This document shows positions 1-64,000 of a stretch of 64,000 bases of DNA, piece by piece (the first letter of the stretch is position 1; every line of letters begins with the position of its first letter). A program made the position numbers and the translations under genes. Under the pieces are notes generated by a model. The model did no database searches, was not told the origin of the DNA, and was given only the letters and a program-made list of their open reading frames with translations. The DNA lies in contig OZ241867.1 of assembly GCA_965203175.1 (NCBI GenBank), positions 4,450,733 through 4,514,732 of the forward strand, written 5' to 3'. The DNA is from Candidatus Latescibacterota bacterium. GTDB taxonomy: Bacteria; Latescibacterota; UBA2968; UBA8231.

Positions 1-5
1 CCTTT

Positions 6-434
6 ATGGTCAGCGAGGGGGAAGTGCGGGGCCTGTGCGGATTCTTGGCCGCTTACTTCAGTGCCTATAGCGAGGAGTCCATCGGCGACTTCTATGCGGA
101 GAAGGTTCAGTTAGTCGAGGAAGCCGGCGAGCGCGGGCCGGAGTACGCCGTGCAGCTTTTGCTGTGGCTGGCGCCGTTCGACATGGGGGTGAGTCAGTTC
201 ATGCAGCTCGAATTTTTGCCCACCGAAGTCAAATCCGTATATACAGTGGAGATTTACATTCAGCGGATCAGCGGTCAGGACACCTTCTGGCAGCGGGTCA
301 ACCACCGCTTTATCAATGGGTTGAGGAAAGAGTTCCTGCTATGGCACACCCTCGCCACAGAGTCCAAGGCCCACCACCGCGGAGTCGCCGAGAAGATGTT
401 GGCCGAGTCCGCAGAAGTTGAGCAGGTGGAATGA
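6..434 (+). CDS. hypothetical protein; frame is open to the window edge so it may be 5'-truncated
   Basis: 142-aa ORF with no motif I recognise. Its stop overlaps the next start (ATGA at 431-434), suggesting translational coupling. Confidence 0.45.
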   Translation: MVSEGEVRGLCGFLAAYFSAYSEESIGDFYAEKVQLVEEAGERGPEYAVQLLLWLAPFDMGVSQFMQLEFLPTEVKSVYTVEIYIQRISGQDTFWQRVNHRFINGLRKEFLLWHTLATESKAHHRGVAEKMLAESAEVEQVE

Positions 435-3400
435 TGGAAGCGTTTTTTCAAAGACTGTCTGCGTCTTTTCAGCAGCTATTTGATCGCAAACAAAAAAAGG
501 AGCGCCAGTGGGCCGAGGTCGATGAATACCGCGACTTGCTCCAAGCCCCCGACCGCTTTGAGGAGGGCTTTACAAGCCGTACCATTATCGGTGTGCTCTT
601 CATCTCGCTGATTATGACCCCGGGCGAGATGTTTCTCGGGCTGTACGCGGGTATCGATATAGGCGTGGCGGCGCAATGGGTGACGGTGATCCTCTTTTTA
701 GAGGTCTCGAAGCGATCATTTGCCGCGCTCAGGCGCCAAGAGATTTACCTGTTAGTGTACGTCGCCGGTGCCTTGATCGCCGGCGGAGAGGGCGCGTTCC
801 TCGGCTTGCTCTGGCGTCAGTACTTTGTGACCTCGGCCGAAGCCGAGCTATTCGGGATAGCGCACCGCTTGCCGTGGTGGTGGGCACCCGGACCCGATTC
901 GGAGGCCATTGCCGAGCGCACCTTTATTCATCGCGACTGGCTGGCTCCGATCCTGCTGTTGGTACTCGGGACGATCATGAGCCGCATCGCTTGGTTTACG
1001 ACCGGCTACATGCTCTTCCGGCTCGTTTCTGACCGCGAGCAATTGCCCTTTCCCACCGCGCCCATGTCGGCGTTGAGCGCTATGGCACTGGCCGAGGATT
1101 CGGGTGCCGAGCGAGAGACGTGGAAGTGGCCAGTGTTCAGCATTGGCGCGGTTATCGGTGCGTCATTCGGGGTCATCTATGTAGGGGTCCCGGTCATTAC
1201 CGCGATTTGGGGTTCCAAAGTGGAGATCTTGCCGATTCCCTTCTGGGAATTGAGTCCCTATTTCGGCAATATTATACAGGCTGCGCCACTGGGGATCTCC
1301 ACGAGTTTGGGGGCGGTATTCGCCGGGTTGTTCATGCCCTTCTGGGGGGTGATCGGCTCCTTTGCCGGGGTGATGCTACACACGGCCATCAGTCCCTTTC
1401 TCTACGCATGGGGCTATCTGCCGCGCTGGGAACTCGGCATGCACACCATCGAAACTACCATCGTCACTGGAATCGACTTTTGGCGCGCCTTTTCCATTGG
1501 CATTACCATCGCGGTCACCATCGTCAGCTTTCACCAGCTTTTTTCCACTGGCCGAGAAAGGCTGGCCGAATCGCAGGAGAAGCTCCGGCTCCAAGGGGCC
1601 GACCAGTCGGGGATGTGTAAGCACTCAGACTGCCTCCGCCCGGCCGAAGTGAGGGGGTACTGCTTAAAACACCTCGGCCGCGGCGATTTCAATATGTGGG
1701 TTTGCGCTTCGCTGTTTTGCGTAGCGGCGATCTATCCGATCGTGTTGGCCAAGACCTTGTTTCCCACCTTGGTCAGCACCGGCCTGTTGGTGCTTTTCGT
1801 GCTCATTGCCTTTGTCTGGGCGCCGATCATGTCCTTTGTCAGCGCCCGGCTCGACGGCTTGGTTGGCCGCAACATTTCGATCCCCTATGTCGAAGACGCC
1901 ATCCGCTTTATGACCGGCTTTCGCGGGGTCGAAATCTGGTTCGTGCCCTTTCCTACCCGCAACTTCGGCGGGAACGCCGAGCAGTTTAGGGTAGTAGAGC
2001 TGACCGGGATGAGGTTTACTAGCCTGCTTAAGGCCGAGCTCTTTATGTTGCCCATCGTCTTTGGGGTGAGTCTGATGTACTGGAGCTTCCTCTGGCGCTT
2101 GGGGCCCATTCCCTCGGAGAGCTACCCATACGCGCAAATCTATTGGCCGCTGGAGGCCTTTGACCGGGCGCTCGCCTACTCCGCCACGATGTACAACAAA
2201 ACGTGGCGCGCCGGAGAGGAGGTGGAAGGGGATATTGTGCCCAATGGCCAAGTCGTGTGGAGCCCACCCAATTTGGAGGACGGCCGTTGGTGGTACTGGC
2301 GGGTGAGAACTACTAGGGATTTTGAGGTGCCGGATCCGGTAAAGCGCGACTATGACTCTTGGTCGCAGACAGGCTACTTCTACACGGACTTCAGCGGCGG
2401 GGACGCACCATCGCCGCCGGAGGCCGCCCAGAGGATCGACGCCGAGGCGGATACTCCGTCGGATGGCCCCCAGCTACTTTGGCCTCCCAACGGCATGGCC
2501 ATTGCCACGCCGAACCCCAACTTCCAAGCTGCGATCAATTTAGCTCCGGGCGATTCGGTTGATTTCTACTTTGAAATAGATCGCCTGCCCAGCTTTGACG
2601 GCGAGGCTTTGCAACGATCCTCGGACGTGCCCTTGCTCTTTGCGGTTCTGTGGCAGGATATGCGCTTTACCGGCAACCGCAAGGACGACGACGGCGACCT
2701 CAATATCGCGGCTCTCGTCGAGGGTGTGGAGCCGGAGGGGTTAGGAGGTCAGCTTGGACTGGCCGACGGCGACCGCCTCCGTGCGATAAACGGCGTCGAA
2801 CTTCGCGTCCCGCAATGGGATACTGAGCGGATTGATCGGTATTTTACCCAGGGAGCGGACTCGGTGTTTGCCGCTTGGGAACGGGATGAGAAAACCATGC
2901 GTCGAGCCGTGGTGCGCCGGCCGGGGGAAGCACTGGGACTTGAGTTTGCGGCGGACACGTCATTCGTCGAGAGTTGGACCGAATACGACGCAGTGCGCGT
3001 CGCCACCGTAGCCGAAACCGGGCTAGGCCACCGCTTGGGCTTGCAAGCCGGCGACGACCTTATGACGATCAACGGCCAAAGCATTGAGCAGGATACGTGG
3101 CGCAGCGAGGAGGTAAGGGCCGCCTTTGCTGCGGTTGTGGAGGAGACCGCGACTACGGTGCTAGTCGAGTGGGAGCGGGATGGAGACCGGCTTCAAGGTT
3201 TGGTGGCCGATGCGTCGTCTCTCCCCCTAGGCTTGACCTATCGGGAGGGGGCCATCGAGGGCATTGACGAAGAGCTGGTCAACAACCGCGACGACGATGG
3301 CGACGGCCTGATCGACGAGGATACGCACCATCCCCTCGGCGGTAGGAAGTGGCCCATCATCATCGGCGCAGCTAGCTTCGGCTTGGCGGCGTACTTTACT

Positions 3401-3658
3401 TTGGCCTTTTTGGGAATGCCGATCTTTATGATCTGGGGATACGTCCAAAGCGTCAACGGCATTCCGCATTTTCTCATTCCACAAGTCATTGGTGCCTTGC
3501 TGGCTCGGCACTACTTCTGGAAGCGGTACGGCAAGCAACAATGGCGGCAATACGCCATGGTCTTGAGCGTGGGGTTTGGGGTTGGCATGGCCTTGGTCGG
3601 CATGTTCAGCGCGGCTTTGTCGATTATCAACAAGGCCGTTTCTTCCCTCGCCTATTGA
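431..3658 (+). CDS. 1075-aa polytopic membrane protein, OPT-transporter-like core with a ~430-aa soluble insert carrying two PDZ-like domains
   Basis: Many TM stretches at both ends. PDZ-like GLGGQLGLADGDRLRAINGVEL and GLGHRLGLQAGDDLMTINGQSI. Asp-rich DDDGDLN and DDDGDGLIDEDT. Cys/His knuckle CKHSDC..CLKH. The OPT assignment is tentative. Confidence 0.8.
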   Translation: MMEAFFQRLSASFQQLFDRKQKKERQWAEVDEYRDLLQAPDRFEEGFTSRTIIGVLFISLIMTPGEMFLGLYAGIDIGVAAQWVTVILFLEVSKRSFAALRRQEIYLLVYVAGALIAGGEGAFLGLLWRQYFVTSAEAELFGIAHRLPWWWAPGPDSEAIAERTFIHRDWLAPILLLVLGTIMSRIAWFTTGYMLFRLVSDREQLPFPTAPMSALSAMALAEDSGAERETWKWPVFSIGAVIGASFGVIYVGVPVITAIWGSKVEILPIPFWELSPYFGNIIQAAPLGISTSLGAVFAGLFMPFWGVIGSFAGVMLHTAISPFLYAWGYLPRWELGMHTIETTIVTGIDFWRAFSIGITIAVTIVSFHQLFSTGRERLAESQEKLRLQGADQSGMCKHSDCLRPAEVRGYCLKHLGRGDFNMWVCASLFCVAAIYPIVLAKTLFPTLVSTGLLVLFVLIAFVWAPIMSFVSARLDGLVGRNISIPYVEDAIRFMTGFRGVEIWFVPFPTRNFGGNAEQFRVVELTGMRFTSLLKAELFMLPIVFGVSLMYWSFLWRLGPIPSESYPYAQIYWPLEAFDRALAYSATMYNKTWRAGEEVEGDIVPNGQVVWSPPNLEDGRWWYWRVRTTRDFEVPDPVKRDYDSWSQTGYFYTDFSGGDAPSPPEAAQRIDAEADTPSDGPQLLWPPNGMAIATPNPNFQAAINLAPGDSVDFYFEIDRLPSFDGEALQRSSDVPLLFAVLWQDMRFTGNRKDDDGDLNIAALVEGVEPEGLGGQLGLADGDRLRAINGVELRVPQWDTERIDRYFTQGADSVFAAWERDEKTMRRAVVRRPGEALGLEFAADTSFVESWTEYDAVRVATVAETGLGHRLGLQAGDDLMTINGQSIEQDTWRSEEVRAAFAAVVEETATTVLVEWERDGDRLQGLVADASSLPLGLTYREGAIEGIDEELVNNRDDDGDGLIDEDTHHPLGGRKWPIIIGAASFGLAAYFTLAFLGMPIFMIWGYVQSVNGIPHFLIPQVIGALLARHYFWKRYGKQQWRQYAMVLSVGFGVGMALVGMFSAALSIINKAVSSLAY

Positions 3659-3700
3659 GGGGGTGGACAAGGTCCATTAACCCTTGTATCTTCGCCATTT

Positions 3701-4030
3701 ATGGACTTACTCGGGCGCATATTCCGCGTCGTGAGGGCGCACACTACGGCCAGCGAGCCGCGCGATGCCTACGGGCATTGGCAGCCTCCGCCTCCGCCGC
3801 CCGCACTGGCCGAAGACCCGGTACTCGCTGGGTATTACGCCAATCTGGAACTTCCCTATGGGGCGACTCTGGAGGAAGTGAAGGCGGCGTGGAAGCGGTT
3901 GATGAAGCAGTACCACCCCGACCGCCACGCCCAGGATCCGGCCAAGCGCGAGGTCGCCAACGCGCTCTGCGCCCAATTGACGCATGCCTATAAAGAGCTG
4001 GAAAGTGCGATCTTAAAGTCGCATAAGTGA
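3701..4030 (+). CDS. J-domain (DnaJ-like) protein, 109 aa
   Basis: C-terminal J-domain pattern with HPD motif (LEEVKAAWKRLMKQYHPDRH...THAYKELE). Confidence 0.8.
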   Translation: MDLLGRIFRVVRAHTTASEPRDAYGHWQPPPPPPALAEDPVLAGYYANLELPYGATLEEVKAAWKRLMKQYHPDRHAQDPAKREVANALCAQLTHAYKELESAILKSHK

Positions 4031-4063
4031 GTGAGTGCGGCGGGCCAGTATAGACACTCTGTG

Positions 4064-4092
4064 GCCGGGCGAGTAATCGCAGCCCGGTTTTT
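4064..4092 (+). terminator. rho-independent terminator candidate after the J-domain gene
   Basis: CCGGGC(4065-4070)/GCCCGG(4082-4087) stem followed by TTTTT. Confidence 0.55.
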
Positions 4093-5439
4093 GTGGTTGT
4101 CCCGTGATTCGCCTTGGAACCACCAGAGCGAATCGCTCCAGTTAGGGAGAATCTATCTATACTGGCCCCACCAATTAGGGGGCACCGAGCCTTGGAATGA
4201 CACAATATATTTCTGCCTTGCAGGCTAGAGTTCCAATCTCCGGCTAACCCGGCGTGGGGTCGAAACCCGTGGCGTCATGGCCGTTAGGCCACACGAGGCG
4301 ATCCACCTCAATCAGACCCAGCAGGCGCTACCCTGCCATGTCTGGTGCCTTATATCGTGCCGACTCGATGTCCCTAATTAAATATTACGATATGATGACT
4401 ACATATCTAATACTACGTATTCCCGACCAGTGTGCAAGTCGGTCACCAGCCCCACGTGCGTTCGGAGTAATCCAAGGGTGCGAAGCTGGGGCGAAAAGCC
4501 TAATGACGCGGCGAGCCATCCGCCAACTCTGGGCAAGGTGAAAACAGGCAGGGAGAACTAACGTGAATCTACTCAGGCGTCGTAAGATTTGACTGCCGAA
4601 ACCGAAGGCTGATACGGTAGAAGGGCCACACATGAACCCGGTTACTTTACAGATCGGCTTGGGAAACCACCATGACCCAAGGCACACCATAGGCCCCGGC
4701 GTATAGTAGGCTCCCGCCCCTGTTGTATCTCATTTATGCGGAAAAGACTAACCCCGATGAGGTCTGAAATGGGAAGGCGGTGTGCTGCCGCCCTCTCCAA
4801 TATCAGTAATCCAATCGCAAGAGCGGGCTAATTCCTCAGCGGGAAAAGGATGTGGTAAGAAGCGAAGGCCAGCCGCCGAAAGGCAAGAGGAAAAGACGAC
4901 TTGTGAAAACCCAAGAGGGAGGGGGACATGAAGATACGCTATCTTCATGTCCCCCTATCCAAAGCACAAAGAGCTACGATCAAGGATCAATCTGCTCAGA
5001 ATCGCCTTGCAGTCCATGCCTAACCATGACATCGCGCAACATAATTGCGCCGTCACGGATTAGATCACGGATTTCGGGTAAATTCCTGCCGATAGTCCGC
5101 CCAAGGCACCAACCAAGGGCAGCCCCACCAAAATCAAGAAGTCCAATGCTTGCGCTTCCACCGCAAGCATCAAAACTTCTGCGGCTATGATCGTACTTAA
5201 AACGGAAAAATCTTCCAACTGCCATTGGAAGCCATCCTTTCCAGAGCTGCCGACTTACCCACAGGAATGGGATACCATCAAAATAAACAACAATTTTGAT
5301 GGACACAAGGAATACTTGAACGTCTATAACTCGCTGGATATGCACAAATGTGCAGCACGAAAGTGAGCTGACGTGCCACAGGTTTGTCGTCCGTAGCTGC
5401 TGCAATAGAACTCTAATCGAAAGGAGATGCGGAGAGTCT

Positions 5440-7110
5440 ATGACGAGCAGACCTAAGAGATGGCGAGATTGGCGCGACATCGACTGGTGTCAAACCATGA
5501 AAGCCGTCCGAGAACTAAGGCAGCAAATCTACAGGGCTTCACAGAAAAGAGACTACAAGAAATTGCGGTCTCTGCAACGCCTGATGTTGAAAAGCCGAGC
5601 CAATGCTGAACTCAGTGTTCGGCAGGTGACTCAGATCAACACCGGGCGGAAAACTCCAGGGGTGGATGGACGGGTGGCACTAACGCCGGATGAGCGCACC
5701 GAGTTAATCAAGGACTTGCTCCAAGACCAAACTTGGAAACCTCAACCGGCCAAACGTGTGCATATCCCGAAGGCCAATGGCCAACAACGACCCTTGGGCA
5801 TCCCGACCATAGCCGACCGATGCAGGCAGGCAATGGTCAAAAATGCCCTTGAACCCGAATGGGAAGCCCGGTTTGAGCCATGTTCCTATGGTTTCAGACC
5901 GGGCAGGTCTTGCCACGACGCTATAGGCCGCATATTCCGTCTCGCACTACCTCAGAGCAAAAAGCACTGGGTAGTTGATGCGGATATAAAGGGAGCCTTT
6001 GACAATATCGACCACGACTCATTGCTTGAAGCCCTGTACGGCTTCCCTGTTAAAGACATGGTGAGGCAATGGCTCGAAGCCGGTATTTTGGACAAAGGAG
6101 TATTTGCTGAGACGGATAAGGGCACACCGCAAGGTGGTGTCCTAAGTCCGCTACTCGCAAACATAGCTCTAACCGGGATGGAAAAGGCCATAGGGGTCAA
6201 GTATCACAAGAACAAGACTCACATGACCATCAGGAGCAAGCGGGCCTTAGTGCGCTATGCTGATGACTTTGTCATCTTCGCAGAAACGCAAAAGGATGCC
6301 CGTGCAGCCCGAAATGAAATAGCTAACTGGTTGAAGGGGATAGGCTTGGAACTCTCGAAAGAGAAAACCAGAATCCGCCATGTTCAGAAAGGCTTTGACT
6401 TCTTGGGCTTCAATATTCGCCTGTATCGAGTAGAAGGCGAAAACTCTACACAGGAGAAGCTCCTGATTAAACCGAGCAGAAAATCGGTTGATGCCTTCAA
6501 AGAGCGGCTACGGATAGAATGGTCAAATCTCAAAGGCCACAACATCCACACCGTAATAAAAAGGCTCAATCCGATACTGCGAGGATGGGGCAATTATTTC
6601 CGCATGGTTGTCAGCAATGACACCTTTCAGGAAATGGACAATTTCATGTATCATCGAGAAATGCGCTACATGAAATTCACCCACCCCAATAAATCTTGGA
6701 AATGGAGACAGCGGCATTACTTCGGTCAACTGAAACACGATAGAGCCGATACGTATGTGTTTGGCGATCCCAAAACCAAACACCATCTAATTAAACTCAA
6801 TTGGATGCCCATACAGCGGCATATCCTGATTCAGCACGGAGCATCGCCGGATAATCCAGAGCTAAGCAAATACTGGCAGAAGCGTGAATTGAGAAAGGTT
6901 GAACTCCTGCCAACAAACAGACACAAGCGGATTGCTCGGAGGCAAAAGGGCAACTGCGAGGTCTGTAAAGATACCCTGTTCAGTGGAGAACAATTGCATC
7001 TTCACCACAGGATACCTAAGATTGAAGGTGGGACAGACGCTCTAAGCAATCTCGCGCTACTGCACATTACGTGCCATCAGCAAATCCACAAAAGGAGGCT
7101 GAAGAAGTAG
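5440..7110 (+). CDS. group II intron reverse transcriptase / maturase with C-terminal HNH endonuclease
   Basis: RT motifs RPLGIPTIADR, GVLSPLLANI, YADDFVIF. HNH is CEVC...HLHHRIP...CHQQIH. GGAG-rich stretch within 20 nt of ATG 5440. The 30 aa upstream in the track ORF (5350) look non-coding. Confidence 0.93.
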   Translation: MTSRPKRWRDWRDIDWCQTMKAVRELRQQIYRASQKRDYKKLRSLQRLMLKSRANAELSVRQVTQINTGRKTPGVDGRVALTPDERTELIKDLLQDQTWKPQPAKRVHIPKANGQQRPLGIPTIADRCRQAMVKNALEPEWEARFEPCSYGFRPGRSCHDAIGRIFRLALPQSKKHWVVDADIKGAFDNIDHDSLLEALYGFPVKDMVRQWLEAGILDKGVFAETDKGTPQGGVLSPLLANIALTGMEKAIGVKYHKNKTHMTIRSKRALVRYADDFVIFAETQKDARAARNEIANWLKGIGLELSKEKTRIRHVQKGFDFLGFNIRLYRVEGENSTQEKLLIKPSRKSVDAFKERLRIEWSNLKGHNIHTVIKRLNPILRGWGNYFRMVVSNDTFQEMDNFMYHREMRYMKFTHPNKSWKWRQRHYFGQLKHDRADTYVFGDPKTKHHLIKLNWMPIQRHILIQHGASPDNPELSKYWQKRELRKVELLPTNRHKRIARRQKGNCEVCKDTLFSGEQLHLHHRIPKIEGGTDALSNLALLHITCHQQIHKRRLKK

Positions 7111-7122
7111 CGCGACATGCTT

Positions 7123-7157
7123 GAGCCGTGTGCGGTGATAAGTCGCACGCACGGTTC
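7123..7157 (+). ncRNA. group II intron catalytic domain V
   Basis: GAGCCGTGTGCGGTGATAAGTCGCACGCACGGTTC closely matches the canonical domain V hairpin (AGC triad, bulge, ...ACGGUUC). Confidence 0.9.
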
Positions 7158-7238
7158 TTAGGGGGCTGGGGGCCAGCGATGGTCTCCGGCTACCCGACAG
7201 TCTCTGACGACCCATTAAACTAGCATCGGAGGAAGCTT

Positions 7239-7631
7239 ATGGCTGATTTTGCCACAGTAAAGGAGTACGTCCTCGAGTTGGGCCTTGCCATTGCCGAGGA
7301 GATTCCCGCCGAGGAAATCATCATTGTCAACGACGAAGAGCGAGGGGTACAAAACCTAGTTATTGATTGCGAGGATACGGTGTTGGTGATCGAGCAACTT
7401 ATCCTCCAGGTCGCCGCTGGGGCTGCCGGGACGTATCAGCGGATTTTGCAGATGAACCGCGACTTGGTCTTTGGTGCCTTCGTCCTCAACGAAGAAGGCG
7501 ATTCGCTGCTCTATCGCAATACGCTGGCGCTGGAGAATTTGGACTTAAACGAACTGGAAAGCACAATCAACTCCCTCAGCCTGGGCTTGGCCGAGCACGG
7601 GGAGGAATTACTGGGGTTTGCCGCCAAATAG
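7239..7631 (+). CDS. YjfI-like (DUF2170, YbjN/chaperone-fold) protein, PspA partner
   Basis: 130-aa acidic protein immediately upstream of the PspA homolog, same order as E. coli yjfI-yjfJ. GGAGG RBS before the ATG. Confidence 0.65.
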   Translation: MADFATVKEYVLELGLAIAEEIPAEEIIIVNDEERGVQNLVIDCEDTVLVIEQLILQVAAGAAGTYQRILQMNRDLVFGAFVLNEEGDSLLYRNTLALENLDLNELESTINSLSLGLAEHGEELLGFAAK

Positions 7632-7642
7632 GAGGACAGGAC

Positions 7643-8353
7643 ATGGCAGGTATATTTCAACGCTTGTTTAAGACGGGGCAGGCCGAGGCCCACGCCATTG
7701 TGGATAAGCTCGAAGACCCGATCAAGATGAGCGAGCAAGCGATCCGCGACTTAAAAAAGGACTTGCAGGAAAGTCTCAAGGCTCTGGCCGAGGTCAAGGC
7801 GATTTCCATCCGGCTCAGCCGCGAGTCCGAAGACCACCGCCGCCGCGCCGAAGACTACGAGCGCAAGGCCATGCTGCTGTTGCAAAAGGCCGAATCTGGC
7901 CAGATGGAGGAGGCTGAGGCCGACCGCTTGGCGCGCGAATCCTTGACCCGCGTCGAAGAGGCCCAAAGTCGGCACTCAGAAGCCTCCCAACAGGCCCAAG
8001 CCCAACAGGCGATGGCCGACAAGCTGCAGAGCAATGTCAACGATCTGAAGTCGAAAATCGCCTCGTACGAAAACGATCTGGTAACCCTCAAGGCGCGCAC
8101 CAAAACCGCCAACGCCACCCGCAAAATCAACCAGCACTTGGCCAACATCGACTCCAAGGGTACCACGGCCCTGCTCGAACGGATGAAGGAAAAGACCGAA
8201 GAGCAGGAAGCCCTCGCCGAAGCCTATGGCGATATGGGAGACGCGGCGACGAGCGTTGACGACGAGATCAACAAGGCCCTCGCCGACAGCAAGGGAGCCA
8301 AGGTCGATGATTCCCTGGCCCAACTCAAGGCCAGAATGAAGACGGCGAAATAA
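7643..8353 (+). CDS. pspA: PspA/IM30 (Vipp1/YjfJ) family membrane-stress protein
   Basis: MAGIFQRLFK... N-terminus and a long coiled coil typical of PspA/IM30. GGAGGA RBS at 7631-7636. The track ORF start at 7367 is rejected. Confidence 0.9.
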   Translation: MAGIFQRLFKTGQAEAHAIVDKLEDPIKMSEQAIRDLKKDLQESLKALAEVKAISIRLSRESEDHRRRAEDYERKAMLLLQKAESGQMEEAEADRLARESLTRVEEAQSRHSEASQQAQAQQAMADKLQSNVNDLKSKIASYENDLVTLKARTKTANATRKINQHLANIDSKGTTALLERMKEKTEEQEALAEAYGDMGDAATSVDDEINKALADSKGAKVDDSLAQLKARMKTAK

Positions 8354-8376
8354 GGGCTGCCGCTCACGCCCATGGG

Positions 8377-10023
8377 ATGAAGGCCCTTAGCCGCAGGCAA
8401 TTTTTCGGCGCGCTCGCCGCCGCTGGTAGCTGGGCTGCTTGGAGCGGTTGCTCGTCTGACCAGCAGCGGCCGATTCCTGGGCGGATCGTCAATGAAGGAC
8501 CGCCGCGTGGGCACCTGCTGCGCGATGTGCATTCCTGGGCAGACTTCGCCGCGGCTGAGCCTGCGTGCGATGTCGCCATTGTCGGCGGTGGGATCTCCGG
8601 CTTGGCTGCGGCGTGGAAGTTGCGTCGGTCGGGGGTGGAGCGGATTCTTCTCCTCGACCTTGGCGACCAGCTAGGGGGCACCAGTCGCAGTGGCCACTGG
8701 GGCGACCAGGCATTTCCCTGGGGCGCTCACTACATCAACATCCCTCCCGCCGAAGCCGACTGCATCCACGAAATACTGCAAGATCTAGGCGTCATCGACG
8801 GCTATGACGCGGCGAATAGGCCGATGGTCGCCGCTGGGACGATGCTGCGCTGGCCGCACGAGCGGCTCTTCTATCGGGGTCGCTGGGTCTCCGGGTTGGA
8901 CCCGTTTGTCGACGCATCGGGCCGGGAGCGCGAAGCATGGTTGCGCTTTGAAGACGAGATGCTGCGCTGGGTCTTGCACCGCGGCCGGGACGGGCGTCGG
9001 GCCTTTGCCATGCCTTTGCGCTACAGCACCGCCGATTCACGGGTGCGGCGTTTGGACCAGATCAGTATGGCCCAGTATCTCCGCGAAGAGGGATGGCATG
9101 ACGATCGGCTCCGCTGGCTGGTCGATTACGCCTGCCGCGACGACTACGGCAGCACGGCGGCCCAAGTCTCGGCGTGGGCCGGGATTCACTACTATGCCTG
9201 TCGATTCTACGACTACCGAGTACACGAAGCGTACCCAGCCCACACGCTGACGTGGCCCGAGGGCAATGGGCACCTAGTTGGGGAACTCGCTAATAGATTG
9301 GGGAAGCACGAAATAAAGCGACAATCTCTAGTGGCTCGTCTGGCCGAAGAACGGTCGCAGGTGCGACTGGGATACATCGACTTGGCGACCGGGGAAAAAC
9401 GGCAACTGACCGCTCGGGCAGTGGTGTACGCTGGCAAGCTCCACACAGCTCCTTATGCGATTGCAGACCTGCCGGATGCACAGGCCAAGGCCATGGCAAC
9501 CATCGAGTACAGCCCTTGGTTGGTCGCGGCGATTTTCCTCAAAGAGCCGCTTGTTGCCCAGCAGACTACTTGGGACAATGTCTTGTACGACAGCCCATCG
9601 CTGGGCTACGTGGTCGCCGACCATCAGCAGGGCGGTGGCCGCGTTTTGATGTACTATTGGCCCTTTGTCGACCAACTTGCGGACGCCCGGCACGCCTTGC
9701 TCGCGCAAGACCATTCATTCTGGACCGAACAGATCATGGCCGATTTGCTCCGCGTCCACCCGGAGCTAGACGACCTCGTAGAGCGCATCGATTTGTATCG
9801 CTGGGGGCACGGGATGATGCGGCCCAGTCCCGGGTCGCTATGGGGGCCGATGGCTGGTTGGCGGCAGCAGCCAATGGAGCGGATATTTTTTGCTTCGTGC
9901 GATGCGACTGGGCTGCCCCTGTGCGAAGAAGCCATATTTTCCGGTATGCTGGCGGCGGAGCAAGCTATGGACTGTCTCGGCGTGGCGTATTCTTCCTCGT
10001 TGGGAGGGCTTGCGGATGCCTAG
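8377..10023 (+). CDS. FAD-dependent amine-oxidase-like oxidoreductase, Tat-exported lipoprotein
   Basis: Twin-arginine SRRQFF plus lipobox WSGC. Dinucleotide fold DVAIVGGGISGLAAAWKL. Confidence 0.8.
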   Translation: MKALSRRQFFGALAAAGSWAAWSGCSSDQQRPIPGRIVNEGPPRGHLLRDVHSWADFAAAEPACDVAIVGGGISGLAAAWKLRRSGVERILLLDLGDQLGGTSRSGHWGDQAFPWGAHYINIPPAEADCIHEILQDLGVIDGYDAANRPMVAAGTMLRWPHERLFYRGRWVSGLDPFVDASGREREAWLRFEDEMLRWVLHRGRDGRRAFAMPLRYSTADSRVRRLDQISMAQYLREEGWHDDRLRWLVDYACRDDYGSTAAQVSAWAGIHYYACRFYDYRVHEAYPAHTLTWPEGNGHLVGELANRLGKHEIKRQSLVARLAEERSQVRLGYIDLATGEKRQLTARAVVYAGKLHTAPYAIADLPDAQAKAMATIEYSPWLVAAIFLKEPLVAQQTTWDNVLYDSPSLGYVVADHQQGGGRVLMYYWPFVDQLADARHALLAQDHSFWTEQIMADLLRVHPELDDLVERIDLYRWGHGMMRPSPGSLWGPMAGWRQQPMERIFFASCDATGLPLCEEAIFSGMLAAEQAMDCLGVAYSSSLGGLADA

Positions 10024-11536
10024 GCTGGGTGCGCTGTTTTTGCTGGTGGCCATTTTCTCGGCTGCTGTCTGCGCCATCGTCTATCAGTTGCTCATCGGCA
10101 GTGTGTCGTCCTACTTCCTCGGCAATAGCGTCGAGCAGTTTTCCTTGACCATCGGCTTTTTTCTCGCTGCGATGGGGCTTGGCTCTTGGCTTTCGCGCTT
10201 TGTCGCCGACGACTTGCTGTTGACGCGGCTAGCCCAGCTAGAGATTTGGCTGGGGCTTTTGGGTGGGGTTTCGGTTGGCGTGCTCTACGTGCTCTACGGA
10301 TACACCGACCACTTTAGGGCCGGCATGTTGGCGTTGAGCGTTGCGATTGGCGCATTGATCGGCCTAGAAGTGCCGCTGATCACCCGGCTTTTGCGCGGGC
10401 ACGGTACGCTGCGTGCGGCGTTATCGAATGTTTTGTCCCTTGATTATCTGGGGGCCTTGTTGGCTTCATTGCTCTTCCCGTACATCCTGTTGCCCTTCCT
10501 CGGCAGCCTGCACACAGCGTTGGTCGCCGGCTTGGTCAACGCCGGCCTCGGCCTCGGCGTGGTGCTTGCATTTAAGGGGGTATTGCTAGAGCAACGCGCC
10601 TTCCACTCTCTAGGGACGCAAGCGCTTGTGGTTATCGCGGTGCTTGGGGCGTTGGCTTGGCAAGGGGAAGGGTTGCGGGCGCGGTGGGAAAGCGACCTCT
10701 ACGAGGACCGCATCATCCACAGCGAGCAATCGGCCTACCAGCAAATTGTCTTGACTCGGCGCGACGATCACCTGCGGCTTTATCTCAACGGGCACTTGCA
10801 ATTCGCTTCCATTGACGAACACCGCTACCACGAGGCCCTAGTCCATCCGGCTATGGCGCTGGCTCCCTCCCGCGAAAGGGTGCTCATCATCGGGGGAGGG
10901 GACGGCCTGACGGCGCGGGAAGTGCTCAAGTACAAGGAGGTTGAGCACGTCGATTTAGTCGATCTCGACCCGGCAGTGACCCTGTTAGCCCAGCGCAACA
11001 TCTACCTGACAAGGCTCAACGACAATGCTTTAAATCGCCGCCAAGTCCGCGTGGTCAACGAAGATGGCTTTGTCTTTTTGCAACACGAGCACGTGCCGTA
11101 TGGCGCAATACTAATCGACTTACCCGATCCCCGCGAGGAGAGCTTGGCCAAGCTCTATTCGGTCGAGGCCTATAGGCTGTGTCGAAAATTGCTCAGCCCA
11201 CAAGGCGTCATGGCGACCCAAGCTTCTAGTCCATATTACGCCCGCGAGGCGTACTGGAGCATTGCCGCCGCTTTGGAGGAAGCCGGCTTTGCCGTCCACT
11301 CCTATCACTTGCACGTGCCCTCTTTTGGCGAGTGGGGGTTCCACTTGGCGGGACCCGCAGGGCTAGATCCGACAGCAGTCGCCTTTGCCGTTCCCACGCG
11401 CTATATCGACCGCCAAGTCTGGGATGCCCTCTCGGTGTTCGACGGCGATATGGCCCGCTTACCCGTGCAGGCCAACCGACTTGATAGACCGGTGCTGGCG
11501 CGTTATTATCGACGGGGTTGGGGCACTCAGTTTTGA
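10016..11536 (+). CDS. membrane-anchored spermidine/spermine synthase-like aminopropyltransferase
   Basis: About 7 N-terminal TM helices, then a SpeE-like domain (VLIIGGGDGLTAREVLKY, DLVDLDP, IDLPDP). ATG 10016 overlaps the upstream stop by 8 nt. Confidence 0.85.
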   Translation: MPRLGALFLLVAIFSAAVCAIVYQLLIGSVSSYFLGNSVEQFSLTIGFFLAAMGLGSWLSRFVADDLLLTRLAQLEIWLGLLGGVSVGVLYVLYGYTDHFRAGMLALSVAIGALIGLEVPLITRLLRGHGTLRAALSNVLSLDYLGALLASLLFPYILLPFLGSLHTALVAGLVNAGLGLGVVLAFKGVLLEQRAFHSLGTQALVVIAVLGALAWQGEGLRARWESDLYEDRIIHSEQSAYQQIVLTRRDDHLRLYLNGHLQFASIDEHRYHEALVHPAMALAPSRERVLIIGGGDGLTAREVLKYKEVEHVDLVDLDPAVTLLAQRNIYLTRLNDNALNRRQVRVVNEDGFVFLQHEHVPYGAILIDLPDPREESLAKLYSVEAYRLCRKLLSPQGVMATQASSPYYAREAYWSIAAALEEAGFAVHSYHLHVPSFGEWGFHLAGPAGLDPTAVAFAVPTRYIDRQVWDALSVFDGDMARLPVQANRLDRPVLARYYRRGWGTQF

Positions 11537-11549
11537 AAGGAAATGCCAG

Positions 11550-12098
11550 ATGGGTTTAAGGAAATGGTTCGGTGGTCGCCAAGACGAGGAAGAACCGACC
11601 TATCAGGAGTATTCGCTGAGCACCATGAAAGTGGGCTTCCTAGTCGATTACGACCTCAAAACTTGGCAAGTCACAGGCCGTGGCAGCTATGACTACGACG
11701 GCTATACTACCGAGGAATGGGAATTGCAGGCCGATGGTCAAGTGTGCTTCCTCGAACGCGCCGTAGAAGACGGCAAAGCCTATTGGACCTTGACGCGGGC
11801 GATTGGCATCGACGAGATCGATGGCGATATTGCGGCGGCGATTATCGCCGATGGCGATCCGCCTGAAGCTGTACGGTTTGAGGGTGATGAATACGTGGGG
11901 AGCACGAGCGACGCGGGTCTGTATCGCAAAGACGGCACCGATGCGGAGCGCGAGTTTGTCAACTGGTCGTTTGAAGGGGAAGAGGGCAAGGTGCTTTTTA
12001 TTAGCCAGTGGGGCGAGCGCGATTTTGCCGCGTACGCAGGCTTGGAGGTAGAAGAATACCAATTCACCGACATTTTGCCGGTGGAGGAGGGCACTTGA
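11550..12098 (+). CDS. DUF4178 / YjfK-like protein
   Basis: Pattern YQEYSL...WQV...EEWEL...YWTL typical of DUF4178. Position matches yjf-type clusters. Confidence 0.65.
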   Translation: MGLRKWFGGRQDEEEPTYQEYSLSTMKVGFLVDYDLKTWQVTGRGSYDYDGYTTEEWELQADGQVCFLERAVEDGKAYWTLTRAIGIDEIDGDIAAAIIADGDPPEAVRFEGDEYVGSTSDAGLYRKDGTDAEREFVNWSFEGEEGKVLFISQWGERDFAAYAGLEVEEYQFTDILPVEEGT

Positions 12099-12099
12099 A

Positions 12100-12804
12100 A
12101 TGGCTTGGCGCGTAGCGGCCTTAGCTCTGTGGGGCCTGATTGCCTGCGGGTCAAAAGACCCAGTGCGAGAATTGGTGCGCGACTTAGATCGCTATCCCGA
12201 GTACTCGCTGATCGTCGATGATGCCCGCATCGAAGACCCCTCGTTTTTTCCCGACTACTTCCTCCGCTTTCAGATATTAACCGCTTCGGGACAGCGCGTC
12301 GCCGGGCGCGATACCATCGTGTACGAGAAGCGCCGTACGGATTGGATGGAAGTCCGCGAAGAGACCTTCTACCGCTACGACAACTACGTTGGCATGGTTG
12401 TGGCCTCCAAGTCGCTGGACGGCCGCCGCACCGGCACTAGTCAAGCGCACCCGCCCGGTTATCAGTACGTCGGCAATCCCCAGTACGGGTTTTGGGGAGG
12501 GGGCGGGTTTTGGCAATTTTACGGCCAGTACGCGCTGATGCGCGACTTGATGGGAGGGTGGGGCGTTGGCCGGGGCGATTGGGAGGACTACCGCCGCAAT
12601 CGGGAACGGGGCCGCACGTACTACGGGCCGGTGAAAGACGGCCGGCCCACCTTTGGGTCGCGCGGTTCGCAGACCCAAAAGACGCGACCGCAATTCTACC
12701 AGCGTCAGGCAAGCCGCCGCCAGGCCTTTAGTGGCCAGGTCAAAAACCGCATGGGCCGCACCACCTCCGGGTGGGGACGCGGTTCCTCGCGCTTTGGAAA
12801 ATAG
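12100..12804 (+). CDS. YjfM-like (DUF1190) lipoprotein with Gly/Arg-rich tail
   Basis: Lipobox LIAC. FWQFYGQYALMRDLMGG and the C-terminal GWGRGSSRFG resemble E. coli YjfM segments. Confidence 0.6.
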   Translation: MAWRVAALALWGLIACGSKDPVRELVRDLDRYPEYSLIVDDARIEDPSFFPDYFLRFQILTASGQRVAGRDTIVYEKRRTDWMEVREETFYRYDNYVGMVVASKSLDGRRTGTSQAHPPGYQYVGNPQYGFWGGGGFWQFYGQYALMRDLMGGWGVGRGDWEDYRRNRERGRTYYGPVKDGRPTFGSRGSQTQKTRPQFYQRQASRRQAFSGQVKNRMGRTTSGWGRGSSRFGK

Positions 12805-12813
12805 GGGGAACCA

Positions 12814-13656
12814 GTGGATACTTTAATGACTATGGCTCAGACCCTAGTCTATCTCTTAGAGGCTTTCGTCCTGCTCTTTGTTGCCAAGCAGGCCTATGCC
12901 CGGGTTTTTCGCCGGGTCAATCTCAAGGACGAACTCTACGGCCGAAACAACCACGCGATGGCCGTTGCGGTGGGTGGTTATTTCTTTGGGATTTGCCTAG
13001 CGCTGGGGGGGGCGTTGAGCGGCCCTTCGCTCGGCTGGCAAGCCGACCTGATTGGCATCGCCCAGTACGGCCTCTTGGCAATTGTCTTGATGCTCGTCGC
13101 CGGTGTGCTCTGCGAGCGAGTGCTTCTACCTCACTTCAATAACCGCAAGGAGGTCGTCGAGGATCAGAATATGGGGACGGCCTTTGTCGAGGCGGGGATG
13201 CACATTGCCAATGGCTTGATTGTTCTGGCTATCGTGCAGGGCGAGGGGCCCCTGTGGAGCGGCGTGGCCTTCTGGCTATTGGCTCAAGTGGTGCTAATAG
13301 TGGCCGGGCTGCTCTACGAGTGGATTACCCCGCATTCGGTTCACAGCGAACTAGAGCGCGATAATGCCGCAGTTGGCTTGGCGTTTGGCGGCGTGTTGGT
13401 AGGCATGGGCAACATCGTCAGCATCGCCGTGGCCGGAGACTACGCAGGGTGGCTCATCGGCCTCAAAACCTTTGGCATGGATGCGGTCTTTGGTTTTGTC
13501 GCGCTCTACGCCATCCACAAGTTGACTGATGTGCTTCTAGCTCCCAAAGTGAGCTTGGGTGCCGAACAGATAGAGGAGCAGCCGAATGTGGGGGCCGGGC
13601 TGATAGAGGCCTTCGGCTACGTGGGTGGATCGACCCTAATCGTCTGGATTTTCTGA
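12814..13656 (+). CDS. YjfL-like membrane protein with four DUF350 repeats
   Basis: Four repeats of the DUF350 pattern (e.g. LKDELYGRNNHAMAVAVGG, VHSELERDNAAVGLAFGG). Confidence 0.75.
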   Translation: MDTLMTMAQTLVYLLEAFVLLFVAKQAYARVFRRVNLKDELYGRNNHAMAVAVGGYFFGICLALGGALSGPSLGWQADLIGIAQYGLLAIVLMLVAGVLCERVLLPHFNNRKEVVEDQNMGTAFVEAGMHIANGLIVLAIVQGEGPLWSGVAFWLLAQVVLIVAGLLYEWITPHSVHSELERDNAAVGLAFGGVLVGMGNIVSIAVAGDYAGWLIGLKTFGMDAVFGFVALYAIHKLTDVLLAPKVSLGAEQIEEQPNVGAGLIEAFGYVGGSTLIVWIF

Positions 13657-14670
13657 ACTATCCCGTCGGCTCCGCTGCCATTGCCACAGCAGAGTTGGAC
13701 CACCGACGAAGACATAGGTCAGAGTTGCTAAAGCATGGGTCAACGTAGCGCAGGCCAAAGCGGTGGCAAGGGGCACCGTATAGAGGCGGTGCATGGCCTC
13801 ACCGAAGAGGAGGTGATACGAACCGATCGCCCCAGGCGTCGGAACAATCACTCCTATAGACGATATGGCCATGATCACCAGCGCGGCGGCGGCGTCGAGG
13901 TCGTATGTTTGGTGCAAGCCCATGCCGATAAAAGCCGCGTAGACAATGAACACGTAGGCCGCGTTGAGCAGGATTGAGCTAACTAGGATTTCAAAATACG
14001 CCGTCGGCTGTTGCCGCAGGGCGGAAAGCCCGCCGATGAAGGTTTCGATGATTTCGAGGACCCGCTCGCCGCGTCCCCAAGCGATCCGCGTGAGCAGCGG
14101 ACGCATTCCAGCCAAAATTTTTTCCCGATAAACCGATACCAAAACCAAGGCGCTCAGCGCGATCAAGCAGCCGGCTAGGGCCAACAGACCGATGGTGTCC
14201 CGATCTGCATTGACCGGCATCCAAAGCACGGGCAGGGCAATATCTACATAGACGATGAGCCAGAACAAGACGATGAGCCAAAACAGATCTAGAATGCGCT
14301 CCACCACGATCGTGGCCATTAGGGCGCTGATGCTCGCCCCGGTGGTCCACTTGAGGCTGACGCACCGCAAGACCTCGCCTGAGCGCGGCACGACCACATT
14401 GGCTGCATAGCATATAGCTAGGGCAAGCGACGCGTTGAGGTTGTTCACTTGCGGCGCAAAAGGACGCATCAGGACCATCCAGCGCCAAGCCCGCAATACC
14501 AAGGTCCCCAGCGTTGCGACGCACATGACAGCGGCCCAAACCGGCGAAATACCGGTCATGGCATCCCAGAGTTCCCCGCGGTTTATCCCCTCAAAGGCCC
14601 AATAAATAAAAAGCCCCATCAAGCCTAGGCTTAGCCCATACTGGAGGATTTGTTTCAGTATTTTGTGCAT
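13636..14670 (-). CDS. UPF0104 / lysyl-PG-synthase-TM (flippase-like) family membrane protein
   Basis: About 8 TM helices. The N-terminal ...LRAWRWMVLMRPF pattern is typical of the family. Convergent 21-nt overlap with the DUF350 gene. Confidence 0.7.
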   Translation of the reverse strand: MHKILKQILQYGLSLGLMGLFIYWAFEGINRGELWDAMTGISPVWAAVMCVATLGTLVLRAWRWMVLMRPFAPQVNNLNASLALAICYAANVVVPRSGEVLRCVSLKWTTGASISALMATIVVERILDLFWLIVLFWLIVYVDIALPVLWMPVNADRDTIGLLALAGCLIALSALVLVSVYREKILAGMRPLLTRIAWGRGERVLEIIETFIGGLSALRQQPTAYFEILVSSILLNAAYVFIVYAAFIGMGLHQTYDLDAAAALVIMAISSIGVIVPTPGAIGSYHLLFGEAMHRLYTVPLATALACATLTHALATLTYVFVGGPTLLWQWQRSRRDSSENPDD

Positions 14671-14758
14671 CGCACTGGCAAACGCAAAACAGGGGATCTG
14701 ACGATCCCCTGGTGCATGGCGGAAGGAGTTTGAATAGGCTGGGTAGGTTTGTGCAAGC

Positions 14759-15373
14759 CTATATGGATTGAATTTTGCCCATTTTCTCTAATAGGTCAAT
14801 AACCTGCGCGGCGGCCTCCGCAGGGGTTGCTGTGTCAGTTTCGATGACCAGTTCGGGACTTTCAGGCTCCTCATAGGGGTCTGAAACACCAGTAAAGTTG
14901 GGTATTTCACCGGCTTGTGCCTTTTTGTAGAGGCCTTTGGGATCGCGCTCGGCGCATACTTCGACCGGGGCGTTGACGAAAATTTCGACGAAATCATCCT
15001 CTGCCATCAGGTCCCGCACTCCATCGCGGTCGGCTCGATAGGGGCTGACAAAGCTAGCAAGGGTTAGGAAGCCCCCATCGACAAAGAGCTTTCCTACCTC
15101 GCCGATCCGCCGGATATTTTCCGCCCGGTCGTCAGCAGAAAAGCCCAAATTTTTATTGAGCCCAAAGCGGATGTTGTCCCCGTCTAGCACATAGGCCAAA
15201 TGGCCGCGGGCGGCCAAGGCGTGTTCAACCGTATAGGCAATCGTGCTTTTGCCCGAACTCGGCAAGCCCGTCAGCCAGAGCAATACCCCTTGTTGGTGCA
15301 ACAGGCGTTCGCGTTGCTCGCGGCTGACATGGCCTTCGTGCCGGACGATATTGGTCGCTTTAATAGCGGTCAA
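14759..15373 (-). CDS. cysC: adenylylsulfate (APS) kinase
   Basis: P-loop GLPSSGKST, LDGDNIR, ENIRRIGEV. TTG start with a GAGGTGA RBS. Confidence 0.92.
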   Translation of the reverse strand: MTAIKATNIVRHEGHVSREQRERLLHQQGVLLWLTGLPSSGKSTIAYTVEHALAARGHLAYVLDGDNIRFGLNKNLGFSADDRAENIRRIGEVGKLFVDGGFLTLASFVSPYRADRDGVRDLMAEDDFVEIFVNAPVEVCAERDPKGLYKKAQAGEIPNFTGVSDPYEEPESPELVIETDTATPAEAAAQVIDLLEKMGKIQSI

Positions 15374-15483
15374 AGTTCACCTCGTGAGTTTAGAGATACA
15401 TTCCATAAGAAAACTCATAATAACGACCATACAGCCTTGATTCGTCAAGGAATTGGCAAAGGCGCGGGTGGAGCTATTTTTAA

Positions 15484-15513
15484 TTGACTGTTGATAGTTT
15501 GTATATTTATAAT
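15484..15513 (+). promoter_or_regulatory. sigma70-like promoter candidate for the outer-membrane protein gene
   Basis: TTGACT (15484-15489), 17-18 nt spacer, then TTATAAT. Confidence 0.4.
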
Positions 15514-15567
15514 AAAGTTAGTGATACACAGTACAAGCGCATCTCACCAAGTGGAGGAGGCAAGCAT

Positions 15568-16494
15568 ATGAAAATTGCAATTAGCATAACCTGCGCGGCC
15601 CTGCTGGCAACGGCAAGCGAGGGTGTTGTCAACATTCAGAATGTGGGTTCGGGCGCTCGTGCGCAGGGGTTGGGCAACAGCTTTGTGGCGGTGGCCGACA
15701 ATGCGGATGCGGTGTTTGCCAATCCGGCGGGGTTGGGTCAGGTGTCTCAGCGTCAGGTGTCGTATACGAATGTGTCTCTTTTGTATGCGGGCATTGAAGG
15801 CGACGACTTGGGTCAGCACGTGGTGTCCTATGCGCAGCCATTGGGCGATGCGATGGGTTTAGGGTTGGGCTATGAGCGGATTGGCTCGTCTTTGATGAGC
15901 GAGAATGGGGCGTTTGTGTCGCTGTCGTATCAGGTTCAGCGTCGGCTGCAGGTGGGTGTTTCGGCCAAGTATTTGTTTTGGAGTGTGGGGGCCATTCCCG
16001 ACGACGATGGTCGGGCGGATCCGCTTTCGAACCAGAGTGCGGGCAACGTCGGGGTGGATTTGGGTTTGTTGTGGCAGAGTCCGGTTCAAGGGGCGCAGGT
16101 GGGGGTGTTGTTGAAGAATATCAATCAGCCGAATGTGGCCTATGGCGAGGTGGCCGGGGATGCGGATGCGGGTGCGTTGCCGATGGATGTGCACGTGGGG
16201 GTTGGGTATCGCCTGAGCAGTCAGTCGTTGGTGTCGGTTCAGTATGTGCGTCGCGACTTGATGGGGGAGGGATCGGATGACGGGTTAGTGGTTGGTGGGG
16301 AGACGCAGTTGGTGGAGGGGTTGTTGTTGCGGGCGGGGGGTCGTCGTTTGTTGTCGGAGGATGCGGGTGGGGGGTTGAATGCGGGTTTGGGCTATCAGTG
16401 GAACCAGTTGGTGTTCGACTATGCGTATGACATTGGTTTGGATTTGACCGAAACCAATGGCGCCCACCGGTTCTCCTTCGCATACGAATTCTAA
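15568..16494 (+). CDS. outer-membrane beta-barrel protein (PorV/FadL-like)
   Basis: Signal peptide, GLGNSFVAVADNADAVFANPAGL motif, alternating beta-strand pattern, C-terminal ...FSFAYEF. GGAGGAGG RBS. Confidence 0.75.
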   Translation: MKIAISITCAALLATASEGVVNIQNVGSGARAQGLGNSFVAVADNADAVFANPAGLGQVSQRQVSYTNVSLLYAGIEGDDLGQHVVSYAQPLGDAMGLGLGYERIGSSLMSENGAFVSLSYQVQRRLQVGVSAKYLFWSVGAIPDDDGRADPLSNQSAGNVGVDLGLLWQSPVQGAQVGVLLKNINQPNVAYGEVAGDADAGALPMDVHVGVGYRLSSQSLVSVQYVRRDLMGEGSDDGLVVGGETQLVEGLLLRAGGRRLLSEDAGGGLNAGLGYQWNQLVFDYAYDIGLDLTETNGAHRFSFAYEF

Positions 16495-16516
16495 TACCAA
16501 AAAAAGCCCGGAAGAC

Positions 16517-16547
16517 AAAAGGCCGTCCCGCTTTGGGGGACGGCCTT
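16517..16547. terminator. bidirectional terminator hairpin between the OMP gene and pyrH
   Basis: AAAGGCCGTCCC / GGGACGGCCTTT 12-bp stem flanked by A- and T-runs. Confidence 0.7.
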
Positions 16548-16552
16548 TTCCT

Positions 16553-17287
16553 TTATTCTACGACGTCTTCATCCACATCCGTCACTAAGGTGCCTATGTC
16601 CTGGCCGCGGCAGATGTGCTCTATGGTTCCCTTGTCAGAGAAGTCAAAAAAGTGCATGGGCATCTTGTGATCGCGCGCCAACAAGACTGAGGATTGATCG
16701 GCGATGGTGAGGTTTTTTTGAATGATCGTGTTGTAGTGCATCTGCCGATACAGCCTCGCTTGGGGATCGGTCTGGGGATCGGAAGTAAAAATGCCGCTGA
16801 CTTGGTTCTTGGCAAAAAGCAGGGCTTGGGAGCGCGTCTCAATCGCACGCTGAGCTGCCGTGTAGTCCGTAGTGACGTACGGATTGCCAATGCCGGCGGC
16901 AAAGATGACGATGTAGTGCTTCTCTAGATGGCGGATCGCGCGCAGCCGGATAAACGGCTCGGCCACTGTATTGATGGGAATGGCGCTCATTACCCGGACT
17001 TCGACATTGGATTTAGAGGTGAGGACCCCGCGCAGCATCAGGCTGTTGATCACCGTCCCCATCGTGCCAATGTTGTCGGCTTCGGCCCGTTCAATGCCCC
17101 ACTGGCTGGCGAGCGTCCCGCGGAATATATTGCCGCCGCCGATGACGATGGATATTTCAACCCCACAGGCGTTCAAGTTGAGGATTTCGTCGGCAATGTG
17201 CTCTAGGGATTCGGGGTCGAAGCTCACATCGTGCGTACCGGATATGGCTTCTCCGCTCAGCTTGAGCAGGACTCGATTGTATCGCAT
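16553..17287 (-). CDS. pyrH: UMP kinase
   Basis: LKLSGE and GGGNIFRG motifs, 244 aa. Confidence 0.9.
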   Translation of the reverse strand: MRYNRVLLKLSGEAISGTHDVSFDPESLEHIADEILNLNACGVEISIVIGGGNIFRGTLASQWGIERAEADNIGTMGTVINSLMLRGVLTSKSNVEVRVMSAIPINTVAEPFIRLRAIRHLEKHYIVIFAAGIGNPYVTTDYTAAQRAIETRSQALLFAKNQVSGIFTSDPQTDPQARLYRQMHYNTIIQKNLTIADQSSVLLARDHKMPMHFFDFSDKGTIEHICRGQDIGTLVTDVDEDVVE

Positions 17288-17292
17288 GGAGG

Positions 17293-18720
17293 TCAGAGCA
17301 GCCGCCCCTTTTCGATGGCGTGCGCCTCTGGATGAGCTGCGGCCAATTCCTCCACCCGGCTGACGAAAAGCTCGACTTGCTGGGTGGCTGCGCCCGTGAG
17401 GTGACGACTGCGGGAGATCGTGTCAGTGATCTCTTCTTCGCTGAGCGGAAAGCGAGAATCTGCGCCCAAGCGACGCGCTAATTCACTGGTGCTTTGGCCT
17501 TGTTCACGCATGTCGACCGCTGCGGACAGGGCGTGCTCTTTAAGTGCGGCATGGGCCTGTTCGCGGCCGGCACCGCGTTGGATGGCCTCCATCAGCAGCG
17601 TCGTGGTGGCGAGGAAGGGCAGATAGCGGTCCAGGTCGTGGGCAATTACCGCTTCATAGACGCCCATATCGTCGAGGATGTGGAGCGTGGTTTCGAGCAT
17701 ACCATCAAAGGCGAAGAACCCATCGGGGAGGGCCACGCGGCGCACGACCGAACAGGATACGTCCCCTTCAAACCACTGATCGCCGGCCAGTGCGCCCAGC
17801 ATGTGGACATAGCCGCCGAGGACGACCTGCAACCCGTTGACTCGCTCGCTGCTACGGGAGTTCATTTTGTGCGGCATGGCTGAAGAGCCGACTTGCCCGG
17901 CGGCAAAGCCCTCGGTCAGCATGTCGTGGCCGGCCATCAGGCGGATGGCACGGGCCAGATTGGCAATTCCTGCCCCGAGTTGGTAGAGACAACTCAAGAC
18001 CTCAAAGTCGAGACTACGGGGATAGATCTGGCCGACGGCCCCTAGTTCCCGTTGGAACCCGAGGTGGTGCCGCACTTGGGCTTGGAGTTGGTCGAGCTTG
18101 TCGGCGTCGGCGTCGAGCAGGGTTAGTTGGTCGACGGATGTGCCGACAGCGCCTTTTAGCCCCCGCAGGGGGTAGCGCTGTACGAGTTCGTCGAGGCGGT
18201 CAAAGGCGACCAGCATCTCCTCGCCGAACATGGCGAGGCGCTTGCCGAGCGTCGTGGGTTGTGCGGCTGCGTAGTGGGTCCTGCCAGCGACCGCGAGTTC
18301 CTTCCATTGCAGCGCCCGTTGGCCTAAGCGCAGAAGAAGGGCTACGTACTTGACCTGCATTTGCTGCAAGGAGCGGAGAATCTGGTACTGCTCGACATTA
18401 TCGGTCAGATCGCGACTGGTCATCCCCTTGTGAATGTGCTCGCAGCCGGCCAGACTACAGAATTCTTCGATGCGCGCCTTGACATCGTGCCGCAAAACGG
18501 CTTCGCGGCGCGCGATGGATTCGGGGTCAACTTGATCCTTGACGCGCTCGTAGGCGCTTATGGCTGCGTCAGGCACGTCGAGCTTTAGGTCGCGCTGTGC
18601 TTTGAGGATGGCAATCCACAGTTCGCGCTCGAGAACGATGCGACCGCGTTCAGACCACAGATCTTGAATCGCCTGACTGGCGTAGCGCTGGGCGAGGACA
18701 TTGGCGATGGCTGTAGACAT
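17293..18720 (-). CDS. purB: adenylosuccinate lyase
   Basis: Fumarate-lyase signature SSAMPHKMNSRSSE. N-terminus ANVLAQRYAS. Start chosen at the third ATG (18720); 18741 is possible. Confidence 0.9.
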   Translation of the reverse strand: MSTAIANVLAQRYASQAIQDLWSERGRIVLERELWIAILKAQRDLKLDVPDAAISAYERVKDQVDPESIARREAVLRHDVKARIEEFCSLAGCEHIHKGMTSRDLTDNVEQYQILRSLQQMQVKYVALLLRLGQRALQWKELAVAGRTHYAAAQPTTLGKRLAMFGEEMLVAFDRLDELVQRYPLRGLKGAVGTSVDQLTLLDADADKLDQLQAQVRHHLGFQRELGAVGQIYPRSLDFEVLSCLYQLGAGIANLARAIRLMAGHDMLTEGFAAGQVGSSAMPHKMNSRSSERVNGLQVVLGGYVHMLGALAGDQWFEGDVSCSVVRRVALPDGFFAFDGMLETTLHILDDMGVYEAVIAHDLDRYLPFLATTTLLMEAIQRGAGREQAHAALKEHALSAAVDMREQGQSTSELARRLGADSRFPLSEEEITDTISRSRHLTGAATQQVELFVSRVEELAAAHPEAHAIEKGRLL

Positions 18721-18766
18721 GACTTGGTTTATCATAAGCATTGGGCATCATAAACGCCAATGCGCG

Positions 18767-20179
18767 TCAAATCAGTCCTAACCACCGCCAATAGAGCAGG
18801 TTGAGCGGACAGAGCAGGACCAAGGATGCCGTGGAAATAAGGCCCTGGGCAAGGATGAGTTGCTGCATGGAGAGCTGCCGAAAACCATAGGCTACCATGA
18901 AAGGCGCTGACTGGTAGGGCAAGAAGGCCAAGGTCGTTGCCATTGCCACGCTGAATGCTGCCGGCAGCGGCGCGACTCCGTGCTGGGCACCTAGCTCCAT
19001 CAGAGGGATGGTCGCCACACCGGCTACAGCGGCGATGTCCATCAGGAAATCGAGCGGCAGAGCGACTAAGCAAAGCGACAGGTGCTTGCCCAGCCAGCCG
19101 TATTCCTCCAACGCCAGATATTCACTGCAAGCCGCGATGAACAGATGGTTAAATCCGGCCGCGTCCAAGGCGTGGCCCAACGTGAGCAGAGCGACAATAT
19201 AGGCTAGTAGTGCGAAACGCACCTTGACCAAGTCGCCAAAACGGAGCAGTCCCCAGCGCGGCCAGAGGAACAATACTACTAGGCCCAAGCCAATATAGAC
19301 GGGTTGAATGTGGTGCAAGAGGTCGGTGGCCCACAAGCCCACGCCCGTAAGGAGAATATACAAGGCACGTCGCTGAACGCGGGTCAGCGGTGCGCTGCTC
19401 AGGGAAGGGACTCGCTGGATGACAGGGCCATCGAGATGGCGGCCAAAAAGCAGCCAGATCACGCCGAGCGATACGAACGTCCGCAAAAGGCCGATGACTG
19501 GAAACATCCAATACAACCAAGTAGCCCAAAAGATAGGAGTGCCTTGGGTTTTTTCGTATTGGCCGGCCAAGACCAAGTTGGGGACAGAGCCGGTCAGAAG
19601 TCCACAGCCACCGAAGTACGTGCTGCAAAGCAAGGAGAGCAGGACCGCGGCCTTGAGATATGGCAATGGGCGAATGTGTAAGCGCTCGACGAGGGCGATG
19701 CCAATTGGCATCAAGAACAGGACGCGGATTACTCCGGATGGGATTAGGAAAGCCGTCACTAACCCGATCAGGTGCAATTGGCAGAGCAGGAGGAAGGGGC
19801 GCTGCGACAGATGGGACTGAAGCCAAGACGCCAGCGCGTCTCCGAGACCCGTTTTGGCCACCCCCAAGCTCAGGGCCATGCCAGCGAGGACGAGCCAGAC
19901 GGTCTTGGAGACGAAAGGGGCTAAGCTCTGCTCGAAACTCAGCAAGCCAACGGCCGGGATCAGGGCGAGCACCCCCACCGAACTCAGCGCGATGGGTATG
20001 GGTTCGGTGGTCCAAAAGAACAGGGCAAAAAGGGCGATGCCAAGGGCGTTTTGCACGGGGATAGGCAGCGCGGTCAACGGGGCAGCAAAGCCTAAAAGGA
20101 GGGCCGCGGTGCCCAATAGTAAGCCCACCCATTGTTTGGGCGCTAACTTGGATATGGTCAGAGAGAGTCGGTGGATCAA
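18767..20179 (-). CDS. DASS/ArsB-NhaD-type anion permease
   Basis: 470-aa polytopic protein with FFWTTEPIP motif. Confidence 0.75.
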   Translation of the reverse strand: MIHRLSLTISKLAPKQWVGLLLGTAALLLGFAAPLTALPIPVQNALGIALFALFFWTTEPIPIALSSVGVLALIPAVGLLSFEQSLAPFVSKTVWLVLAGMALSLGVAKTGLGDALASWLQSHLSQRPFLLLCQLHLIGLVTAFLIPSGVIRVLFLMPIGIALVERLHIRPLPYLKAAVLLSLLCSTYFGGCGLLTGSVPNLVLAGQYEKTQGTPIFWATWLYWMFPVIGLLRTFVSLGVIWLLFGRHLDGPVIQRVPSLSSAPLTRVQRRALYILLTGVGLWATDLLHHIQPVYIGLGLVVLFLWPRWGLLRFGDLVKVRFALLAYIVALLTLGHALDAAGFNHLFIAACSEYLALEEYGWLGKHLSLCLVALPLDFLMDIAAVAGVATIPLMELGAQHGVAPLPAAFSVAMATTLAFLPYQSAPFMVAYGFRQLSMQQLILAQGLISTASLVLLCPLNLLYWRWLGLI

Positions 20180-20276
20180 GGGACCTTGGGGGCTTGAGGT
20201 AGAGCAAAAAATAAAAAAGGCCCAGCTTTTGAAAAGAGCGGTCCAAGCCTATTATCTTGCATAGAGGATACTTGCA

Positions 20277-21710
20277 ATGGCTCAACTGAAATCGATCCGC
20301 CTGCGCTTTGACAAACCTTTGACCGGGCCGTACGACCGACTTTTGCGTCGTCCCGGCCCCGAGGTTGCCGCACTGACCGCGGGCGAGACAATGGCGATCA
20401 TTCGTGGCACGCGGCTGCTAAAGGCCATGCCCTTATGGGAGAGCGAGGCCGCGTGTTATTATGCCACAGGCAAGGCAGACACTGGGTGGTCGCCGGCAGA
20501 TTTTAGGGACGCAGAGCAAGCCGAGCGCTGGGCAGAGCATGGACTGGTGGATTCGCTGGCTGTGCCCGTAGGTTATTTCAAGCTACCCAATGCCGACTGG
20601 GTCGGTTCGCTGGCGGCCGAGCTGACGCCGTGGACGGCTCAAGCCATCGAAACATGGCGAGCGGGGATTGAGCGGGACATTTGGCTAACGGTATTGAGAG
20701 TGTATCGCTGTGCGCCCGTTCAACCGAAATTCTTGCGTCAAACAGGCCTGCAACTGTGCGTTAGGCCCTTTGAGGTCGAGCAATTGCAGCCAGTCGTTTT
20801 AGAAAGCGAACTCGAGCGGCGGATGGAACAGATACAAGAGGCCGTAGAACGGCATGCTCGCGGTGGCGGCATCCGTGTGGGCGCAAGCTACGACGTCCAG
20901 GCCTTCACCGCGGAGACCGGCTACAGTGCCGATCAGCTAAAGGGCTGGATTGACCAATTGCAGCGCAAGCAGCAGCTCATCCTATACGGCCCGCCCGGCA
21001 CCGGCAAGACGTACTTGGCCGAGCGCTTGGCGCGTTATCTGGTGGATGGCGGCGGTTTTAGCGAACTCGTGCAATTCCACGCCTCGTACGCGTATGAGGA
21101 TTTCGTCCAGGGGATCCGGCCACGGGTGGTAGAGGGCGCACTGCACTACGAATTAGCCGCCGGACATTTTCTGCGGTTTTGCGACAAGGCGCGCCAAGCC
21201 GGAGAAAAGCCCTGTGTGCTAATCATCGATGAAATAAACCGCGCAAACCTCGCGCGCGTTTTCGGCGAGCTAATGTACCTGCTGGAATACCACCACCGCC
21301 CGATCACCTTGGCGGGTGGTGGTCCCGAGTTTTCGATCCCCGCCAACGTCTATCTCATCGGCACGATGAACACGGCCGACCGGTCGATCGCCTTGGTTGA
21401 CCAAGCCATGCGACGGCGATTTAGCTTTATCCGTCTGCGGCCCAACTATCAGTTGTTGGCAACTTATCTCGGGAACAGGGGCTTGCCCTCGGATAAATTG
21501 GTTGCGCTACTAAAAGAAGTGAATCAATCCATTGGAGACGAGGACTGCGAGCTAGGCCTTTCTTTCTTTATGGTCGCCGATGTCGCAACGGCACTGGTGC
21601 ATATTTGGCAAGGAGAGGTCGAGCCATATCTGGAGGAAGTGTTTTTCGATCGCCCGGACCAGATGGCGCGCTTTCGCTGGTCCAAGGTCTCCGGGCGTTT
21701 GCAGGATTGA
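20277..21710 (+). CDS. mcrB: McrB-family AAA+ GTPase with an unrecognised ~215-aa N-terminal domain
   Basis: Walker A LYGPPGTGKT, Walker B LIIDEINRAN, McrB signature GTMNTADRS. Confidence 0.88.
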   Translation: MAQLKSIRLRFDKPLTGPYDRLLRRPGPEVAALTAGETMAIIRGTRLLKAMPLWESEAACYYATGKADTGWSPADFRDAEQAERWAEHGLVDSLAVPVGYFKLPNADWVGSLAAELTPWTAQAIETWRAGIERDIWLTVLRVYRCAPVQPKFLRQTGLQLCVRPFEVEQLQPVVLESELERRMEQIQEAVERHARGGGIRVGASYDVQAFTAETGYSADQLKGWIDQLQRKQQLILYGPPGTGKTYLAERLARYLVDGGGFSELVQFHASYAYEDFVQGIRPRVVEGALHYELAAGHFLRFCDKARQAGEKPCVLIIDEINRANLARVFGELMYLLEYHHRPITLAGGGPEFSIPANVYLIGTMNTADRSIALVDQAMRRRFSFIRLRPNYQLLATYLGNRGLPSDKLVALLKEVNQSIGDEDCELGLSFFMVADVATALVHIWQGEVEPYLEEVFFDRPDQMARFRWSKVSGRLQD

Positions 21711-21713
21711 CGC

Positions 21714-22874
21714 GTGCGACGCTACGAGCTGATCGAAGAGGAAGTGGCGGCGATACCGGCTGCCGAGCTTGCGGTCGAACAGGCCCTGCACCTGCACGCC
21801 CAATATCCAAAAGAGTTGGAGTTCGGTTTCCCCAGCCCGCTTAATGACCAGTGTTATCAGCTCAGGTCGCGGGGCTATGTCGGCGTGGTGCCTTTGGGCG
21901 CGAATGCCGCCCTGGAAATCACTCCCAAAATACGCTGCTCGCTGCTCATGCCCATGCTGGAGTATGCCTATCAGTTGCCCAAGATCAGCGCGCACAAGGC
22001 TCCGGCCACGATGGGGGATATCTACGAATTTTGGGCCGAGGTGCTCGCGCACAAGGTCTTACAACGGGTGCGGCGTGGGCTGTATTGGGATTACCAAACT
22101 CGCGAAGGTCTCAGTCGGTGGGTGCGAGGGCGCATGTACCCCGAGCGCAGCGGTCTAGGCGTCCATCCCTATTGTCGGTTTGCAGAGCACACGCCCGATA
22201 TTATCGACAACCGCATCTTGGCCAACGCGCTACATGGCCTGAGGCGCTTTGCCTTCCGCCGCGAGAGCGTTCGGCAGATGGTCGGTAGAGCTTGGAGGGC
22301 GCTGAGCGAGCTAAATTACCGCCACATTCGCCCCGTAGATTGCCTCGGCGTCGCGTATCACCGGCTAAACGAGGACTACCGACCCATGCATGCCTTGTGT
22401 TATTTCTTGCTCCAACAGCGAAGTCCGGCTTGGGGACTGGGAACCGAGGAAGGACCGGCATATCTGCTGCACATGCCGACTTTATTCGAGCGGTTTTGCA
22501 CAGCGTTTATCGACCACAAGCTCAACCACGAGGTCGAACTAAAAGCTCAGTACCACACGCGACTCAAGGGAACGGAGCGGTTTTCTTTTCGCTTGGACAT
22601 GGCTCTATTTTCGGCGGCAACCGGGCAGCCGCTGGCGGTGATAGATGCAAAGTACAAGGCCGATGGTCCCTCGGAAAACGATGTGCAGCAGGTGGTTGCC
22701 TATGCGGTTCAGTTAGGCACGCGTCGGGCCTTTTTGCTCTATCCTAGCAGCGATGTGGACGAGCAGTTCGAAGTCGGTCCAGTGGCCGTACAAGCGCTAG
22801 GGTACGATTTCGAAGCCGAAAATATAGAGAAAGCAGGCCAAGGCGTGATTCGTAAAATTGAAAATAGCATATAA
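21714..22874 (+). CDS. mcrC: McrC nuclease subunit (PD-(D/E)xK)
   Basis: Lies 3 nt after mcrB. IDAKYK motif near the C-terminus. GTG start. Confidence 0.85.
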   Translation: MRRYELIEEEVAAIPAAELAVEQALHLHAQYPKELEFGFPSPLNDQCYQLRSRGYVGVVPLGANAALEITPKIRCSLLMPMLEYAYQLPKISAHKAPATMGDIYEFWAEVLAHKVLQRVRRGLYWDYQTREGLSRWVRGRMYPERSGLGVHPYCRFAEHTPDIIDNRILANALHGLRRFAFRRESVRQMVGRAWRALSELNYRHIRPVDCLGVAYHRLNEDYRPMHALCYFLLQQRSPAWGLGTEEGPAYLLHMPTLFERFCTAFIDHKLNHEVELKAQYHTRLKGTERFSFRLDMALFSAATGQPLAVIDAKYKADGPSENDVQQVVAYAVQLGTRRAFLLYPSSDVDEQFEVGPVAVQALGYDFEAENIEKAGQGVIRKIENSI

Positions 22875-22908
22875 AAATTAATATGTAAATAAAATAAACA
22901 AAAAACTT

Positions 22909-24162
22909 TTAAGACTCAACGAGAAATAAACTCAAATCAGCCCAGTAAGTAATCACGACCAAACAAGCCAACAAAATCAACAGAAAAGGCAAGGAAACGC
23001 GGTAGAGGCGGTGTACGGGCTGCTCAAAGCGAATACTGGCAATGAAGAGATTGAGCCCAACCGGCGGCGTCGAGTAGCCGATTTCCAAGTTGGTCAAGAA
23101 AATGATCCCGAGGTGAATGGGATGCACATCGTATGCCTCGGCGATGGGCAGAATCAGGGGTACGACGATGAGGAGGGCGGAGAACATGTCGATCATACAA
23201 CCAACCGCTAGCAGAAACACATTGAGGAGAATCAAAAACAGCAGGCGGCTGCTGATGTGAGTCTCGATATAGGCGAGCAAGCGCGTTGGAATTTCCGCAT
23301 CAATGAGATAATTGGTATAGGCCGTGGCCGCGGCCAAGACAACAAAAATGCCGCCGACGAGTACCATGCTGTCGCAGATGATCTTCGGTAGTTGTCCAAT
23401 GGAAATCTCGCGGCGGATTAGCACCACTACCACCAGAGCGTACAGGGTACTTAAGGCCGCGGCTTCGCTGACGGCGATTATCCCCCCGTAGATACCCCCG
23501 AAGATCACCACCGGCAACAGAAGTTCCCAACTACAATCGACAAAGGCCTGCGGCAATTCGCGCCACCCAGTAGGGCGCTCGGGCGCGGCACAGCGCCGAC
23601 CTTGGAATAGGCTGTAGCAAGACAGGGCACCTACTAGGAGCAAACCGGGGGCGATGCCGGCGATAAAAAGCTTGTCTATCGGCGTCTCGGATACAATCCC
23701 GTAGATGATCAGCGGCAAACTCGGCGGAAAGAGCAAGCCCAGACTGCCCGAGGTGGTAATTAGCCCAAGGGAAAACGAATCGGGCAGGCGTTGTTGGCGC
23801 AGAGCGGGCAAGAGCAGTCCGCCGAGCGCGACAATCGTCATCCCCGATGCTCCGGTCAAAGCCGTGAAGAGGGCACAGACGATAATGGCCATAATGGCCA
23901 GCCCCCCTGGCAGCCAGCCGAGCAAAGCTTGGGAAAAGCGCACCAGCCGAGACGGTGCGCCGCTTTCAGCGAGGAGGAAGCCCGTGAGGGCAAAGAGCGG
24001 GATGGCCGTTAAGGTCGGCGTTTCGGCTAGCCGGTACATCTCGATGAAGACAGCGGTTAAATCGATCTCGGCGATGGAGAAGTGCAAAATGGCCATCGCG
24101 CTGATGACCACAAAGAGCGGGACGCCGGCTAGGGCGGCTAGGGTTGCTAGGAGGCTACTCAC
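22909..24162 (-). CDS. dctM: TRAP transporter large permease
   Basis: DctM-like polytopic sequence. GTG start overlaps the dctQ stop (GTGA). The track start at 24261 is rejected. Confidence 0.88.
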   Translation of the reverse strand: MSSLLATLAALAGVPLFVVISAMAILHFSIAEIDLTAVFIEMYRLAETPTLTAIPLFALTGFLLAESGAPSRLVRFSQALLGWLPGGLAIMAIIVCALFTALTGASGMTIVALGGLLLPALRQQRLPDSFSLGLITTSGSLGLLFPPSLPLIIYGIVSETPIDKLFIAGIAPGLLLVGALSCYSLFQGRRCAAPERPTGWRELPQAFVDCSWELLLPVVIFGGIYGGIIAVSEAAALSTLYALVVVVLIRREISIGQLPKIICDSMVLVGGIFVVLAAATAYTNYLIDAEIPTRLLAYIETHISSRLLFLILLNVFLLAVGCMIDMFSALLIVVPLILPIAEAYDVHPIHLGIIFLTNLEIGYSTPPVGLNLFIASIRFEQPVHRLYRVSLPFLLILLACLVVITYWADLSLFLVES

Positions 24163-24635
24163 GGACGATCTGCCGGAGTGCGAAGGCGACGCACACCCTG
24201 CAGGAGGAAGCGCAGTGCCATCAGGCCAAAGACGAAGGGAAAGCACAGTTGGGCAATCCAAGCGGGGACCGCGAAGAAAGCCGTCGAGCCGAACGCTCGT
24301 TCGTCGAGCACGAATCGGCTAGCGATATAGGCCAAATAAGAGCAAAGCGCGGCGGCAAAAAAGTCCGCGCAGCCCAAGACGATGACTCGCACCCGGGCCG
24401 GTAGCAGACGCAACACAGCGTCAATGCGGATGTGTTTGTCGAGTCGAGTGGCGACCAAAGCGCCGGATAGCCCAATCCACAGCACAAGGTGCCGCACGAG
24501 GCTTTCAGTGCCCAAGAAGGTGATGGAGAACAGGTTGCGCATGAGGATCTGCCCACAGGTCAAGACCAGCAGGCAGGCTACCAAAAGGACGAGAAAGCCA
24601 GTCTCAAGGCGGTGGAGAAAGGGCTGGCCGCTCAA
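24159..24635 (-). CDS. dctQ: TRAP transporter small permease
   Basis: 158 aa, 4 TM, located between dctP and dctM. Confidence 0.85.
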   Translation of the reverse strand: MSGQPFLHRLETGFLVLLVACLLVLTCGQILMRNLFSITFLGTESLVRHLVLWIGLSGALVATRLDKHIRIDAVLRLLPARVRVIVLGCADFFAAALCSYLAYIASRFVLDERAFGSTAFFAVPAWIAQLCFPFVFGLMALRFLLQGVRRLRTPADRP

Positions 24636-25636
24636 GGGGAAGTCCGGCGAAAATCTTGGAGGTGCCGCGCTATTTGCTCGTGGGCCTCGTGGGAAAAGGC
24701 TTGGCCCACGAGTTCGGCTTCGGCGCTGGTGACGAGCCCCTTAAAGGTCTCTACATCATTTGGGTTGACCTCGACCAGCGATAGGCCATTGGCCTGCAAC
24801 ACGGTCATGGCCTCGTCATTTTCTCGGCGGTTGCGCTGATTCAGAGCGGCCATGTGCTGCCGAGCTATGCGGTGGATGTGTTCGCGATCGGCTGGGGGAA
24901 TCTTGGCGAAAGTTCGTTTGTCGATCAGGAGAGCGCCTAGGGTGTAGTTGATCGGGAGTTGGGTGACGTATTTTGCGCGGGTAAACCATTGGAGGACGAT
25001 GGTCGCCGATGGCGAAGCGTACACCACATCGATTAGGTTGGTCTGCAACCCGAGGAGGACGTCCGGGATGTTCAGAGGAACCGAGGTGACGCCGGCTAAG
25101 CGGAAAAGCACGGAGGTAAGTGGTTCATCGGGTAGCTGCCATACCTTTTGGGCGCGCATGTCCTCGACGGTAGCTACGGGTTGCTGCGAGAGGATGTGGA
25201 CAAAGCCGATGTCGGCCCAACCGAGAAAGACATAGCCCCGTTCTTCGTACCCCTGCCGGTAAAAAGCATCCATTTTCTCGAGCACGTAATCTACTTCAGT
25301 ATAGCTATCGAAGAGGAAGGGCATTTGCAGCGCGAGCACATCGGGCAAGGTCTGACTGACACCTTGGCCACCAAAATTTCCGCCGTGGAGCTGGCCGATG
25401 CGCATCTTGCGCAAGACGACTTTCTCGTCGCCTTGAACGCCGCCGGGATAGATTTTGAACCCCACGTTGCCATCTGTCTCCTGCCGCACATCTGCATCAA
25501 TGGTGCGGAGGACCTTGGCCCAGCTGCTACCTTCTGGGGCGAGGGTCGCAATTTTGAGGAGGTGATTGGGTTGGGCAGCGACAGAGTGGGCTATGAGAGC
25601 GGCGGCGACCGCAAAAAGTCCCTTAAAAGAAATCAT
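24632..25636 (-). CDS. dctP: TRAP transporter substrate-binding protein
   Basis: Signal peptide plus DctP-family pattern (KIATLAPEGSSW..., IYPGGVQGDE). Confidence 0.88.
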   Translation of the reverse strand: MISFKGLFAVAAALIAHSVAAQPNHLLKIATLAPEGSSWAKVLRTIDADVRQETDGNVGFKIYPGGVQGDEKVVLRKMRIGQLHGGNFGGQGVSQTLPDVLALQMPFLFDSYTEVDYVLEKMDAFYRQGYEERGYVFLGWADIGFVHILSQQPVATVEDMRAQKVWQLPDEPLTSVLFRLAGVTSVPLNIPDVLLGLQTNLIDVVYASPSATIVLQWFTRAKYVTQLPINYTLGALLIDKRTFAKIPPADREHIHRIARQHMAALNQRNRRENDEAMTVLQANGLSLVEVNPNDVETFKGLVTSAEAELVGQAFSHEAHEQIARHLQDFRRTSP

Positions 25637-26492
25637 CGGCTTGGTCTAGCAGGATCTGCGCCTGTTTTTGGGCGGCAATGTTTTGCAAGGTAAGCTCCGG
25701 TACGGCATCCGCCGGGCTAGTTAGGGCTTGGTTGAGCAGGGATTCGTACAGCACCCGGTCAAAAGCGGTCCGCGCATAGAATTTGGCCTTGGCTACGTAC
25801 ACCATGAGCACCTGTCCTTTGCTGATGGCCACGGCTCGGTCGAAGTGCTCGGCGGCCTTTTCCGGATTGCCGCCCAACATCGGAGGCAGGGCTGCGTAAT
25901 AGGACCCCAAGAAGACATGGGAAGTCCCGTATTGGAAGGTCTCGTCTTGGGCCACAATCCACTGCATGAGTTTAATGACTTTGGGCAATTCGGCCAGTGC
26001 CGCCATGGATTCAATGTTGGCACTAATCCAGGCTCCCCAACTCGAAGCGGCCCAGAACACGGTCGGCAGGTCTGAAGCCTCCAGGTCGTCAGCGACGCGG
26101 ATAAATTCAACATAGGGGGCTTTGAGTAAGTCTGGTTGGCTCAGGCGCAGGGCGAGGGCTTTGAGACCGTTGATCTTGCCCCGGTAGTACAGATGCTTGG
26201 CCCGCTCGGGATCATCGACTTCGACCAAAGTGGCGTAGGAAGTATATATCTCAGCAGCACTTAAGAGCAATTGCGGATCTTGCGGATTGGCCACCAGCAG
26301 CCCTTCTAATAAGAGCAGGAAGGTAGGCACACCCGAGGTGACCAAATCCAAGTCGTCGTGGCGGGCTGTGGCCGCACTGACGTCCTCGATCAGCGATCCC
26401 ACCAACGAGGACTGCAACCTAGCCGCGCACCCAATCGGCCCAAAGGCGAGAGTTGCCAGCAAGAGCATTGTCAAGAGGTGTTTAGCTACCAT
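25623..26492 (-). CDS. TatT-type TPR lipoprotein accessory component of the TRAP transporter
   Basis: Lipobox GPIGC, helical TPR-like repeats, overlaps the dctP start. Resembles the T. pallidum TatT arrangement. Confidence 0.65.
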   Translation of the reverse strand: MVAKHLLTMLLLATLAFGPIGCAARLQSSLVGSLIEDVSAATARHDDLDLVTSGVPTFLLLLEGLLVANPQDPQLLLSAAEIYTSYATLVEVDDPERAKHLYYRGKINGLKALALRLSQPDLLKAPYVEFIRVADDLEASDLPTVFWAASSWGAWISANIESMAALAELPKVIKLMQWIVAQDETFQYGTSHVFLGSYYAALPPMLGGNPEKAAEHFDRAVAISKGQVLMVYVAKAKFYARTAFDRVLYESLLNQALTSPADAVPELTLQNIAAQKQAQILLDQADDFF

Positions 26493-26535
26493 TCGGACCC
26501 AAAAAATCGGCTAAGAGGGGTTCCTCGTTGGTTTT

Positions 26536-27618
26536 CTAACCCCTAAGTCCGCGAGTTTTGTCACTGTCCATCTCCTCCTCAGGCTCTGTCGTGATGCGTA
26601 AGCACTGCCAAGGGTTGCCGTCTTCAGCACAGTCTGCAAAAATCTCCAAAGCACTGGCCAAATCCTCGCCACGTGCGCGATAAACAGCGGAAAAGAGCGT
26701 TAAATTGGCGTTGTAGCGACGATAAGATAAGAGTCGTGCATTGTTTAGTTCCCACTGGAGGAATCCATCGTACTGATTGTGGGTAAACTGCGTTCTTATG
26801 AGCGCAAAATCGCGCTGGCGCTGAGCAAAAACAACCTGTCTGTCGCGCAGTACAATGTTGCGAGACAAACCGAGCGAATAGAGGCTGTCGAGCGCCGCGA
26901 CGGTCTCAGCCATGAAGTGCCGAAAGAGCGCCGCGTCTGCCCGGCGCGCCTCGGCCTGTTGCAAAAGCGGGGTATCGGTGCCGAAGTGTTGCGCCAAGAA
27001 GAGTAGGGCCCCTTGGCGCCCGACGAAGGTCGCCAAGCTCTCGTTGTAATCGGTCTGCCCTGGGGCATAGACAAGGGCGTGAGTCAACTCGTGGAGGATC
27101 AAATCGGCTAGCTGATCAGGCGCGTAACCGAGCATTGGGCTGAGAATTGGATCGGAAAAAATGCCCAAGGTACTGTAGGCACTGACCGGGCGGACAATGG
27201 CGTCATACCCTGCTGCGGCGAGAGCATCGCGCTGCTCGTCGGCTAGATCGCGACGGAAGAAACCTTTGTAAGGGACCTCGCCAACGAACGGAAAATCCCA
27301 AGTATAGGGTGAGAATCGGTCGGGCGGACAAGCGCTGACATTCCAACTGATCGGATCGCCTCCCGTATCGTAGAAGGTCGTGTACTGATCGTCTGTTTTC
27401 AGGCCCACGCTTTCGGCGTAGCGAAGGATGGCTTGGATCAGCTCTAGTTGCGTCCGAGTTTGCGCGGCCAAGTCGGCTCGGGCAAGGAGGGTTTGGACTG
27501 GTATGCGATTATACACCACGCGGCTTTGACCGCGAGCTAGATGCCAATAGTAATTGAGATTGCAGCCGCAAATGCCCAACAGGCCAAGCCCGATGAGAAT
27601 GCGAAATAAAAGAGGCAT
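26536..27618 (-). CDS. predicted zinc aminopeptidase-like lipoprotein
   Basis: Lipobox LLGICGC. HELTH zinc motif plus a downstream E (NESLATF). Confidence 0.6.
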   Translation of the reverse strand: MPLLFRILIGLGLLGICGCNLNYYWHLARGQSRVVYNRIPVQTLLARADLAAQTRTQLELIQAILRYAESVGLKTDDQYTTFYDTGGDPISWNVSACPPDRFSPYTWDFPFVGEVPYKGFFRRDLADEQRDALAAAGYDAIVRPVSAYSTLGIFSDPILSPMLGYAPDQLADLILHELTHALVYAPGQTDYNESLATFVGRQGALLFLAQHFGTDTPLLQQAEARRADAALFRHFMAETVAALDSLYSLGLSRNIVLRDRQVVFAQRQRDFALIRTQFTHNQYDGFLQWELNNARLLSYRRYNANLTLFSAVYRARGEDLASALEIFADCAEDGNPWQCLRITTEPEEEMDSDKTRGLRG

Positions 27619-27665
27619 CCGCGGCCAAGGCCACTTGTGCGTCTTAATTAGGAGAGCGAGCCAAC

Positions 27666-28151
27666 CTAGAGTTTGCTGACGATCTTTTTTCCATCGAAGA
27701 TTACATTGCCCTCTTTGTCGAGGACGCGACCGTCGCTAGTGAACTCGTACTTCATGGATTGACCCAAGGTCAGGTGGCGTTGTACTTCCTCTAAGTCTTG
27801 ATATTTCTCAATTAGCTTCTCAATCGGCCCCTCAAATGAAGTCTGCTGCCACTTAGGACGATCCTTGTTGTGGGCGGCCCGTTCCTCAGCTGTCATAATG
27901 GGCAGGCGCTCGGCAGCGGGGGTGAACCGCCCAGCCATGGCCTGTTGGCGGCGATACTTCTCGTGGCGCTTTTCCGACTCGGTCAGCATTTCTTCGGGAA
28001 TGGTCTCGAAGCTGGTATCTTGGTCGCCTCCTTGTTCCCGGCGTTTTTGCTGTTCTTCTTCGACTTCGCGCGAAAGGCGCTGTTGGCGCTCGTGGTCCAA
28101 GCTAGTGTCCGTGCCTAATCTCCGCAGTACATGCCGCGCGGCCTTGTTCAT
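27666..28151 (-). CDS. hypothetical charged protein
   Basis: 161-aa Lys/Glu/Arg-rich ORF with no motif I recognise. Confidence 0.5.
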   Translation of the reverse strand: MNKAARHVLRRLGTDTSLDHERQQRLSREVEEEQQKRREQGGDQDTSFETIPEEMLTESEKRHEKYRRQQAMAGRFTPAAERLPIMTAEERAAHNKDRPKWQQTSFEGPIEKLIEKYQDLEEVQRHLTLGQSMKYEFTSDGRVLDKEGNVIFDGKKIVSKL

Positions 28152-28360
28152 AGCGAATGCGCTGCCTCCCTAAATTGTGTGCGTGTATCAAAAATTGGCT
28201 AGCGATAAAAAATATAAGGGGGGTGGGTGATTTGGCAAATCCAAATCACCTTAGTTATTATAGAGTAGGATAGATAGGCAGTAGTAGATGCTCTTGATGT
28301 CGGGTCTCTATAGCCAAGGCTAAAGAGTCGAGATTTGAACTTTTGGTATGGAGATATAGG

Positions 28361-29380
28361 ATGAGCTTTTTATCGCGTTTCTTTTCTCATGAAATAGGCA
28401 TAGACTTGGGTACCGCCAATACCTTGGTGTTCGTCAAAGGCAAGGGAATCGTACTCAACGAGCCCTCGGTTGTAGCACGCCAAGTCTCCACCCAAAAAGT
28501 CATTGCAGTCGGCGAAGAGGCCAAGGAGATGATGGGGCGTGAAAACGCCGGTATTCAAATAATTCGCCCCCTGAAGGACGGTGTCATAGCCGATTTTGAA
28601 GTTACCGAGGAAATGATCCGCAGTTTTATTCGCAAGGTAAAAAAGAACCAACTTTTCATGCGGCCCAAGATCGTGGTAGCAGTCCCGGCAGGCAGCACGG
28701 AAGTGGAGAAGCGGGCGGTGCGAAACTCCTGCGAGCGCGTGGGGGCCAGAGAAGTCCATCTGGTCAGCGAGCCTATGGCCGCGGCCATAGGCATGGGATT
28801 GCCGGTCGATCAAGCCGTCGGCTCAATGGTCATCGATATCGGCGGCGGGACGACGGAGGTCGCCGTAATCGCCCTTTCAGGTCTCGTCGAACACGAATCG
28901 CTGAGGGTGGCTGGGGCTGCTATGGATCAGGCGATTATCGAGTGGATGCGTAGAAAGCACAACCTGCTTATTGGTGTCCAAGGTGCCGAGTCCATCAAGT
29001 GGCAAATTGGTTCGGCGACGGAATTGGATACAGAAGAAACTATCCCGGTGCGCGGTCGCGATACCATAGCTGGGCTACCCAAAGTCTTGCAGGTGGATTC
29101 GGTCGAGATCCGAGAATCTCTATCTGGTTCCGTGGCCCAAATCGTTGCCAGCGTGCGCAGAGTGTTGGAGAGAATGCCGCCCGAATTGGCGGCGGATATC
29201 CTCGATAGGGGGATGGTGCTATGCGGCGGTGGGAGCATGCTGCGAGGATTGAAGGAACATCTGCTCAGAGCGACAGACTTGCCGACTTATATCGATAGCG
29301 AAGACCCGCTCTCGGCTGTAGTGCGAGGCAATGCCCGCATCCTTGAAGAGTTTGATCACTACCGCCAGGTTCTGCTCTAG
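28361..29380 (+). CDS. mreB: rod-shape protein MreB
   Basis: IGIDLGTANTLV, DIGGGTTEVAV actin-fold motifs. Confidence 0.95.
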   Translation: MSFLSRFFSHEIGIDLGTANTLVFVKGKGIVLNEPSVVARQVSTQKVIAVGEEAKEMMGRENAGIQIIRPLKDGVIADFEVTEEMIRSFIRKVKKNQLFMRPKIVVAVPAGSTEVEKRAVRNSCERVGAREVHLVSEPMAAAIGMGLPVDQAVGSMVIDIGGGTTEVAVIALSGLVEHESLRVAGAAMDQAIIEWMRRKHNLLIGVQGAESIKWQIGSATELDTEETIPVRGRDTIAGLPKVLQVDSVEIRESLSGSVAQIVASVRRVLERMPPELAADILDRGMVLCGGGSMLRGLKEHLLRATDLPTYIDSEDPLSAVVRGNARILEEFDHYRQVLL

Positions 29381-29386
29381 TCGACT

Positions 29387-30163
29387 ATGACCAATACTCG
29401 GGAGCTCATCGTCATTGGACTAGCTGTTGTCTGCGCCCTGACTTTGATGAGCTTACCTCCGTCCTATAAGACCTCTATCGCCGAGCGGTGCCAAGTCGGT
29501 TTATTGGTATCAGGTCAAGCCCTGTTTTCAGGAGTCACCCGCTATGCCCGCGACGAGGAAAAGAGCCGTTTTCTCCTGACCCAGAACGCAGCCCTAGCTC
29601 TCGACAACATGCAAATGAAGGAAGCTGCATGGGAAAATGTGCGTTTGCGCAAGGCCCTGTCCTTTCGGCCTATAGATGAAAACACGAGTGTTATTTCTGC
29701 CGAAGTAATCGGCCGAGACCCCGACCACATTTACGACACGATCATCATCAATGCCGGCCGCGAACACGGCGTAGATAAGGATATGCCCGTGGTGACGCCC
29801 GAAGGACTCGTCGGGCACATTGCTCAAGTCGGAGGGGCCGATTCGGTCGTGCAGTTGTTGATGCGCACGAGGATTAGTGCTTTGATTCAAGCGACTCGCG
29901 CCCAAGGCATTGTCTCGTGGATCGATGGTCATCGGTTCCGGTTGCGATTCGTCGAAGCGAGCAACTTGGTGCGGGAGGGGGATATAGTCGTGTCGTCGGG
30001 GTTAGGCGGGCGCTACCCCAAGGGCATACCGATTGGCACGGTGGTGGAGGTGGATCAGGAGAAACGGGCTCCGGTTTTTCTGCGAGTCATCCTCAAGTCG
30101 ATCGTGGATTTCTCTACACTCGAAGAGGTTTTCGTTCTCGGCAGAGACACTGGCCCAGGCTGA
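29387..30163 (+). CDS. mreC: rod-shape protein MreC
   Basis: N-terminal TM, coiled coil, beta-rich C-terminus, immediately after mreB. Confidence 0.85.
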   Translation: MTNTRELIVIGLAVVCALTLMSLPPSYKTSIAERCQVGLLVSGQALFSGVTRYARDEEKSRFLLTQNAALALDNMQMKEAAWENVRLRKALSFRPIDENTSVISAEVIGRDPDHIYDTIIINAGREHGVDKDMPVVTPEGLVGHIAQVGGADSVVQLLMRTRISALIQATRAQGIVSWIDGHRFRLRFVEASNLVREGDIVVSSGLGGRYPKGIPIGTVVEVDQEKRAPVFLRVILKSIVDFSTLEEVFVLGRDTGPG

Positions 30164-30179
30164 GAGGGTACGGCTCATC

Positions 30180-30208
30180 TTGACAGAGCATGAGCTGTGC
30201 CATATCCT
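30180..30208 (+). promoter_or_regulatory. sigma70-like promoter candidate for the HU/IHF gene
   Basis: TTGACA, exactly 17 nt spacer, then TATCCT. Confidence 0.45.
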
Positions 30209-30269
30209 TAACTATTTGTTGGCGTGATAATTAACGCGATTTCAACCCACCCGAATAGAGAGTACAGTC

Positions 30270-30611
30270 TTGACGAAAGCTGACATCGTGCGTCTAATCG
30301 CCGAGGGGACAGGGCTTACCAAGACGGATACTGCGGCTGTCGTTGATGGCTTTATCGAATCCGTAATTGAGGCTTTAGAACGAGAAGATCACATTGAGAT
30401 TCGCGGTTTTGGCACCTTCAAAGTCGTCGAGCGGGCACCGCGTACGGGTCGCAATCCACGCACGGGTGCCGAAGTAAAAATCGCCGGTCGTAAGGCCCCG
30501 ACATTTAAGCCTTCAAAGGAATTGCGGGCGCGTGTCAATGAGGAAAACGTAGAGGACAAAGGTCCAGGAGATAAGAAAGATGCCCTGTGGCAGGAAGAGA
30601 AAGCGGCATAA
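30270..30611 (+). CDS. HU/IHF-family DNA-binding protein with an acidic C-terminal extension
   Basis: IRGFGTFKVVERAPRTGRNPRTGAEV. TTG start. Confidence 0.88.
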   Translation: MTKADIVRLIAEGTGLTKTDTAAVVDGFIESVIEALEREDHIEIRGFGTFKVVERAPRTGRNPRTGAEVKIAGRKAPTFKPSKELRARVNEENVEDKGPGDKKDALWQEEKAA

Positions 30612-30675
30612 GATCGCTACGCACAAGCGCAAGAAGAGACTGCGCAAGAATCGGCACAAGAAGAAGAACATCTAG
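30580..30675 (+). CDS. 31-aa Lys/Arg-rich peptide, bS22 (AURKAIP1/COX24-like) ribosomal-protein candidate
   Basis: MPCGRKRKRHKIATHKRKKRLRKNRHKKKNI. Below the track length cutoff. Overlaps the HU 3' end by 32 nt in another frame. Confidence 0.55.
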   Translation: MPCGRKRKRHKIATHKRKKRLRKNRHKKKNI

Positions 30676-30681
30676 GCTAAG

Positions 30682-30758
30682 GGGCTAATAGCTCAGCTGG
30701 ATAGAGCGCCGGTCTCCGGAACCGGAGGTCCCAGGTTCGAATCCTGGTTAGCTCACCA
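30682..30758 (+). tRNA. tRNA-Arg (CCG)
   Basis: Full cloverleaf drawn by hand. Anticodon loop CTCCGGA. CCA encoded. Confidence 0.92.
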
Positions 30759-30791
30759 TTTTGTCGCCACAGTATGGTCGGATAATTAAGT

Positions 30792-30869
30792 CGGGGTGTG
30801 GCGCAGCCCGGCTAGCGCGCTTCCTTGGGGTGGAAGAGGTCGCTGGTTCAAATCCAGTCACCCCGACCA
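30792..30869 (+). tRNA. tRNA-Pro (GGG)
   Basis: CGGGGTG acceptor stem. Anticodon loop TTGGGGT. CCA encoded. Confidence 0.92.
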
Positions 30870-30910
30870 TTTTTTAGTAGTGTAGAATCATTGCTTTTGC
30901 TCGTCCATGT

Positions 30911-30988
30911 CGGGGTGTAGCGCAGCCCGGCTAGCGCACCTGCTTCGGGAGCAGGGGGTCGCCGGTTCAAATCCGGCCACCCCGACCA
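30911..30988 (+). tRNA. tRNA-Pro (CGG)
   Basis: CGGGGTG acceptor stem. Anticodon loop TTCGGGA. CCA encoded. Confidence 0.92.
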
Positions 30989-30992
30989 CGAA

Positions 30993-31036
30993 TTAAGTCC
31001 CTGTGAGATATTGACTTACAGGGACTTAATTTATTT
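30993..31036 (+). terminator. terminator after the tRNA cluster
   Basis: 12-bp stem TTAAGTCCCTGT / ACAGGGACTTAA followed by TTTATTTG. Confidence 0.7.
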
Positions 31037-31048
31037 GCGATACGAGGT

Positions 31049-32140
31049 ATGGCTCTCTCTATCGGCATAATCGGCTTGCCCAATGTTGGCAAATCAACCC
31101 TCTTTAACGCGCTAACGGGAGATGGGGTCGAGGTTTCTAATTACCCATTTTGCACCGTGGGTCCCAATGTGGGTACAGTCGAGATCCCGGATCAGCGCTT
31201 GGAGCGTCTGAGCGAGGTCATTCAGCCGGAATCCACAACGCCTACAAGCGTTCACTTCGTCGATATTGCCGGTTTGGTGCGGGGTGCCAACCAAGGTGCT
31301 GGGTTGGGCAATCAGTTTCTCGCCCACATCAGAGATGTCGATGCCCTAGTCCACGTGGTGCGCTGCTTCGATGACGCGCAGATAAGCCATGTAGATGGGG
31401 AGATCGATCCCTTGCGCGATATCGAGACCATTGAAACGGAGTTGCTGCTGGCCGATTTGGCAGTGATGGAAAAGGCCGTGCCCCATCTAGACAAAGTGGT
31501 CCGCTCCGAGCCGCGCAGCACGCGAGCGCAAGAGTTGGTGGCCTGCACCAAGGTCTTAGAGGGATTGCAGCGCGGAACAGGTACAGCAGCGGTGGGGCTG
31601 ACGATCGAAGAAAGGGATGCGCTCGCTCCGTATAGCTTGCTGACGGCAAGACCGGTGCTTTATGCGGCTAATATTGGGGAAATAGAAGCCGATGCGCCGG
31701 AACCATGGGTGGACCAGTTGGTCGAGTGCTATGGAGCGGATCGAGTGCTGGTCGTCTCGGCGCAGCTCGAGGCGGAAATGGCCGGTCTGAGCCAAGAGGA
31801 ACGAGCGGAGTTCATCCGAGAATTAGGGCTGGAGCACGGGGGAATAGAGCGCTTAGTCCAAGCCGGATACAAGCTGTTGGATCTGATTACCTTCTATACG
31901 CTCGCCAACGGCAAGCTGCAGGCGTGGCAGTTGCCGCGCGGAGAAAAGGCACCGCGAGCGGCCGGGCGGATTCACACAGACATGGAAAAGGGATTTATCC
32001 GCGCTGAACTAGCCGCCTGCGATCAGCTAATCGCCATGGGTGGGTGGGCACCGTTGAAAGCGGCTGGGCAATTGCGGAGCGAAGGCCGGGATTACGTCGT
32101 CGCCGATGGGGACGTAATCACTTTCCTTTTTAAGGCTTGA
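31049..32140 (+). CDS. ychF: ribosome-binding ATPase YchF
   Basis: [15 protein letters not shown], 363 aa with a TGS-like C-terminus. Confidence 0.95.
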
Positions 32141-32317
32141 GGCTCAGAAGCAAGCGCGGACGCTAGGTTTAGCACAGTAGCAGCTTCCGCTTGTTTCAGG
32201 CTCAATAAACGCAATATCGCAATTTCTCTACAGCAGGTGAGAATCGCGGTTAAAAACGGCCAAATGCAAGGGGACATCAAGTACATAAAGCAGTATAAAA
32301 ACAAGGAATAGAGTAGC

Positions 32318-32346
32318 TTGACGGAAGGTGTCAGGTCGCCTATCTT
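32318..32346 (+). promoter_or_regulatory. sigma70-like promoter candidate for the BMC-H gene
   Basis: TTGACG, 17 nt spacer, then TATCTT. Confidence 0.4.
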
Positions 32347-32376
32347 CTGCCGTCTAAAAAAAAGCGAAACAGACCA

Positions 32377-32664
32377 ATGGGACGCGCCTTGGGCATGATT
32401 GAAACCCGTGGCTGGGTGGCTGTGGTCGAAGCGGCAGATGCGATGGTCAAAGCCGCTGAGGTCGAGGTGGCCGGCTGGCAGGAAGTAGGCGGCGGCTTGG
32501 TCTCGGTCATCGTCCGCGGAGACGTGGCCGCTGTGCGCGCCGCTACTGAGGCCGGCGTCGTGGCTGTGGTGGGTGAAGTAGTCGCGTTCAGCATCATTCC
32601 CCAGCCACATGAGAGCACGGAAGCTGTATTGACCCTAATCCACTCTCCGGCAACAGTATGGTAA
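32377..32664 (+). CDS. bacterial microcompartment shell protein, BMC-H (PduA/CcmK/EutM type)
   Basis: ALGMIETRGWVAVVEAADAMVKAAEVEV...GGGLVSVIVRGDVAAVRAA...IIPQPH. Confidence 0.92.
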   Translation: MGRALGMIETRGWVAVVEAADAMVKAAEVEVAGWQEVGGGLVSVIVRGDVAAVRAATEAGVVAVVGEVVAFSIIPQPHESTEAVLTLIHSPATVW

Positions 32665-33488
32665 TCTGGGCAAAAATCATTTTGGCCATGGCCTTGCTCG
32701 GCTGTGCTGTATGGTATCTTGAACCGGCTGAGTTGCTTGTGGCCGCTGGGCAGGTTGGTAGGGACAAAGTGCTCATCTGCGGGGCGATTGCCCTAGTGGG
32801 CATCGGCGTGCAATGGATAAAATGGCAGCTATTATTGCGCAACCAAATTCCCGAGGTCAATGGGCGCGATGCGCTCTATTCGCTGCTGGGTGGCGCAGCC
32901 CTCGGTTTGGTGACACCTAGCCGTCTAGGTGAACTAGGACGCGGTGTTTTCTTAGGGCGGAGTCGGGCCAAGGCCGCATTGCTGACGGCTGTGGATAAGT
33001 TGAGTTCGGCTGCGGTCACGTTGGGATTGGGGGCCGCAGCCGCATGGATTTTATGGCCCCATCTCAGGGGCTTTTTGCTGTTGCTAGTCTGCGTTCTCAG
33101 CGTGCTGTTGTATTGGGGCTGGTGCCGTCAGAAGGCGAGCGGGCCGGTTGCATGGGGGACCATTGTCGGGTTATCCGTCTTGTTCAACGTGGTATTCATG
33201 GCGCAATTTTTCTATTTGGTCTCCGCCAGTGTGCCTGCCGACTCAGCCGTCGTATTGGCGGTGCCGGTGGTATTTGCCCTGAAAACTCTGTTGCCCTTGG
33301 GATTTTTGGATCTAGGGGTCCGCGAGGCGGCCGCCATCTTGGTATTTAGCAGCCTCGGCCTAGAGCCGCAACCCGCTTTTGTGGCTAGTATCCTGATTTT
33401 TGTCTGCAATGTGTGCTTGCCGGCTGGCTTGGGCTGGCTGTGGATTGGTAGCCGCCGACTGCGGACGATGGGGAAGGTCGCCTCATGA
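32658..33488 (+). CDS. UPF0104 (flippase-like / LPG-synthase TM) family membrane protein
   Basis: 276-aa polytopic protein with WIKWQLLLR pattern. Overlaps BMC-H by 7 nt and the aldolase by 4 nt. Confidence 0.65.
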   Translation: MVIWAKIILAMALLGCAVWYLEPAELLVAAGQVGRDKVLICGAIALVGIGVQWIKWQLLLRNQIPEVNGRDALYSLLGGAALGLVTPSRLGELGRGVFLGRSRAKAALLTAVDKLSSAAVTLGLGAAAAWILWPHLRGFLLLLVCVLSVLLYWGWCRQKASGPVAWGTIVGLSVLFNVVFMAQFFYLVSASVPADSAVVLAVPVVFALKTLLPLGFLDLGVREAAAILVFSSLGLEPQPAFVASILIFVCNVCLPAGLGWLWIGSRRLRTMGKVAS

Positions 33489-34207
33489 ATTCGGCGTATG
33501 CAATAAAAAAAGAAATATGTGAGGTAGGGCACAGGGTCTATCAGCGAGGGTACGTAGCGGCCAATGACGGCAATATCAGCGTCCGCGTAGAAGACGACCT
33601 AGTGCTGTGTACGCCGACTGGAGTGAGCAAGGGTTTTCTGAGCGCAGACATGCTGGCCACCTGCGATATGGAGGGCCAGCAAGTATCGGGGGCAATGAAA
33701 ATATCGTCGGAAATCCGCATGCACCTCGAAATCTACAAGTTGCGGCCCGATGTCCGCGCAGTTGTCCATGCACATCCTCCGACAGCGACCGGTTTTGCCG
33801 TCGCTGGCATTGAGCTGACTCAGTGCGTCTTGCCCGAGGTCATCGTCAGCCTTGGGGGTATTCCACTCGCGGATTACGGCACGCCTGGAGGCCCCGATAT
33901 CGTCGAGCCGATGAAGCCGCTTTTGCGGCAATACGATGCCGTTTTGATGGCCAATCACGGAGTGGTAACCGTGGGCCAGCACGTCATGGATGCCCATTTC
34001 AAGATGGAGACTGTCGAACACTTTGCCCAGATAGCCTTGGTCGCACATCAGCTCGGCGGGATACGCACGCTTGGGGGCAAAGATGTGGAAGATCTCACGA
34101 ACCTAAGAAAGCGCTTTGGAATTGGGGATCGACCGTCCTGTGAGATAGCTGGAGAAAGCGATCTAGTCGAGCGGATTACCAAGGAAGTTATGCGCCAACT
34201 GCGCTAG
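33485..34207 (+). CDS. class II (FucA/AraD-like) aldolase with a ~25-aa C-terminal extension
   Basis: ANDGNISVR, metal-binding HAHPP...H pattern. Tail is GESDLVERITKEVMRQLR. Confidence 0.88.
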   Translation: MNSAYAIKKEICEVGHRVYQRGYVAANDGNISVRVEDDLVLCTPTGVSKGFLSADMLATCDMEGQQVSGAMKISSEIRMHLEIYKLRPDVRAVVHAHPPTATGFAVAGIELTQCVLPEVIVSLGGIPLADYGTPGGPDIVEPMKPLLRQYDAVLMANHGVVTVGQHVMDAHFKMETVEHFAQIALVAHQLGGIRTLGGKDVEDLTNLRKRFGIGDRPSCEIAGESDLVERITKEVMRQLR

Positions 34208-34230
34208 CTTAGTTGGCGATATGAGGAAGT

Positions 34231-35229
34231 ATGAGGTTTATAGGACTGATCGTCGCTGCAATGGGGATAGCAACTCCGGTGAGCAGCCAAGAGATCGTCG
34301 AGGCGGTCCAGCGCGGAGACTCCCTGCTGGCGCAGGGACAGCCTAAACAGGCGTTAGCTGAATACGAAAAGGCGCGCGAACTAGGTGCTGGCAGCGCGAT
34401 GTTTCTCAATCGCTTGGCCAGCCTCTACATGCAGACCGGCGGCTATAGCCAGGCAGCCGAATCGCTACAACAATCGCTCTCTGAAGACCCTAGGCAGCTT
34501 CCGGTATATTCGGCGTTGGGGGAGGCCTTTTTGGCCATGGGCCAGCTAGACTCGTCTATTTTTTACGTCGAACAAGCGAGTATTCTGGCTCCTTCCTCAA
34601 CTAAAGTCCACAGTACCCTCGGTTATCTCTACATGCAGGACGGTCAGAGCGAGAGGGCGCGCGAGCGCCTCGACCGGGCCTTGTCACTGGACAAAAAAAA
34701 CCTGGAAGCCTATCGCCTATATGGGTATTACTACGCACAACAGGACTCGGTAGATCGAGCCATTGAATACTATCAAAAGTTGGCGGAGTTATCGCCGGAC
34801 AATGTCGAAGCCTACAACAATATCGCGTTCCTTCTCGCTGGGGCTGGGCGCTATACCGAAGCTCTTGAGTATTACAAGTTGGCTAAAGATCGGGCGCAGG
34901 ATCCCTACCTAGCCCAAGCAATCACGGCCAAAATCGAAGAGGTCCAGGCGTTGCTGGCCGGTGAGATGCGGGCGCGCTACATATTGGTTGAAACGGAAGC
35001 GTCTGCGCTCGAAGTCCTCGAAAAAATAGCTCAAGGAGCCGATTTCTCCCAGCTTGCACAGCAGCATTCCATCGCTCCCAACGCCAGTCAAGGCGGGGAT
35101 TTGGGTTTTTTTGGGCCGGGTGAACTCATGCCCGAAATCGAGGAGATCGTAGTGCAACTGAAGATTGGGGAACTGAGTCAGGTCGTGGAATTACCCATGG
35201 GCTATATCGTCGTGCAGAGATTAAACTAA
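34231..35229 (+). CDS. secreted TPR-repeat protein with a C-terminal parvulin-type PPIase domain
   Basis: Signal peptide, TPR repeats, PpiC-like RARYILV...GGDLGFFGPGELMPEI. Confidence 0.8.
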   Translation: MRFIGLIVAAMGIATPVSSQEIVEAVQRGDSLLAQGQPKQALAEYEKARELGAGSAMFLNRLASLYMQTGGYSQAAESLQQSLSEDPRQLPVYSALGEAFLAMGQLDSSIFYVEQASILAPSSTKVHSTLGYLYMQDGQSERARERLDRALSLDKKNLEAYRLYGYYYAQQDSVDRAIEYYQKLAELSPDNVEAYNNIAFLLAGAGRYTEALEYYKLAKDRAQDPYLAQAITAKIEEVQALLAGEMRARYILVETEASALEVLEKIAQGADFSQLAQQHSIAPNASQGGDLGFFGPGELMPEIEEIVVQLKIGELSQVVELPMGYIVVQRLN

Positions 35230-35394
35230 AAATGAAAAAGGTAGCGGCCAAGACATCTTTCGATGCCTTGGCCGCCAGGGAGGGATACGAACCATGACCG
35301 GAATGGCTCGCATAGGTTAAACGCCCTGAAAAGAGAAAGGTTCCACGTTAGCAATACTTTTTTCGAATGTTCAATATCTCCAGAGGCAACAAGG

Positions 35395-35865
35395 ATGAAC
35401 GCGGATGACCTGCGCGATGTAGCCGAGCGGCTCGAAGCCTTGGAGTCGCTGGCCAAGCTGTTCAGAAATTCATGGCTCGAACACGCCAAGACCCAGATAC
35501 AGGACGAGAAAATCAGAGCCTATCTGACGGTTTTTGACGACGCCTTTCCAGGGATGGATCACGTCGTCGAATTCGTGCGCCAAAATGCTCAAGCACTTGC
35601 TGCAGGCGAGGATGTCCAAGAAAATTTTGCTGGTTTGGCGCAGGCGCTTCTACAGCGGGAGAGCAAAGGCTCAGATTCTCTTTCAGTAGAGAACGACGTG
35701 GAAGTTATGGCAGAAACCCCTGCTCCCGAGGAACAGGACGACACCAGCGCCGCCGATGAGAACGTCGAGGACGTGGCCGATGCCGAGCAGGAGGACGAAA
35801 CAAAACCGACGAGTGATGAAGAAGAGTCGAAAAACGAGGACCAAATAGATGCCCTTTTTGGCTGA
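35395..35865 (+). CDS. hypothetical protein with a highly acidic tail
   Basis: Start taken at MNADDL. The C-terminal 60 aa are Asp/Glu-rich. Confidence 0.5.
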   Translation: MNADDLRDVAERLEALESLAKLFRNSWLEHAKTQIQDEKIRAYLTVFDDAFPGMDHVVEFVRQNAQALAAGEDVQENFAGLAQALLQRESKGSDSLSVENDVEVMAETPAPEEQDDTSAADENVEDVADAEQEDETKPTSDEEESKNEDQIDALFG

Positions 35866-35900
35866 ACAAGCCCTGATTTATCCCAACAGAATGAGCTGGC

Positions 35901-37265
35901 ATGCCCTATTCCTATAATGCCTGGTTCCAGTGCATCAATTGCGACGACGAGCGCTATCCGCTAAACGAAATAGTCTACCACTGTCAAAAGTGTGAGGGGT
36001 TGCTCGAAGTTCGCCACGATATGAAACCCCTACAGCGGCGCTCGGGCGGCGAGTGGCGGACGCTCTTTGATCAGCGCTACATGAGTTCAGTGCATCCGTA
36101 TGGGAGTTCGGTTTGGGGCAAGAAAGAGATGGTATGTCCCCTCGTCGAGGACGAAAACGTGGTCTCCATGTACGAGGGGGGGAGCAATCTGCTCTGGGCC
36201 GAGCGCTTGGGAGCCGAACTGGGCATGGAGGATCTGTGGATAAAGCAGTGCGGCAATAGCCACACGGGTTCGTTTAAGGACCTAGGCATGACCGTGTTGG
36301 TTTCCATGGTCAAGCAGATGATTGCCGAGGGGCAGTCCATACCCGCGGTAGCTTGCGCTTCAACTGGGGACACCTCGGCGGCGTTGGCCGCGTATTGCGC
36401 GGCCGCCGGCATTCCGGCGATCGTCTTATTGCCCAAAGACATGATTTCTACTTCCCAGCTCATCCAGCCCATAGCCAATGGCGCCTTGACGCTGGCCTTG
36501 CGCACCGATTTCGACGGGTGCATGGCCTTGGTGCAGGAAATCTGCCGCCGCGACCAAATCTATCTGGCTAACTCAATGAATTCGCTCCGCATTGAGGGGC
36601 AGAAGACCATCGCGATTGAGCTGTTACAGCAATTTCACTGGGAGGTCCCCGACTGGGTCATTATCCCGGGCGGCAACCTAGGCAATGTTAGTGCCTTGGG
36701 GAAGGGGTTTATCGAAGGCAAGGAAATGGGGCTTATAGACAAGCTGCCGCGCATTGCCGTCGCCCAAGCAGCCCAGGCCAATCCGCTCTATCTCAGTTAT
36801 TTAGACGGATTCCGCACCTTTGAGCCGCAAACGGCCCGCGATACCTTGGCCAGCGCCATTAAGATCGGCAACCCCGTAAGCAGGGAGCGGGCCATGCGCA
36901 CCTTGCAGCGCTTCGACGGCATCGTCGAAGAGGCCACGGAAGACGAATTGGCCAACGCCTGTGCAAGGGCCGACCGCAATGGGCTGTTCACCTGTCCTCA
37001 CACAGGCGTCGCCTTAGCAGCGCTAGAGAAAATGATTGCAGCCGGGCACGTCGAGCCACAGAATCGGGTGATCGTAATATCTACGGCACACGGGCTAAAG
37101 TTCCCAGATTTCAAAGTGAAGTACCACGAAGACCAATTGCGGGAGTTCCACGTCGAGCCACAGCATCGCAATATGCCCGTTGAGGTCGAAGCTGAATACG
37201 AAGCCGTGCATCGGGCTGTCCTCGAAGCTGTAGAGCAGCGGTCGCTGGCCACTGCCCGCCACTGA
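35901..37265 (+). CDS. thrC: threonine synthase (long form with N-terminal zinc ribbon)
   Basis: CINC...CQKC ribbon. PLP lysine in HTGSFKDLG. Confidence 0.92.
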
Positions 37266-37278
37266 AAGAGCCAATACA

Positions 37279-38466
37279 ATGAATCGCACTGACGATGGTT
37301 TTGCAGGAGAATCGACCCGCTCCGTTCACGGGGGAGTGGAACGAGATAAATTTGCCCAATCCCTCATCGACCCCATTGCCCAGACCGCCACTTATACTTT
37401 TGCCGATTTAGATGAATTTGTCGCCTTTAAGGCCGGCGAAAAATCACTCTACGAATACGGGCGCTATGGCAATCCAACCCAGCGGGCAGCCGAGTGCAGA
37501 ATAGCCGCCTTGGAAAATGCCGAAGCCGCCTTGCTCTTTTCGTCGGGGATGAGCGCCGTTACCTCGGTGCTCTATGCGATGCTGCGCAGTGGGCAACACT
37601 TGGTGCTCATGGAAGATTGTTATCGCATGACGGCCAAATTCTGCGAGGTCTTGGCCAAATTCGGCATTGAATCCACCATAGTTAAGCCCGGCGATATGGA
37701 TGCATTGGCGGCTGCGGTGCGACCGGAGACCCGTTTAATCTTTACCGAGTCCCCGACCAATCCCCATTTGCACGTCCTCGACTTGGAGCAGCTCGTCGTT
37801 TTTGCCAAACAGCGGCGTCTCAAGGTTATCATCGACAGCACCTTAGCCACGCCGGTCAATCAGCGGCCGCTCGATTTCGGGGTTGATCTGGTCATCCACA
37901 GTGCCACCAAATACCTCGGCGGACACAACGATTTGATGGCGGGTGCCGTCTGCGGCAAGGCTCCTTTAGTCGAGGCCATTGGCGAATACCAACGAATCAC
38001 CGGTGGAATCGTTGACCCCAATACCTCGTATTTATTGATCCGAGGGTTGAAGACGCTCGCATTACGCGTTCTGCGGCAAAACGATACAGCCCTGACAGTA
38101 GCCCGGTTTCTAGAAGCTCATCCCAAGGTTCGCCAGGTCTTTTACCCGGGCCTCGAAAGCCACGTCGATCACCGCGTCGCCAAAGAGCAAATGCGCGGTT
38201 TTGGCGGGTTGATCAGCTTTGAGATCGACGGCACCCCCGAGCAGACGCGGAATTTCGTCCATCGTCTAGCCGTGCCCTATATCGCACCGAGTTTGGGAGG
38301 GGTGGAGACGCTAGTCTCGCATCCGGCGACTGTTTCCTATTACGATTTGAGTGAGAAGGAGCGGCTGACCATCGGCATCACCGACCAGTTGGTGCGCTAT
38401 GCAGTGGGCATTGAGGACGCCGATGAGCTAATCGGCGATATAGAGAGGGCGCTTGAGGAGGTCTAA
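37279..38466 (+). CDS. Cys/Met-metabolism PLP enzyme (cystathionine gamma-synthase / beta-lyase family)
   Basis: PLP lysine in HSATKYLGGHND. Confidence 0.88.
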   Translation: MNRTDDGFAGESTRSVHGGVERDKFAQSLIDPIAQTATYTFADLDEFVAFKAGEKSLYEYGRYGNPTQRAAECRIAALENAEAALLFSSGMSAVTSVLYAMLRSGQHLVLMEDCYRMTAKFCEVLAKFGIESTIVKPGDMDALAAAVRPETRLIFTESPTNPHLHVLDLEQLVVFAKQRRLKVIIDSTLATPVNQRPLDFGVDLVIHSATKYLGGHNDLMAGAVCGKAPLVEAIGEYQRITGGIVDPNTSYLLIRGLKTLALRVLRQNDTALTVARFLEAHPKVRQVFYPGLESHVDHRVAKEQMRGFGGLISFEIDGTPEQTRNFVHRLAVPYIAPSLGGVETLVSHPATVSYYDLSEKERLTIGITDQLVRYAVGIEDADELIGDIERALEEV

Positions 38467-38470
38467 GGGG

Positions 38471-38899
38471 TCAGAAGTTCAAGTCGGCCAAGAGCACGGT
38501 CCAGGGCAGGGAGGCGACTTTGCGGTACAGGTCGCCGTCGCTGGTCACGGCTTGGCAGCGGAGATGGGCACCTAAGGCGATGAAGCCGGCGGCGTACATG
38601 CTGATGGAATGCTCAAAGGCGATTTGCGTTGCTCTGCGGATAATTTCGGCGTTGTAGGGCACAATATCCAAGTGCATGTACGCCAAGCTGGCCAAGGCGT
38701 CGTCGATATGCGTGCGATCGAATTGTTGACTTTCCTTGAGGACGTGGGCTAACTCGTATATTGATTGGTCGAGCACGGTTAGCTCGACCCGTTCCGCTAG
38801 CTGCTCCTGGCGAAGTTCAAGGGCCTTGTGGGCATCCACGTCGTGCGCTGGAGAAAACCACCGCAGCATAACGGAGGTATCTAGCGCGTAGCGAATCAC
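38471..38899 (-). CDS. vapC: PIN-domain toxin VapC
   Basis: YALDTSV... acidic PIN residues. GTG start overlaps the antitoxin stop (GTGA). Confidence 0.8.
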   Translation of the reverse strand: MIRYALDTSVMLRWFSPAHDVDAHKALELRQEQLAERVELTVLDQSIYELAHVLKESQQFDRTHIDDALASLAYMHLDIVPYNAEIIRRATQIAFEHSISMYAAGFIALGAHLRCQAVTSDGDLYRKVASLPWTVLLADLNF

Positions 38900-39153
38900 T
38901 GCTCTTGCCGTTCCGCGCGCAGAAGCTGGAGCGGATCCCAAGGCAGGGCCTTTTTGCGCAGGCTGTCTTGGAGCGTCATTCCGTGTTCAATAGCCGCCTG
39001 CTTCCGCTGGTACTCGTATGTTGCGTCCCTTTGTTGGCAGTACGCCATAAAGGCCAACCGCAGGAGTTTGCTGCGGCTTACGCCCTCTTGCTGCGCAACT
39101 TGATCAATGCGTTCGAGCAAATCGTCCGGCAACATGATATTTACGCGCGCCAT
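38896..39153 (-). CDS. vapB: ribbon-helix-helix (CopG) antitoxin VapB
   Basis: MARVNIMLPDDLLERID. AGGAG RBS before ATG 39153. Confidence 0.8.
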   Translation of the reverse strand: MARVNIMLPDDLLERIDQVAQQEGVSRSKLLRLAFMAYCQQRDATYEYQRKQAAIEHGMTLQDSLRKKALPWDPLQLLRAERQEQ

Positions 39154-39280
39154 AAGCTCCTTTCTTTCGTCTGGCAAGTGGGTGTAAAACGGCCAAGTTA
39201 GTTTTGCACCAACAGACTGTCAAGGAGGCCCACTTGCCTTAGTTTGGGTCGGTCTTTAATGTTACAATCGGGATTAGAAC

Positions 39281-40231
39281 ATGAAAAATTACCTAAAAAT
39301 ATTGTCGGGTTCGAGCAATCCAGCACTGGCTCAGGAAATATGTGATTACTTGGCCATGGTGCCCGCTCGCCGTCAGATCATCCGCGAGCCCAACGACAAT
39401 ATAAAGGTTAAAATAGAGGAGAATGTGCGCGAAGACGACGTCTTTGTCATCCAGACGTCAGCCTCTCCGGTCAATCATCACTTTGTTGAGCTTTTGTTGC
39501 TGATTGACGCGCTCAAGTATGCTTCGGCGCGTCGGATTACGGCCGTATTGCCCTATTATCCTTATGTGCGCGCCGACAAAAAGGACGAACCCCGCATTTC
39601 TATTACCGCTCGTCTCGTTGCCGACCTGCTCCAAACAGCCGGGGCCGACCGAATCTTGACCATCACTTTGCACAGCCCGCAAATCGTGGCGTTCTCGCGC
39701 ATTCCAGTTGACCAATTGTGGGCGACGAGCCTGCTGTGCAATTTTATGCGCATGAAAGACATCAGCAACGCCGTGGTGGTGTCGCCCGATGTGGGGAGTG
39801 CCGATGAAGCCAGCGCATATGCGCATCGGCTCGGCTTGCCGCTGGCCATTATGGATAAACGCCGCTACGCAGACGACGAAAAAGTCGAAATCAAAAATAT
39901 GATCGGCGAGGTTGATGGCCGCGACGCCTTGCTCTTCGACGAGGAGGTGCTGACGGGAGGGTCCATGATGGAGTCAATACGGGTCCTTAAAGAAAGAGGC
40001 GCACGTCGAATACTGGCCGGTTGCACGCATGGCGTTTTTTCCGGGCAAGCCCTAGAGAGGATTGAAGCCTCCTCAGTGGAAGTATTCGCCACCACGAATA
40101 CCATCCCATTGCCCGAGGGCAAGCCGAGGAGCAAAATCGCCGTACTAAGCGTCGCTCGGTTGTTGGGGGATGCGATCAAAGCCATTCACCACGGCGAATC
40201 CGTGAGCCGCCTGATTGAGTGGGAGGGCTAG
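39281..40231 (+). CDS. prs: ribose-phosphate pyrophosphokinase
   Basis: VFVIQTS, IDALKYASARRITAVLPYYPYVRADKK, DKRR. Confidence 0.92.
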   Translation: MKNYLKILSGSSNPALAQEICDYLAMVPARRQIIREPNDNIKVKIEENVREDDVFVIQTSASPVNHHFVELLLLIDALKYASARRITAVLPYYPYVRADKKDEPRISITARLVADLLQTAGADRILTITLHSPQIVAFSRIPVDQLWATSLLCNFMRMKDISNAVVVSPDVGSADEASAYAHRLGLPLAIMDKRRYADDEKVEIKNMIGEVDGRDALLFDEEVLTGGSMMESIRVLKERGARRILAGCTHGVFSGQALERIEASSVEVFATTNTIPLPEGKPRSKIAVLSVARLLGDAIKAIHHGESVSRLIEWEG

Positions 40232-40234
40232 GTA

Positions 40235-40396
40235 ATGCCAAGTAAACTGAGTATTTTCTTTGAGTTATGGGATTTTATGAAGGTGCGCAAAAAGTGGTGG
40301 TTGGGGCCGATATTTGCCACTTTGATCCTGTTAGGGCTGTTAATTGTCACAACCCAAGGATCAGCAGTAGCCCCGTTTATTTACGCCCTGTTTTAA
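40235..40396 (+). CDS. 53-aa DUF5989-like small membrane protein
   Basis: MPSKLSIFFELWDFMKVRKKWWLGPIFATLILLGLLIVTTQGSAVAPFIYALF. Below the track cutoff. Confidence 0.6.
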   Translation: MPSKLSIFFELWDFMKVRKKWWLGPIFATLILLGLLIVTTQGSAVAPFIYALF

Positions 40397-40422
40397 GTCT
40401 TATAACATATAATATGTAAAAT
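40395..40422 (+). other. dif-like 11-6-11 site (copy a)
   Basis: AAGTCTTATAA-CATATA-ATATGTAAAAT. Fills the whole spacer between the DUF5989 stop and the apt ATG. Confidence 0.45.
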
Positions 40423-40933
40423 GAATATAAAAGAACTCATCCGCGAAGTCCCCAATTTCCCGCAAGACGGCATTTTGTATAAAGACATCACGCCGCTGCT
40501 CAAGGACCCCGCTGGTTTATCCGCTGCGGTCCAAATTATGCTCAAACCCTTTGCGGACTCCGAAGTAGACGTCGTCGTCGGCATAGAAGCCCGCGGCTTT
40601 GTCTTTGCGACACCCATGGCCCTCGAGTTAGGATGCGGTTTTGTGCCGGTGCGCAAACCGGGTAAGCTACCGGCGGCCACGCTGCGCCGCGAATACGCAC
40701 TCGAATACGGCGAGACCTCTCTGGAAATCCATACCGATGCCATCGCGCCGGGGCAGAAGGTCTTGGTCGTGGATGACGTTTTGGCCACCGGTGGAACCTT
40801 GGTGGCGACGTGTCAAACGCTTGAAGAGTTGGGAGCGGTTGTCGTGGGCATCAGCGTTTTGGCCGAGTTGAGCTTTTTGTCGGGCCGCCGCCTCTTGCAC
40901 GGGTACAAATTGGCAAGTGCTATCGTCTATTAA
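40421..40933 (+). CDS. apt: adenine phosphoribosyltransferase
   Basis: VLVVDDVLATGGT PRPP motif, 170 aa. Confidence 0.93.
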   Translation: MNIKELIREVPNFPQDGILYKDITPLLKDPAGLSAAVQIMLKPFADSEVDVVVGIEARGFVFATPMALELGCGFVPVRKPGKLPAATLRREYALEYGETSLEIHTDAIAPGQKVLVVDDVLATGGTLVATCQTLEELGAVVVGISVLAELSFLSGRRLLHGYKLASAIVY

Positions 40934-40970
40934 AACCTGAACCTAAAACCAGGGGGAAGCAATACCTTTC

Positions 40971-41639
40971 ATGTCGAGTGAACGCCGTAGACTGAGCAAG
41001 AGCGAACTCCGCGAAGATGAGTTCGTCGAATGGATCATGGAGGCAGTCGAGTACGTCAAAGAGCGCGCTCGCCTCTTTGGCGGTGGAGCCGTCGCTGTGA
41101 TCGCGGTCATTATGGCCATCAATTATTTCATCGAGTCCAAAGAGGCCGATAGACTCAAAGCCGCCGCGCTACTCGGCGATGTGCTGATGGTCGAGCAGGG
41201 CGGCGAGCCAACCGAGGCGATCCGCTATGCCGAGGAACTGGTATCCTCTTATGCCGGGACCACAGCTGCAGCCCAAGGGATCGTACTTTTGGCTAATCTC
41301 CACTACTCACAGGGCCGCTATGGCGAGGCTCGAGGTTACTACCAGAGCTACTTGGACAACTATGAGCCTGTAGATGTGCTGGTCCACGCGGCCCAGAGCG
41401 GTCTCGGTGCCTGTCTCGAAGCTGAAGGGCAGCTCCTAGCCGCGGCCCAGCACTACGAAACCTATGCGGCCCAGCAGGCGGGGACCATCCGCGAGGCCAT
41501 GGCGCGGATGGAAGCCGCCCGCATATATGGGTTGGCCGGCGAGAGCGACAAGCAACAGGCCCTACTCAAACAAGTCAGTCGCACATTCGCCCAGTACCCG
41601 ATTGCCGCTCAAGCCCGCGCTGCACTAGCCATGTTCTAA
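40971..41639 (+). CDS. YfgM-like membrane-anchored TPR protein
   Basis: N-terminal charged region, single TM, TPR-like helices. Confidence 0.5.
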   Translation: MSSERRRLSKSELREDEFVEWIMEAVEYVKERARLFGGGAVAVIAVIMAINYFIESKEADRLKAAALLGDVLMVEQGGEPTEAIRYAEELVSSYAGTTAAAQGIVLLANLHYSQGRYGEARGYYQSYLDNYEPVDVLVHAAQSGLGACLEAEGQLLAAAQHYETYAAQQAGTIREAMARMEAARIYGLAGESDKQQALLKQVSRTFAQYPIAAQARAALAMF

Positions 41640-41647
41640 GGGGGCTA

Positions 41648-42573
41648 TTGATGGGCAGTACAGATCTCAAAGTTTTCGCTGGGCGAAGCAACCCCGCACT
41701 GGCAGCAGGCATTTACCAGTCGCTGGCCATTGAGCCAGGACACATCGAATTTATCGACTTTAGCAACGAAAATATAAAGGTAAAGATCTGCGAAAATGTA
41801 CGCGGCCACGATGTGTTCTTTATTCAAACCTCGTGTCCTCCCGTCAGCGACTACTTGATGGAGCTGCTCATAGCTCTCGACGCCCTAAAATACGCCTCGG
41901 CCGGCCGCATCACCGCCGTTCTGCCTTACTATCCGTATGCTCTGGCCGACAGCAAGGACGAACCAAGGATTTCCGTGGCGGGTCGTCTGGTGGCGGATCT
42001 AATCGCTGAAGCGGGGGCGGACCGCATTCTCACCATGACCTTACATAGCCCTCAGACTATGGGCTTTAGCCGGATCCCAGTTGATCAACTCAGCGGCGTC
42101 CCGGCGATATGTGCTTATTACGCTGACCTCGACCGAGACAACTTAGTCGCTGCCGCTCCGGACATCAGTCGCGCCAAGGTCACCGAAACCTATGCCCAGC
42201 GGTTGGGGTTGCCCCTTGTAGTCGTTGATCAGGGTGCCGGGGAAAACAGGGTCATTGGCGACGTAGCCGGCCGAGATGTCGTATCTTCGACGACGCGATC
42301 ATTACCGGCACTTCCATCCTCAGGGGGGCTGCTGCGGTTAAAGAGCGCGGAGGGCGCAAAATCTACGCTGGTTGCGTTCACGGCACCCTCACCAAGGAAA
42401 CGCTAGCGAGGTTGGATCAGTCCAGCCTGCAGGCGCTCGCCATTACCGATACGATTCCCTTGCCAGCGGACGCTAGCACTCCCATGATGCAGGTGTGCTC
42501 CGTGGCCCCTCTCTTTGCCCGTGCTATCCGCGCTATCCACGAAGAAACGTCTATTAGTGCGCTATTCAACTGA
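41648..42573 (+). pseudogene. prs: second prs copy disrupted by a 1-nt frameshift near 42281-42283
   Basis: Prs-like to ...VIGDVAGRDVV. The homologous continuation IFDDAIITGTS...AIHEETSISALFN is in another frame and ends at TGA 42571-42573. The DKRR segment is also missing. Confidence 0.75.
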
Positions 42574-42585
42574 GGCGAAGCCGTT

Positions 42586-43308
42586 TTGAAGATCGCAGTA
42601 CTAGCCGATATCCACGCCAATCTCGAAGCACTAGAGGCCGTGTTGATCGCCGCGACTAACGCTGGTGCCGAGCGCATCCTCTGCCTAGGGGACATTGTGG
42701 GATACGGGCCCGATCCCTTGGGCTGTATCTATCGGCTCAAGGAGGTAGAAGCGCAGATCGTACTGGGCAATCACGACCAAGCCGTGCTGGAGCCGGCGCG
42801 CATCCAGTCTTTTAACCTGTTGGCCCGTCCCTCATTGTACCAAGCACACGAGTTACTGGGAGAGGAAGAACGGGACTTTCTACAGCAGGGGGTCTTGCGA
42901 CGCGTGGAACGCGATGCGGCCCTGTCCCATGCCAATCCCCTCAAGCCCGAAGAGTGGGAACCCCTCCTCATGTACGATCGCGTCGCTTGGTGCATGAGCC
43001 ATCTCAAGTGGCCATTGGCTTTTGTCGGCCACACACACGAATCGCGCATCTACTGCAAGATGCGCGATAAGCCCGTGCCGCTGACTTCGGCTAGGGCCGC
43101 CATAGGAGAGCACCGGTATTTGGTTTCTGTCGGCAGTGTCGGCCAACCCCGCGACGGCGACTGGCGGTCGGCGTACACCCTGTGGGATACCGACGAACAA
43201 TGGGTTGAACTCCAACGAGTCGAATACCCGTTTAAGCTGACCCAGCAAAAGATCGAAAACCTCGGCTACCCCAACTATTTAGCTGAACGCCTCGCCAAAG
43301 GGGAGTAG
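42586..43308 (+). CDS. metallophosphoesterase
   Basis: ADIHAN, GDIVGYG, GNHD, GHTH motifs. TTG start. Confidence 0.85.
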   Translation: MKIAVLADIHANLEALEAVLIAATNAGAERILCLGDIVGYGPDPLGCIYRLKEVEAQIVLGNHDQAVLEPARIQSFNLLARPSLYQAHELLGEEERDFLQQGVLRRVERDAALSHANPLKPEEWEPLLMYDRVAWCMSHLKWPLAFVGHTHESRIYCKMRDKPVPLTSARAAIGEHRYLVSVGSVGQPRDGDWRSAYTLWDTDEQWVELQRVEYPFKLTQQKIENLGYPNYLAERLAKGE

Positions 43309-43323
43309 GTAGGGCGGGCACTC

Positions 43324-44229
43324 ATGCAGGGCCGCATTATCAGAGTCTCTGGGCTACAGTGCCTCGTCGAGGTCGAGCAAAGCCACTGGAAATGCGAGAT
43401 TCGGGGTCGTCTCAAGTCTGGGCGTCGCAAGACTAGTTCCCCGGTCGTTGCTGGCGATTGGGTCGATGTCGTACCTACGGCGGAACGGACTGGAGTCATC
43501 GAAACGGTACATCCCCGATCCTCTAAATTTTCGCGTGGGGCCAGTGGAGCACGTCCGTTTGAGCAAATTCTCTTTGTCAATATGGAGCAATTGGTCGTCG
43601 TTGTGGCCGCTTGCCAACCCAAGCCCCGTCGCGGCTTTATTGACAGAACGATTGTCATGGCGATAAAGGGGAATCTCCAGCCGGTGGTATGTATCAACAA
43701 GGTCGATTTAGCCTCCGAAGAAGCCGTGGACTCCCTAACTGCCCCTTATGAGGCCCTCGGTTATCCAATTTATCGCACCAGTGCCCTGCGAGGCGACGGC
43801 ATGGGAATGTTCAAAGAAGCCCTGATCAATCGCAGCACGGCCGTGGTCGGCCAATCTGGGGTCGGCAAATCGACCTTGCTCAACGGTATCGAACCAGGGT
43901 TGGGACTAAAGACAAAGGAAATAATGAAGCACCACGACCGGGGCCGGCACACGACCACGACCGTGCATTTATTCAAGTTGCGAGAGGGCGGCTATGTGGT
44001 CGATACTCCAGGAGTTAAAAAACTCCGCTTATGGGGGGTAAAACCTGCTGAGCTAGCGACGTATTATCCCGAGCTAGAACCTTTGCGTGGCCAATGCCAA
44101 TTCGGCGATTGCAGCCACTTGCACGAACCCGGCTGTGCGGTCCGCGCAGCCGTAGCGACCGGTCGCATAGCGTCGGCGCGCTACGAAGGATATCGGCGTA
44201 TTTTTGCGAGCTTGAGTGGGGATGAATGA
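43324..44229 (+). CDS. rsgA: ribosome small-subunit GTPase RsgA
   Basis: VGQSGVGKSTLLN. Zinc knuckle CQFGDCSHLHEPGC. Confidence 0.93.
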   Translation: MQGRIIRVSGLQCLVEVEQSHWKCEIRGRLKSGRRKTSSPVVAGDWVDVVPTAERTGVIETVHPRSSKFSRGASGARPFEQILFVNMEQLVVVVAACQPKPRRGFIDRTIVMAIKGNLQPVVCINKVDLASEEAVDSLTAPYEALGYPIYRTSALRGDGMGMFKEALINRSTAVVGQSGVGKSTLLNGIEPGLGLKTKEIMKHHDRGRHTTTTVHLFKLREGGYVVDTPGVKKLRLWGVKPAELATYYPELEPLRGQCQFGDCSHLHEPGCAVRAAVATGRIASARYEGYRRIFASLSGDE

Positions 44230-45163
44230 ACTGACTATTAAGGATCTGCTAGCTACCTACGGGCAGCAACTACGGCTGAAGCTCATCGCCGGTTCCGAAG
44301 GGGTACAGCGGACCATCAACAACAGCGACATCCACCGTCCTGGCCTAGCCCTGACGGGCTTCGTCGAGCTGTTTACCTTGGATCAAGTACAGCTCTTGGG
44401 CAATACCGAAGCGGAGTATCTGCGCAGCTTACCCCCAGACCGACGGCGGCAGGCCCTCAAAATCATATACCAATTCGATATTCCATGCGTGGTCTTGACC
44501 GGTAGGGGACGGGTGTACTCTGAGTTGCGGGAGCTAGCCGATGAGTGCGCGGTCCCACTGCTGAAGTCTGGATTCAACACGGCCGAGTTTACCCATCTCA
44601 TCCGCTTTTACCTCGACGAGGTGTTCTCGCCCCAAGTGTCCATGCATGGTACGTTGGTCGATGTCTCTGGAGTAGGGTTACTTTTTCGCGGCCGCAGTGG
44701 TATTGGCAAAAGCGAAGTCGCCTTGGATTTGGTCGAGCGCGGGCATCGGTTGGTGGCCGACGATGTGGTCATCATTAACCGCAAGCCCCAAGGCATTTTG
44801 GTGGGGTGTAGCTCGGAGATGCTCCAAGATCACATCGAAATTCGCGGCATCGGCATCCTAGACGTAAAAAAGATGTTTGGCGCGTGGAGGACTCGGCGGC
44901 AGAAGCGGGTGGAGGTATTGGTCAACCTCGTCGATTGGGACGAAAAATATGCCTACGAACGCCTTGGCCTCGAAGATAATAAAGTGGTAATCCTCGGTGT
45001 CGAGGTGCCCGAGGTCTTCATACCGCTATTTCCCGGTAAAAATATCACGGTACTCGCCGAGGCTATAGCGATAGATTATCTCTTGCGCTTGGACGGGGAT
45101 TACGCGGCACGGACATTTAGCCAGCGGCTCCAGGAGCGAATTAAGATGGGCAAAAAACCATGA
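44222..45163 (+). CDS. hprK: HPr kinase/phosphorylase
   Basis: GRSGIGKSE P-loop, IEIRGIGILD. ATG 44222 overlaps the rsgA stop. Confidence 0.92.
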   Translation: MNELTIKDLLATYGQQLRLKLIAGSEGVQRTINNSDIHRPGLALTGFVELFTLDQVQLLGNTEAEYLRSLPPDRRRQALKIIYQFDIPCVVLTGRGRVYSELRELADECAVPLLKSGFNTAEFTHLIRFYLDEVFSPQVSMHGTLVDVSGVGLLFRGRSGIGKSEVALDLVERGHRLVADDVVIINRKPQGILVGCSSEMLQDHIEIRGIGILDVKKMFGAWRTRRQKRVEVLVNLVDWDEKYAYERLGLEDNKVVILGVEVPEVFIPLFPGKNITVLAEAIAIDYLLRLDGDYAARTFSQRLQERIKMGKKP

Positions 45164-45960
45164 TGACGCTTGGCGTAGCAGGCCATGCCCTCGAGGTAGC
45201 CGTGCATCAGGATGCTTTGCAAAGCTGCGGCGATATTCAGTTCGTGCACCAATCTGATTGCGCTGCGGTCTTGGAAGAAAAAATAGACGGCCTGGTGATA
45301 TTGCACGTGGAAGACAAATCGCATTGGATAGGAGCGGCCGTGGCAGCCGGTCTTCACGTCATGGCCTCCCATCCCGTCCAGGAGCCGTTTGCAAACAGCC
45401 ATCCCAATGTGTGCGTGCTTTCACTGGGGAGGCATACGCACTTTTGCACAGCTTTGACCGCTCAGCAAGGGGTAGCGCATTACTCTCTAGAGCTTTCTTT
45501 TGCTTCGGCTCTATTCGATCCCATCAACCGCGATATGATCTACAACCAGGCGGCCTTGGACATATGCGACCTGTTGCTGAGCACTTGGGGACGGGTAGAT
45601 ATGCTGTACAGCAGGATGCGCAACTTTTTTCACCCTGGGCGCATGGAGGACGTGTCGATTGCGCTACTGAGGATGCGCAACGGAGTCGAAGGCTCGGTTT
45701 CATTCATGGACTTTCCGGCTGTGGCTCCGGCTTTGCGAGTCCGCTTGTATGCACAGGACGAAATGGTCGATACGTCTTGGCCTTGGGTGTGGGAAGCGGA
45801 CGATCTGGCGGCGTATTATCGCAATTTTGTCGCCTGTATCCAAGGACGAGCCCAACCGCTGTTGGATTTGGCACAGGTCGCTGAAAGCTATCGTCTCTTG
45901 GAATGGATGCGCATGTCGGCGAGGCAAGATATGGTTTTAAATCGCAAGCAAGTAAAATAA
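45160..45960 (+). CDS. divergent Gfo/Idh/MocA-like protein (no intact GxGxxG)
   Basis: Weak Rossmann-like N-terminus. Overlaps the hprK stop by 4 nt. Confidence 0.4.
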   Translation: MMTLGVAGHALEVAVHQDALQSCGDIQFVHQSDCAAVLEEKIDGLVILHVEDKSHWIGAAVAAGLHVMASHPVQEPFANSHPNVCVLSLGRHTHFCTALTAQQGVAHYSLELSFASALFDPINRDMIYNQAALDICDLLLSTWGRVDMLYSRMRNFFHPGRMEDVSIALLRMRNGVEGSVSFMDFPAVAPALRVRLYAQDEMVDTSWPWVWEADDLAAYYRNFVACIQGRAQPLLDLAQVAESYRLLEWMRMSARQDMVLNRKQVK

Positions 45961-45993
45961 AAAGTCTTATAAAATATTTTATGTAAACAAAAA
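45960..45993 (+). repeat. left copy of the perfect 34-bp inverted repeat; dif-like core 45962-45989
   Basis: AAAAGTCTTATAAAATATTTTATGTAAACAAAAA is the exact reverse complement of 49494-49527. Confidence 0.95.
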
Positions 45994-46000
45994 ATCTATA

Positions 46001-46525
46001 ATGAATACACCATCCTCACCACCTACATACTTCGCTCTTGGGTTGGCAAGCTTCTTGTTAGCAATTGTGTTATTGTTCAACATGCTCAGTCCTATGGCTG
46101 TGCCAGTTACCAGAGAGCAGTTCGATCAGATAAAAGAGGCCGATCTCATCGAGTCTCTGATTGTGCAACCCCGAGGATTTACTTGGCAACTCAAAAGGGC
46201 CGTGAGAGTCCAGGGGACCAACGGCGAGACACTAGCCAAGCGGGTCGCGCTAGTAGAGCCAGACCCAGCCGTAGGCGAAGATTGGCAACAAAAGGGAGGA
46301 GCGGTGCGCCACGAGCAAGATAACTCGTGGTGGGGTGGGGCAGTCTTCATCGCCTTGTTACTCGGCGTGGGGGGATGGCATATCTGGTCCCAAATACGGT
46401 TAGATCTCAAAGGGGGAGGGGGGCCGCGCCGCCGCTTGCGCGACCTGGAAACCGCGCTTAAACAAGGCAAAATTACCCAAGCCGAATTCCGGCAGCAGGC
46501 CGAGCGGCTCTGGGCCGAATTGTGA
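46001..46525 (+). CDS. two-TM membrane protein with a C-terminal SHOCT-like helix
   Basis: N-terminal TM, second TM, tail LRDLETALKQGKITQAEFRQQAERLWAEL. Confidence 0.65.
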   Translation: MNTPSSPPTYFALGLASFLLAIVLLFNMLSPMAVPVTREQFDQIKEADLIESLIVQPRGFTWQLKRAVRVQGTNGETLAKRVALVEPDPAVGEDWQQKGGAVRHEQDNSWWGGAVFIALLLGVGGWHIWSQIRLDLKGGGGPRRRLRDLETALKQGKITQAEFRQQAERLWAEL

Positions 46526-46531
46526 GGAGCT

Positions 46532-48322
46532 ATGGCGAGTACCATTCGCGTTCTCGACGAAAGTCTCATTGGAAAAATCGCCGCCGGTGAGGTAGTGGAG
46601 CGACCAGCTTCGGTCGTGAAGGAATTGGTCGAAAACTCGATCGATTCGGGTGCCGCTAAAATCCGCGTGGAAATCAAGGCCGGTGGCAAGCAGTCAATTG
46701 TCGTGACCGACGATGGTTCGGGCATGAACAGAGAGGATATCGCTTTGTGCGTGCGCCGGCACGCCACGAGTAAGATGGCCTCGGTAGCCGATCTGTTCTG
46801 CATTCAGACGCTGGGGTTTCGCGGCGAAGCCCTAGCTAGCATTGGTGCGGTAGCCCACTTGGCGATAGAATCACGTGCGAGGGAAGACGAAGCCGGAACG
46901 CGCTTGGTCGTGGAAGGGGGAATAGAGCGGGAGATGCACAGCATTGGCCGAGCGCGCGGCACAGCCATTGTAGTAAACAACCTGTTCTTTAATACGCCCG
47001 CGCGGCGCAAGTTTCTCCGGTCCGTCGATACGGAAGCTCGCCACGTGGCGCAGACCATAATTCATCTAGCCGCTGGCTACCCGGCCCTTGGCTTTGAACT
47101 AGAGCACCAAGATCGCCAAGTATTGAACTACGCCCCGGCGTCTCGTCGGGAGCGCGCGGCCGAGTTGCTGGGTGTTCCAGTCGCCAAACTGTTGGATCTC
47201 GCTCACGAGGAGGAGGGTCTCAAAATCGAAGGAGTCTTAGCCGGTCCCGAGCACTGCGGCCGGAGCAAGGGCAAGCAGTATCTCATCGTACAGGGGCGCC
47301 CCATCTCTTCGCGACTGATGGCCAGTGCTATACAGCGGTGTTTTGAGGGGCTGCTGCCCGAAGGGCGTCATCCAGTATTCATGCTCTGGATCGATATGGA
47401 TCCTAAGAAAATCGACGTCAACGTCCATCCGACGAAGCGGGAGATTCGCTTGGCCAACGAAGGGCAGGTCATCGCGGCTATTGAGAACAGCGTCCGGCAG
47501 AGCTTGCGCCTGCCCGATGTACAATCCTTTGTCTATGCTGCGGCTCCAATGCTGCGGCCGGACAGCACTCCTCGCTTCAGCGGGGACAGCAGTACTGCAG
47601 GTGGCGAGCCAATACCGGTGCGCGTGGGAGAACCAGCGTCACCGGTATTGCAAAGGATGCCTGCGTCCGGCGAGCCTGGGGTAGCGGCAACCCGTGATGC
47701 CGACGATCAGCTCGCCCTGACCTTCGTCGCTCCAGCCGTCAAACTCGCCGTCGCCGAAAACGCCGCGATGTGGCAGGTCCACAACCAGTATATCCTCGTC
47801 GAAGTAGCCGATGGCCTACTCTTCGTCGACCAGCAAGCTGCACACGAACGCATCAACTACGATCGGGCCATGGAGCAAATAGACGGCGTAGCCGGAGAAA
47901 GCCAGCAGTTGCTCTTTCCCATACAGCTAGAAATGGGCGCGGCGGATTTCGAGACCCTCAACCAAGTGCGGGACGATATTGCCAAGCTGGGATTTGTCGT
48001 GCGAGATTTTGGCGCGCGGACGGTGTTGGTGGAAGCTGTGCCGGCCGAATTGGATCGCTTTGGCGATGGCGATGTTTTTTATCAGCTATTGAACGACGTG
48101 CGCGATGCCCAGAATTCGGGCCGACCTTGGCGCGAAGCGCTCGTCTTAGCTTACGCGCGCAAAGCTAGTATCAAGAAAGGCCAGAAACTGAACTCCGAGG
48201 AAATGATACACTTAATCAACGAATTGCTAAAGGCCGACTCGCCGCACATAAGCCCAACGGACAAGCCGATTATGGCGAGGATGAAATTAAGCGATATGGA
48301 GCGTTTATTGCGGAGATTCTAG
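46532..48322 (+). CDS. mutL: DNA mismatch repair protein MutL
   Basis: GHKL ATPase motifs VVERPASVVKELVENSIDSGA, DDGSGM, GFRGEAL. 596 aa. Confidence 0.95.
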   Translation: MASTIRVLDESLIGKIAAGEVVERPASVVKELVENSIDSGAAKIRVEIKAGGKQSIVVTDDGSGMNREDIALCVRRHATSKMASVADLFCIQTLGFRGEALASIGAVAHLAIESRAREDEAGTRLVVEGGIEREMHSIGRARGTAIVVNNLFFNTPARRKFLRSVDTEARHVAQTIIHLAAGYPALGFELEHQDRQVLNYAPASRRERAAELLGVPVAKLLDLAHEEEGLKIEGVLAGPEHCGRSKGKQYLIVQGRPISSRLMASAIQRCFEGLLPEGRHPVFMLWIDMDPKKIDVNVHPTKREIRLANEGQVIAAIENSVRQSLRLPDVQSFVYAAAPMLRPDSTPRFSGDSSTAGGEPIPVRVGEPASPVLQRMPASGEPGVAATRDADDQLALTFVAPAVKLAVAENAAMWQVHNQYILVEVADGLLFVDQQAAHERINYDRAMEQIDGVAGESQQLLFPIQLEMGAADFETLNQVRDDIAKLGFVVRDFGARTVLVEAVPAELDRFGDGDVFYQLLNDVRDAQNSGRPWREALVLAYARKASIKKGQKLNSEEMIHLINELLKADSPHISPTDKPIMARMKLSDMERLLRRF

Positions 48323-48475
48323 TTTTCTATTTAATCTGGCCATGATACTAACGATAACAGGCATTATCAATAGTATAAAAACTAGGCGAATCCCTTGTGA
48401 AACGCGGCGGCAAAATTCCGCGATGTTCGCTATATTTGGGACATTAGACACCAATTAAGCCCCAGCGAGCATTTT

Positions 48476-49450
48476 ATGAGTCAGACACTCAATCCGGTCG
48501 TCCGCAGGCTAACGCCAACACCAGCGTTGGTAGCGGACGATCCTTTGGAACAATTTCTCAGTGGCCAACTCAGCGAGCGCACTCGGCGCGCTTATTACGC
48601 CGACCTCCAGCATTTCTTTTTTTCTATCGGCATGGAACTAAATGAAGTATCGCTCACCGTCTTGCAGTCAATCACCTTTGAGCACGTGGTCGCCTTTAGA
48701 AATCAGCTCGCCAGCGAAGGTTATAAGCGCAGCAGCATCAACAGAAAATTGTCCAGCCTGAAGTCGTTGTTCAAGATGCTGGTCGCCTTAGGTCACATCG
48801 AGAAGAATCCCGCTGACTCTACGTTGGTGCGCGGTTATAAAGTGGACGAAACCCTAGCTGGCAAGGCGCTTTCCAATCAGGTGCTGAACAAGATCCAGCA
48901 AGCCATTGCCGAGGAAAAAGACGATTTGGTTCGCACGCGCGATGCAGCCATGTTTCATTTGCTTACATTCGGCGGCCTGCGCCGCTCTGAAGTGGCTGGC
49001 ATCGCTTGGGAGGATATATCCTTGGAGGGCGTCTTTTATATCCTGCATCTCCCCGAGACTAAATCGGGCGTGGCGCAGGATATAAAACTGCAAAACGTCG
49101 TCCTGCATCATCTCGAATTATACAAAGAACAATTACAGGCGGCGGGCTTGCCGACGACTGGCAAGGTCTTCATCAGCCTGTCGCGCAACCAATCTCGCGG
49201 TCAGCCGCTGACTGACCAATCGGTAAATCACGTCGTTAAGAAGTACGCTATGCGCGCTGGCCTCCCCCAGAACGTCACCGCGCATATGTTCCGCCACACG
49301 TGCTGTACTCTGGCGATTGAAGGCGGAGCTAAGCCCCAGCAAGTGCAAGCCCATTTGCGCCACAAGGATCTAAAGACGACGATGCGTTACTACGAGAATC
49401 GCGAAAAGCTGCTCGATAATGCGTCTGATTACATTAATATTGGTAGTTGA
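48476..49450 (+). CDS. XerC/XerD-family tyrosine recombinase
   Basis: Catalytic pattern GLRRSE ... HMFRHT ... LRHKD ... MRYY. 324 aa. Looks AT-richer than its neighbours. Confidence 0.9.
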   Translation: MSQTLNPVVRRLTPTPALVADDPLEQFLSGQLSERTRRAYYADLQHFFFSIGMELNEVSLTVLQSITFEHVVAFRNQLASEGYKRSSINRKLSSLKSLFKMLVALGHIEKNPADSTLVRGYKVDETLAGKALSNQVLNKIQQAIAEEKDDLVRTRDAAMFHLLTFGGLRRSEVAGIAWEDISLEGVFYILHLPETKSGVAQDIKLQNVVLHHLELYKEQLQAAGLPTTGKVFISLSRNQSRGQPLTDQSVNHVVKKYAMRAGLPQNVTAHMFRHTCCTLAIEGGAKPQQVQAHLRHKDLKTTMRYYENREKLLDNASDYINIGS

Positions 49451-49493
49451 TGTTTTTTGTTTTGTAGGCGGATTTTTTTCTTCGGCTTCTTTC

Positions 49494-49527
49494 TTTTTGT
49501 TTACATAAAATATTTTATAAGACTTTT
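49494..49527 (-). repeat. right copy of the 34-bp inverted repeat; dif-like core 49498-49525
   Basis: TTTTTGTTTACATAAAATATTTTATAAGACTTTT. Lies 48 bp after the recombinase stop and 20 bp from the leuS stop. Confidence 0.95.
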
Positions 49528-49544
49528 AAGGTTTGTATTGATTT

Positions 49545-52430
49545 CTATACCACAATATTGACAATTTTATTCGGTACCCATATAAACCGCTTTATCGCCG
49601 CTTCATCGGCTACGTATTTCTGAATGCTCTCCATGTCGAGCACCAAGGACTTTATCTCTTCCTCTCCAGTGCGAACCGGTACTTCGACTTGTCCGCGCAT
49701 TTTGCCGTTGACCTGAATAGGCACTACGATCATGTCCTCGGCGGCCTTGGCAGCATCCCAGTCAGGCCAGTTCTGACGACTGAGGTCTCCTCTCCCAAAG
49801 CCCGCCATTTCCCATAGCTCCTCGGCAATATGCGGAGCAAAGGGCGCGAGCAGGTTCAAGAAAGGCTTGGCAACAGCCTGCGGTACTTCGCCTAAGGACA
49901 CCAACAGGTTATTTAACTCGATCAAGGCGGCAATAGCCGTATTAAACCGCAGCCCCTCTATATCCTCAGTTACCTTTTGAATGGTTTGGTGCAGCTTTCT
50001 TTCTAGCTCCGGTGCCAACGCAGCGCTCTCCCCTATTCTCACACGTCGATCTGAATCGACAAAGTTGCGCCACACGCGCTGTAAGAAGCGCTGCATCCCG
50101 CGAATGCCTTCCATGCTCCACGGCGCACTCGCTTCGAGCGGCCCCATGTACATTTCGTACAACCGCAAGGTATCCACGCCAAACTCCTCGCCGACTTCTT
50201 CGGGCGGTAGCCCGTTTTTGTAGCGTTTACCCATCTTGCCAGAAGAACGGTGCAGCGTCTTCCCTGTCTCCTTCTCAACAGGCTCCCCGTCGCGGAACTC
50301 AACCTCGCGGATGTCGATATACACGCCGCGGTCGTCCTGAAAGGCATCTGCGGTCATCATGCCTTGGTTAAACAGCTTCTTAAACGGCTCGGGGGTAGAT
50401 ACGTGGCCTAAGTCATAGAGGGCCTTGTGCCAAAACCGAGCGTAGAGCAAGTGCAACACAGCGTGTTCAGCGCCGCCGATGTAGAGATCGACGGGCATGA
50501 AGTAGCCCTCCTTAGCCAAGTCGCAGAAGGCTTCTTCGTTGTGCGGATCAATAAAACGGAGATAGTACCAGCAAGAACCGGCCCATTGGGGCATGACGTT
50601 GAGTTCGCGCTGGCAGGCTATTCCGTCAATTTCCACCGTCGTCCACTCCGCTCCGGCCCGGTGCAGCGGCGGCGAAACGGGTTGAGTGGGATCGTCGGAG
50701 GTCTCCGGCCTAAAATCTTCTAGGTCCGGCAGCGCCACTGGAGGCCCAACCGCAACAGAATATCCATCAGGATGCGTAGCCAGTGGAAAGGGTTCGCCCC
50801 AATAGCGCTGTCGAGCAAAAGTCCAGTCGCGCAGTTTGTAGTTTACTGCAGCTTGGCCTCGCCCCTCGGCGACTAGTGCGGCGACGATCTGGGATTTGGC
50901 CACGGCCGTCGCCAATCCGTTAATGGCGTATGGATTATCGCCGCCCAGTACTGGAGGCGAGTTGATGGCGGTTCCCTCCCCGGTATACCACCCTTCGACC
51001 TTTCCTTCCCCTCCAGTAACTACCTTCACAATGTCCAAGTTATAGGCGGTGGCAAAGGCGAAATCGCGCTCGTCGTGAGCCGGCACCGCCATAATGGCCC
51101 CCGCGCCGTAATCCATGCTGACGTAGTCGGCGACGAAAATGGGGATTTTTTGTCCATTGACTGGATTGCGGGCGTAGATGCCGGAGAAAATGCCCGTTTT
51201 TTCTTTGGTCTCATCCGCAGTGGAGACAGCAACCTGCGCTATGTACTGGGCTATAGCTTCCCGGATGGATCCCCCTCCTCCCTTCCACTGATCCGGCGTC
51301 CCGTCGGGCCAAGCACTGGGAACCAAATAGGCTTCCTCGGCCGGGTCCACCAGCGGATGCTGAGGGGCAAGGGCCATAAAGGTCGCTCCAAAGAGCGTAT
51401 CGGGGCGGGTTGTGAACACGAGCAACTGCCCGGCGACCGCGTCGCTTTGCGGGTCGAGGACATCAAAGCACACTTCAGCTCCTTCGCTGCGACCAATCCA
51501 GTTGCGCTGCATCCGTTTGATCGGTTCTGGCCAATCGAGCCGGAAGGACGCGCCGTTGCGGTCCTCCAGTTCAAAGTCCAAGTCCTCTAAGAGCCGCTCG
51601 GCGTAGGCTGTTATACGCATCGTCCATTGTCGCAACGGTTTGCGGTATACGGGAAAATCTCCCCGCTCGCTGCGGCCTTCGTTGGTTACCTCCTCGTTGG
51701 CCAACACAGTGCCCAAGCCGGGACACCAGTTGACGACGGCCTCTTGCTGGTACGCCAGCCGGTAGTTGTTCAGCACGGTTTGACGCTCGGCCGCAGTTAG
51801 TGCGGACCAGGCTTTATCAGTGCCAAGAACTTGACGGCCTGCTGCCGACAAAGCCCTGCCCGCCGCAAATTGGGCCTCTAAGTCGGCGATGGGCTTAGCC
51901 CGTCCCTTTATTTGGCGTCCATTGCCGTCTTCCCAGATCTCGTCTTCGTCGAAATAACTATCGAATAGCTGGGTGAAAATCCACTGAGTCCAGCGGTAGT
52001 ACGACGCCCGCGACGTGACCACTTCGCGGGCCCAATCAAACGAGAGTCCAAGAAACTGCAATTGGCTGCGCATCGCATCGATATTCTGCTCTGTTACAGC
52101 CGCTGGATGGATGTTGTGTTCGATCGCGTATTGCTCGGCCGGCAAGCCAAAACTGTCGAACCCCATCGGATGCAGGACGTTAAATCCCTGCATCCTTTTG
52201 TAGCGACTGTAGATGTCGCTGGCGATATACCCCTTGGGATGGCCGATGTGCAGCCCTGCTCCGCTTGGATAGGGAAACATATCAAGGATGTAGCACTTTG
52301 GTTTGTTGTGGTCGAAACCGCGGTCTCCCGGCCCCAGTGTTTGATAGGTCTTTTCTTGCTCCCAATGGGACCGCCATTTGGTTTCGATGGCTTGAAAATT
52401 GTATTGGCCTTTTTTTGTTTTGATTGACAT
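49545..52430 (-). CDS. leuS: leucyl-tRNA synthetase
   Basis: HIGH (GLHIGH) and KMSKS-like (GKMGKR) motifs, 961 aa. Confidence 0.96.
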   Translation of the reverse strand: MSIKTKKGQYNFQAIETKWRSHWEQEKTYQTLGPGDRGFDHNKPKCYILDMFPYPSGAGLHIGHPKGYIASDIYSRYKRMQGFNVLHPMGFDSFGLPAEQYAIEHNIHPAAVTEQNIDAMRSQLQFLGLSFDWAREVVTSRASYYRWTQWIFTQLFDSYFDEDEIWEDGNGRQIKGRAKPIADLEAQFAAGRALSAAGRQVLGTDKAWSALTAAERQTVLNNYRLAYQQEAVVNWCPGLGTVLANEEVTNEGRSERGDFPVYRKPLRQWTMRITAYAERLLEDLDFELEDRNGASFRLDWPEPIKRMQRNWIGRSEGAEVCFDVLDPQSDAVAGQLLVFTTRPDTLFGATFMALAPQHPLVDPAEEAYLVPSAWPDGTPDQWKGGGGSIREAIAQYIAQVAVSTADETKEKTGIFSGIYARNPVNGQKIPIFVADYVSMDYGAGAIMAVPAHDERDFAFATAYNLDIVKVVTGGEGKVEGWYTGEGTAINSPPVLGGDNPYAINGLATAVAKSQIVAALVAEGRGQAAVNYKLRDWTFARQRYWGEPFPLATHPDGYSVAVGPPVALPDLEDFRPETSDDPTQPVSPPLHRAGAEWTTVEIDGIACQRELNVMPQWAGSCWYYLRFIDPHNEEAFCDLAKEGYFMPVDLYIGGAEHAVLHLLYARFWHKALYDLGHVSTPEPFKKLFNQGMMTADAFQDDRGVYIDIREVEFRDGEPVEKETGKTLHRSSGKMGKRYKNGLPPEEVGEEFGVDTLRLYEMYMGPLEASAPWSMEGIRGMQRFLQRVWRNFVDSDRRVRIGESAALAPELERKLHQTIQKVTEDIEGLRFNTAIAALIELNNLLVSLGEVPQAVAKPFLNLLAPFAPHIAEELWEMAGFGRGDLSRQNWPDWDAAKAAEDMIVVPIQVNGKMRGQVEVPVRTGEEEIKSLVLDMESIQKYVADEAAIKRFIWVPNKIVNIVV

Positions 52431-52449
52431 AATTATCCTTATAAGACAT
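52422..52449 (-). other. dif-like 11-6-11 site (copy c)
   Basis: On the minus strand: ATGTCTTATAA-GGATAA-TTATGTCAATC. Spans the whole asnS-leuS spacer plus leuS codons 1-3. Confidence 0.4.
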
Positions 52450-53754
52450 TTATGGATAGAGGCGTTGCATCATGCGCGGAAATGGAATGCTCTCGCGCAC
52501 GTGCTTGACGCCACACAACCAAGCGACCACCCGCTCGATTCCCATGCCAAAGCCAGCGTGTTCAACCGAGCCGTAGCGCCGCAAGTCGAGATACCAGCTA
52601 AAGGCTTCCTCGGGCAACTGGTGCGTGGCAATTTTGTGCTGCAAGACGACAAGATCGTCTTCGCGTTGCCCGCCCCCAATGATTTCCCCATACCCTTCGG
52701 GTGCCAACAGGTCCATACACAGGGCCAAGCGGCGATCTTGGGCATCTTCCTTCATGTAGAATGCTTTGACTGCACTGGGATAGCGATGGACAAAAACCGG
52801 CACCTCGAACTCAGAGGCAAGGAGGGTTTCGTCGTCCCCACCCAGATCACTCCCCCATTTGATGTCGCTACCGAGGGCTGTCAAGCGCTCGACGGCTTCA
52901 TCATAGGTCAGGCGCGGAAAGGGCCGGCTGACCTGTTCCAGCTTGGTAGTATCTCGTTCGAGCAGCTTTAGCTCTTCGCGGCGGCGGGCGAGCACGCGGT
53001 CAAGCACGTACAAGACCATGTCCTCGGCCAAAGCCATGGCACCCTCCAAATCGCAATACGCCATCTCCGGCTCGATCATCCAGAACTCGGTCAAGTGCCG
53101 GCGGGTTTTGGACTTTTCAGCACGGAACGTCGGGCCAAAACAATAGACCTTGCCTAAGGCCATGGCGGCCGCTTCCATATAGAGCTGACCGCTCTGAGTC
53201 AAATAAGCCGTGTCGTCGAAATACGCGGTCTCAAATAGGGTCGAGGTCCCCTCACAGGCTGCGGGCGTAAAAATCGGTGCATCCACGAGGACAAAGTCGC
53301 GCTCTTCCATGAAGTCGCGGCAGGCCTTGCCGATTTCGCTGCGGATCTTGAGAATGGCCCCAGGCCGCATGGAACGCAGCCATAAATGGCGGTGGTCGAG
53401 GAGAAAGGACACCCCGTGTTCCTTAGGTGTGATGGGATATGGTTCGGCCTCCTGCACGACTTCGAGATCGCTGACCCCCACCTCATAGCCAATAGGTGCG
53501 CGCTCTTCCCGCCGTACTTGGCCGTGGACTACGAGCGAAGATTCTTGCGGCAAGTGATCGCACCGCTCGAATAGCTCTGACTCGACATCCCCTTTAAAAA
53601 CAACGCATTGTACCACGCCGCTACCATCGCGCAGTTGCATAAAATGCAGCTTGCCGCTCGAGCGCTTGTTGTACAACCAACCGCGCAGCACCACTTCTCG
53701 GCCTTCATAGCGGCCGATATCAGCCACCTGAATCGACTCCATTTCCTTATCCAT
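52450..53754 (-). CDS. asnS: asparaginyl-tRNA synthetase
   Basis: [21 protein letters not shown] and class II motif 3 GFGMGIER. Confidence 0.93.
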
Positions 53755-53770
53755 ACACCATTATATAATA

Positions 53771-53799
53771 AGAAAAGACTATCGAGATAGACTCGATAG
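53771..53799 (-). terminator. terminator after pnp
   Basis: CTATCGAG / CTCGATAG stem, then TCTTTTCT on the minus strand. Confidence 0.6.
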
Positions 53800-53829
53800 C
53801 CTTCTCATCCTGTGGCTCAAGACCGGCAC

Positions 53830-55899
53830 CTACTTCTTTAGCAGGGCCTTGTGGCTGAGCCGCATCTTGCCGCCGGTGTCGATTTCAAGGACTTTGACGG
53901 CGATCGTGTCCCCTTGACCAACGACGTCTTCGACCTTGTCCACACGCCGATGTGCCAGCTCGGAGATGTGCAACAAGCCCTCTTTCCCAGGCAGAATCTC
54001 GACGAAGGCCCCAAAGGGCATGACCCGCTTGACCACCCCGTCATATTCCTTGCCCACCTCGGCGTCAGCGGTAATTCCCTTGATCATGCGCCGAGCTTCT
54101 TCGGCTGGGCCAGCTTCAACCGAAGCAATGGTAATCGTGCCGTCTTCGTCGACATTGACCGTGGCACCGGTCTTTTCGATCTCGCGGATGGTCTTGCCGC
54201 CTGGGCCGATGACCGCGCCGATTTTGCCCTGATCAATCTTGACAAACTCAATGCGCGGTGCCCAGCGCGAAAGCTCGGGCCGCGCCTCGTTCAGGCATTC
54301 ATCCATAATGGCCAAGACTTTGTCGCGCCCCTCCTTGGCGCGGTCTAGGGCTTCCTTGAAAATGTCTAGCTGCAAGCCCTGGATTTTTATATCCATCTGG
54401 ATCGCGGTAATCCCGTCCTTGGTGCCAGCGACCTTGAGATCCATGTCGCCGAGAAAATCTTCGGCGTCGCGGATGTCGGTCAGCAGCTCGTACTCATCCC
54501 CTTCCTTGACTAAGCCTACGCCCGTGCCGCACACCGCGGTTTTAACGGGAATTCCGGCGTCCATCAAGGCGAGGGAGCAGCCACACACCGTGGCCATGGA
54601 GCTAGAGCTACTCGACTCGGTAATATCGGATACCAACCGAATTGTGTAGGGAAAGGATTCGACCGATGGAATGACCGGCTCTAAGGCGCGCTCGGCCAGA
54701 TGGCCATGGCCGATGTCCCGCCGTCCCGGACCGCGCTCAAAGCGCACTTCGCCGACCGAATAGGGGGGGAAGTTGTAATCCAAGTAATAGGACTTAAACC
54801 GCTTGCCCTGTAGGTCGTCGGCCATTCGCTCGTCGAGCTTGGTGCCCAGCGTCGCCACGCAGAGCGCTTGCGTCTGCCCGCGGGTAAACAGCGCCGAGCC
54901 GTGCGTCCGCGGCAGTACGGTGCTCTCGCAGGTGACGTCGCGCACCGCGTCGAGCGCGCGGCCGTCAATGCGCCGCTTCTCCTTGAGGATCAGGGTGCGC
55001 ATGTCGGCCTTGAGCAGCGCCTCCAGCTCGTCCTTGATCAGCTTTTCAGACTCTGGAAAGCGTTCGGCTAGGCTCTCCAAGACATCGGCATTAATCGCGT
55101 CGATGCGCTCTTGCCGCTCTTCTTTGAGCGGGCTTCTATTGGCCTCGGCGATCCGCTCTTGCGCCAACTCGGCAACGGCATGGACCAGTGCAGGATCGAC
55201 TTGCTCGACCTCGATGGCAATCTTCTCCTTGCCGACTTCGGAGACGAGTTGCTCCTGTAGCTGGACCAACTCGGCGATGCACTCGTGGCCAAAGGCCAAT
55301 GCATCCACCAGATCTTGCTCGGCAATCTCGTGGGCACCCCCTTCGACGCTGACGATGGAATCGGCCGTGCCGCAGACTATGATTTCGAGATCGGAATCAT
55401 CTAGCTCGGCAAGGGTCGGATTGGCGACGAACTCGCCGTTGATGCGCCCGACCCGCACGGCTCCCATAGGGCCAGCAAAGGGAATGTCGGATATACTCAG
55501 GGCCGCCGAGGCCCCAATTAAACCCAAGACCTCGGCGTCGTTTTCTCCGTCGTACGAAAGCACCGAAACATAGACTTGGATCTCATAAGGGAACTTCTTG
55601 GGAAACATCGGCCGAATGGGGTGATCTATTAACCGAGCACTCAGGGTCTCCTTCTCGGAGGGACGCCCTTCGCGCTTGAAGATGTTGCCTGGTATCTTGC
55701 CACCAGCGTAGGCCTTTTCCCGGTAATCTACGATCAAGGGCAAAAAACCTCGGTCCTCCGGGGTGTTGGTTCGGCAGGCCGTGACCAGCACTACGGTCTC
55801 TCCGTATTGCATCCACACGGCCCCATTGGCTTGCTTGGCGATTCTGCCTGTTTCAATCGACAGATTCCGCCCGCCTATTTCGCGTTCGAGTTTAGTCAT
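53830..55899 (-). CDS. pnp: polyribonucleotide nucleotidyltransferase
   Basis: Two RNase PH domains plus KH and S1, 689 aa. Confidence 0.96.
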   Translation of the reverse strand: MTKLEREIGGRNLSIETGRIAKQANGAVWMQYGETVVLVTACRTNTPEDRGFLPLIVDYREKAYAGGKIPGNIFKREGRPSEKETLSARLIDHPIRPMFPKKFPYEIQVYVSVLSYDGENDAEVLGLIGASAALSISDIPFAGPMGAVRVGRINGEFVANPTLAELDDSDLEIIVCGTADSIVSVEGGAHEIAEQDLVDALAFGHECIAELVQLQEQLVSEVGKEKIAIEVEQVDPALVHAVAELAQERIAEANRSPLKEERQERIDAINADVLESLAERFPESEKLIKDELEALLKADMRTLILKEKRRIDGRALDAVRDVTCESTVLPRTHGSALFTRGQTQALCVATLGTKLDERMADDLQGKRFKSYYLDYNFPPYSVGEVRFERGPGRRDIGHGHLAERALEPVIPSVESFPYTIRLVSDITESSSSSSMATVCGCSLALMDAGIPVKTAVCGTGVGLVKEGDEYELLTDIRDAEDFLGDMDLKVAGTKDGITAIQMDIKIQGLQLDIFKEALDRAKEGRDKVLAIMDECLNEARPELSRWAPRIEFVKIDQGKIGAVIGPGGKTIREIEKTGATVNVDEDGTITIASVEAGPAEEARRMIKGITADAEVGKEYDGVVKRVMPFGAFVEILPGKEGLLHISELAHRRVDKVEDVVGQGDTIAVKVLEIDTGGKMRLSHKALLKK

Positions 55900-55952
55900 T
55901 AGATATATCTTTCGCTCTTTCCTTTGAGGTTTTGAAATTCGCTCAGTACGAG

Positions 55953-56225
55953 CTAACGGCGCAACCCAAGCTCGCGGATCAACGCCGCATACGCCTGCGG
56001 GTTTTTCTTTAGGTAGTAGCTTTGTAATCGCCTCCTTTTGCCTATGAGTACGAGTAATCCCCGCCGCGTGGCAAAGTCCTTTTCCTGGTCTTTGAGATGT
56101 TCGGTCAGGTTCTCGATGCGCTCGGTGAGAATGGCAATCTGTACCGGGGTGGCCCCAGGGCCGCCTTCTTGGCCAAATTTCTCGATCAGTTCTTTCTTGC
56201 GCTCAGTTGTTATTGACACCTTCAA
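55953..56225 (-). CDS. rpsO: 30S ribosomal protein S15
   Basis: 90-aa S15 pattern (...DFATRRGLLVLIGKRRRLQSYL). Confidence 0.95.
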   Translation of the reverse strand: MKVSITTERKKELIEKFGQEGGPGATPVQIAILTERIENLTEHLKDQEKDFATRRGLLVLIGKRRRLQSYYLKKNPQAYAALIRELGLRR

Positions 56226-56641
56226 CCTCCGTATTTCGCGCCACGCTTTCCGCCTTCAGCACTGGAGACGAACAGGGCACGTGCTTGGTGAATGTCTCTG
56301 CGGATCTGCCCTACCAGCTCATCTGGACAGGCAAATGCGCGTTGTTTTCGCAACTTCTTTATAAGGGCGACCTGGAGCGTTTGTCCGTAGAGATCGCCAG
56401 CAAAATCGAGTATGTGCAACTCGATGACTAGGGCTGCTTCGGCGAATGTGGGCCGAGGGCCGATGTTGGCCACAGCCTGCAAAACCCCACTTCCGGGGTA
56501 TTGCACCTCGGCGGCAAAGACTCCCTGAGGCAAAGACTGATCGCCGTGGGGCAGCAAATTCGCCGTGGGAAACCCCAAAGTTCTTCCGCGTCCTTGTCCT
56601 CTCGTGACGCGACCAGAAAAATGAACGCTAGCCCATTCCAT
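56222..56641 (-). CDS. stand-alone riboflavin kinase domain (RibF C-terminal half only)
   Basis: GRTLGFPTANL, IGPRPTF, ELHILDF. No room or frame for the FMN-adenylyltransferase half. Confidence 0.8.
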   Translation of the reverse strand: MEWASVHFSGRVTRGQGRGRTLGFPTANLLPHGDQSLPQGVFAAEVQYPGSGVLQAVANIGPRPTFAEAALVIELHILDFAGDLYGQTLQVALIKKLRKQRAFACPDELVGQIRRDIHQARALFVSSAEGGKRGAKYGG

Positions 56642-57538
56642 CTAGGGTTGGCGCAAAACGCACAGGGGCCGCAGCGCCCCCTGCTCCCACCGCGCGAGGC
56701 CAAACAAGGTTTCTGCGTCGTCAAAAACCGCGCAGACCTCGCGCGGCCCTGCACCAGCCGGATGCTCGATCGCTTTTCCATGGGCGAAATCGACCAGCTT
56801 GCCCTCGTTCAGCTCGACGGTGGTTAGCTCACTCAGCGCTAGCCGCGGATGGACGAGGGCTTTTTCAATTTGTCCCACTCTACTGAGGCTTGCTACTTGC
56901 TCCAACGTCAGAGCTTTGTCCAGCCCAAGACCACCGGCGCGCAGCCGGCGCAACTCAGCCAAATAGGCACCGCACCCCAGGGTACGCCCCAAATCAGCGG
57001 CTAATGAACGAATGTACGTTCCCGCAGAGCAATGGATTCTCACACCTAGTCTGGGAAAATCGTAGCTGAACATCTCCATTGCGTGGATGTGAACTCGGCG
57101 GGATTTGAGGACGACCTCATCCCCGCGACGCGCCCGCTTGTACGAGCGCACCCCAGCTACCTTTACCGCTGAATGCGCCGGCGGCACTTGGTCTATGACA
57201 CCCGTAAAATCGCGCAGGGCTTGGACCACGCTGAGCTTATCGGGAGACTCGCAGTCCGCTTGGTGCCGAATCGGGCCTTCAGCATCGCCCGTAGCACTTA
57301 CAGCTCCCAGATAAATCTCGGCCTCGTATTCCTTATCCGCACCGCTGAGCCACCGGTTGAGACGGGTATAGCGTCCCAAGCAAACGACCAAGACGCCGCT
57401 GGCCAAAGGGTCAAGCGTACCGCAGTGACCAATGCGCTGCAACTGCAATAGGCGCCGGAGAGAGACGATTACGTCGTGGGAAGTGGGGCCTTTGGCTTTG
57501 TCGATGACCAAAACCCCGCTCAAGGACGGATCAGCCAT
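56642..57538 (-). CDS. truB: tRNA pseudouridine-55 synthase
   Basis: HCGTLDPLASGVLVV. ATG 57538 preferred over GTG 57550. Confidence 0.92.
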   Translation of the reverse strand: MADPSLSGVLVIDKAKGPTSHDVIVSLRRLLQLQRIGHCGTLDPLASGVLVVCLGRYTRLNRWLSGADKEYEAEIYLGAVSATGDAEGPIRHQADCESPDKLSVVQALRDFTGVIDQVPPAHSAVKVAGVRSYKRARRGDEVVLKSRRVHIHAMEMFSYDFPRLGVRIHCSAGTYIRSLAADLGRTLGCGAYLAELRRLRAGGLGLDKALTLEQVASLSRVGQIEKALVHPRLALSELTTVELNEGKLVDFAHGKAIEHPAGAGPREVCAVFDDAETLFGLARWEQGALRPLCVLRQP

Positions 57539-57884
57539 GCTGCGCTCCACCGAGACTATCGATCAGGGCTGTGACGCGCGCGGCGCGCTCGGTGGTATCG
57601 TCGTATGCAACCCGCAACTGAGGTGCGTAACGCAAGCGCATGCGCCGGGCGATTTCTCGACGTATAAAACCCAAGCCCCGGTGCATTCCTTGGAGTACCT
57701 GCTCTTTGTCGTCTGCGTTACCGAGCGTGCTGACAAAGATCGTGGCATAGCTCATGTCGGCGGAGAGTTCCACATCCACTACTTGGACTAGTTGCAGCCT
57801 CGGATCCTTCATCCGCCCTAGGATGTCGGTCAACTCGCGCAGCAACTGTCCGCGCACTCGGCTAATTCGTTGTGGGGAGGCCAC
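57531..57884 (-). CDS. rbfA: ribosome-binding factor A
   Basis: RVRGQLLRELTDIL..., 117 aa, GTG start, canonical operon position. Confidence 0.9.
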   Translation of the reverse strand: MASPQRISRVRGQLLRELTDILGRMKDPRLQLVQVVDVELSADMSYATIFVSTLGNADDKEQVLQGMHRGLGFIRREIARRMRLRYAPQLRVAYDDTTERAARVTALIDSLGGAQHG

Positions 57885-57890
57885 CTGCGT

Positions 57891-58172
57891 TTAGTGTACT
57901 TCCATTTGATAGTCGAGAATATGCACCCGGGGATCGCCTTCGACGAAGTTGACGATTTTAGTCAGCATCTCGTCGCAGTGTTCAACGGCCGAACTCACCA
58001 CGGCAACCCCCAGCACCGCCCGCTGCCAAAGCGCATGGTCATCTACTTCGGCCACAGCCGCGTTAAAGCGGTTGCGGATGCGCCCCTTAAGGCTATTGAG
58101 GACTTGCCGCTTGTCTTTGAGCGAATGGCTATCACCGATATAGATTTGCACCGCACAGCTCATAACGATCAA
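57891..58172 (-). CDS. DUF503 (YlxP-like) protein
   Basis: SLKDKRQVLNSLKGRIRNRFN pattern, located between infB and rbfA. Confidence 0.8.
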   Translation of the reverse strand: MIVMSCAVQIYIGDSHSLKDKRQVLNSLKGRIRNRFNAAVAEVDDHALWQRAVLGVAVVSSAVEHCDEMLTKIVNFVEGDPRVHILDYQMEVH

Positions 58173-58188
58173 AACAAATCAACCGCCT

Positions 58189-60546
58189 CTATAGCGTCCG
58201 CTCAGTCTCCACCACGACTAGGGACTCGACGATGTCGCCTGCTGCGATGTCGTCGAACCCTGCAAATCCCATGCCGCACTCAAAGCCCTCAGAGACCTCT
58301 CGCACATCGTCCTTGAACCGCCGCAACGAAGTAAGCTCCCCGGTAAAGACGACTTGGCCATCGCGCAAAATCCGCACCTGATTGCTGCGCGCAATGGTGC
58401 CGTCTTGCACCAAACAACCGCCGATCGTCCCCATGCGGGACGAAGTAAAGATTTGGCGGATTTCGGCCCGGCCAACCACCTGTTCTTCGGTCGTTGGGGC
58501 CAAAAGACCAGCCAAGGCAGCCCGCACGTCCTCGATGACTTCGTAGATGATCCGGTAATTGCGAATTTCTACGCCCTCCTGTGCGGCGAGATCGCGGGCA
58601 GAGGGTTGAGTATTTACATGGAAACCAAGCAGAATGGCACTAGAGGCCGCCGCCAGCAGTACGTCCGATTCCGAGATGGCCCCTACCGCGCTGTGAATGA
58701 CGTTAACCCGCACTTCTTCGTGGGTTATGCGACCCAGCTCTTCGGCTATGGCCTCGACCGATCCATCAACATCGCCTTTGACCACCACCCGCAGTTCTTG
58801 GATGTGGCCCTGCTGGATCTGATCGTGCAGATCGCTGAGCGTGACCGTACGCAGCTTGCGGTGATCCTGCTCGCGCTTGATCAGCTGCCGCCGCTGGCTC
58901 AGATCCTTGGCCTCGCGCTCAGAATTGGCAACAGCAAAGAAGTCTCCAGCCTGCGGGACTCCGGGCAATCCGAGCACTTGGACAGGTACAGAGGGCTTTG
59001 CTTCTTGGGCGCGTTGACCATGCTCGTCGAGAAGGGCGCGAACCCTGCCACTATGTACTCCGGTAATAAAAGGCTCTCCGACGCGCAGCGTTCCCTCTTG
59101 CACCAAAACCGTAGCTACGGGGCCCCGCCCCTTATCGAGGTGAGCTTCGACGATCGTTCCACGGGCTTTCTTGTGGGGATTGGCCTGCAGTTCAAGCAAT
59201 TCGGCCACGATGAGGAGAACTTCCAGTAAGTGGTCTATGCCCTGTCCGGTCTTAGCGGAGATTTCGGCACAGGGGATCTGTCCTCCCCACTCTTCAACTA
59301 AGACCCCTCTTTCGGCCAGCTCCCGCTTGATCTTGTCCGGGTCGGCCGTAGGCAAGTCTATTTTGTTAATCGCGACGACTAAGGGGACCTGCGCGGCCCT
59401 AGCGTGGTCAATCGCTTCAATGGTTTGCGGCATGACGCTATCGTCGGCCGCGACAACTAGGATCACGATGTCAGTTACTCTCGAACCGCGAGCGCGCATC
59501 GCCGTAAAAGCCGCATGCCCTGGGGTGTCGAGGAATGTTACACCGCGACCGTCGTCCATTTTGATTACGTACGCCCCGATGTGCTGGGTAATGCCTCCAG
59601 ACTCGCCTTCGGCCACCTTGCTTTCGCGCAAGTAGTCGAGCAACGAGGTTTTGCCGTGATCGACGTGGCCCATGACCGTAATGACCGGCGGACGTGGCTC
59701 GGGATCACCGATTTCTTCCTCCTCGACGATCTCATCCAACTCGACTTCTTCGGCCTCTAGCGGGACCACCTCGAAGCCCAACTCGTCAGCTAGTGTCTGC
59801 ATAGTGTCCATATCGAGGCGTTGATTGATAGTTGCCATGGTACCCAACTGCAAACACAGGGCGATCACTTCACTACCCTTGACACCGAGTTGTTCGGCAA
59901 ATTCGCCGAGCGTGATAAATTCGCTGACCTTGATCTGGCGGATCTGACCGTCTTCTCCGTCTCCATCTTCGCGCGGACCCCGCTCGTAGCGGCGGCGTAC
60001 CCGGCCTTCATTGAGTTGACTCAAGGTCCGCCGCACGCTTTCTTGGACCTCCTTGGCGTCAGGCACCCCTTTGCGCCGCTTCCCCCGCCGGCGCTTTGTA
60101 GGCGCTCCAGACAAATTAGCCTGAGCGGTTACTTCCCGCTTTTCTCCCAATTCCTCGCGGATACTTTCCAAGCCTTCTTGGCTCTTGCCTCGGCGGCGGC
60201 CGCGACGACGACCTCCTTCAGCCTTGTCGGGCAGTGGCGCAGTACGCTCCTCGGCTAGCTGCTCAACACTCTGTTTGCGAGTCTCCGGCCCCTTTTCGCG
60301 ACGGCGCTGGGGCCGGGAGCCATCGGCCTGTTTGCGACTATCCTCTTTGGCTTTCTGCCGCTTTACCTCTTCTATCGAACTCTTCTTCTCTTCAGCCAGC
60401 TTGCGGTTGATGGCCTCCAGCATCTCGGGTGTAACTACGCTCATGTGGCTTTTTACTTCCATATCCATTCCTTTGAGCATGGATATGAGCGCATCGCTGG
60501 ACAGCTTCTGTTCTTTAGCTACTTGATAAACTCGGCGCTTTTCCAA
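58189..60546 (-). CDS. infB: translation initiation factor IF-2
   Basis: GHVDHGKTSLLD, DTPGH, NKID. 785 aa. Confidence 0.96.
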   Translation of the reverse strand: MEKRRVYQVAKEQKLSSDALISMLKGMDMEVKSHMSVVTPEMLEAINRKLAEEKKSSIEEVKRQKAKEDSRKQADGSRPQRRREKGPETRKQSVEQLAEERTAPLPDKAEGGRRRGRRRGKSQEGLESIREELGEKREVTAQANLSGAPTKRRRGKRRKGVPDAKEVQESVRRTLSQLNEGRVRRRYERGPREDGDGEDGQIRQIKVSEFITLGEFAEQLGVKGSEVIALCLQLGTMATINQRLDMDTMQTLADELGFEVVPLEAEEVELDEIVEEEEIGDPEPRPPVITVMGHVDHGKTSLLDYLRESKVAEGESGGITQHIGAYVIKMDDGRGVTFLDTPGHAAFTAMRARGSRVTDIVILVVAADDSVMPQTIEAIDHARAAQVPLVVAINKIDLPTADPDKIKRELAERGVLVEEWGGQIPCAEISAKTGQGIDHLLEVLLIVAELLELQANPHKKARGTIVEAHLDKGRGPVATVLVQEGTLRVGEPFITGVHSGRVRALLDEHGQRAQEAKPSVPVQVLGLPGVPQAGDFFAVANSEREAKDLSQRRQLIKREQDHRKLRTVTLSDLHDQIQQGHIQELRVVVKGDVDGSVEAIAEELGRITHEEVRVNVIHSAVGAISESDVLLAAASSAILLGFHVNTQPSARDLAAQEGVEIRNYRIIYEVIEDVRAALAGLLAPTTEEQVVGRAEIRQIFTSSRMGTIGGCLVQDGTIARSNQVRILRDGQVVFTGELTSLRRFKDDVREVSEGFECGMGFAGFDDIAAGDIVESLVVVETERTL

Positions 60547-60560
60547 AACTATTCCCTCAG

Positions 60561-61943
60561 CTACTTGGCCCTCTGGTCTGCCTCATCTTCTCCATCCGTG
60601 CCCGCAACAGGCAGGGCAAACACCTCTTTCCCTTCTTGCTCAGCCACCTCTTCCCTTTCGGCAGCGACCAAAGCCTCGATATCCACCTCGCCGTGTTCGG
60701 CAAGATACGCTGCCGCTGCTGCCTTTACTGCGTGGGCAGTTTCGGCCATTTCTAGGCCCGGTACGGTCTGTAATAGCTCCGGGTCGGCTTCGGCGACCGA
60801 GGCAATGGAGTCGAAACCGGACGTAGTCAAGCTCAGGGCAATCAGCTCGCTAATGCCATCTATCTGGCGGAATACTTGCTGGTACTTCTCCTGCTTGGCC
60901 CGGCGCTCTTGGTATTGTTCATCAGTGATGATATCGAGCCCCCAACCCGTGAGTTGACTGGCTAGTTTTGTATTTTGACCGCCTTTGCCAATGGCCAGCG
61001 ATAGCTGTTCCTCTTCGACAATCACGATGGCGTGCCGGCGGCGCGAATCCGTGATGCAGCGCACCACAGTAGCCGGACTTAGTGCCCGGCTTATGAATAT
61101 ATCCGGCTCGTCGATCCAAGGAACGATATCTATGCGCTCACCGCTCAATTCCCTAACGATGGCTTGGACCCGCGATCCCTTCACCCCCACACAGGCCCCC
61201 ACCGGATCGACTCGTTCATCGCTGCTGCTAACCGCGATCTTTGCTCGCTCGCCTGGCTCGCGGGCCACGCCGTGAATCTCGACGATGCCCTCGGCTATCT
61301 CCGGTACTTCTGTGGCAAAGAGCTTCCTGAGAAATTCGGGCCGCGTGCGGGAGAGCAAGACCTGAGGCCCCCGGCTCGACTTAAGCACTTCATATATATA
61401 GCCTCGCACGGCATCACCTTGGCGATAGCGTTCGCGGCGGATTTGCTCTTTGTATGGAACGGCCGCCTCGGCCCGGCCGAGATTGAGGACGATGTCTCCG
61501 TGGCTAATCTGCTGTACGGTACCGGATTCGACGAGGCCGACCCGGCCGATAAATTCGTCGTATATTCGCTCTCGCTCGGCTTCGCGGACCCGCTGAATGA
61601 GAATTTGCTTTGCAGTCTGTATGGCGTTGCGGCCAAAGTCGGCGAAATTGAGTTGCTGCACTAGCACAGAGCCTAGTTGGACATGGGGGTCGATGTCGCG
61701 GGCGTCGGCGAGGAGAATCTCCATGGACGGCTCAACCACTTCTTCGACGACAGTCTTGCGGGCATACACGGCCATCTTGCCTTGAGCCGCATCGATGTCA
61801 ACTTCGTAATTTTCGGTATTGCCGTAGTGCCTTTTGGCGGCTGAAATGAGGGCGTCGGCGAGGGTCTGCACCACTAATTCCCGGTCGACGTTTTTTTCGC
61901 GGGCAATCTGCCCCAAGGCTTCGACAATATTCGCGTTGTTCAT
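60561..61943 (-). CDS. nusA: transcription termination/antitermination factor NusA
   Basis: S1 and two KH domains plus C-terminal HhH repeats. 460 aa. Confidence 0.95.
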   Translation of the reverse strand: MNNANIVEALGQIAREKNVDRELVVQTLADALISAAKRHYGNTENYEVDIDAAQGKMAVYARKTVVEEVVEPSMEILLADARDIDPHVQLGSVLVQQLNFADFGRNAIQTAKQILIQRVREAERERIYDEFIGRVGLVESGTVQQISHGDIVLNLGRAEAAVPYKEQIRRERYRQGDAVRGYIYEVLKSSRGPQVLLSRTRPEFLRKLFATEVPEIAEGIVEIHGVAREPGERAKIAVSSSDERVDPVGACVGVKGSRVQAIVRELSGERIDIVPWIDEPDIFISRALSPATVVRCITDSRRRHAIVIVEEEQLSLAIGKGGQNTKLASQLTGWGLDIITDEQYQERRAKQEKYQQVFRQIDGISELIALSLTTSGFDSIASVAEADPELLQTVPGLEMAETAHAVKAAAAAYLAEHGEVDIEALVAAEREEVAEQEGKEVFALPVAGTDGEDEADQRAK

Positions 61944-61967
61944 ATTTTTACTCGACCTTCACTCAAG

Positions 61968-62420
61968 TTACAATTCTGGTTCGATGTTGGCTTTAGCAAT
62001 ATCAGTCCGCGCTACGGAGTCGGCTGGGCTGTCGAGCTGGATTTGATCGTCTTCCCAAGAGACTAGTCGGCCTTTGACAACCCGACCGGAGGTGAGCACG
62101 ACTTTCAGCAAACGACCACAGGCACGAGTGAAATCCCCATCGGTCTCTAGGGGCCGGTCTAATCCCGGCGAGGTAACTTCAAGCCGATACCGTCCAGCAA
62201 TGGGATCTTCTATGTCGAAAAGATCGGCCACTTCGCGACTGATTGCCTCGCAGGTGGCCAGCGTTATGCCGCAATTTTTGTGAACCAATAACCTGACTAG
62301 CTGATTTCCTCGGACGCCGCTGAGTTCGATATCGACGAGTTCGGCCTCGTGCTCGTAGACAATGGGTTTGACAAGAGCTACTAGATCGGCTTTTAATGCA
62401 AATTTATCTACGGCGGAAAT
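61968..62420 (-). CDS. rimP: ribosome maturation factor RimP, probably initiating at ATT
   Basis: The RimP N-domain (LVKPIVYEHEAELVDIEL...) is encoded upstream of the track start. No ATG/GTG/TTG in that stretch. ATT 62420 is preceded by AGGGGGA at 8 nt. Confidence 0.7.
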   Translation of the reverse strand: MSAVDKFALKADLVALVKPIVYEHEAELVDIELSGVRGNQLVRLLVHKNCGITLATCEAISREVADLFDIEDPIAGRYRLEVTSPGLDRPLETDGDFTRACGRLLKVVLTSGRVVKGRLVSWEDDQIQLDSPADSVARTDIAKANIEPEL

Positions 62421-62440
62421 ACGCGCTTTCCCCCTTAATA

Positions 62441-62463
62441 AAAAAGCGGGCTATGACGCCCGC
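62441..62463 (-). terminator. terminator/attenuator hairpin between the MerR-like gene and rimP
   Basis: On the minus strand: GCGGGC-GTCATA-GCCCGC followed by TTTTT. Confidence 0.6.
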
Positions 62464-62538
62464 CCAACTTGGGTTATAAAATATAGGATTATATTGATTT
62501 AGGCAAGACGACTTAACAGCCTTGGCCAAATGCCAACG

Positions 62539-62961
62539 TTAGAGGAGGCGCAAAATCTCGCGCAGTTCCTTTTTGGTCTCTTCGATCATTCTAAGTGCGG
62601 CCTCCCGGTCCTGTGCGGATTCGGGATCAGTGCGCTCCTCTGTTGAGTCAGGACTGCGCTGTTGTTCAGCTAGCAAAGCAGGTATTTGCTCTCCGACTTG
62701 GCGCAAGAGCTCGGGTTCATCTTTGAGCTTCTTCTTTACGCCCTGCGTCGTGTAGCGTTCCTCGTAGAGGAGGCTTTTGAGCAATAAGATGATCCCTATA
62801 TCGCGCTCCCTATAGGCCCTGTTTTTACCACCGCGCGCACGGCGCGGCCGCAAACAGGAGAACTCCTTCTCCCATGCCCTGAGCGTATAGGGTTGTAGCT
62901 GTGTGAGTTCTGCGACTTCGCTGATGCTGTAATACAGCTTGTTTTGCAATGGATTCTTCAC
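62539..62961 (-). CDS. MerR-family transcriptional regulator
   Basis: HTH YYSISEVAELTQLQPYTLRAWEKEF. Confidence 0.8.
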   Translation of the reverse strand: MKNPLQNKLYYSISEVAELTQLQPYTLRAWEKEFSCLRPRRARGGKNRAYRERDIGIILLLKSLLYEERYTTQGVKKKLKDEPELLRQVGEQIPALLAEQQRSPDSTEERTDPESAQDREAALRMIEETKKELREILRLL

Positions 62962-64000
62962 GATCGCACTTCCCTGTATCCTTTGCGCCGACGCCAGACG
63001 ATGCGCAAGGGCGTCCCTTCGAAATCAAATTCCGACCTCAGGCGATTTTCGATGTGGCGTCGATAATTCCCCGGCACGGAGCGGGGCAGATTCGTAAAGA
63101 TTGTAAACGCTGGCGGGTTAACCGCGTGTTGGGTGGCGTAGAGCAGGCGAATGTCGCGGCCCTCTTGAGTCGCCAGATACTCGCCAGATAGCTGTTGAAT
63201 GATCTTGTTCAAGCGCGCGGTGGGAATCCGCGTCCGGCGCTTATTGCCCACTGCGGCCACCACTTCGAGACATTTGTGAAGCCGCCGACCGGTCAAGCCC
63301 GATATGCACAGCACCGGATAGTCGCGCAAAAAGGGATAGCGGTCGCGCAACTCGCGGCAGTACTCATCCGCAGTGCCCTCGGTGACTAAATCCCATTTAT
63401 TGATCGCCACTACCAAGCCGCATCCAGACTTTATCACTTGCTCCATGATGCGAGCGTCCTGCATGACCCACCCCTCGGTACCGTCTAGAAGCACGACCGC
63501 CACATCGGCTCGGTCAATGCTGTTAGCCGCTCGGCGCGTACTGTAGAATTCCACTGGATCATCGACCTTAGATCGCCTCCGCAAACCGGCAGTATCCACG
63601 AACAACAGATGGCTATCCTGCCAAATCAAGCGCAGTTGCGTTGGATCCCGGGTCGTACCAGGCCGATCGTGGACAATGGAAACCTGATGGCCTGCGAGGC
63701 GGTTGATCAGCGTGGATTTGCCCACGTTGGGCCGCCCGACCAAAGCGACCCGAATCGCTTCTTCATCCCATTCCGACCCATAAGCTTCAGCCTCGTCGAA
63801 GAGCGCAATGAGTGCGTCGAGCAAGGCACCGGAACGCCGCCCGGTAACGGCAGAAACCGGCAGGGGATCCCCCAAGCCGAGTCGGTAGAATTCGTCGAGC
63901 GGCGCAGCCGGCCCCACCCCATCAACCTTGTTGACGGCCAGCAAGCACTTCCCGCCCCCGCGGCGCAGCATAGCCCCCATCTCTTGGTCCAGATCGGTCA
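62958..64000 (-). CDS. der: GTPase Der/EngA (N-terminus beyond the window)
   Basis: Second G domain [20 protein letters not shown]-like C-terminus. The frame stays open to position 64000. Confidence 0.9.
   Translation of the reverse strand, partial: TDLDQEMGAMLRRGGGKCLLAVNKVDGVGPAAPLDEFYRLGLGDPLPVSAVTGRRSGALLDALIALFDEAEAYGSEWDEEAIRVALVGRPNVGKSTLINRLAGHQVSIVHDRPGTTRDPTQLRLIWQDSHLLFVDTAGLRRRSKVDDPVEFYSTRRAANSIDRADVAVVLLDGTEGWVMQDARIMEQVIKSGCGLVVAINKWDLVTEGTADEYCRELRDRYPFLRDYPVLCISGLTGRRLHKCLEVVAAVGNKRRTRIPTARLNKIIQQLSGEYLATQEGRDIRLLYATQHAVNPPAFTIFTNLPRSVPGNYRRHIENRLRSEFDFEGTPLRIVWRRRKGYREVRS

Follow-up and report, generated by a model that had tools for sequence, protein, structure and literature searches.

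A PspA/IM30 operon with a membrane-fused aminopropyltransferase and a Tat-exported flavin amine oxidase in a Latescibacterota-like bacterium

Within the 64-kb stretch of DNA analysed (the window), a Latescibacterota-like bacterium carries an operon of eight genes, all on the forward strand and with intergenic spacing of -8 to +23 nt. They encode, in order, a J-domain protein, a CesT/Tir-like chaperone, PspA/IM30, a Tat lipoprotein flavin amine oxidase, an aminopropyltransferase fused to a seven-transmembrane (7TM) domain, a DUF4178 protein, a lipoprotein and a double DUF350 membrane protein. The original prediction had started the cluster at position 7239, which is too late, as the true first gene is the J-domain gene at 3701. 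The existence and coordinates of the cluster stood, and the eight open reading frames proposed, from the chaperone gene to a convergent gene behind the operon, were all confirmed with tight or overlapping spacing (8 nt overlap of the oxidase and transferase genes, 21 nt convergent overlap of the last two), while three of the labels had to be revised.

The J-domain gene encodes a small DnaJ-like protein with an HPD motif, and is split 7 codons ahead of its stop codon by a group II intron of 3,194 nt (4005..7198, + strand). Exon 1 (3701..4004, +) shows 86.5% identity to an intron-less orthologue (locus L001) by tblastn, and blastn alignment with this intron-less allele breaks exactly at 4004/7199. 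The intron starts with GTGCG, its 3′ part (7121-7198) matches Rfam Intron_gpII with 55.9 bits (gathering score 40), and it contains a reverse transcriptase/maturase/HNH ORF (5350-7110) with RVT_1, RVT_N, GIIM and HNH domains; no second copy turned up elsewhere in the window or among loci L001-L087. Exon 2 (7199..7218, +), consisting of the last 6 codons and the stop codon, was placed by splice reconstruction, since joining 4004 to 7199 gives a product ending in KELEKSLTTH, the same C-terminus as in L001; the spliced product, which has the HPD motif, is recognised by Pfam DnaJ (E = 5.5e-10).

The next gene (7239..7631, +) encodes a 130 aa protein that had been labelled DUF2170/YjfI-like, but the Pfam search gave no DUF2170 match and instead assigned it to CesT_Tir_1 (PF22550, E = 4.4e-45), with a secondary match to YbjN (E = 7.4e-08), and it is a predicted partner of PspA. 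[quoted passage not shown]

The flavin amine oxidase or dehydrogenase (548 aa, 8377..10023, +) starts with the Tat lipoprotein signal MKALSRRQFFGALAAAGSWAAWSGC and matches Amino_oxidase (46.4 bits, cut-off 19.8) and NAD_binding_8, in agreement with its original annotation as a Tat-lipoprotein FAD amine oxidase. The RR motif and downstream Cys were present in 95 of 120 oxidase homologues, with the others appearing N-terminally incomplete; the Tat motif is conserved in close and distant oxidases alike. The AF2 model (pLDDT 88, pTM 0.89) has the MAO/PAO fold, with putrescine-bound bacterial MAO, SpdH, putrescine oxidase, MAO-B and NicA2 as top Foldseek matches; as identity to any characterised enzyme is only 16-21%, the substrate class is a guess. 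The best PDB profile match was Pseudomonas aeruginosa SpdH (E = 6e-13, N-terminal region). SpdH and Pseudomonas putida NicA2 share the fold with only 16-17% identity, and no haem site is evident. NicA2 is also exported via Tat, and its electron acceptor is a cytochrome c rather than O2.

The aminopropyltransferase (506 aa, 10016..11536, +) matches Spermine_synth and reaches 593 bits (cut-off 472) with the NCBIfam equivalog 'polyamine aminopropyltransferase' (NF002956), which bears out its description as a membrane-anchored SpeE-like enzyme; it also exceeds the cut-off for 'fused MFS/spermidine synthase' (NF037959, 47 versus 40 bits). Every decarboxylated AdoMet (dcAdoMet)-binding and catalytic motif of the aminopropyltransferases is retained, with YQ, YHE, GGGDG and D-x-x-D-P invariant, and its closest relatives of solved structure are true polyamine aminopropyltransferases (Foldseek/PDB, 30-33% identity to the Thermus thermophilus and P. 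calidifontis aminopropyltransferases and to thermospermine synthase). The membrane domain contains the invariant polar residues E76, E118, D143 and N175. AF2 models residues 132-185 as a single helix, giving six helices rather than seven, which would put the catalytic domain in the cytoplasm. Against this, hydropathy and charge bias point to seven transmembrane helices: the K+R bias is 8.2-9.0 for the even loops versus 1.0-2.3 for the odd loops (in two subfamilies), the segment following TM7 is acidic, and loop 5 of distant homologues bears R/K, which indicates that it is a real turn. The 'periplasm-facing' character originally ascribed to the module is borne out for the oxidase and the lipoprotein, while the charge bias makes it plausible, but unproven, for the aminopropyltransferase. 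The window contains no AdoMet decarboxylase gene.

The remaining operon genes encode a predicted cytoplasmic protein, a lipoprotein and a membrane protein. The first of these (182 aa, 11550..12098, +) is a DUF4178 protein as proposed (E = 3.4e-15, 56.8 bits, cut-off 25) but is not YjfK-like, since E. coli YjfK belongs to DUF2491; no signal peptide, transmembrane or hydrophobic segment was found, nor any PDB relative by sequence. The lipoprotein (234 aa, 12100..12804, +) has the lipobox LIAC and combines a core rich in aromatic residues and Gly with a basic tail of low complexity; its C-terminal Gly-Lys is invariant (73/73 orthologues). Its comparison with YjfM was not sustained, as YjfM is a DUF1190 protein and the searches of Pfam and NCBIfam gave no match, including to DUF1190. 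It is probably, judging from a fitting architecture string in the supplement of Ravi et al. 2024, the 'Ctha_1186 + low-complexity' lipoprotein described there. The last gene (12814..13656, +) encodes a 280 aa YjfL-family protein with about 8 transmembrane helices, which matches DUF350 (E = 1.2e-46) in two stretches of the 133-position model and is about 31% identical to E. coli YjfL across 70 aa; the earlier '4x DUF350' would apply only to the older, shorter Pfam model. The convergent gene (13636..14670, - strand) encodes, as predicted, a UPF0104 flippase-like membrane protein of 344 aa (LPG_synthase_TM PF03706, E = 5.8e-31; TIGR00374, 54 versus 43.2 bits). A homologue was present at 29 of 57 related loci (25/29 Latescibacterota, 3/5 Gemmatimonadota, 0/20 Acidobacteriota), and remains adjacent where a K+ channel gene has been inserted. 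In some lineages it is conserved as a neighbour; its membership of the system is uncertain.

These 57 loci, from species-level genomes with full flanks labelled as five phyla and gathered from the transferase side, showed that the proposed synteny recurs, as the same gene order was found in 54-57 of the 57 genomes, far beyond what chance would give. PspA and DUF350 were present at all 57, CesT and DUF4178 at 56, the lipoprotein at 55, the oxidase at 54 and the J-domain gene at 52 (directly upstream of CesT/PspA), with an RCK K+ channel at 30 and an AdoMet decarboxylase at 23. Conservation of the operon thus extends to at least five bacterial phyla. The J-CesT-PspA unit holds together even at loci where its orientation is opposite to that of the transferase-oxidase pair (L129, L166). 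Approached from the oxidase side, the oxidase gene adjoins that of the 7TM transferase in 20/22 full-flank metagenome loci, and this pairing survives 36-42% identity and reversed gene order; distant oxidase homologues also have the 7TM aminopropyltransferase next to them, with Band-7 replacing PspA. The oxidase and J-domain genes are missing in some relatives (L080, Nitrospirota, Shewanella), and are thus accessory to the core. The proposed operonic joining of PspA/IM30 to two further enzymes, a membrane aminopropyltransferase and a flavin amine oxidase exported via Tat, is upheld; with regard to the domain families on which the original prediction was built, DUF4178 and DUF350 were recovered and DUF2170 was not.

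The cluster belongs, as a widely distributed variant, to the CesT/Tir-PspA 'polyamine' operons known from comparative genomics. Its closest relative is the 'second major group' of Ravi et al. 2024 (mSystems), which consists of a CesT/Tir-PspA dyad, a 7TM-spermine synthase, an 8TM YjfL-family DUF350 protein, the Ctha_1186 lipoprotein and DUF4178; that study independently suggested that PspA-CesT/Tir operons in general monitor polyamines or aminopropylation. The general operon type was already published in 2024, but the version with the oxidase and the DnaJ-like gene was not described there. The Shewanella oneidensis SO_3765/AAN56746 operon shares the dyad, 7TM-synthase, 8TM DUF350, low-complexity-tailed lipoprotein and DUF4178, but has a different gene order with an RHH regulator last, lacks the amine oxidase and J-domain genes, and its chaperone is listed as CesT_Tir-DUF2170 rather than CesT_Tir_1. 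An AdoMet decarboxylase and polyamine oxidase were mentioned by Ravi et al. 2024 for related Band-7 variants, and such operons, also recovered in this analysis (L102, L139), have the DUF350, 7TM-aminopropyltransferase and Tat-oxidase core with DUF4178 and AdoMet decarboxylase. In these an SPFH/Band-7 scaffold replaces J-CesT-PspA, the transferase precedes the oxidase, DUF4178 carries a fused zinc ribbon, and the Ctha_1186-like lipoprotein was not detected. The notion that no cluster of this type has a demonstrated biochemistry was upheld.

Clusters of an MFS-SpdSyn fusion, class 1b AdoMet decarboxylase and DUF350 were reportedly described in 2019 by Li, Kurihara, Kim, Liang and Michael, and likewise link a membrane-fused spermidine synthase-like enzyme to AdoMet decarboxylase and DUF350; these fusions are said to have given no spermidine in E. 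coli, leading to the proposal of a non-polyamine acceptor, and the oxidase, PspA and J-protein were reportedly not covered. In fungi, the NHMT enzyme (Aspergillus AN4663) has a 7TM domain of approximately 215 aa followed by a spermidine synthase-like domain, requires the transmembrane domain for activity, and modifies secreted proteins in the ER. It performs methyl transfer, and Ile stands where GxG(D/E)G has its acidic residue, whereas the bacterial protein keeps GGGDG, implying dcAdoMet use and aminopropyl transfer; the likeness is one of architecture. In chloroplasts, the dedicated J-protein CDJ2 brings VIPP1, an IM30/PspA-family polymer, to HSP70B for assembly and disassembly. The J-protein described here is small (107 aa), without demonstrated homology to CDJ2 beyond the J-domain, and operon structure alone suggests a comparable interaction.

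Several other explanations need to be weighed. The cluster could be an orthologue of the E. coli yjfIJKLMC operon, in which the ATP-grasp protein YjfC is replaced by a synthase and an oxidase, as originally proposed. That operon, the 'third group' of Ravi et al. 2024, is upregulated as yjfIJKL in heat-adapted strains, and follows a similar overall logic (a CesT-superfamily protein, to which that study assigns YjfI/DUF2170, then PspA, DUF350, a lipoprotein and a polyamine-linked enzyme), with detectable similarity of only PspA to YjfJ (25% identity) and DUF350 to YjfL. The families differ, however: DUF2170, DUF2491, 4TM DUF350, DUF1190 and GSP_synth YjfC in E. coli stand against CesT_Tir_1, DUF4178, 8TM DUF350, the Ctha_1186-like lipoprotein, 7TM-SpeE and the oxidase. 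Profiles of the chaperone, DUF4178 protein and lipoprotein match nothing in YjfI, YjfK or YjfM, there is no YjfC-like gene in the window, and the literature keeps two separate groups with their own conserved gene sets (Ravi et al. 2024), making orthology improbable; of the original idea of membrane polyamine synthesis and oxidation coupled to PspA, the gene linkage stands and the exchange of YjfC does not. Alternatively, PspA could serve export of the flavoenzyme, a Tat substrate, by relieving Tat-associated membrane stress without any polyamine link, since improved Tat export with VIPP1/PspA has been reported (DeLisa 2004; Lo & Theg 2012). The CesT-PspA dyad and 7TM transferase occur without the oxidase in L080, Nitrospirota and Shewanella, and some clusters have the oxidase with Band-7 but without PspA, which makes this very unlikely.

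Ordinary polyamine metabolism, with a membrane-anchored spermidine, spermine or thermospermine synthase and a catabolic polyamine oxidase next to uncoupled neighbours such as PspA, would fit the equivalog score, canonical motifs and closest structures of the transferase and the resemblance of the oxidase to putrescine oxidase and SpdH. We consider it unlikely, since the conserved polar 7TM domain is always fused to the transferase, Tat export invariably takes the oxidase away from the cytoplasmic pool, and the pair is always found amid membrane-scaffold genes (PspA/CesT or Band-7) with DUF350 and DUF4178, across phyla. A somewhat better, still doubtful, candidate is extracytoplasmic aminopropylation, in which the catalytic domain would be periplasmic and the 7TM domain would conduct dcAdoMet or the acceptor across the membrane. 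The transferase would aminopropylate a periplasmic acceptor other than free polyamines, for instance the head group of a lipid or an amine on a protein, like the invariant C-terminal Lys of the lipoprotein, and the Tat oxidase would act as eraser or editor. The loop charge bias, the acidic stretch after TM7, the R/K in loop 5, conservation of both periplasmic partners, the fungal NHMT precedent and the reported lack of spermidine synthesis by MFS-SpdSyn fusions favour this, but we know of no bacterial periplasmic AdoMet- or dcAdoMet-dependent enzyme, the six AF2 helices would leave the domain in the cytoplasm, Band-7-type clusters keep the transferase-oxidase pair without the lipoprotein, and the resemblance to NHMT is architectural.

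The reading we favour, at a probability of about 0.5, is that of an envelope-maintenance system: an aminopropylated product would be made at the membrane, a periplasmic flavoenzyme would process it, and PspA would act on the cytoplasmic face. It starts from the observed gene content, synteny, signal sequences, catalytic motif retention and protein folds; we infer the acceptor amine, the way in which flux runs, the topology of the transferase, the electron acceptor used by the flavoenzyme and a link between PspA and DnaK. The membrane-embedded aminopropyltransferase would add an aminopropyl group from dcAdoMet, for which many relatives encode the AdoMet decarboxylase within the cluster, to an amine at or in the membrane. 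The product would get to the periplasmic side, where the Tat-exported flavoenzyme may oxidise it for turnover, editing or removal, while PspA would stabilise or repair the membrane from the cytoplasmic face, with the CesT-like chaperone and DnaK, which the dedicated J-protein would recruit, setting its assembly state.

Seven + strand ORFs lie head to tail between 7239 and 13656, with intergenic gaps of 11, 23, -8, 13, 1 and 9 nt, and face a convergent gene on the - strand. Since the ORFs are present at these coordinates and all but one of their products have HMM family assignments, the tightly packed cluster described in the original prediction is real, and it is strongly conserved. The first of the seven genes (g1, 7239-7631, 130 aa) matches CesT_Tir_1 (E 4.4e-45) and also YbjN, and is followed after 11 nt by a PspA_IM30 gene (g2, 7643-8353, 236 aa, E 2.9e-43), giving an adjacent CesT/Tir-PspA dyad. 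The third gene (g3, 8377-10023, 548 aa) has NAD_binding_8 and Amino_oxidase matches (the latter 46.4 bits against a cut-off of 19.8, residues 73-530), and the fourth (g4, 10016-11536, 506 aa) matches Spermine_synth (residues 268-442) and the NCBIfam equivalog NF002956 'polyamine aminopropyltransferase' (593 bits versus 472). These are followed by a DUF4178 gene (g5, 11550-12098, 182 aa, E 3.4e-15), a lipobox lipoprotein gene with no Pfam or NCBIfam family (g6, 12100-12804, 234 aa) and a gene in which the 133-position DUF350 model is matched twice (g7, 12814-13656, 280 aa, E 1.2e-46). The convergent UPF0104 gene (g8, 13636-14670, - strand, 344 aa) overlaps g7 by 21 nt and encodes an LPG_synthase_TM protein (E 5.8e-31; TIGR00374, flippase-like). 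A scan for promoters and terminators gave counts at chance level. It marked one promoter-like site (3664-3692) 5′ of the J-domain gene described below and one terminator-like hairpin (14690-14711, - strand), neither of them decisive. The hairpin lies past an APS kinase gene and just upstream of g8, which suggests that g8 may be transcribed on its own. Three tandem tRNA genes were also recognised with Rfam at 30682-30985 on the + strand.

The operon starts at 3701 rather than at 7239 as originally placed, with a gene for a J-domain protein; in relatives a small J-domain gene lies directly 5′ of the CesT-like gene. Alignment with the intron-less allele of a ~90% identical genome (L001, OZ241362) divided the gene into two + strand exons, 3701-4004 and 7199-7218, as window positions 1-4004 align to L001 up to 8821 and positions 7199 onward align from L001 8822, with the 3,194 nt between the blocks (4005-7198) representing the intron. 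This insert contains an RT/maturase/HNH ORF (RVT_1, GIIM and HNH domains), starts at 4005 with GTGCG, which fits the group II 5′ end GUGYG, and has a domain V/VI match (Rfam RF00029) at its 3′ end (7121-7198). With both junctions set by the intron-less allele, we interpret 4005-7198 as a group II intron that is predicted to splice; exon joining would restore the C-terminus ...KELEKSLTTH* of the intron-less orthologue, and the J-protein would end ...ELESAILKSHK* instead if the intron were left unspliced. The spliced product matches Pfam DnaJ (E 5.5e-10, 39.6 bits versus a cut-off of 27.8) and contains the HPD motif (...KQYHPDRH...). The insertion site is thus within the operon and inside a conserved J-domain coding gene, 7 codons before its stop; among loci L001-L087 the intron was found in this genome only, and close relatives carry the intron-less allele.

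The same-strand genes upstream of the J-domain gene are also tightly spaced (window 431-3658 and upstream), including a gene for a 1,075-aa PDZ protein in the window. In L001 (1-8478) a DUF6785 gene and one for a large FtsX-like permease come before the PDZ protein gene, and in a Handelsmanbacteria locus (L006, 1-8467) the same position is taken by genes for a DUF6785 protein and an FtsX-like permease, together with one for a large protein that has no Pfam match. These upstream genes are absent from this position in other phyla, and may extend the transcription unit in a lineage-specific manner. The J, PspA and DUF4178 proteins, all predicted to be cytoplasmic, each begin with a conserved short basic-aromatic motif (MDLLxRIFxxxRA for the J-protein, 3701-3745; MAGIFQRLFKTG for PspA, 7643-7690; MxxRKWFGG for DUF4178, 11550-11580), which can be compared with the N-terminus of E. 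coli YjfK (MSGFFQRLF). They may represent shared membrane-targeting or co-assembly helices.

The profile-HMM assignments agreed with the original prediction for PspA, the amine oxidase, the SpeE-like protein, DUF4178, DUF350 and UPF0104, but the DUF2170 label of the first gene was replaced by CesT_Tir_1. The proposed likeness to E. coli yjfIJKLMC was not borne out, as YjfK is a DUF2491 rather than a DUF4178 protein, YjfM belongs to DUF1190, for which the lipoprotein g6 has no match, and Pfam places none of g1, g5 and g6 in the YjfI, YjfK or YjfM families. Pairwise BLASTP/phmmer and profile-versus-sequence hhalign comparisons of g1, g5 and g6 with these three E. coli proteins gave no match, with hhalign probabilities <3%; as the profiles were shallow (5-6 sequences), a kinship at the superfamily level, as claimed for CesT and DUF2170 by Ravi et al. 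2024, may still hold. For the glutathionylspermidine-synthetase-like ATP-grasp protein YjfC, tblastn at E≤0.1 gave no match anywhere in the 64 kb of the window. We therefore rejected a modified yjf locus, the families DUF2170, DUF2491 and DUF1190 and YjfC not being encountered. A classical Psp system (PspF-ABC) was likewise rejected, with g2 scoring 57 bits for TIGR02977 against a cut-off of 243, and with no PspB, PspC or PspF family match among the neighbouring ORFs scanned.

Three classes of CesT/Tir-PspA operons have been described, together with a superfamily-level kinship of CesT and DUF2170 (Ravi et al. 2024, PMC11237479). The E. coli yjfIJKLMC genes, of which yjfIJKL is upregulated in heat-adapted strains, form the third group, while the second combines a 7TM-spermine synthase, an 8TM DUF350 protein, a Ctha_1186 lipoprotein and DUF4178, with Shewanella SO_3765 as example; AdoMet decarboxylase (AdoMetDC) and polyamine oxidase were noted in Band-7 variants, and such systems were proposed to monitor polyamines or aminopropylation (PMC11237479). 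The window operon matches the second group in its CesT/Tir-PspA dyad, its 8TM YjfL-family DUF350 protein, its DUF4178 protein and the synthase domain with N-terminal 7TM region of g4, for which hydropathy gives seven TM segments and an AlphaFold2 (AF2) model six helices. It goes beyond that group by adding a Tat oxidase and a J-protein, and the text and supplement of Ravi et al. (PMC11237479) contain no mention of a J-domain/DnaJ gene, nor of an oxidase in the second group. The window operon is thus a variant of a published, experimentally untouched operon class, with the Tat oxidase and the J-protein as its new parts.

In the N-terminus of the oxidase, MKALSRRQFFGALAAAGSWAAWSGC, a twin-arginine motif is followed by a hydrophobic region and a Cys; the stretch SRRQFF...WSGC fits the Tat-lipoprotein pattern of S/T-R-R-x-F-L plus lipobox Cys, predicting export. 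The RR motif was present in 95/120 close homologues, with the others appearing N-terminally truncated, and in 61/65 distant homologues. Most full-length homologues inspected have a Cys after the hydrophobic region, with the strict lipobox pattern in 45 of 120. The FAD motif GxGxxG reads GGGISG. An AF2 model (pLDDT 88, pTM 0.89) gave Foldseek matches to the MAO/PAO fold (E 1e-25 to 1e-22, TM 0.6-0.8 to MAO, putrescine oxidase and SpdH), and on this predicted structure membership of that fold family can be taken as established. The nearest structures were a Thermoanaerobacterales monoamine oxidase with bound putrescine, the spermidine dehydrogenase SpdH, putrescine oxidase, MAO-B, protoporphyrinogen oxidase and NicA2, all six only 16-21% identical, with the best PDB profile match being to SpdH in the N-terminal region (E 6e-13).

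Alignment of the transferase g4 to 7xif showed that the motifs for binding decarboxylated AdoMet (dcAdoMet) and the catalytic motifs of the SpeE family are all kept, consistent with putative aminopropyl transfer. Invariant residues in 44 transferase sequences include Y241-Q242 (YQ), Y271-H272-E273 (YHE), G293-G294-G295-D296-G297 (GGGDG), D316/D318, D350 and D368-x-x-D371-P372. The closest solved structures are Thermus thermophilus triamine/agmatine aminopropyltransferase, Pyrobaculum calidifontis SpeE and thermospermine synthase (30-33% identity), with a Foldseek rmsd to 1uir of ~2.2 Å; Foldseek searches with the AF2 model gave matches to the SpeE domain only. The membrane domain has invariant polar residues (E76, E118, D143, Y144 and N175), which fit with cation binding. 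Related MFS-SpdSyn fusions with AdoMetDC and DUF350 reportedly failed to make spermidine (Li et al. 2019).

The lipoprotein g6 combines a conserved aromatic/Gly-rich core, QAHPPGYQYVGNPQYGFWGGGGFWQFYGQYALM, with a variable, basic, low-complexity tail rich in Ser, Gly and Arg, and ends in Gly-Lys in 73/73 orthologues (L008-L087; C-terminus at 12799-12801 in the window). This invariant end recalls the Braun lipoprotein, the C-terminal Lys of which is cross-linked to peptidoglycan, and could be a modification site. Its lipobox, tail and operon place make g6 consistent with the 'LipoSIG+Ctha_1186+Low-comp' protein that Ravi et al. list in their supplement (PMC11237479); neither Pfam nor NCBIfam has a Ctha_1186 model. 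The DUF4178 protein g5 lacks a signal peptide or TM segment, and its sequence gave no meaningful match in the PDB.

A profile of the 7TM transferase recovered at least 455 relatives from the genome collection, and the best 80 loci were examined. Most belonged to MAGs with a Latescibacterota label and 94-95% identity to the window; the remainder carried the labels Gemmatimonadota, Acidobacteriota, Handelsmanbacteria, Planctomycetota and Nitrospirota. HMMs built from six curated clusters were run against six-frame ORFs of all loci, and among the 57 loci with full flanks the gene set is kept together, as the original prediction expected: PspA and DUF350 were found in all 57, CesT and DUF4178 in 56, the lipoprotein in 55, the oxidase in 54 and the J-domain gene in 52. 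The oxidase is absent only from one divergent Latescibacterota locus (L080) and from Nitrospirota, where the gene order differs too. The convergent LPG_synthase_TM gene was present in 29/57 loci, with 0/20 in Acidobacteriota. An RCK-type K+ channel (30/57) and a class-1 AdoMetDC (23/57) join the cluster in many relatives (L004 15500-16908; L076-L079, L085, L086; L044-L072), both downstream on the same strand in Gemmatimonadota- and Latescibacterota-labelled loci, and on the opposite strand with the channel upstream and AdoMetDC downstream in Acidobacteriota (L044-L072). The clade of the window has neither gene near the cluster, and tblastn found no AdoMetDC gene in the 64-kb window. The same cluster is present in a MAG labelled Gemmatimonas phototrophica (L038), a species with cultured strains, so that experimental work may be possible outside the uncultured Latescibacterota.

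Metagenomes scanned with the oxidase profile yielded homologues at 36-42% identity. The 7TM transferase adjoins the oxidase in 20 of 22 such distant loci with ≥2 kb on both sides, mostly in the order transferase-oxidase, with PspA nearby in only 3/22. Pfam and HMM scans of L102 gave the order Band_7/SPFH, AdoMetDC, zinc-ribbon plus DUF4178, 7TM transferase and oxidase, while in L139 an alpha/beta-hydrolase gene takes the place of Band-7 upstream of the same zinc-ribbon plus DUF4178, transferase and oxidase genes, with DUF350 as a further member of the core; the HMM scan detected DUF350 in L139 and not in L102. In L129 and L166 the J-CesT-PspA genes are inverted beside the transferase-oxidase pair, the three still being together. 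These gene sets show a conserved core of DUF350, 7TM transferase and oxidase, usually with DUF4178 and AdoMetDC, which is combined with alternative membrane-scaffold modules. Some loci have the PspA dyad and no oxidase, others the oxidase and no PspA dyad, and we therefore rejected a role of PspA in serving Tat export as the main logic of the operon.

We propose, with a probability of about 0.5, that the operon functions in envelope maintenance: the 7TM transferase would make an aminopropylated product at the membrane, which the periplasmic flavoenzyme would process, while PspA, controlled by its chaperone, would work at the cytoplasmic face. Evidence on the orientation of the transferase is mixed. 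Hydropathy gives seven hydrophobic segments N-terminal to the Spermine_synth domain, and loops 2/4/6 have 8.2-9.0 K+R per loop versus 1.0-2.3 for loops 1/3/5, an alternation seen in close and distant subfamilies, with an acidic segment after TM7; seven TM segments with this charge bias predict a non-cytoplasmic catalytic domain. Against this, residues 132-185 form one unbroken helix in the AF2 model (pTM 0.61), and the resulting six helices would leave the catalytic domain in the cytoplasm, as would be expected from dcAdoMet being a cytoplasmic metabolite. Loop 5 has R/K in distant homologues (PxLGLxRT), which argues that it is a real turn.

An outside location would allow a different, rather unlikely reading, in which aminopropylation takes place outside the cytoplasm, on an envelope component and not on a free polyamine, and the Tat flavoenzyme removes or converts the mark. 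The conserved acidic 7TM domain would then pass dcAdoMet across the inner membrane, and the acceptor could be the head group of a lipid or an amine on a protein, for instance the C-terminal Lys that is invariant in the lipoprotein of the operon. A precedent is found in fungi, where NHMT, which joins a 7TM region to a spermidine-synthase-like domain, has secreted proteins as its targets. If true, the operon would be a write/erase system for cationic envelope modification, coupled to PspA repair at the inner face and to DnaK via a dedicated J-protein.

The operon touches on three questions. One is what disassembles or remodels bacterial PspA/IM30 polymers, for which a dedicated HPD J-protein before CesT-PspA in >50 genomes points to DnaK, comparable to the remodelling of chloroplast VIPP1 by CDJ2/HSP70B. 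Another is what membrane-fused spermidine-synthase-like enzymes aminopropylate, the acceptor of which was reportedly left open by Li et al. 2019; here the candidates can be limited to products exposed at the envelope, given the predicted orientation of the transferase and its obligate partnership with a flavin amine oxidase in the periplasm. The last is why polyamine chemistry is repeatedly wired to membrane scaffolds, whether PspA or Band-7. All three are made directly testable by this operon.

Follow-up and report, generated by a model that had tools for sequence, protein, structure and literature searches.

The genes for Xer-type recombinases can be linked to the terminus site on which they act as one module, as described for xerS-difSL of streptococci and lactococci and for xerH-difH of Helicobacter and Campylobacter (PMC2731167, PMC1914069). 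Xer-type sites also occur as inverted pairs bounding blocks of genes in the pdif modules of Acinetobacter plasmids, where relatives differ in the arrangement of the blocks (PMC5790767, PMC13141974). Lactobacillus delbrueckii ssp. bulgaricus harbours a 47.5-kb inverted repeat at its terminus with two oppositely oriented dif sites, and is the only natural chromosome of this kind that has been reported (PMC5345009). Furthermore, Xer-like enzymes drive inversions, as in the Xer1-vpma system of Mycoplasma (PMC2268961), and one account describes FtsK as stopping at XerCD-dif (PMC2800217).

Here, we describe a chromosomal locus of a Candidatus Latescibacterota bacterium in which a 28-bp site is repeated around the replication terminus. 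The window, i.e. the whole stretch of DNA that was analysed, comprises 64,000 nucleotides. We consider it likely that the repeats are dif/Xer-type sites kept in mirror-oriented copies around the terminus. A comparison with related genomes shows that the DNA between them has been inverted repeatedly. The features of the locus are listed in Table 1.

Table 1 Sites and genes of the locus, with positions counted from the first nucleotide of the window.
Feature	Position	Strand	Description
Fifth copy	22864-22891	+	ATAGCATATAA-AAATTA-ATATGTAAATA; in the convergent mcrC(+)/DctM(-) spacer
Copy a	40395-40422	+	AAGTCTTATAA-CATATA-ATATGTAAAAT; fills the DUF5989-apt spacer
Copy L	45962-45989	+	AAGTCTTATAA-AATATT-TTATGTAAACA; left boundary of the invertible segment
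174-aa membrane-anchored protein	46001-46525	+	Heads the invertible segment; never found apart from mutL and xer
mutL (DNA mismatch repair endonuclease)	46532-48322	+	TIGR00585, 480 bits; inside the invertible segment
Xer-like tyrosine recombinase (xer)	48476-49450	+	Pfam Phage_integrase and SAM_1; last gene of the invertible segment
Replication terminus	48500-49600		Cumulative GC-skew maximum; gene orientation switches from + to -
Copy R	49498-49525	-	Same 28-mer as L; convergent xer/leuS spacer, GC-skew switch
leuS	49545-52430	-	Bracketed by R and c, which are direct repeats
Copy c	52422-52449	-	ATGTCTTATAA-GGATAA-TTATGTCAATC; fills the asnS-leuS spacer

Results

Architecture and conservation of the 28-bp sites

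The 28-mers are genuine repeats that cluster at the terminus and only there, and their arms are conserved and co-vary. Each site consists of two 11-bp arms around a 6-bp centre, with palindromic inner arm ends (ATAA...TTAT). A strict search pattern, AWGTCTTATAA-N6-WTATGT, matches the window at 40395(+), 45962(+), 49503(-), and 52427(-) and yielded no match in 100 shuffles. The four-member family of the original prediction is thereby recovered in full, although a fifth copy had been overlooked. Copies L and R, described there as identical, share an identity that runs over 34 bp (45960-45993 on the L side). With the E. coli dif sequence of PMC2731167 as reference, the right arm of copy a agrees with the XerD arm TTATGTTAAAT at 9/11 positions, exactly as predicted, and the right arm of L and R agrees at 8/11. 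The copies had been proposed to form nested inverted pairs, an arrangement that holds and extends outward with the fifth copy; its centre of symmetry, however, is not near 47 kb, where it had been placed, but at ~49.5 kb, where the GC skew switches and genes converge. The orientation is + + + to the left of this point and - - to its right, and the conserved arm TATGTAAA faces the skew switch in 5/5 copies.

As had been claimed, the sites occupy gene-gene junctions. Copy a overlaps the stop codon of the DUF5989 gene (40394-40396) and the ATG of apt (40421), copy c abuts the asnS stop codon (52450-52452) and extends through codon 3 of leuS (ATG 52430), and copy L begins 1 nt past the stop (45960) of a 266-aa gene. 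The left arm of the fifth copy overlaps the stop codon of mcrC. The start codon of leuS is the ATG within the right-arm motif TTATGT of copy c, and a Shine-Dalgarno-like AAGGA, made by the left-arm/central junction of the same copy, precedes it by 5 nt, which contradicts the earlier statement that leuS lacks such a sequence. Copy R was correctly said to have no gene to serve, and the same holds for the fifth copy, as both are placed between convergent genes.

Among relatives, the arms are conserved (0.2 bits) and the central regions variable (0.7-0.8 bits), and the TATGTAA of the right arm is invariant in 24 xer-proximal copies. The left arm reads GTCTTATAA at every site position in this clade, GCCGYATAA at all three site positions in the related genome L003, and TTGACNTATAA or AGGTCATATAA in L125. 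This co-variation between clades indicates that all copies very probably respond to the same factor. Copy a is present at the DUF5989-apt junction in seven relatives and also in L003, where its left arm has co-varied to AAGCCGTATAA. Copy c is found at the asnS-leuS junction in 25 relatives, with a left-arm entropy of 0.06 bits, and L142, L143, and L144 have retained the fifth copy at the 3' end of mcrC. Copies a and c may still be bound by the recombinase. Their conservation could in part reflect the overlap with the start regions of apt and leuS.

Location at the replication terminus

The top-strand GC skew is +0.066 left of the terminus and -0.070 right of it. On the left side it is equal for genes on the plus (+0.067) and minus strands (+0.068), and is therefore linked to replication and not to transcription. 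Copy R coincides with the sign change.

Across 17 large Latescibacterota chromosomes or contigs, all strict matches fall into a single cluster that takes up one 8-kb block or two neighbouring ones, i.e. no more than 16 kb, a restriction scored with the strict pattern alone, which diverged copies such as the fifth escape. The chromosomes scanned measure 4-7 Mb each (~95 Mb in total) and contain no strict match beyond the terminus cluster. As all exact matches lie in one cluster, a dispersed promoter or leader is therefore ruled out. Relatives carry three to four strict or near-strict copies per cluster. The sister clades L136 and L138 have a single site within +/-10 kb, just downstream of xer, with the E. 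coli-like sequence GCAGCGTATAA-TGTATA-ATATGTTACTT. In other phyla, the strict 28-mer pattern is found a single time in each genome, with a central region that is conserved at the family level (Smithella, Balneolaceae, Rhodobacteraceae), and the GC skew switches from positive to negative across the site at 13 of 17 loci. Since it is single in each genome and usually located at the skew switch, we regard this 28-mer as the dif of these organisms.

The recombinase gene and its neighbours

The catalytic R, K, HxxR, H, and Y of the Xer-like protein align to XerD (1A0P), and judging from this alignment the catalytic residues are intact. Its best NCBIfam matches are XerC (131 bits) and XerD (121 bits), far under the cut-offs (335 vs 131). 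Across the phylum, members of this family share 60-92% identity. The 3' end of xer always faces the convergence point, and the gap between its stop codon and the site amounts to ~45-60 nt in every clade. Among the genes scanned, xer is the only integrase-family gene of the window, and no FtsK gene was found in the window. The 174-aa protein matches no family above threshold; the 'SHOCT' label originally given to its gene is not borne out, with Pfam returning only a sub-threshold GvpG match.

The Xer/dif-type nature that had been suggested for the sites is thus supported by their terminus location, the XerD-like arm, and the adjacent Xer-like recombinase. The 28-bp 11-6-11 layout and the recombinase with its R-K-H-R-H-Y set likewise correspond to dif, but a dif is single on its chromosome and five copies are present in the window. 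We take copy R to be the candidate ancestral site of chromosome dimer resolution, and it may serve as the working dif. The grounds for its candidacy are that it lies at the fork-convergence point and at the 3' end of the phylum-conserved xer, and that it is the sole site in L136 and L138.

Recurrent inversions with breakpoints inside the sites

The locus has undergone recurrent inversions, and their breakpoints lie inside the sites. Among 26 scored relatives, the 3.5-kb L-R segment was found in state A in 15 genomes and in state B in 11. All four of the predicted junction types were observed (12, 11, 11, and 10 instances) and none other, and at least six state changes are required on a 23-genome tree. 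Pairs of genomes that differ in state are 94-97% identical in nucleotides; L140 and L141, for example, are ~96.5% identical and have a 3536-bp segment reversed. Upon flipping, the outer flank and left arm remain fixed, and everything from the central region through the right arm to the inner flank changes place. The exchange probably occurs at the boundary between left arm and central region, and would be catalysed by the adjacent Xer protein. Flips take place between sites with unlike 6-bp centres (ATAATT vs AAATTA), which the canonical two-step exchange of tyrosine recombinases should not tolerate, so that exchange of one strand or a non-Xer route is needed. A further inversion of ~44 kb in OZ244897 breaks on its left precisely at the fifth site, and in its new position this copy again has its right arm toward the skew switch. 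At copies a and c, no rearrangement was seen among the relatives.

Synteny among relatives therefore upholds one part of the original prediction, which had likened the sites to pdif module boundaries: they are exact endpoints of inversions, at L/R and at the fifth copy. The other part, mobile cassettes, does not stand, as the segment was never found in another context. In 26 genomes it always lies between the 266-aa gene and leuS and varies in orientation alone; pdif-type mobility was rejected on this basis.

In each of two well-sampled species, 10/10 contigs show one orientation; the flip is therefore an evolutionary event and not demonstrably a population-level switch. Inverted repeats and a nearby site-specific recombinase are present, as in invertons. 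A phase-variable inverton that switches a promoter or coding sequence was nevertheless rejected, because both states keep the direction of the operon, which follows a co-directional upstream operon, and the same proximal half-site. No promoter-like site was found at the segment boundaries.

Discussion

We postulate that an ancestral single dif, corresponding to copy R, multiplied in this clade, which would have placed copies on both replichores. Because the XerD-like right arm of each copy faces the terminus, copies on opposite replichores are inverted repeats, and recombination between a left-replichore and a right-replichore copy would invert the intervening DNA. Exchange between L and R would flip the 3.5 kb containing the 174-aa gene, mutL, and xer, and exchange of the fifth copy with a partner predicted to lie upstream of miaA may have flipped the ~44 kb in one lineage. 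As such inversions are centred on the terminus, genes would stay co-directional with replication and the xer-proximal half-site would return to the convergence point. The two states would be mirror images of each other, and flips would thus be tolerated.

Alternatively, the sites could be duplicates of dif at which RecA, microhomology, or template switching at the terminus produces the inversions, while Xer only resolves dimers at one site. We regard this as unlikely. The repeats available to such recombination are inverted and identical over 11-34 bp. The crossover always falls in the identical left arm and the differing centres stay with the inner DNA, as homology-driven exchange predicts, and the lack of within-species polymorphism in the assemblies of two species implies rare events. 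Against it, the identical stretch is often just ~12-17 bp, which to our knowledge is below the length of efficient RecA substrates, and the independent events, at least six to seven, occurred at exactly these repeats and no others. The event at the fifth site even involved a member of the family whose left arm differs, and in several clades a dedicated recombinase gene lies within or beside every such pair. Considerably less probable is a polar protein-DNA barrier, i.e. a fork trap or FtsK stop, that confines fork fusion or a translocase and yields inversions as a by-product. Polar sites do flank the terminus in two opposed groups: the right arm faces the skew switch in all five copies of the window and in the relocated copy of OZ244897, and two copies have no gene to serve. 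The innermost pair has the gene for the presumed binding protein beside it, as the innermost sites of B. subtilis have rtp. This polarity, however, follows automatically from gene co-orientation and terminus-centred inversions and does not count as independent evidence; for four free orientations, its chance value is ~0.06. Xer proteins are not known to block replisomes. The proteins scanned include no homologue of Tus or RTP, and the sister clades manage with one site.

Two further explanations would place the sites in the service of genes or of mobile cargo, and we consider both highly improbable. An expression signal (an AU-rich leader, a leaderless-mRNA promoter, or an operator) for apt, the 174-aa gene, and leuS, whose likeness to dif would be incidental, had been raised as the competing explanation in the original prediction. 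Copies a, L, and c do precede start codons by 0-17 nt, on the strand of the gene; both the AAGG(A) and the ATG of leuS come from copy c, and the ATG of miaA comes from the copy in OZ244897. Yet dozens of dispersed copies do not exist, the strict matches being confined to one terminus cluster in the ~95 Mb scanned from Latescibacterota; convergent genes flank both R and the fifth copy; and the distance from copy a to the apt ATG is 4 nt in the window vs ~92 nt in L003. No promoter, terminator, or Rfam signal was found at the sites, and other phyla have this 28-mer as their single-copy terminus site. The most important objection is that the sites are rearrangement breakpoints. They could instead be scars or boundaries of Xer-mobilised cassettes of the IMEX or pdif kind, with leuS (R-c) or the stretch from apt to the 266-aa gene (a-L) as blocks. 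The three states of leuS are what Xer-mediated integration or excision would leave before and after the event: it is bracketed by direct repeats here, absent from the locus in L003, with a single site after asnS, and overlaps asnS with no site between them in L136 and L138. However, no block was found in a second genomic context, leuS was not located in the L003 genome, the cargo consists of essential housekeeping genes, and the centres of R and c differ.

Taking the sites as dif/Xer-type sites in mirror orientation, the locus can be compared with described systems. It shares with E. coli-type dif/XerCD the AT-rich 28-bp 11-6-11 site, the conserved XerD-type arm, the GC-skew switch, and the catalytic residues. 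In contrast to the single E. coli copy, there are at least five, mirror-oriented on two replichores, with hypervariable centres and a recombinase that scores below the XerC and XerD cut-offs and is encoded beside the site. Tus-Ter and RTP-Ter fork traps also have polar sites in two opposed groups and the gene of the binding protein, here a presumed one, beside the innermost sites; this likeness is one of site layout, as the sites here are of the recombination type and Tus/RTP homology is lacking. In Salmonella hin/hix and Mycoplasma Xer1-vpma, short inverted sites likewise lie at either end of a segment, with the recombinase gene inside it or next to it. These systems cause high-frequency phase variation of surface genes away from the terminus, whereas here no expression switch is evident, the operon is co-directional in both states, and no population-level switching was seen.

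Like pdif modules, the L(+)/R(-) pair bounds a block, here of three genes. The pdif modules are plasmid-borne, carry accessory genes (resistance, toxin-antitoxin), and occur in many contexts, whereas this locus is situated at the terminus of chromosomes of 4-7 Mb, has mutL and xer as cargo, keeps a fixed place, and was seen to undergo inversion only. The single-recombinase XerS and XerH modules resemble it in having the recombinase gene immediately beside the site and a recombinase distinct from XerC and XerD. They have one site. At this locus, the recombinase gene lies between the site and a second copy in inverted orientation, by itself or together with mutL and neighbouring genes, and the module itself therefore inverts. 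In L. delbrueckii ssp. bulgaricus, dif was duplicated as a side effect of a huge inverted repeat, in a single subspecies; here, just the 28-34-bp sites are repeated, throughout the clade, and the intervening DNA demonstrably flips.

Dif-type sites at the replication terminus

The four 28-bp copies listed in the original prediction (a, L, R and c) were all recovered, with 4 matches to the pattern AWGTCTTATAA-N6-WTATGT in the window and 0 in 100 shuffles. L and R share 34 bp of identity, and a looser search (ATAA-N6-WTATGTAA) revealed a fifth copy. All four TATGTAAA octamers of the 64-kb window lie within 28-bp sites (octamer count), and copy c carries TATGTCAA in place of TATGTAAA. The description of the sites as gene junctions holds as well. 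Copy a reaches from the stop codon of DUF5989 to the start codon (ATG) of apt, copy c begins directly behind the stop codon of asnS and finishes within codon 3 of leuS, and the first base of L is 1 nt past the stop of the upstream gene. Two details required correction: leuS, described as devoid of a Shine-Dalgarno sequence, has AAGGA 5 nt before its ATG, and Pfam does not back the 'SHOCT' label of the 174-aa gene. The left-arm/central junction of copy c forms this AAGGA, and the leuS ATG is the ATG of its right arm.

Positions of sites, genes and conserved blocks in the window
Feature	Position	Strand	Remark
McrBC restriction module	20277-22874
mcrB-like gene	20277-21710		AAA_5
mcrC	21714-22874
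Fifth copy	22864-22891	+
PIN-domain toxin gene	38471-38941	-	just upstream of prs, ~1.5 kb from copy a
Copy a	40395-40422	+
Second prs-like gene	41648-42573		252-aa ORF, TTG start, then ~180-nt gap
Copy L	45962-45989	+
mutL-xer spacer	48322-48476		contains conserved block ATAACAGGCATTATCRRTAGTATAAAAAC, shared with the relative L001 (9855-10001)
Tyrosine recombinase gene (xer)	48476-49450		3' end 47 nt from R
Copy R	49498-49525	-
Copy c	52422-52449	-

The sites are surrounded by housekeeping genes (prs, apt, rsgA, hprK, mutL, leuS, asnS, pnp). Cumulative GC skew reaches its maximum at 48.5-49.5 kb, with a top-strand skew of +0.066 to the left of 49.5 kb and -0.070 to the right, and the switch of gene orientation coincides with R and the skew change. 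On the left side, top-strand skew is equal in genes of both strands (+ genes +0.067, - genes +0.068); it is therefore linked to replication, with forks converging at R. The sites are dif-type, restricted to the terminus and arranged in mirror polarity, the right arm pointing toward the terminus.

The 324-aa recombinase encoded beside R finds its best matches in XerC and XerD, at scores far under the cut-offs of those families, and all its catalytic residues align to XerD. Its family is 60-92% identical over many metagenomic genomes labelled Candidatus Latescibacterota; an exact-sequence look-up of the window's own Xer protein returned no record. The block conserved in the mutL-xer spacer is probably xer's own promoter or operator; it lies inside the invertible segment and moves with it.

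Several relatives carry mobile elements beside the xer-dif module. An IS256-type transposase separates mutL and xer in L137 (8723-9961) and L138 (9385-9981), a Tn3-family transposase and resolvase lie just past the xer-distal site of L115 (7378-11167), and an IS3-type element sits inside the prs/TPR block of L003 (18044-19233). In L135 (10001-12301), a ~1.3-kb tandem duplication comprises xer, its dif site and the final 240 nt of leuS, with its junction away from the dif site. This contig derives from 5x-coverage long reads, and the duplication, missing in L136 with its identical Xer protein, may be a true structural variant or an assembly artefact.

Further observations concern the surroundings of copy a. 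The PIN toxin gene has a counterpart in L001 (1-677) that is paired with an RHH antitoxin gene. At the position of the second prs-like gene, relatives have an ORF of 307-312 aa (L001 3205-4128; L140 19818-20741). By this comparison the window's gene looks truncated or frameshifted, for which pseudogenisation or a sequencing error may account.

Inversion between L and R

Window proteins and sites were mapped onto relatives, three genomes were added, and 26 genomes were scored. The synteny comparison proposed in the original prediction identified L and R as inversion breakpoints. State A, the window type (15 genomes), reads 266-aa gene > site(+) 174-aa gene > mutL > xer > site(-) < leuS; state B (11 genomes) reads 266-aa gene > site(+) < xer < mutL < 174-aa gene site(-) < leuS. 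The junction types are the four predicted by an L x R inversion (n=12, 11, 11, 10), with none other. With a 23-genome neighbour-joining tree built from xer and leuS, Fitch parsimony requires at least six state changes, and A/B pairs are 94-97% identical. Two relatives at ~96.5% identity to each other and to the window (L140, L141) differ by a reversed 3536-bp block whose ends are the sites. Both states occur in independent long-read chromosomes, which a 28-34-bp repeat cannot mislead, and an assembly artefact was rejected for this reason.

Junction alignments place the exchange within the site. The 266-aa gene or leuS keeps its outer flank and the 11-12-bp left arm through the inversion, and the moving part consists of the central region, right arm and inner flank. 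The same boundary is observed where the centres differ (ATAATT vs AAATTA in JAJEIO, JAPPEG and OZ220721). As in the window, six genomes of different subclades have identical centres at both sites, which suggests occasional homogenisation. Elsewhere, in other clades, xer is the only gene between the inverted sites; it runs in the direction of mutL in L115 and against it in L003.

Same-protein contigs from two well-sampled species showed one orientation each at 10/10 places. This points to flipping on an evolutionary scale, phase variation being a further step beyond these data. Metagenomes were also scanned for both junction types inside one population, using the 3' end conserved in the 266-aa gene; this yielded one contig (L139), in state B and from a different strain.

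A larger inversion at the fifth site

The mcrC stop codon lies within the left arm of the fifth copy, which is kept at the mcrC 3' end in the relatives L142, L143 and L144. Its downstream neighbour changes, being DctM in the window, L142 and L144 and miaA in L143. Contig OZ244897 (L143) is collinear with the window through the final base of the fifth site (window 22893); past it, 10040-13161 matches the window's right end in reverse complement, 64000-60877. The rearrangement is a ~44-kb inversion spanning the terminus. The miaA ATG in OZ244897 comes from the site's right arm, as the leuS ATG does from copy c, and this junction predicts a sixth (-) copy upstream of miaA, ~2.9 kb past the window's right end.

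No rearrangement was seen at a or c among the relatives, and part of their conservation may stem from the gene starts (apt, leuS) that they overlap. The direct repeats R and c bracket leuS. In L003, leuS is missing from the locus and a single site is left after asnS, which would fit a history of Xer-type excision or integration. In a search for LeuS homologues aimed at locating the gene, none of the 120 matches listed came from the L003 contig.

Site family across clades and phyla

The sites co-vary between clades and are breakpoints of recurrent inversions. In the window clade the left arm is (A/T)GTCTTATAA in the L/R and c classes and looser in a and the fifth copy. In L003, whose Xer is 68% identical, all three copies (after DUF5989, after mutL and after asnS) have the left arm GCCGYATAA, and in the P0010 species the arms are TTGACNTATAA ... 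TATGTCAATA. Judged from these arms, the sites co-evolve as a single family. Among 24 xer-proximal and 23 174-aa-gene-proximal copies, entropy is 0.20-0.25 bits in the arms and 0.70-0.84 bits in the AT-only centre, which takes 14 different forms; such a profile is that of arms bound by protein around an unconstrained spacer.

In two sister clades (P0081, P0061) one site is present, located downstream of xer where it converges with leuS, and the asnS-leuS junction has no copy. Their site, GCAGCGTATAA-TGTATA-ATATGTTACTT, resembles E. coli dif (PMC2731167). Since only the xer-downstream site is present there, R is likely the ancestral dif, the remaining copies having been added later.

A scan for AWGTCTTATAANNNNNNWTATGTMAA in 185,579 species genomes matched 111 stretches. 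Smithella/Syntrophaceae, Balneolaceae, Rhodobacteraceae, Synergistaceae, Ignavibacteria and others carry one 28-mer per genome, with a centre conserved inside each of these families. At 13 of 17 single-copy loci of other phyla, GC skew is positive before the site and negative after it. Single copy, family-conserved centre and skew switch together mean that the 28-mer behaves as a true dif in these phyla. In Smithella/Syntrophaceae (L004, L008-L010, L020, L021, L034, L043, L079, L081, L097 and other loci) it is nearly invariant, ATGTCTTATAA-GATATG-TTATGTAAAC, mostly at the GC-skew switch, and can be used directly as that family's dif annotation. Centres elsewhere are TATATA or TTTATA (Balneolaceae) and TCAGTA (Rhodobacteraceae).

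Some MAGs deposited as 'Gemmatimonadetes/Gemmatimonadota bacterium' carry the locus with the same sites and 84-95% protein identity to the window: L036/L072 (VXML01000034.1), L064/L082 (JAPPEG010000316.1) and L085 (VXZF01000438.1). Their label is probably wrong, and their place is probably the Latescibacterota clade.

Competing explanations and mechanism

An RNA-level or regulatory element, the alternative weighed in the original prediction, was checked by dispersal. With the strict pattern, on which this genome-wide statement is based, matches are confined to one or two adjacent 8-kb blocks, a single terminus cluster, in each of 17 large chromosomes or contigs (4-7 Mb) from Latescibacterota. 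The same confinement rules out a generic dispersed or REP-like repeat. Copy R, correctly described as having no gene to serve, sits between convergent genes, as does the fifth copy, which speaks against a regulatory reading; so does the gap from a to apt, 4 nt in the window and ~92 nt in L003. Searches for expression signals at the sites were negative: sigma-70 promoters and intrinsic terminators matched only at chance level and none at the sites, and Rfam gave no known RNA family. By eye, some centres fit a Bacteroidota-type -7 box (TAnnTTTG) at 7/8 positions, but the upstream TTTG is absent, and this reading was rejected.

We postulate that the neighbouring Xer-like enzyme binds every copy and catalyses exchange between a (+) and a (-) copy. 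XerC-only pathways use one pair of strand exchanges, the junction being resolved otherwise. As the crossover falls in the left arm despite differing centres, the simplest enzymatic route would be a single such pair at the left-arm/centre boundary, with the junction resolved by replication or another resolvase. Homology-driven exchange within the short identical arm is a live rival to this route. Inversions centred on the terminus would leave genes co-directional with replication and return the xer-proximal half-site to the convergence point after each flip, which would explain the persistence of both states.

A bolder and rather improbable reading is that the mirror array is a maintained system and not debris, in which one Xer-like recombinase re-centres or flips the terminus via nested polar sites, a programmed 'flip-flop' moving mutL, xer and up to tens of kb between replichores. 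Bound sites might then also serve as translocase or fork barriers. If true, this would be an Xer-based terminus-organising system, with strand exchange that tolerates non-identical crossover regions, in a phylum whose termination and dimer resolution are undescribed.

Relation to known Xer systems

According to textbooks, a chromosome carries one dif. This clade of an uncultured phylum retains at least five dif-type copies, mirror-oriented around the terminus, and the comparative data show that they are in use: at least six or seven flips have moved mutL and the recombinase gene, and one has moved a 44-kb block. Single-site dif-prediction pipelines would mis-call these genomes. Furthermore, five sites and one recombinase gene provide the substrates to ask whether Xer exchanges strands across different centres. 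Terminus-centred inversions have long been noted in bacterial genomes, and the locus offers a concrete molecular mechanism for them.

In our literature searches, dif was nowhere described for Latescibacteria, and the one natural pair of opposed dif sites that came up was that of Lactobacillus delbrueckii ssp. bulgaricus. There, a 47.5-kb inverted repeat contains the opposed sites, which the authors termed unprecedented because their recombination inverts DNA and does not resolve dimers (PMC5345009). Compared with Xer/dif, the locus works alike but is not single-copy. The proposed likeness to pdif modules stands in part: as in those modules, Xer-type sites bound rearranged blocks, but the mobility, plasmid location and accessory cargo of pdif are not shared. 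As a whole, the locus represents a natural chromosomal counterpart to the plasmid pdif phenomenon.

Follow-up and report, generated by a model that had tools for sequence, protein, structure and literature searches.

The memb-mutL-xer locus of this Latescibacterota (WS3) chromosome is best read as a terminus-located Xer/dif module in which the dif site is present twice, in inverted orientation, and in which flips of the DNA between the two copies are a near-neutral by-product; we put the probability of this reading at roughly three in four. In the window (the whole 64-kb stretch of DNA analyzed), two opposed sites of dif-like anatomy lie at the replication terminus, one of them next to a recombinase gene to which such a site is linked phylum-wide, and among relatives the segment between the sites has inverted repeatedly, with the breakpoints in the sites. 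The segment and its immediate borders comprise the following features.

45160-45960, + strand: orf266, which ends the left flank prs-mpe-rsgA-hprK-orf266
45960-45993, + strand: left (memb-side) dif-type site, core 45962-45989, position weight matrix (PWM) score 50 bits; outer arm toward orf266, inner arm toward memb
46001-46525, + strand: memb, encoding a predicted membrane protein of 174 aa, the first gene of the invertible segment
46532-48322, + strand: mutL, intact and full length; TIGR00585 match of 479.8 bits (cutoff, 180)
48476-49450, + strand: xer, encoding a 324-aa Xer-family tyrosine recombinase with Phage_integrase and SAM_1 domains
49494-49527, - strand: right (xer-side) dif-type site, core 49498-49525; outer arm toward leuS, inner arm toward the xer stop codon
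49545-52430, - strand: leuS, which ends the right flank pnp-asnS-leuS

The perfect 34-bp inverted repeat described in the first-pass annotation is present, positions 45960-45993 being the exact reverse complement of 49494-49527 (34/34). When up to three mismatches were allowed, the 28-bp core matched exactly twice in the window, against an expectation of 0 from 100 shuffles. The core has the classical dif-type 11-6-11 layout, AAGTCTTATAA-AATATT-TTATGTAAACA, and carries the inner ATAA/TTAT dyad, as classical dif does. It is identical to the experimentally confirmed dif of Bacillus subtilis at 21 of 28 positions (10 of 11 in the right arm) and to Escherichia coli dif at 16 of 28; the E. coli sequence had been quoted correctly, and its right arm agrees at 8 of 11 positions. 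The xer-adjacent site of a distant relative (L029) shares 22 of 28 positions with E. coli dif, including all six of the center. In the PWM, derived from 59 sites, the arms (GTCYTATAA / TATGTAAA) are nearly invariant and flank a variable center made up of A and T only. The Xer/dif-type architecture proposed from the single sequence is thus borne out in 23 genomes by conserved arms and variable centers, together with the resemblance to B. subtilis dif. The start codon of memb lies 11 nt past the left core, and the xer stop codon (49450) lies 43 nt from the right repeat and 47 nt from its 28-bp core, in place of the 48 bp given before.

The perfect identity of both sites is peculiar to this genome. 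Between the sites of 22 related genomes there are 1 to 10 differences in 28 positions, mostly in the center, and the centers differ by 1 to 5 nt in most genomes. Site pairs within one genome are closer than sites compared between genomes (4.04 versus 4.80 differences, P=0.004). The 34-bp identity found here is most simply explained by a recent sequence exchange or conversion between the sites. The site is as asymmetric as the dif sites served by two recombinases, which hints at a partner recombinase.

The xer product matched Phage_integrase (97.6 bits) and Phage_int_SAM_1 in Pfam, and its nearest PDB entry was XerD (1a0p, E=1.3e-17). The candidate catalytic residues R169, K196, H270, R273, H296, and Y305/Y306 are invariant in 33 family sequences, so that the product has both the catalytic set and the N-terminal SAM-like domain of Xer/dif recombinases. 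It belongs to a Latescibacterota-wide family of 58 to 97% identity and did not reach any of the four equivalog cutoffs examined: XerC (TIGR02224, 130.7 versus 335.15 bits), XerD (TIGR02225, 121.1 versus 329.6 bits), XerS (84.6 versus 267 bits), or XerA (110 versus 220 bits). Neither the window nor 1.78 Mb of terminus-proximal DNA (156 sequences) contained a second tyrosine recombinase; a canonical XerC/XerD pair, or another dif, could lie elsewhere in the genome. The assembly index held no record of the window's own Xer protein.

All 60 genome loci that we compared were of the Latescibacterota type and shared one synteny, ...hprK...mutL-xer / leuS-asnS-pnp, and most lineages had a dif-like site in the spacer between xer and leuS. 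The linkage of recombinase and site suggested earlier therefore holds throughout the phylum, as in the XerS/difSL and XerH/difH modules, and, as in those single-recombinase modules, the gene adjoins its site here, the core beginning 47 nt past the xer stop codon. The other site is placed differently from lineage to lineage: in several distant lineages the inverted pair brackets xer alone and leaves mutL outside, and in some lineages the sites stand head to head only about 25 bp apart.

We then compared the orientation of the memb-mutL-xer segment in 23 close relatives and found 13 genomes in orientation A, in which orf266 adjoins memb and leuS adjoins xer, and 10 in orientation B, in which orf266 adjoins xer and leuS adjoins memb. 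On a tree built from the flanking genes, the Fitch minimum was six flips. Genomes about 96 to 97% identical in nucleotide sequence differ by exactly this segment, the identity of the flank switches between positions -2 and +34 of the site, and the inner sites are thus the inversion breakpoints in relatives. The bracketed segment had been predicted to be invertible, and these at least six independent events, with their breakpoints in the sites, bear the prediction out; the locus combines inverted repeats, a nearby recombinase gene, and both orientations in nature, as an inverton does. Site-mediated inversion on an evolutionary timescale is well supported by these genome comparisons, and differences in orientation at the xer locus between metagenome-assembled genomes are real, not misassemblies.

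The point of exchange can be placed within the site. In three sister pairs the center and the inner arm travel with the cassette, but among all 46 sites compared no position within the site was tied to either the flank or the cassette; a mapping of the crossover to one side of the center, which the three sister pairs had suggested, was dropped for this reason, and exchange is claimed only as within the site. Since unequal centers hinder complete exchange in classical tyrosine recombination, the inversions may need an atypical route, for example, exchange of a single strand pair followed by replication. An exact 28-mer scan of metagenome contigs for same-species junction variants gave 0 matches.

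Inversions at short repeats could in principle be RecA dependent, and the motif itself could be an expression signal (a promoter, an operator, or an AU-rich leader); we give either idea almost no credence. The placement of the sites lends the second some plausibility: they lie directly between stop and start codons, the left site is just upstream of memb, and at the outer sites described below the start codons of leuS and apt overlap the right arm. However, the xer-side copy faces no downstream gene, and the combination of conserved arms, a variable center, and 21 to 22 of 28 positions shared with confirmed dif is the pattern of a recombinase target. A promoter or terminator reading was rejected, as neither site matched a sigma-70-like promoter or a terminator consensus, and so was an RNA element, the fold z-scores being near zero (-0.4 to +0.7) with no Rfam match at an E value of ≤1. 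As to RecA, in sister genomes of opposite orientation the two sites share identical stretches of about 12 bp at most, too little for efficient RecA-dependent exchange.

The gene content reported for the segment stood in its main points, a membrane protein, MutL, and a tyrosine recombinase, while the SHOCT tail ascribed to the membrane protein did not: a Pfam search with memb detected no SHOCT domain and returned only a subthreshold match to GvpG. Also as described, the flanking operons run toward the cassette from either side, with rsgA-hprK-orf266 on the + strand and pnp-asnS-leuS on the - strand. The gap between orf266 and memb is 40 nt, which leaves no room for a promoter of memb-mutL's own, so transcription of these two genes probably depends on the upstream flank.

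From this arrangement the first-pass annotation had derived a reversible mutator switch, in which the recombinase would flip the cassette often within populations and so turn mutL expression up or down. Inverted sites and a resident recombinase do bracket mutL in this clade, both orientations occur in nature, and the probable dependence of memb-mutL on the upstream flank speaks for it as well. Yet all that a flip changes is which operon precedes memb-mutL, that of leuS in place of that of hprK; in both orientations a co-directional housekeeping operon stands upstream of memb and a convergent one faces xer. The two states are structurally equivalent, and there is therefore no uncoupled "off" configuration of mutL and no ON/OFF difference of the kind an inverton switch shows. 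In the distant lineages mentioned above, moreover, mutL is outside the bracket altogether. Contigs with identical Xer sequences from independent samples showed one orientation per lineage (4/4, all resolvable ones of 8, and 3/3, in consensus assemblies in which minor subpopulations are invisible), and this uniformity in three lineages leaves fast switching without evidence. One Logan contig (L150) holds nothing but the cassette and stops close to each of the two sites, which could reflect a branched assembly graph and would favor a switch; since, however, its two ends do not fall at symmetric positions within the sites, we took it only as a weak hint. SpyCIM1 controls mutL by integrating into the mutS-mutL region, which interrupts expression, and excising from it again; the analogy did not carry over, since mutL is intact and full length and the segment contains no interrupting element and no phage-like genes. 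An on/off mutator switch is thus not supported, and we consider frequent phase variation of mutL very unlikely; an attractive but unsupported claim is thereby removed.

The position of the locus on the chromosome points to a different role. The cumulative GC skew reaches its maximum at about 48 kb of the window, genes converge there, and, of 38 related loci covered at full length, 34 show the change from + to - skew at xer. The sign change and the gene convergence at the cassette mark the locus as the replication terminus, and the sites are therefore most likely the chromosome's own dif sites. The terminus and three further dif-like sites, all of which the earlier reader had missed (the sites at 40395, 22864, and 52422), are given below.

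47500-49000, no strand: GC-skew sign change (cumulative maximum) with gene convergence, taken as the replication terminus
40395-40422, + strand: outer dif-like site AAGTCTTATAACATATAATATGTAAAAT, PWM 46 bits, between the stop codon of a 39-aa ORF and the ATG of apt
22864-22891, + strand: further dif-like site ATAGCATATAAAAATTAATATGTAAATA, PWM 31 bits, in a convergent intergenic gap
52422-52449, - strand: weaker dif-like site ATGTCTTATAAGGATAATTATGTCAATC, PWM 24 bits, filling the asnS-leuS junction, with the leuS ATG inside its right arm

In the Xer/dif reading that we prefer, a lineage-specific Xer-family recombinase is encoded beside a 28-bp dif-type site where the replichores meet, with a second, inverted site beyond xer, which in this clade lies past mutL and the small membrane-protein gene. 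The resident recombinase, alone or with a partner, would bind both sites, and its main task would be the resolution of dimers between sister copies of the chromosome, a process that FtsK usually controls in Xer/dif systems. Now and then the two inverted copies of a single chromosome would recombine and thereby flip the 3.5-kb segment. Because the flanks converge on the segment, either orientation keeps its genes co-directional with replication and with an upstream operon, and a flip would for that reason be nearly neutral and drift between species. What this by-product model does not explain is the persistence of the second inner site, which 24 of the 25 close genomes retain and which turns up again elsewhere in the phylum.

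That persistence raises the question of whether selection maintains the paired and outer sites as a terminus architecture, in which polar Xer sites would serve each replichore and inversion would be a side effect; candidate functions would be activation of FtsK, unloading of SMC as at the XerD/XDS sites of B. subtilis, and polar arrest of forks as at Ter. Textbook Xer/dif chromosomes carry one dif, whereas the window holds two identical inverted copies and three weaker dif-like sites. All five point toward the cassette, three from the left on the + strand (22864, 40395, and 45962) and two from the right on the - strand (49498 and 52422), an opposed polarity of the Ter or XDS type that is found likewise in the close-clade loci. 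The outer sites of the 40395 and asnS/leuS types are conserved in the close clade and move with the flanks, the former at a conserved spacing of about 5.56 kb from the inner site on the hprK side. Across the phylum there are repeated cases of inverted pairs around xer as well, in part in the head-to-head form noted above, and extra XerD-binding sites in a terminus region have a precedent in B. subtilis, for which multiple XDS are described (Karaboja 2021, as cited in PMC11894783).

Several observations weigh against such selection, and we regard it as unlikely. All the flanking genes also point toward the terminus, so site polarity is confounded with gene orientation. The inner pair is dispensable, the second inner site having been lost from L016 and altered in L009 to a variant whose center is 7 nt long, and in some distant lineages the lone xer-adjacent site has the opposite polarity. 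A KOPS-like word, GGGNAGGG, favors the direction of the cassette by 11:0 in the window and by 82:1 among the close-clade genomes, which are not independent, but composition-matched control words were also about 80% polarized, and in distant lineages word and controls were equal (77% versus 77%), so that the KOPS-type skew is no stronger than in the controls. A broader proposition, that Latescibacterota have a new terminus architecture with a divergent xer inside an opposed dif pair, further polar Xer sites on each replichore, and a functional pairing, we hold to be doubtful but worth stating. Pairing might then ensure that FtsK, SMC, or forks meet a correctly oriented site whichever arm they come from, or it might serve autoregulation of the recombinase, and flipping of the segment would be its visible by-product. 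If true, it would overturn the notion that chromosomes tolerate one dif only.

The outer sites sit in tight stop-to-start gene junctions, a location that would also fit an expression-related element.

Among known systems, the closest in gene arrangement are XerS/difSL of streptococci and lactococci and XerH/difH of Helicobacter and Campylobacter, in which the recombinase gene adjoins dif at the terminus and the two are inherited as one module (reviewed in PMC5357621). The Latescibacterota locus shares this gene-site linkage, here phylum-wide, but its site is of the classical 28-bp 11-6-11 type, unlike the 31-bp difSL with its 11-bp center, its protein falls far below the XerS cutoff, and its site is duplicated and inverted around xer. 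With the classical XerC/XerD-dif systems (E. coli; CodV/RipX in B. subtilis) it has in common the 28-bp layout, the dyad, the terminus location, and, with respect to B. subtilis dif, an XerD-type right arm; it differs from them in that its recombinase is neither an XerC nor an XerD equivalog (about 131 and 121 bits) and in having two inverted copies and extra sites. In Tus-Ter and RTP-Ter, polar Ter sites face each other from the two sides of the terminus, and the gene for the protein lies beside them. The clustering of several sites of opposed polarity at the terminus recalls both Ter and XDS, but here the polarity is confounded with gene orientation.

In Mycoplasma, the Xer-like recombinase Xer1 acts as an invertase. 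Xer-family inversion between short inverted repeats beside the recombinase's own gene has been described for Ureaplasma XerC at the mba locus (PMC3599477, PMC3047005). The xer locus resembles these two cases in its Xer-family recombinase and in the inverted repeats next to the recombinase gene; they, however, switch surface antigens and are unrelated to dif or the terminus, while no expression switch is evident here. Two opposed dif sites have also been described, as an anomaly, in Lactobacillus delbrueckii ssp. bulgaricus, and the authors point out that inversion, not dimer resolution, should result from such an arrangement (El Kafsi et al. 2017, PMC5345009). Those sites are passengers in inverted repeats of 38 to 76 kb in a single subspecies, interpreted as a decaying scar of chromosome rescue (PMC5345009). 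In Latescibacterota, by contrast, only the 28-bp site is repeated, the copies lie 1 to 3.5 kb apart around xer, the whole phylum is involved, and flips recur.

Our literature search found no paper on Xer/dif of Latescibacteria or on xer genes bracketed by dif sites. In an entire uncultivated phylum, a divergent xer lies at the terminus between dif-type sites that oppose each other, a finding that defines both dif and the terminus for Latescibacterota genomes. The at least six clean flips among near-species-level relatives amount to a natural experiment on opposed dif sites, one that offers a natural system for asking how dimers are resolved when sites oppose each other, whether FtsK, SMC, or forks respond to the polarity of a site, and how recombination proceeds between sites whose centers differ.

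Finally, the segment had also been likened to a mobile, pdif-module-like cassette. In pdif modules of Acinetobacter plasmids, inverted XerC/D-type sites bracket genes, and inversion and shuffling are reported (PMC13141974 and PMC5790767). Bracketing by such sites is what the two have in common; pdif modules are mobile, accessory, plasmid borne, and dependent on the host XerCD, whereas this segment is chromosomal and fixed and contains housekeeping genes and its own recombinase. Its content and position are constant across the phylum, and the conserved synteny, with the same genes in the same place in all lineages, led us to reject a mobile cassette or IMEX. The extra DNA present in the cassettes of L018 and L054 contains no integrative-element genes and encodes leucine-rich-repeat and ankyrin-repeat proteins. 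The GC content of the segment resembles that of its surroundings, with two exceptions: the intergenic DNA, and the stretch across xer, where it is somewhat lower.

The 34-bp inverted repeat described in the first-pass annotation was confirmed as exact, and it encloses a cassette of three genes, for a membrane protein (memb), MutL and a tyrosine recombinase (xer). The flanking operons on both sides read into the cassette, as had been noted; the SHOCT tail ascribed to the membrane protein was not borne out, since Pfam finds no such domain in it.

Cassette, repeats and flanks
45960-45993, left site, AAAAGTCTTATAAAATATTTTATGTAAACAAAAA, exact reverse complement of 49494-49527
46001-46525, + strand, membrane protein of 174 aa, between the repeat copies
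46532-48322, + strand, mutL, intact, between the repeat copies
48476-49450, + strand, tyrosine recombinase (xer) of 324 aa, between the repeat copies
49494-49527, right site, exact reverse complement of 45960-45993
Left flank, reading rightward: prs, metallophosphoesterase gene (mpe), rsgA, hprK, orf266
Right flank, reading leftward: pnp, asnS, leuS

With up to three mismatches permitted, the 28-bp core, AAGTCTTATAA-AATATT-TTATGTAAACA, was matched twice in the 64-kb window and never in 100 shuffles. Compared with experimentally confirmed dif sites, as quoted in Kono et al. 2011 (PMC3025954), it is identical to that of B. subtilis at 21 of 28 positions (10 of 11 in the right arm) and to that of E. 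coli at 16 of 28 (8 of 11 in the right arm), which supports its earlier designation as a dif-type site. From position 1 to ~48,000 the GC skew is positive, and over the remainder, to 64,000, it is negative, with the cumulative maximum inside the cassette. Since the skew switches and the genes converge there, the cassette marks the replication terminus, a feature overlooked in the first-pass annotation, and a dif-type site is expected at exactly such a position. We consider it likely, with a probability of about three in four, that the cassette is a terminus Xer/dif module with an opposed dif pair, in which such sites, lying on one chromosome, would now and then recombine intramolecularly and flip the enclosed segment. 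The window also carries a cluster of three tRNA genes (Arg-CCG, Pro-GGG, Pro-CGG) at 30682-30988 on the + strand.

More than 120 clusters, 60-92% identical to the recombinase, came up in a protein search, and the candidate catalytic residues were invariant across a 33-member alignment. Among solved structures, that of E. coli XerD is the nearest by sequence; the scores fall far under the NCBIfam cutoffs for XerC, XerD, XerA and XerS, which places the protein in a separate Xer-like family. No second Xer was found in 1.78 Mb of terminus-proximal DNA. A separate recombinase group on marine metagenome contigs (L115-L135), ~42% identical to the window Xer and in a different gene context, has the HLRHKDLK/FRHTCCTL motifs in common with it, and in two of these contigs (L117 and L118) a common dif-like motif, GTGCARAATATGACGACTATGTAATYA, occurs ~470 nt downstream.

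Among species-representative genomes, one scan found 60 loci, all in Latescibacterota (WS3) MAGs, many of them complete chromosomes; a metagenome scan added 80 loci with the same picture. The order …prs-mpe-rsgA-hprK-(orf266)-(memb)-mutL-xer, followed by leuS-asnS-pnp, is kept phylum-wide, and of the 38 full-length loci, 34 have the sign change of the skew at xer. The 25 closest genomes carry the motif on either side of memb-mutL-xer, in inverted orientation (the xer-side site is lost in L016), with nearly invariant arms (A-W-G-T-C-Y-T-A-T-A-A … W-T-A-T-G-T-A-A-A-Y-A) and a variable centre of A/T only. Most distant lineages have a dif-like site in the xer-leuS spacer, often with a left arm of the GCGCATAA or GCCGCATAA type familiar from classical dif; that of L029 is identical to E. 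coli dif at 22 of 28 positions, TGTATA centre included. A second, inverted site may lie just upstream of xer, bracketing this gene alone (L024, L025, L026, L036, L053, L058, L073, L074, L075 and L077), upstream of mutL (L028 and L034) or upstream of orf266 (L051, L066 and L133). This survey shows that the linkage of xer to a dif-type site is phylum-wide and that an inverted pair around xer is frequent, with mutL inside the bracket in some clades only. The resident recombinase, proposed earlier to lie next to its own site, looks cognate. In two loci (L038 and L112), two head-to-head dif-like sites, the opposed pair in its most compact form, are separated by only ~25 bp of gene-free DNA and lie downstream of xer at a distance of ~20-100 nt (in L112 at 6926, +, and 6976, -).

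The loci were then oriented by xer, whereupon the flanks swap sides: the hprK flank adjoins memb in 13 close genomes, the window among them (orientation A), and the leuS flank does so in 10 (orientation B). On a neighbour-joining tree of the seven flanking housekeeping proteins only (3,242 columns), the orientations require a minimum of six independent flips, and three sister pairs differ in orientation (L013/L014, L007/L008, and L004 versus L010/L046). By whole-locus BLASTN, genomes of ~96-97% nucleotide identity differ by precisely the memb-mutL-xer segment, and the alignment blocks overlap by only ~40 bp at each site. In the junction alignments the flank switch falls at the site: positions up to -2 follow the flank and those from +34 the cassette end, while no position within the site is tied to either. 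The invertible segment proposed earlier is thus real. One contig (L150; Logan SRR16351692_43684, 3480 nt) holds memb-mutL-xer and nothing else, starting 16 nt before the memb-side site and stopping a few nt before the xer-side one; this could be an assembly-graph break from mixed orientations or low coverage in AT-rich DNA.

Sites paired within a genome differ slightly less than sites of different genomes (4.04 versus 4.80 differences, P=0.004). The two centres are identical in 6 of 23 genomes, and of the 23 only the window has a perfect 28/28 pair. RecA-dependent recombination has a minimum length requirement, and the two sites in the flipped sister pairs share no identical run longer than ~12 bp, which argues for site-specific and against homologous recombination as the probable cause of the flips. 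Because the centres differ in many genomes, it may be that only one strand pair is exchanged in some of the flips and that replication finishes the process, a route described for the integration of CTX phage (PMC3442271).

The inversion had been read as a possible reversible mutator switch. Since both flanks converge on the segment, either orientation places a co-directional housekeeping operon upstream of memb-mutL and a convergent one opposite xer, so that a flip uncouples nothing and the genes still run in the direction of replication. Contigs with identical Xer proteins from independent samples show a single orientation each (P0121, 4/4 A; P0122, all B; P0123, 3/3 A). Two genomes in orientation A may be locked, one having lost the xer-side site altogether (L016, 10960-11030) and the other carrying it with a 7-nt centre, ATGTCTTATAA-AATGTTA-ATATGTAAACA (L009, 11010-11040, the same as L146); a genome can therefore survive with a single site. 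These observations fit rare, nearly neutral inversions drifting between species and are at odds with a rapidly switching mutator device. The analogy to SpyCIM1, the S. pyogenes element controlling mutL, fails as mutL is intact, and a pdif-like mobile module is excluded by the fixed content and position; of the first interpretation, the dif-type sites, the cognate-looking recombinase and the inversion remain. No sigma-70-type promoter or intrinsic terminator consensus, RNA fold (z between -0.4 and +0.7) or Rfam family match was found at the sites.

Three further dif-like sites, scored with a motif matrix (PWM), are all directed at the cassette.

Further dif-like sites
22864-22891, + strand, 31 bits
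40395-40422, + strand, 46 bits, at the stop-to-start junction of a 39-aa ORF and apt
52422-52449, - strand, 24 bits, at the asnS/leuS junction, with the leuS ATG inside the right arm

Close-clade genomes conserve sites of the 40395 and asnS/leuS types, which move along with the flanks. The nearest analogies would be polar Ter sites and the XerD-binding XDS sites of B. subtilis, which in the terminus region serve to unload SMC (Karaboja 2021, as cited in PMC11894783). The E. coli KOPS consensus, GGGNAGGG, points toward the cassette 11:0 in the window (9:0 in 1-45959 and 2:0 in 49528-64000), a skew no stronger than in composition-matched controls, other loci included, the matched words also being ~80% polarised. 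The sites at 40395 and 52422 fill tight stop-to-start gene junctions, and site polarity is inseparable here from gene direction. We regard it as unlikely that the opposed and polar sites form a functional terminus architecture.

The literature searched contains no report on Xer/dif in Latescibacteria, nor on dif sites bracketing an xer gene. As in the XerS/difSL and XerH/difH modules, in which the recombinase gene lies next to its site (PMC5357621), the Latescibacterota xer adjoins its putative site; unlike in those, the site is a classical 28-bp dif and the protein falls outside both families. The only reported case of two opposed dif sites at a terminus is L. delbrueckii ssp. bulgaricus, where they lie within inverted repeats of 38-76 kb, found in 0 of 1,373 other chromosomes and deemed a decaying anomaly (PMC5345009).

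Several loci depart from the common layout. In L025, a flip relative to mutL affects only xer, which is enclosed by sites at 9548 (+) and 10931 (-) (region 9548-10960), no leuS lies between asnS and xer, and another site is found ~10 kb off at 20608 (-), which suggests a larger site-associated rearrangement. Extra genes inside the invertible segment of L054 (5547-6660, 8650-9690) and L018 (8090-9960) encode eukaryote-like leucine-rich-repeat and ankyrin-repeat proteins, of kinds often seen in symbionts. Some MAGs of the 60-locus set (L003, L021, L022, L026, L028, L039, L045, L046 and others) are titled Gemmatimonadetes, Gemmatimonas phototrophica or Magnetovibrio; they nonetheless have the Latescibacterota-type synteny and Xer, and may be wrongly labelled or wrongly binned.
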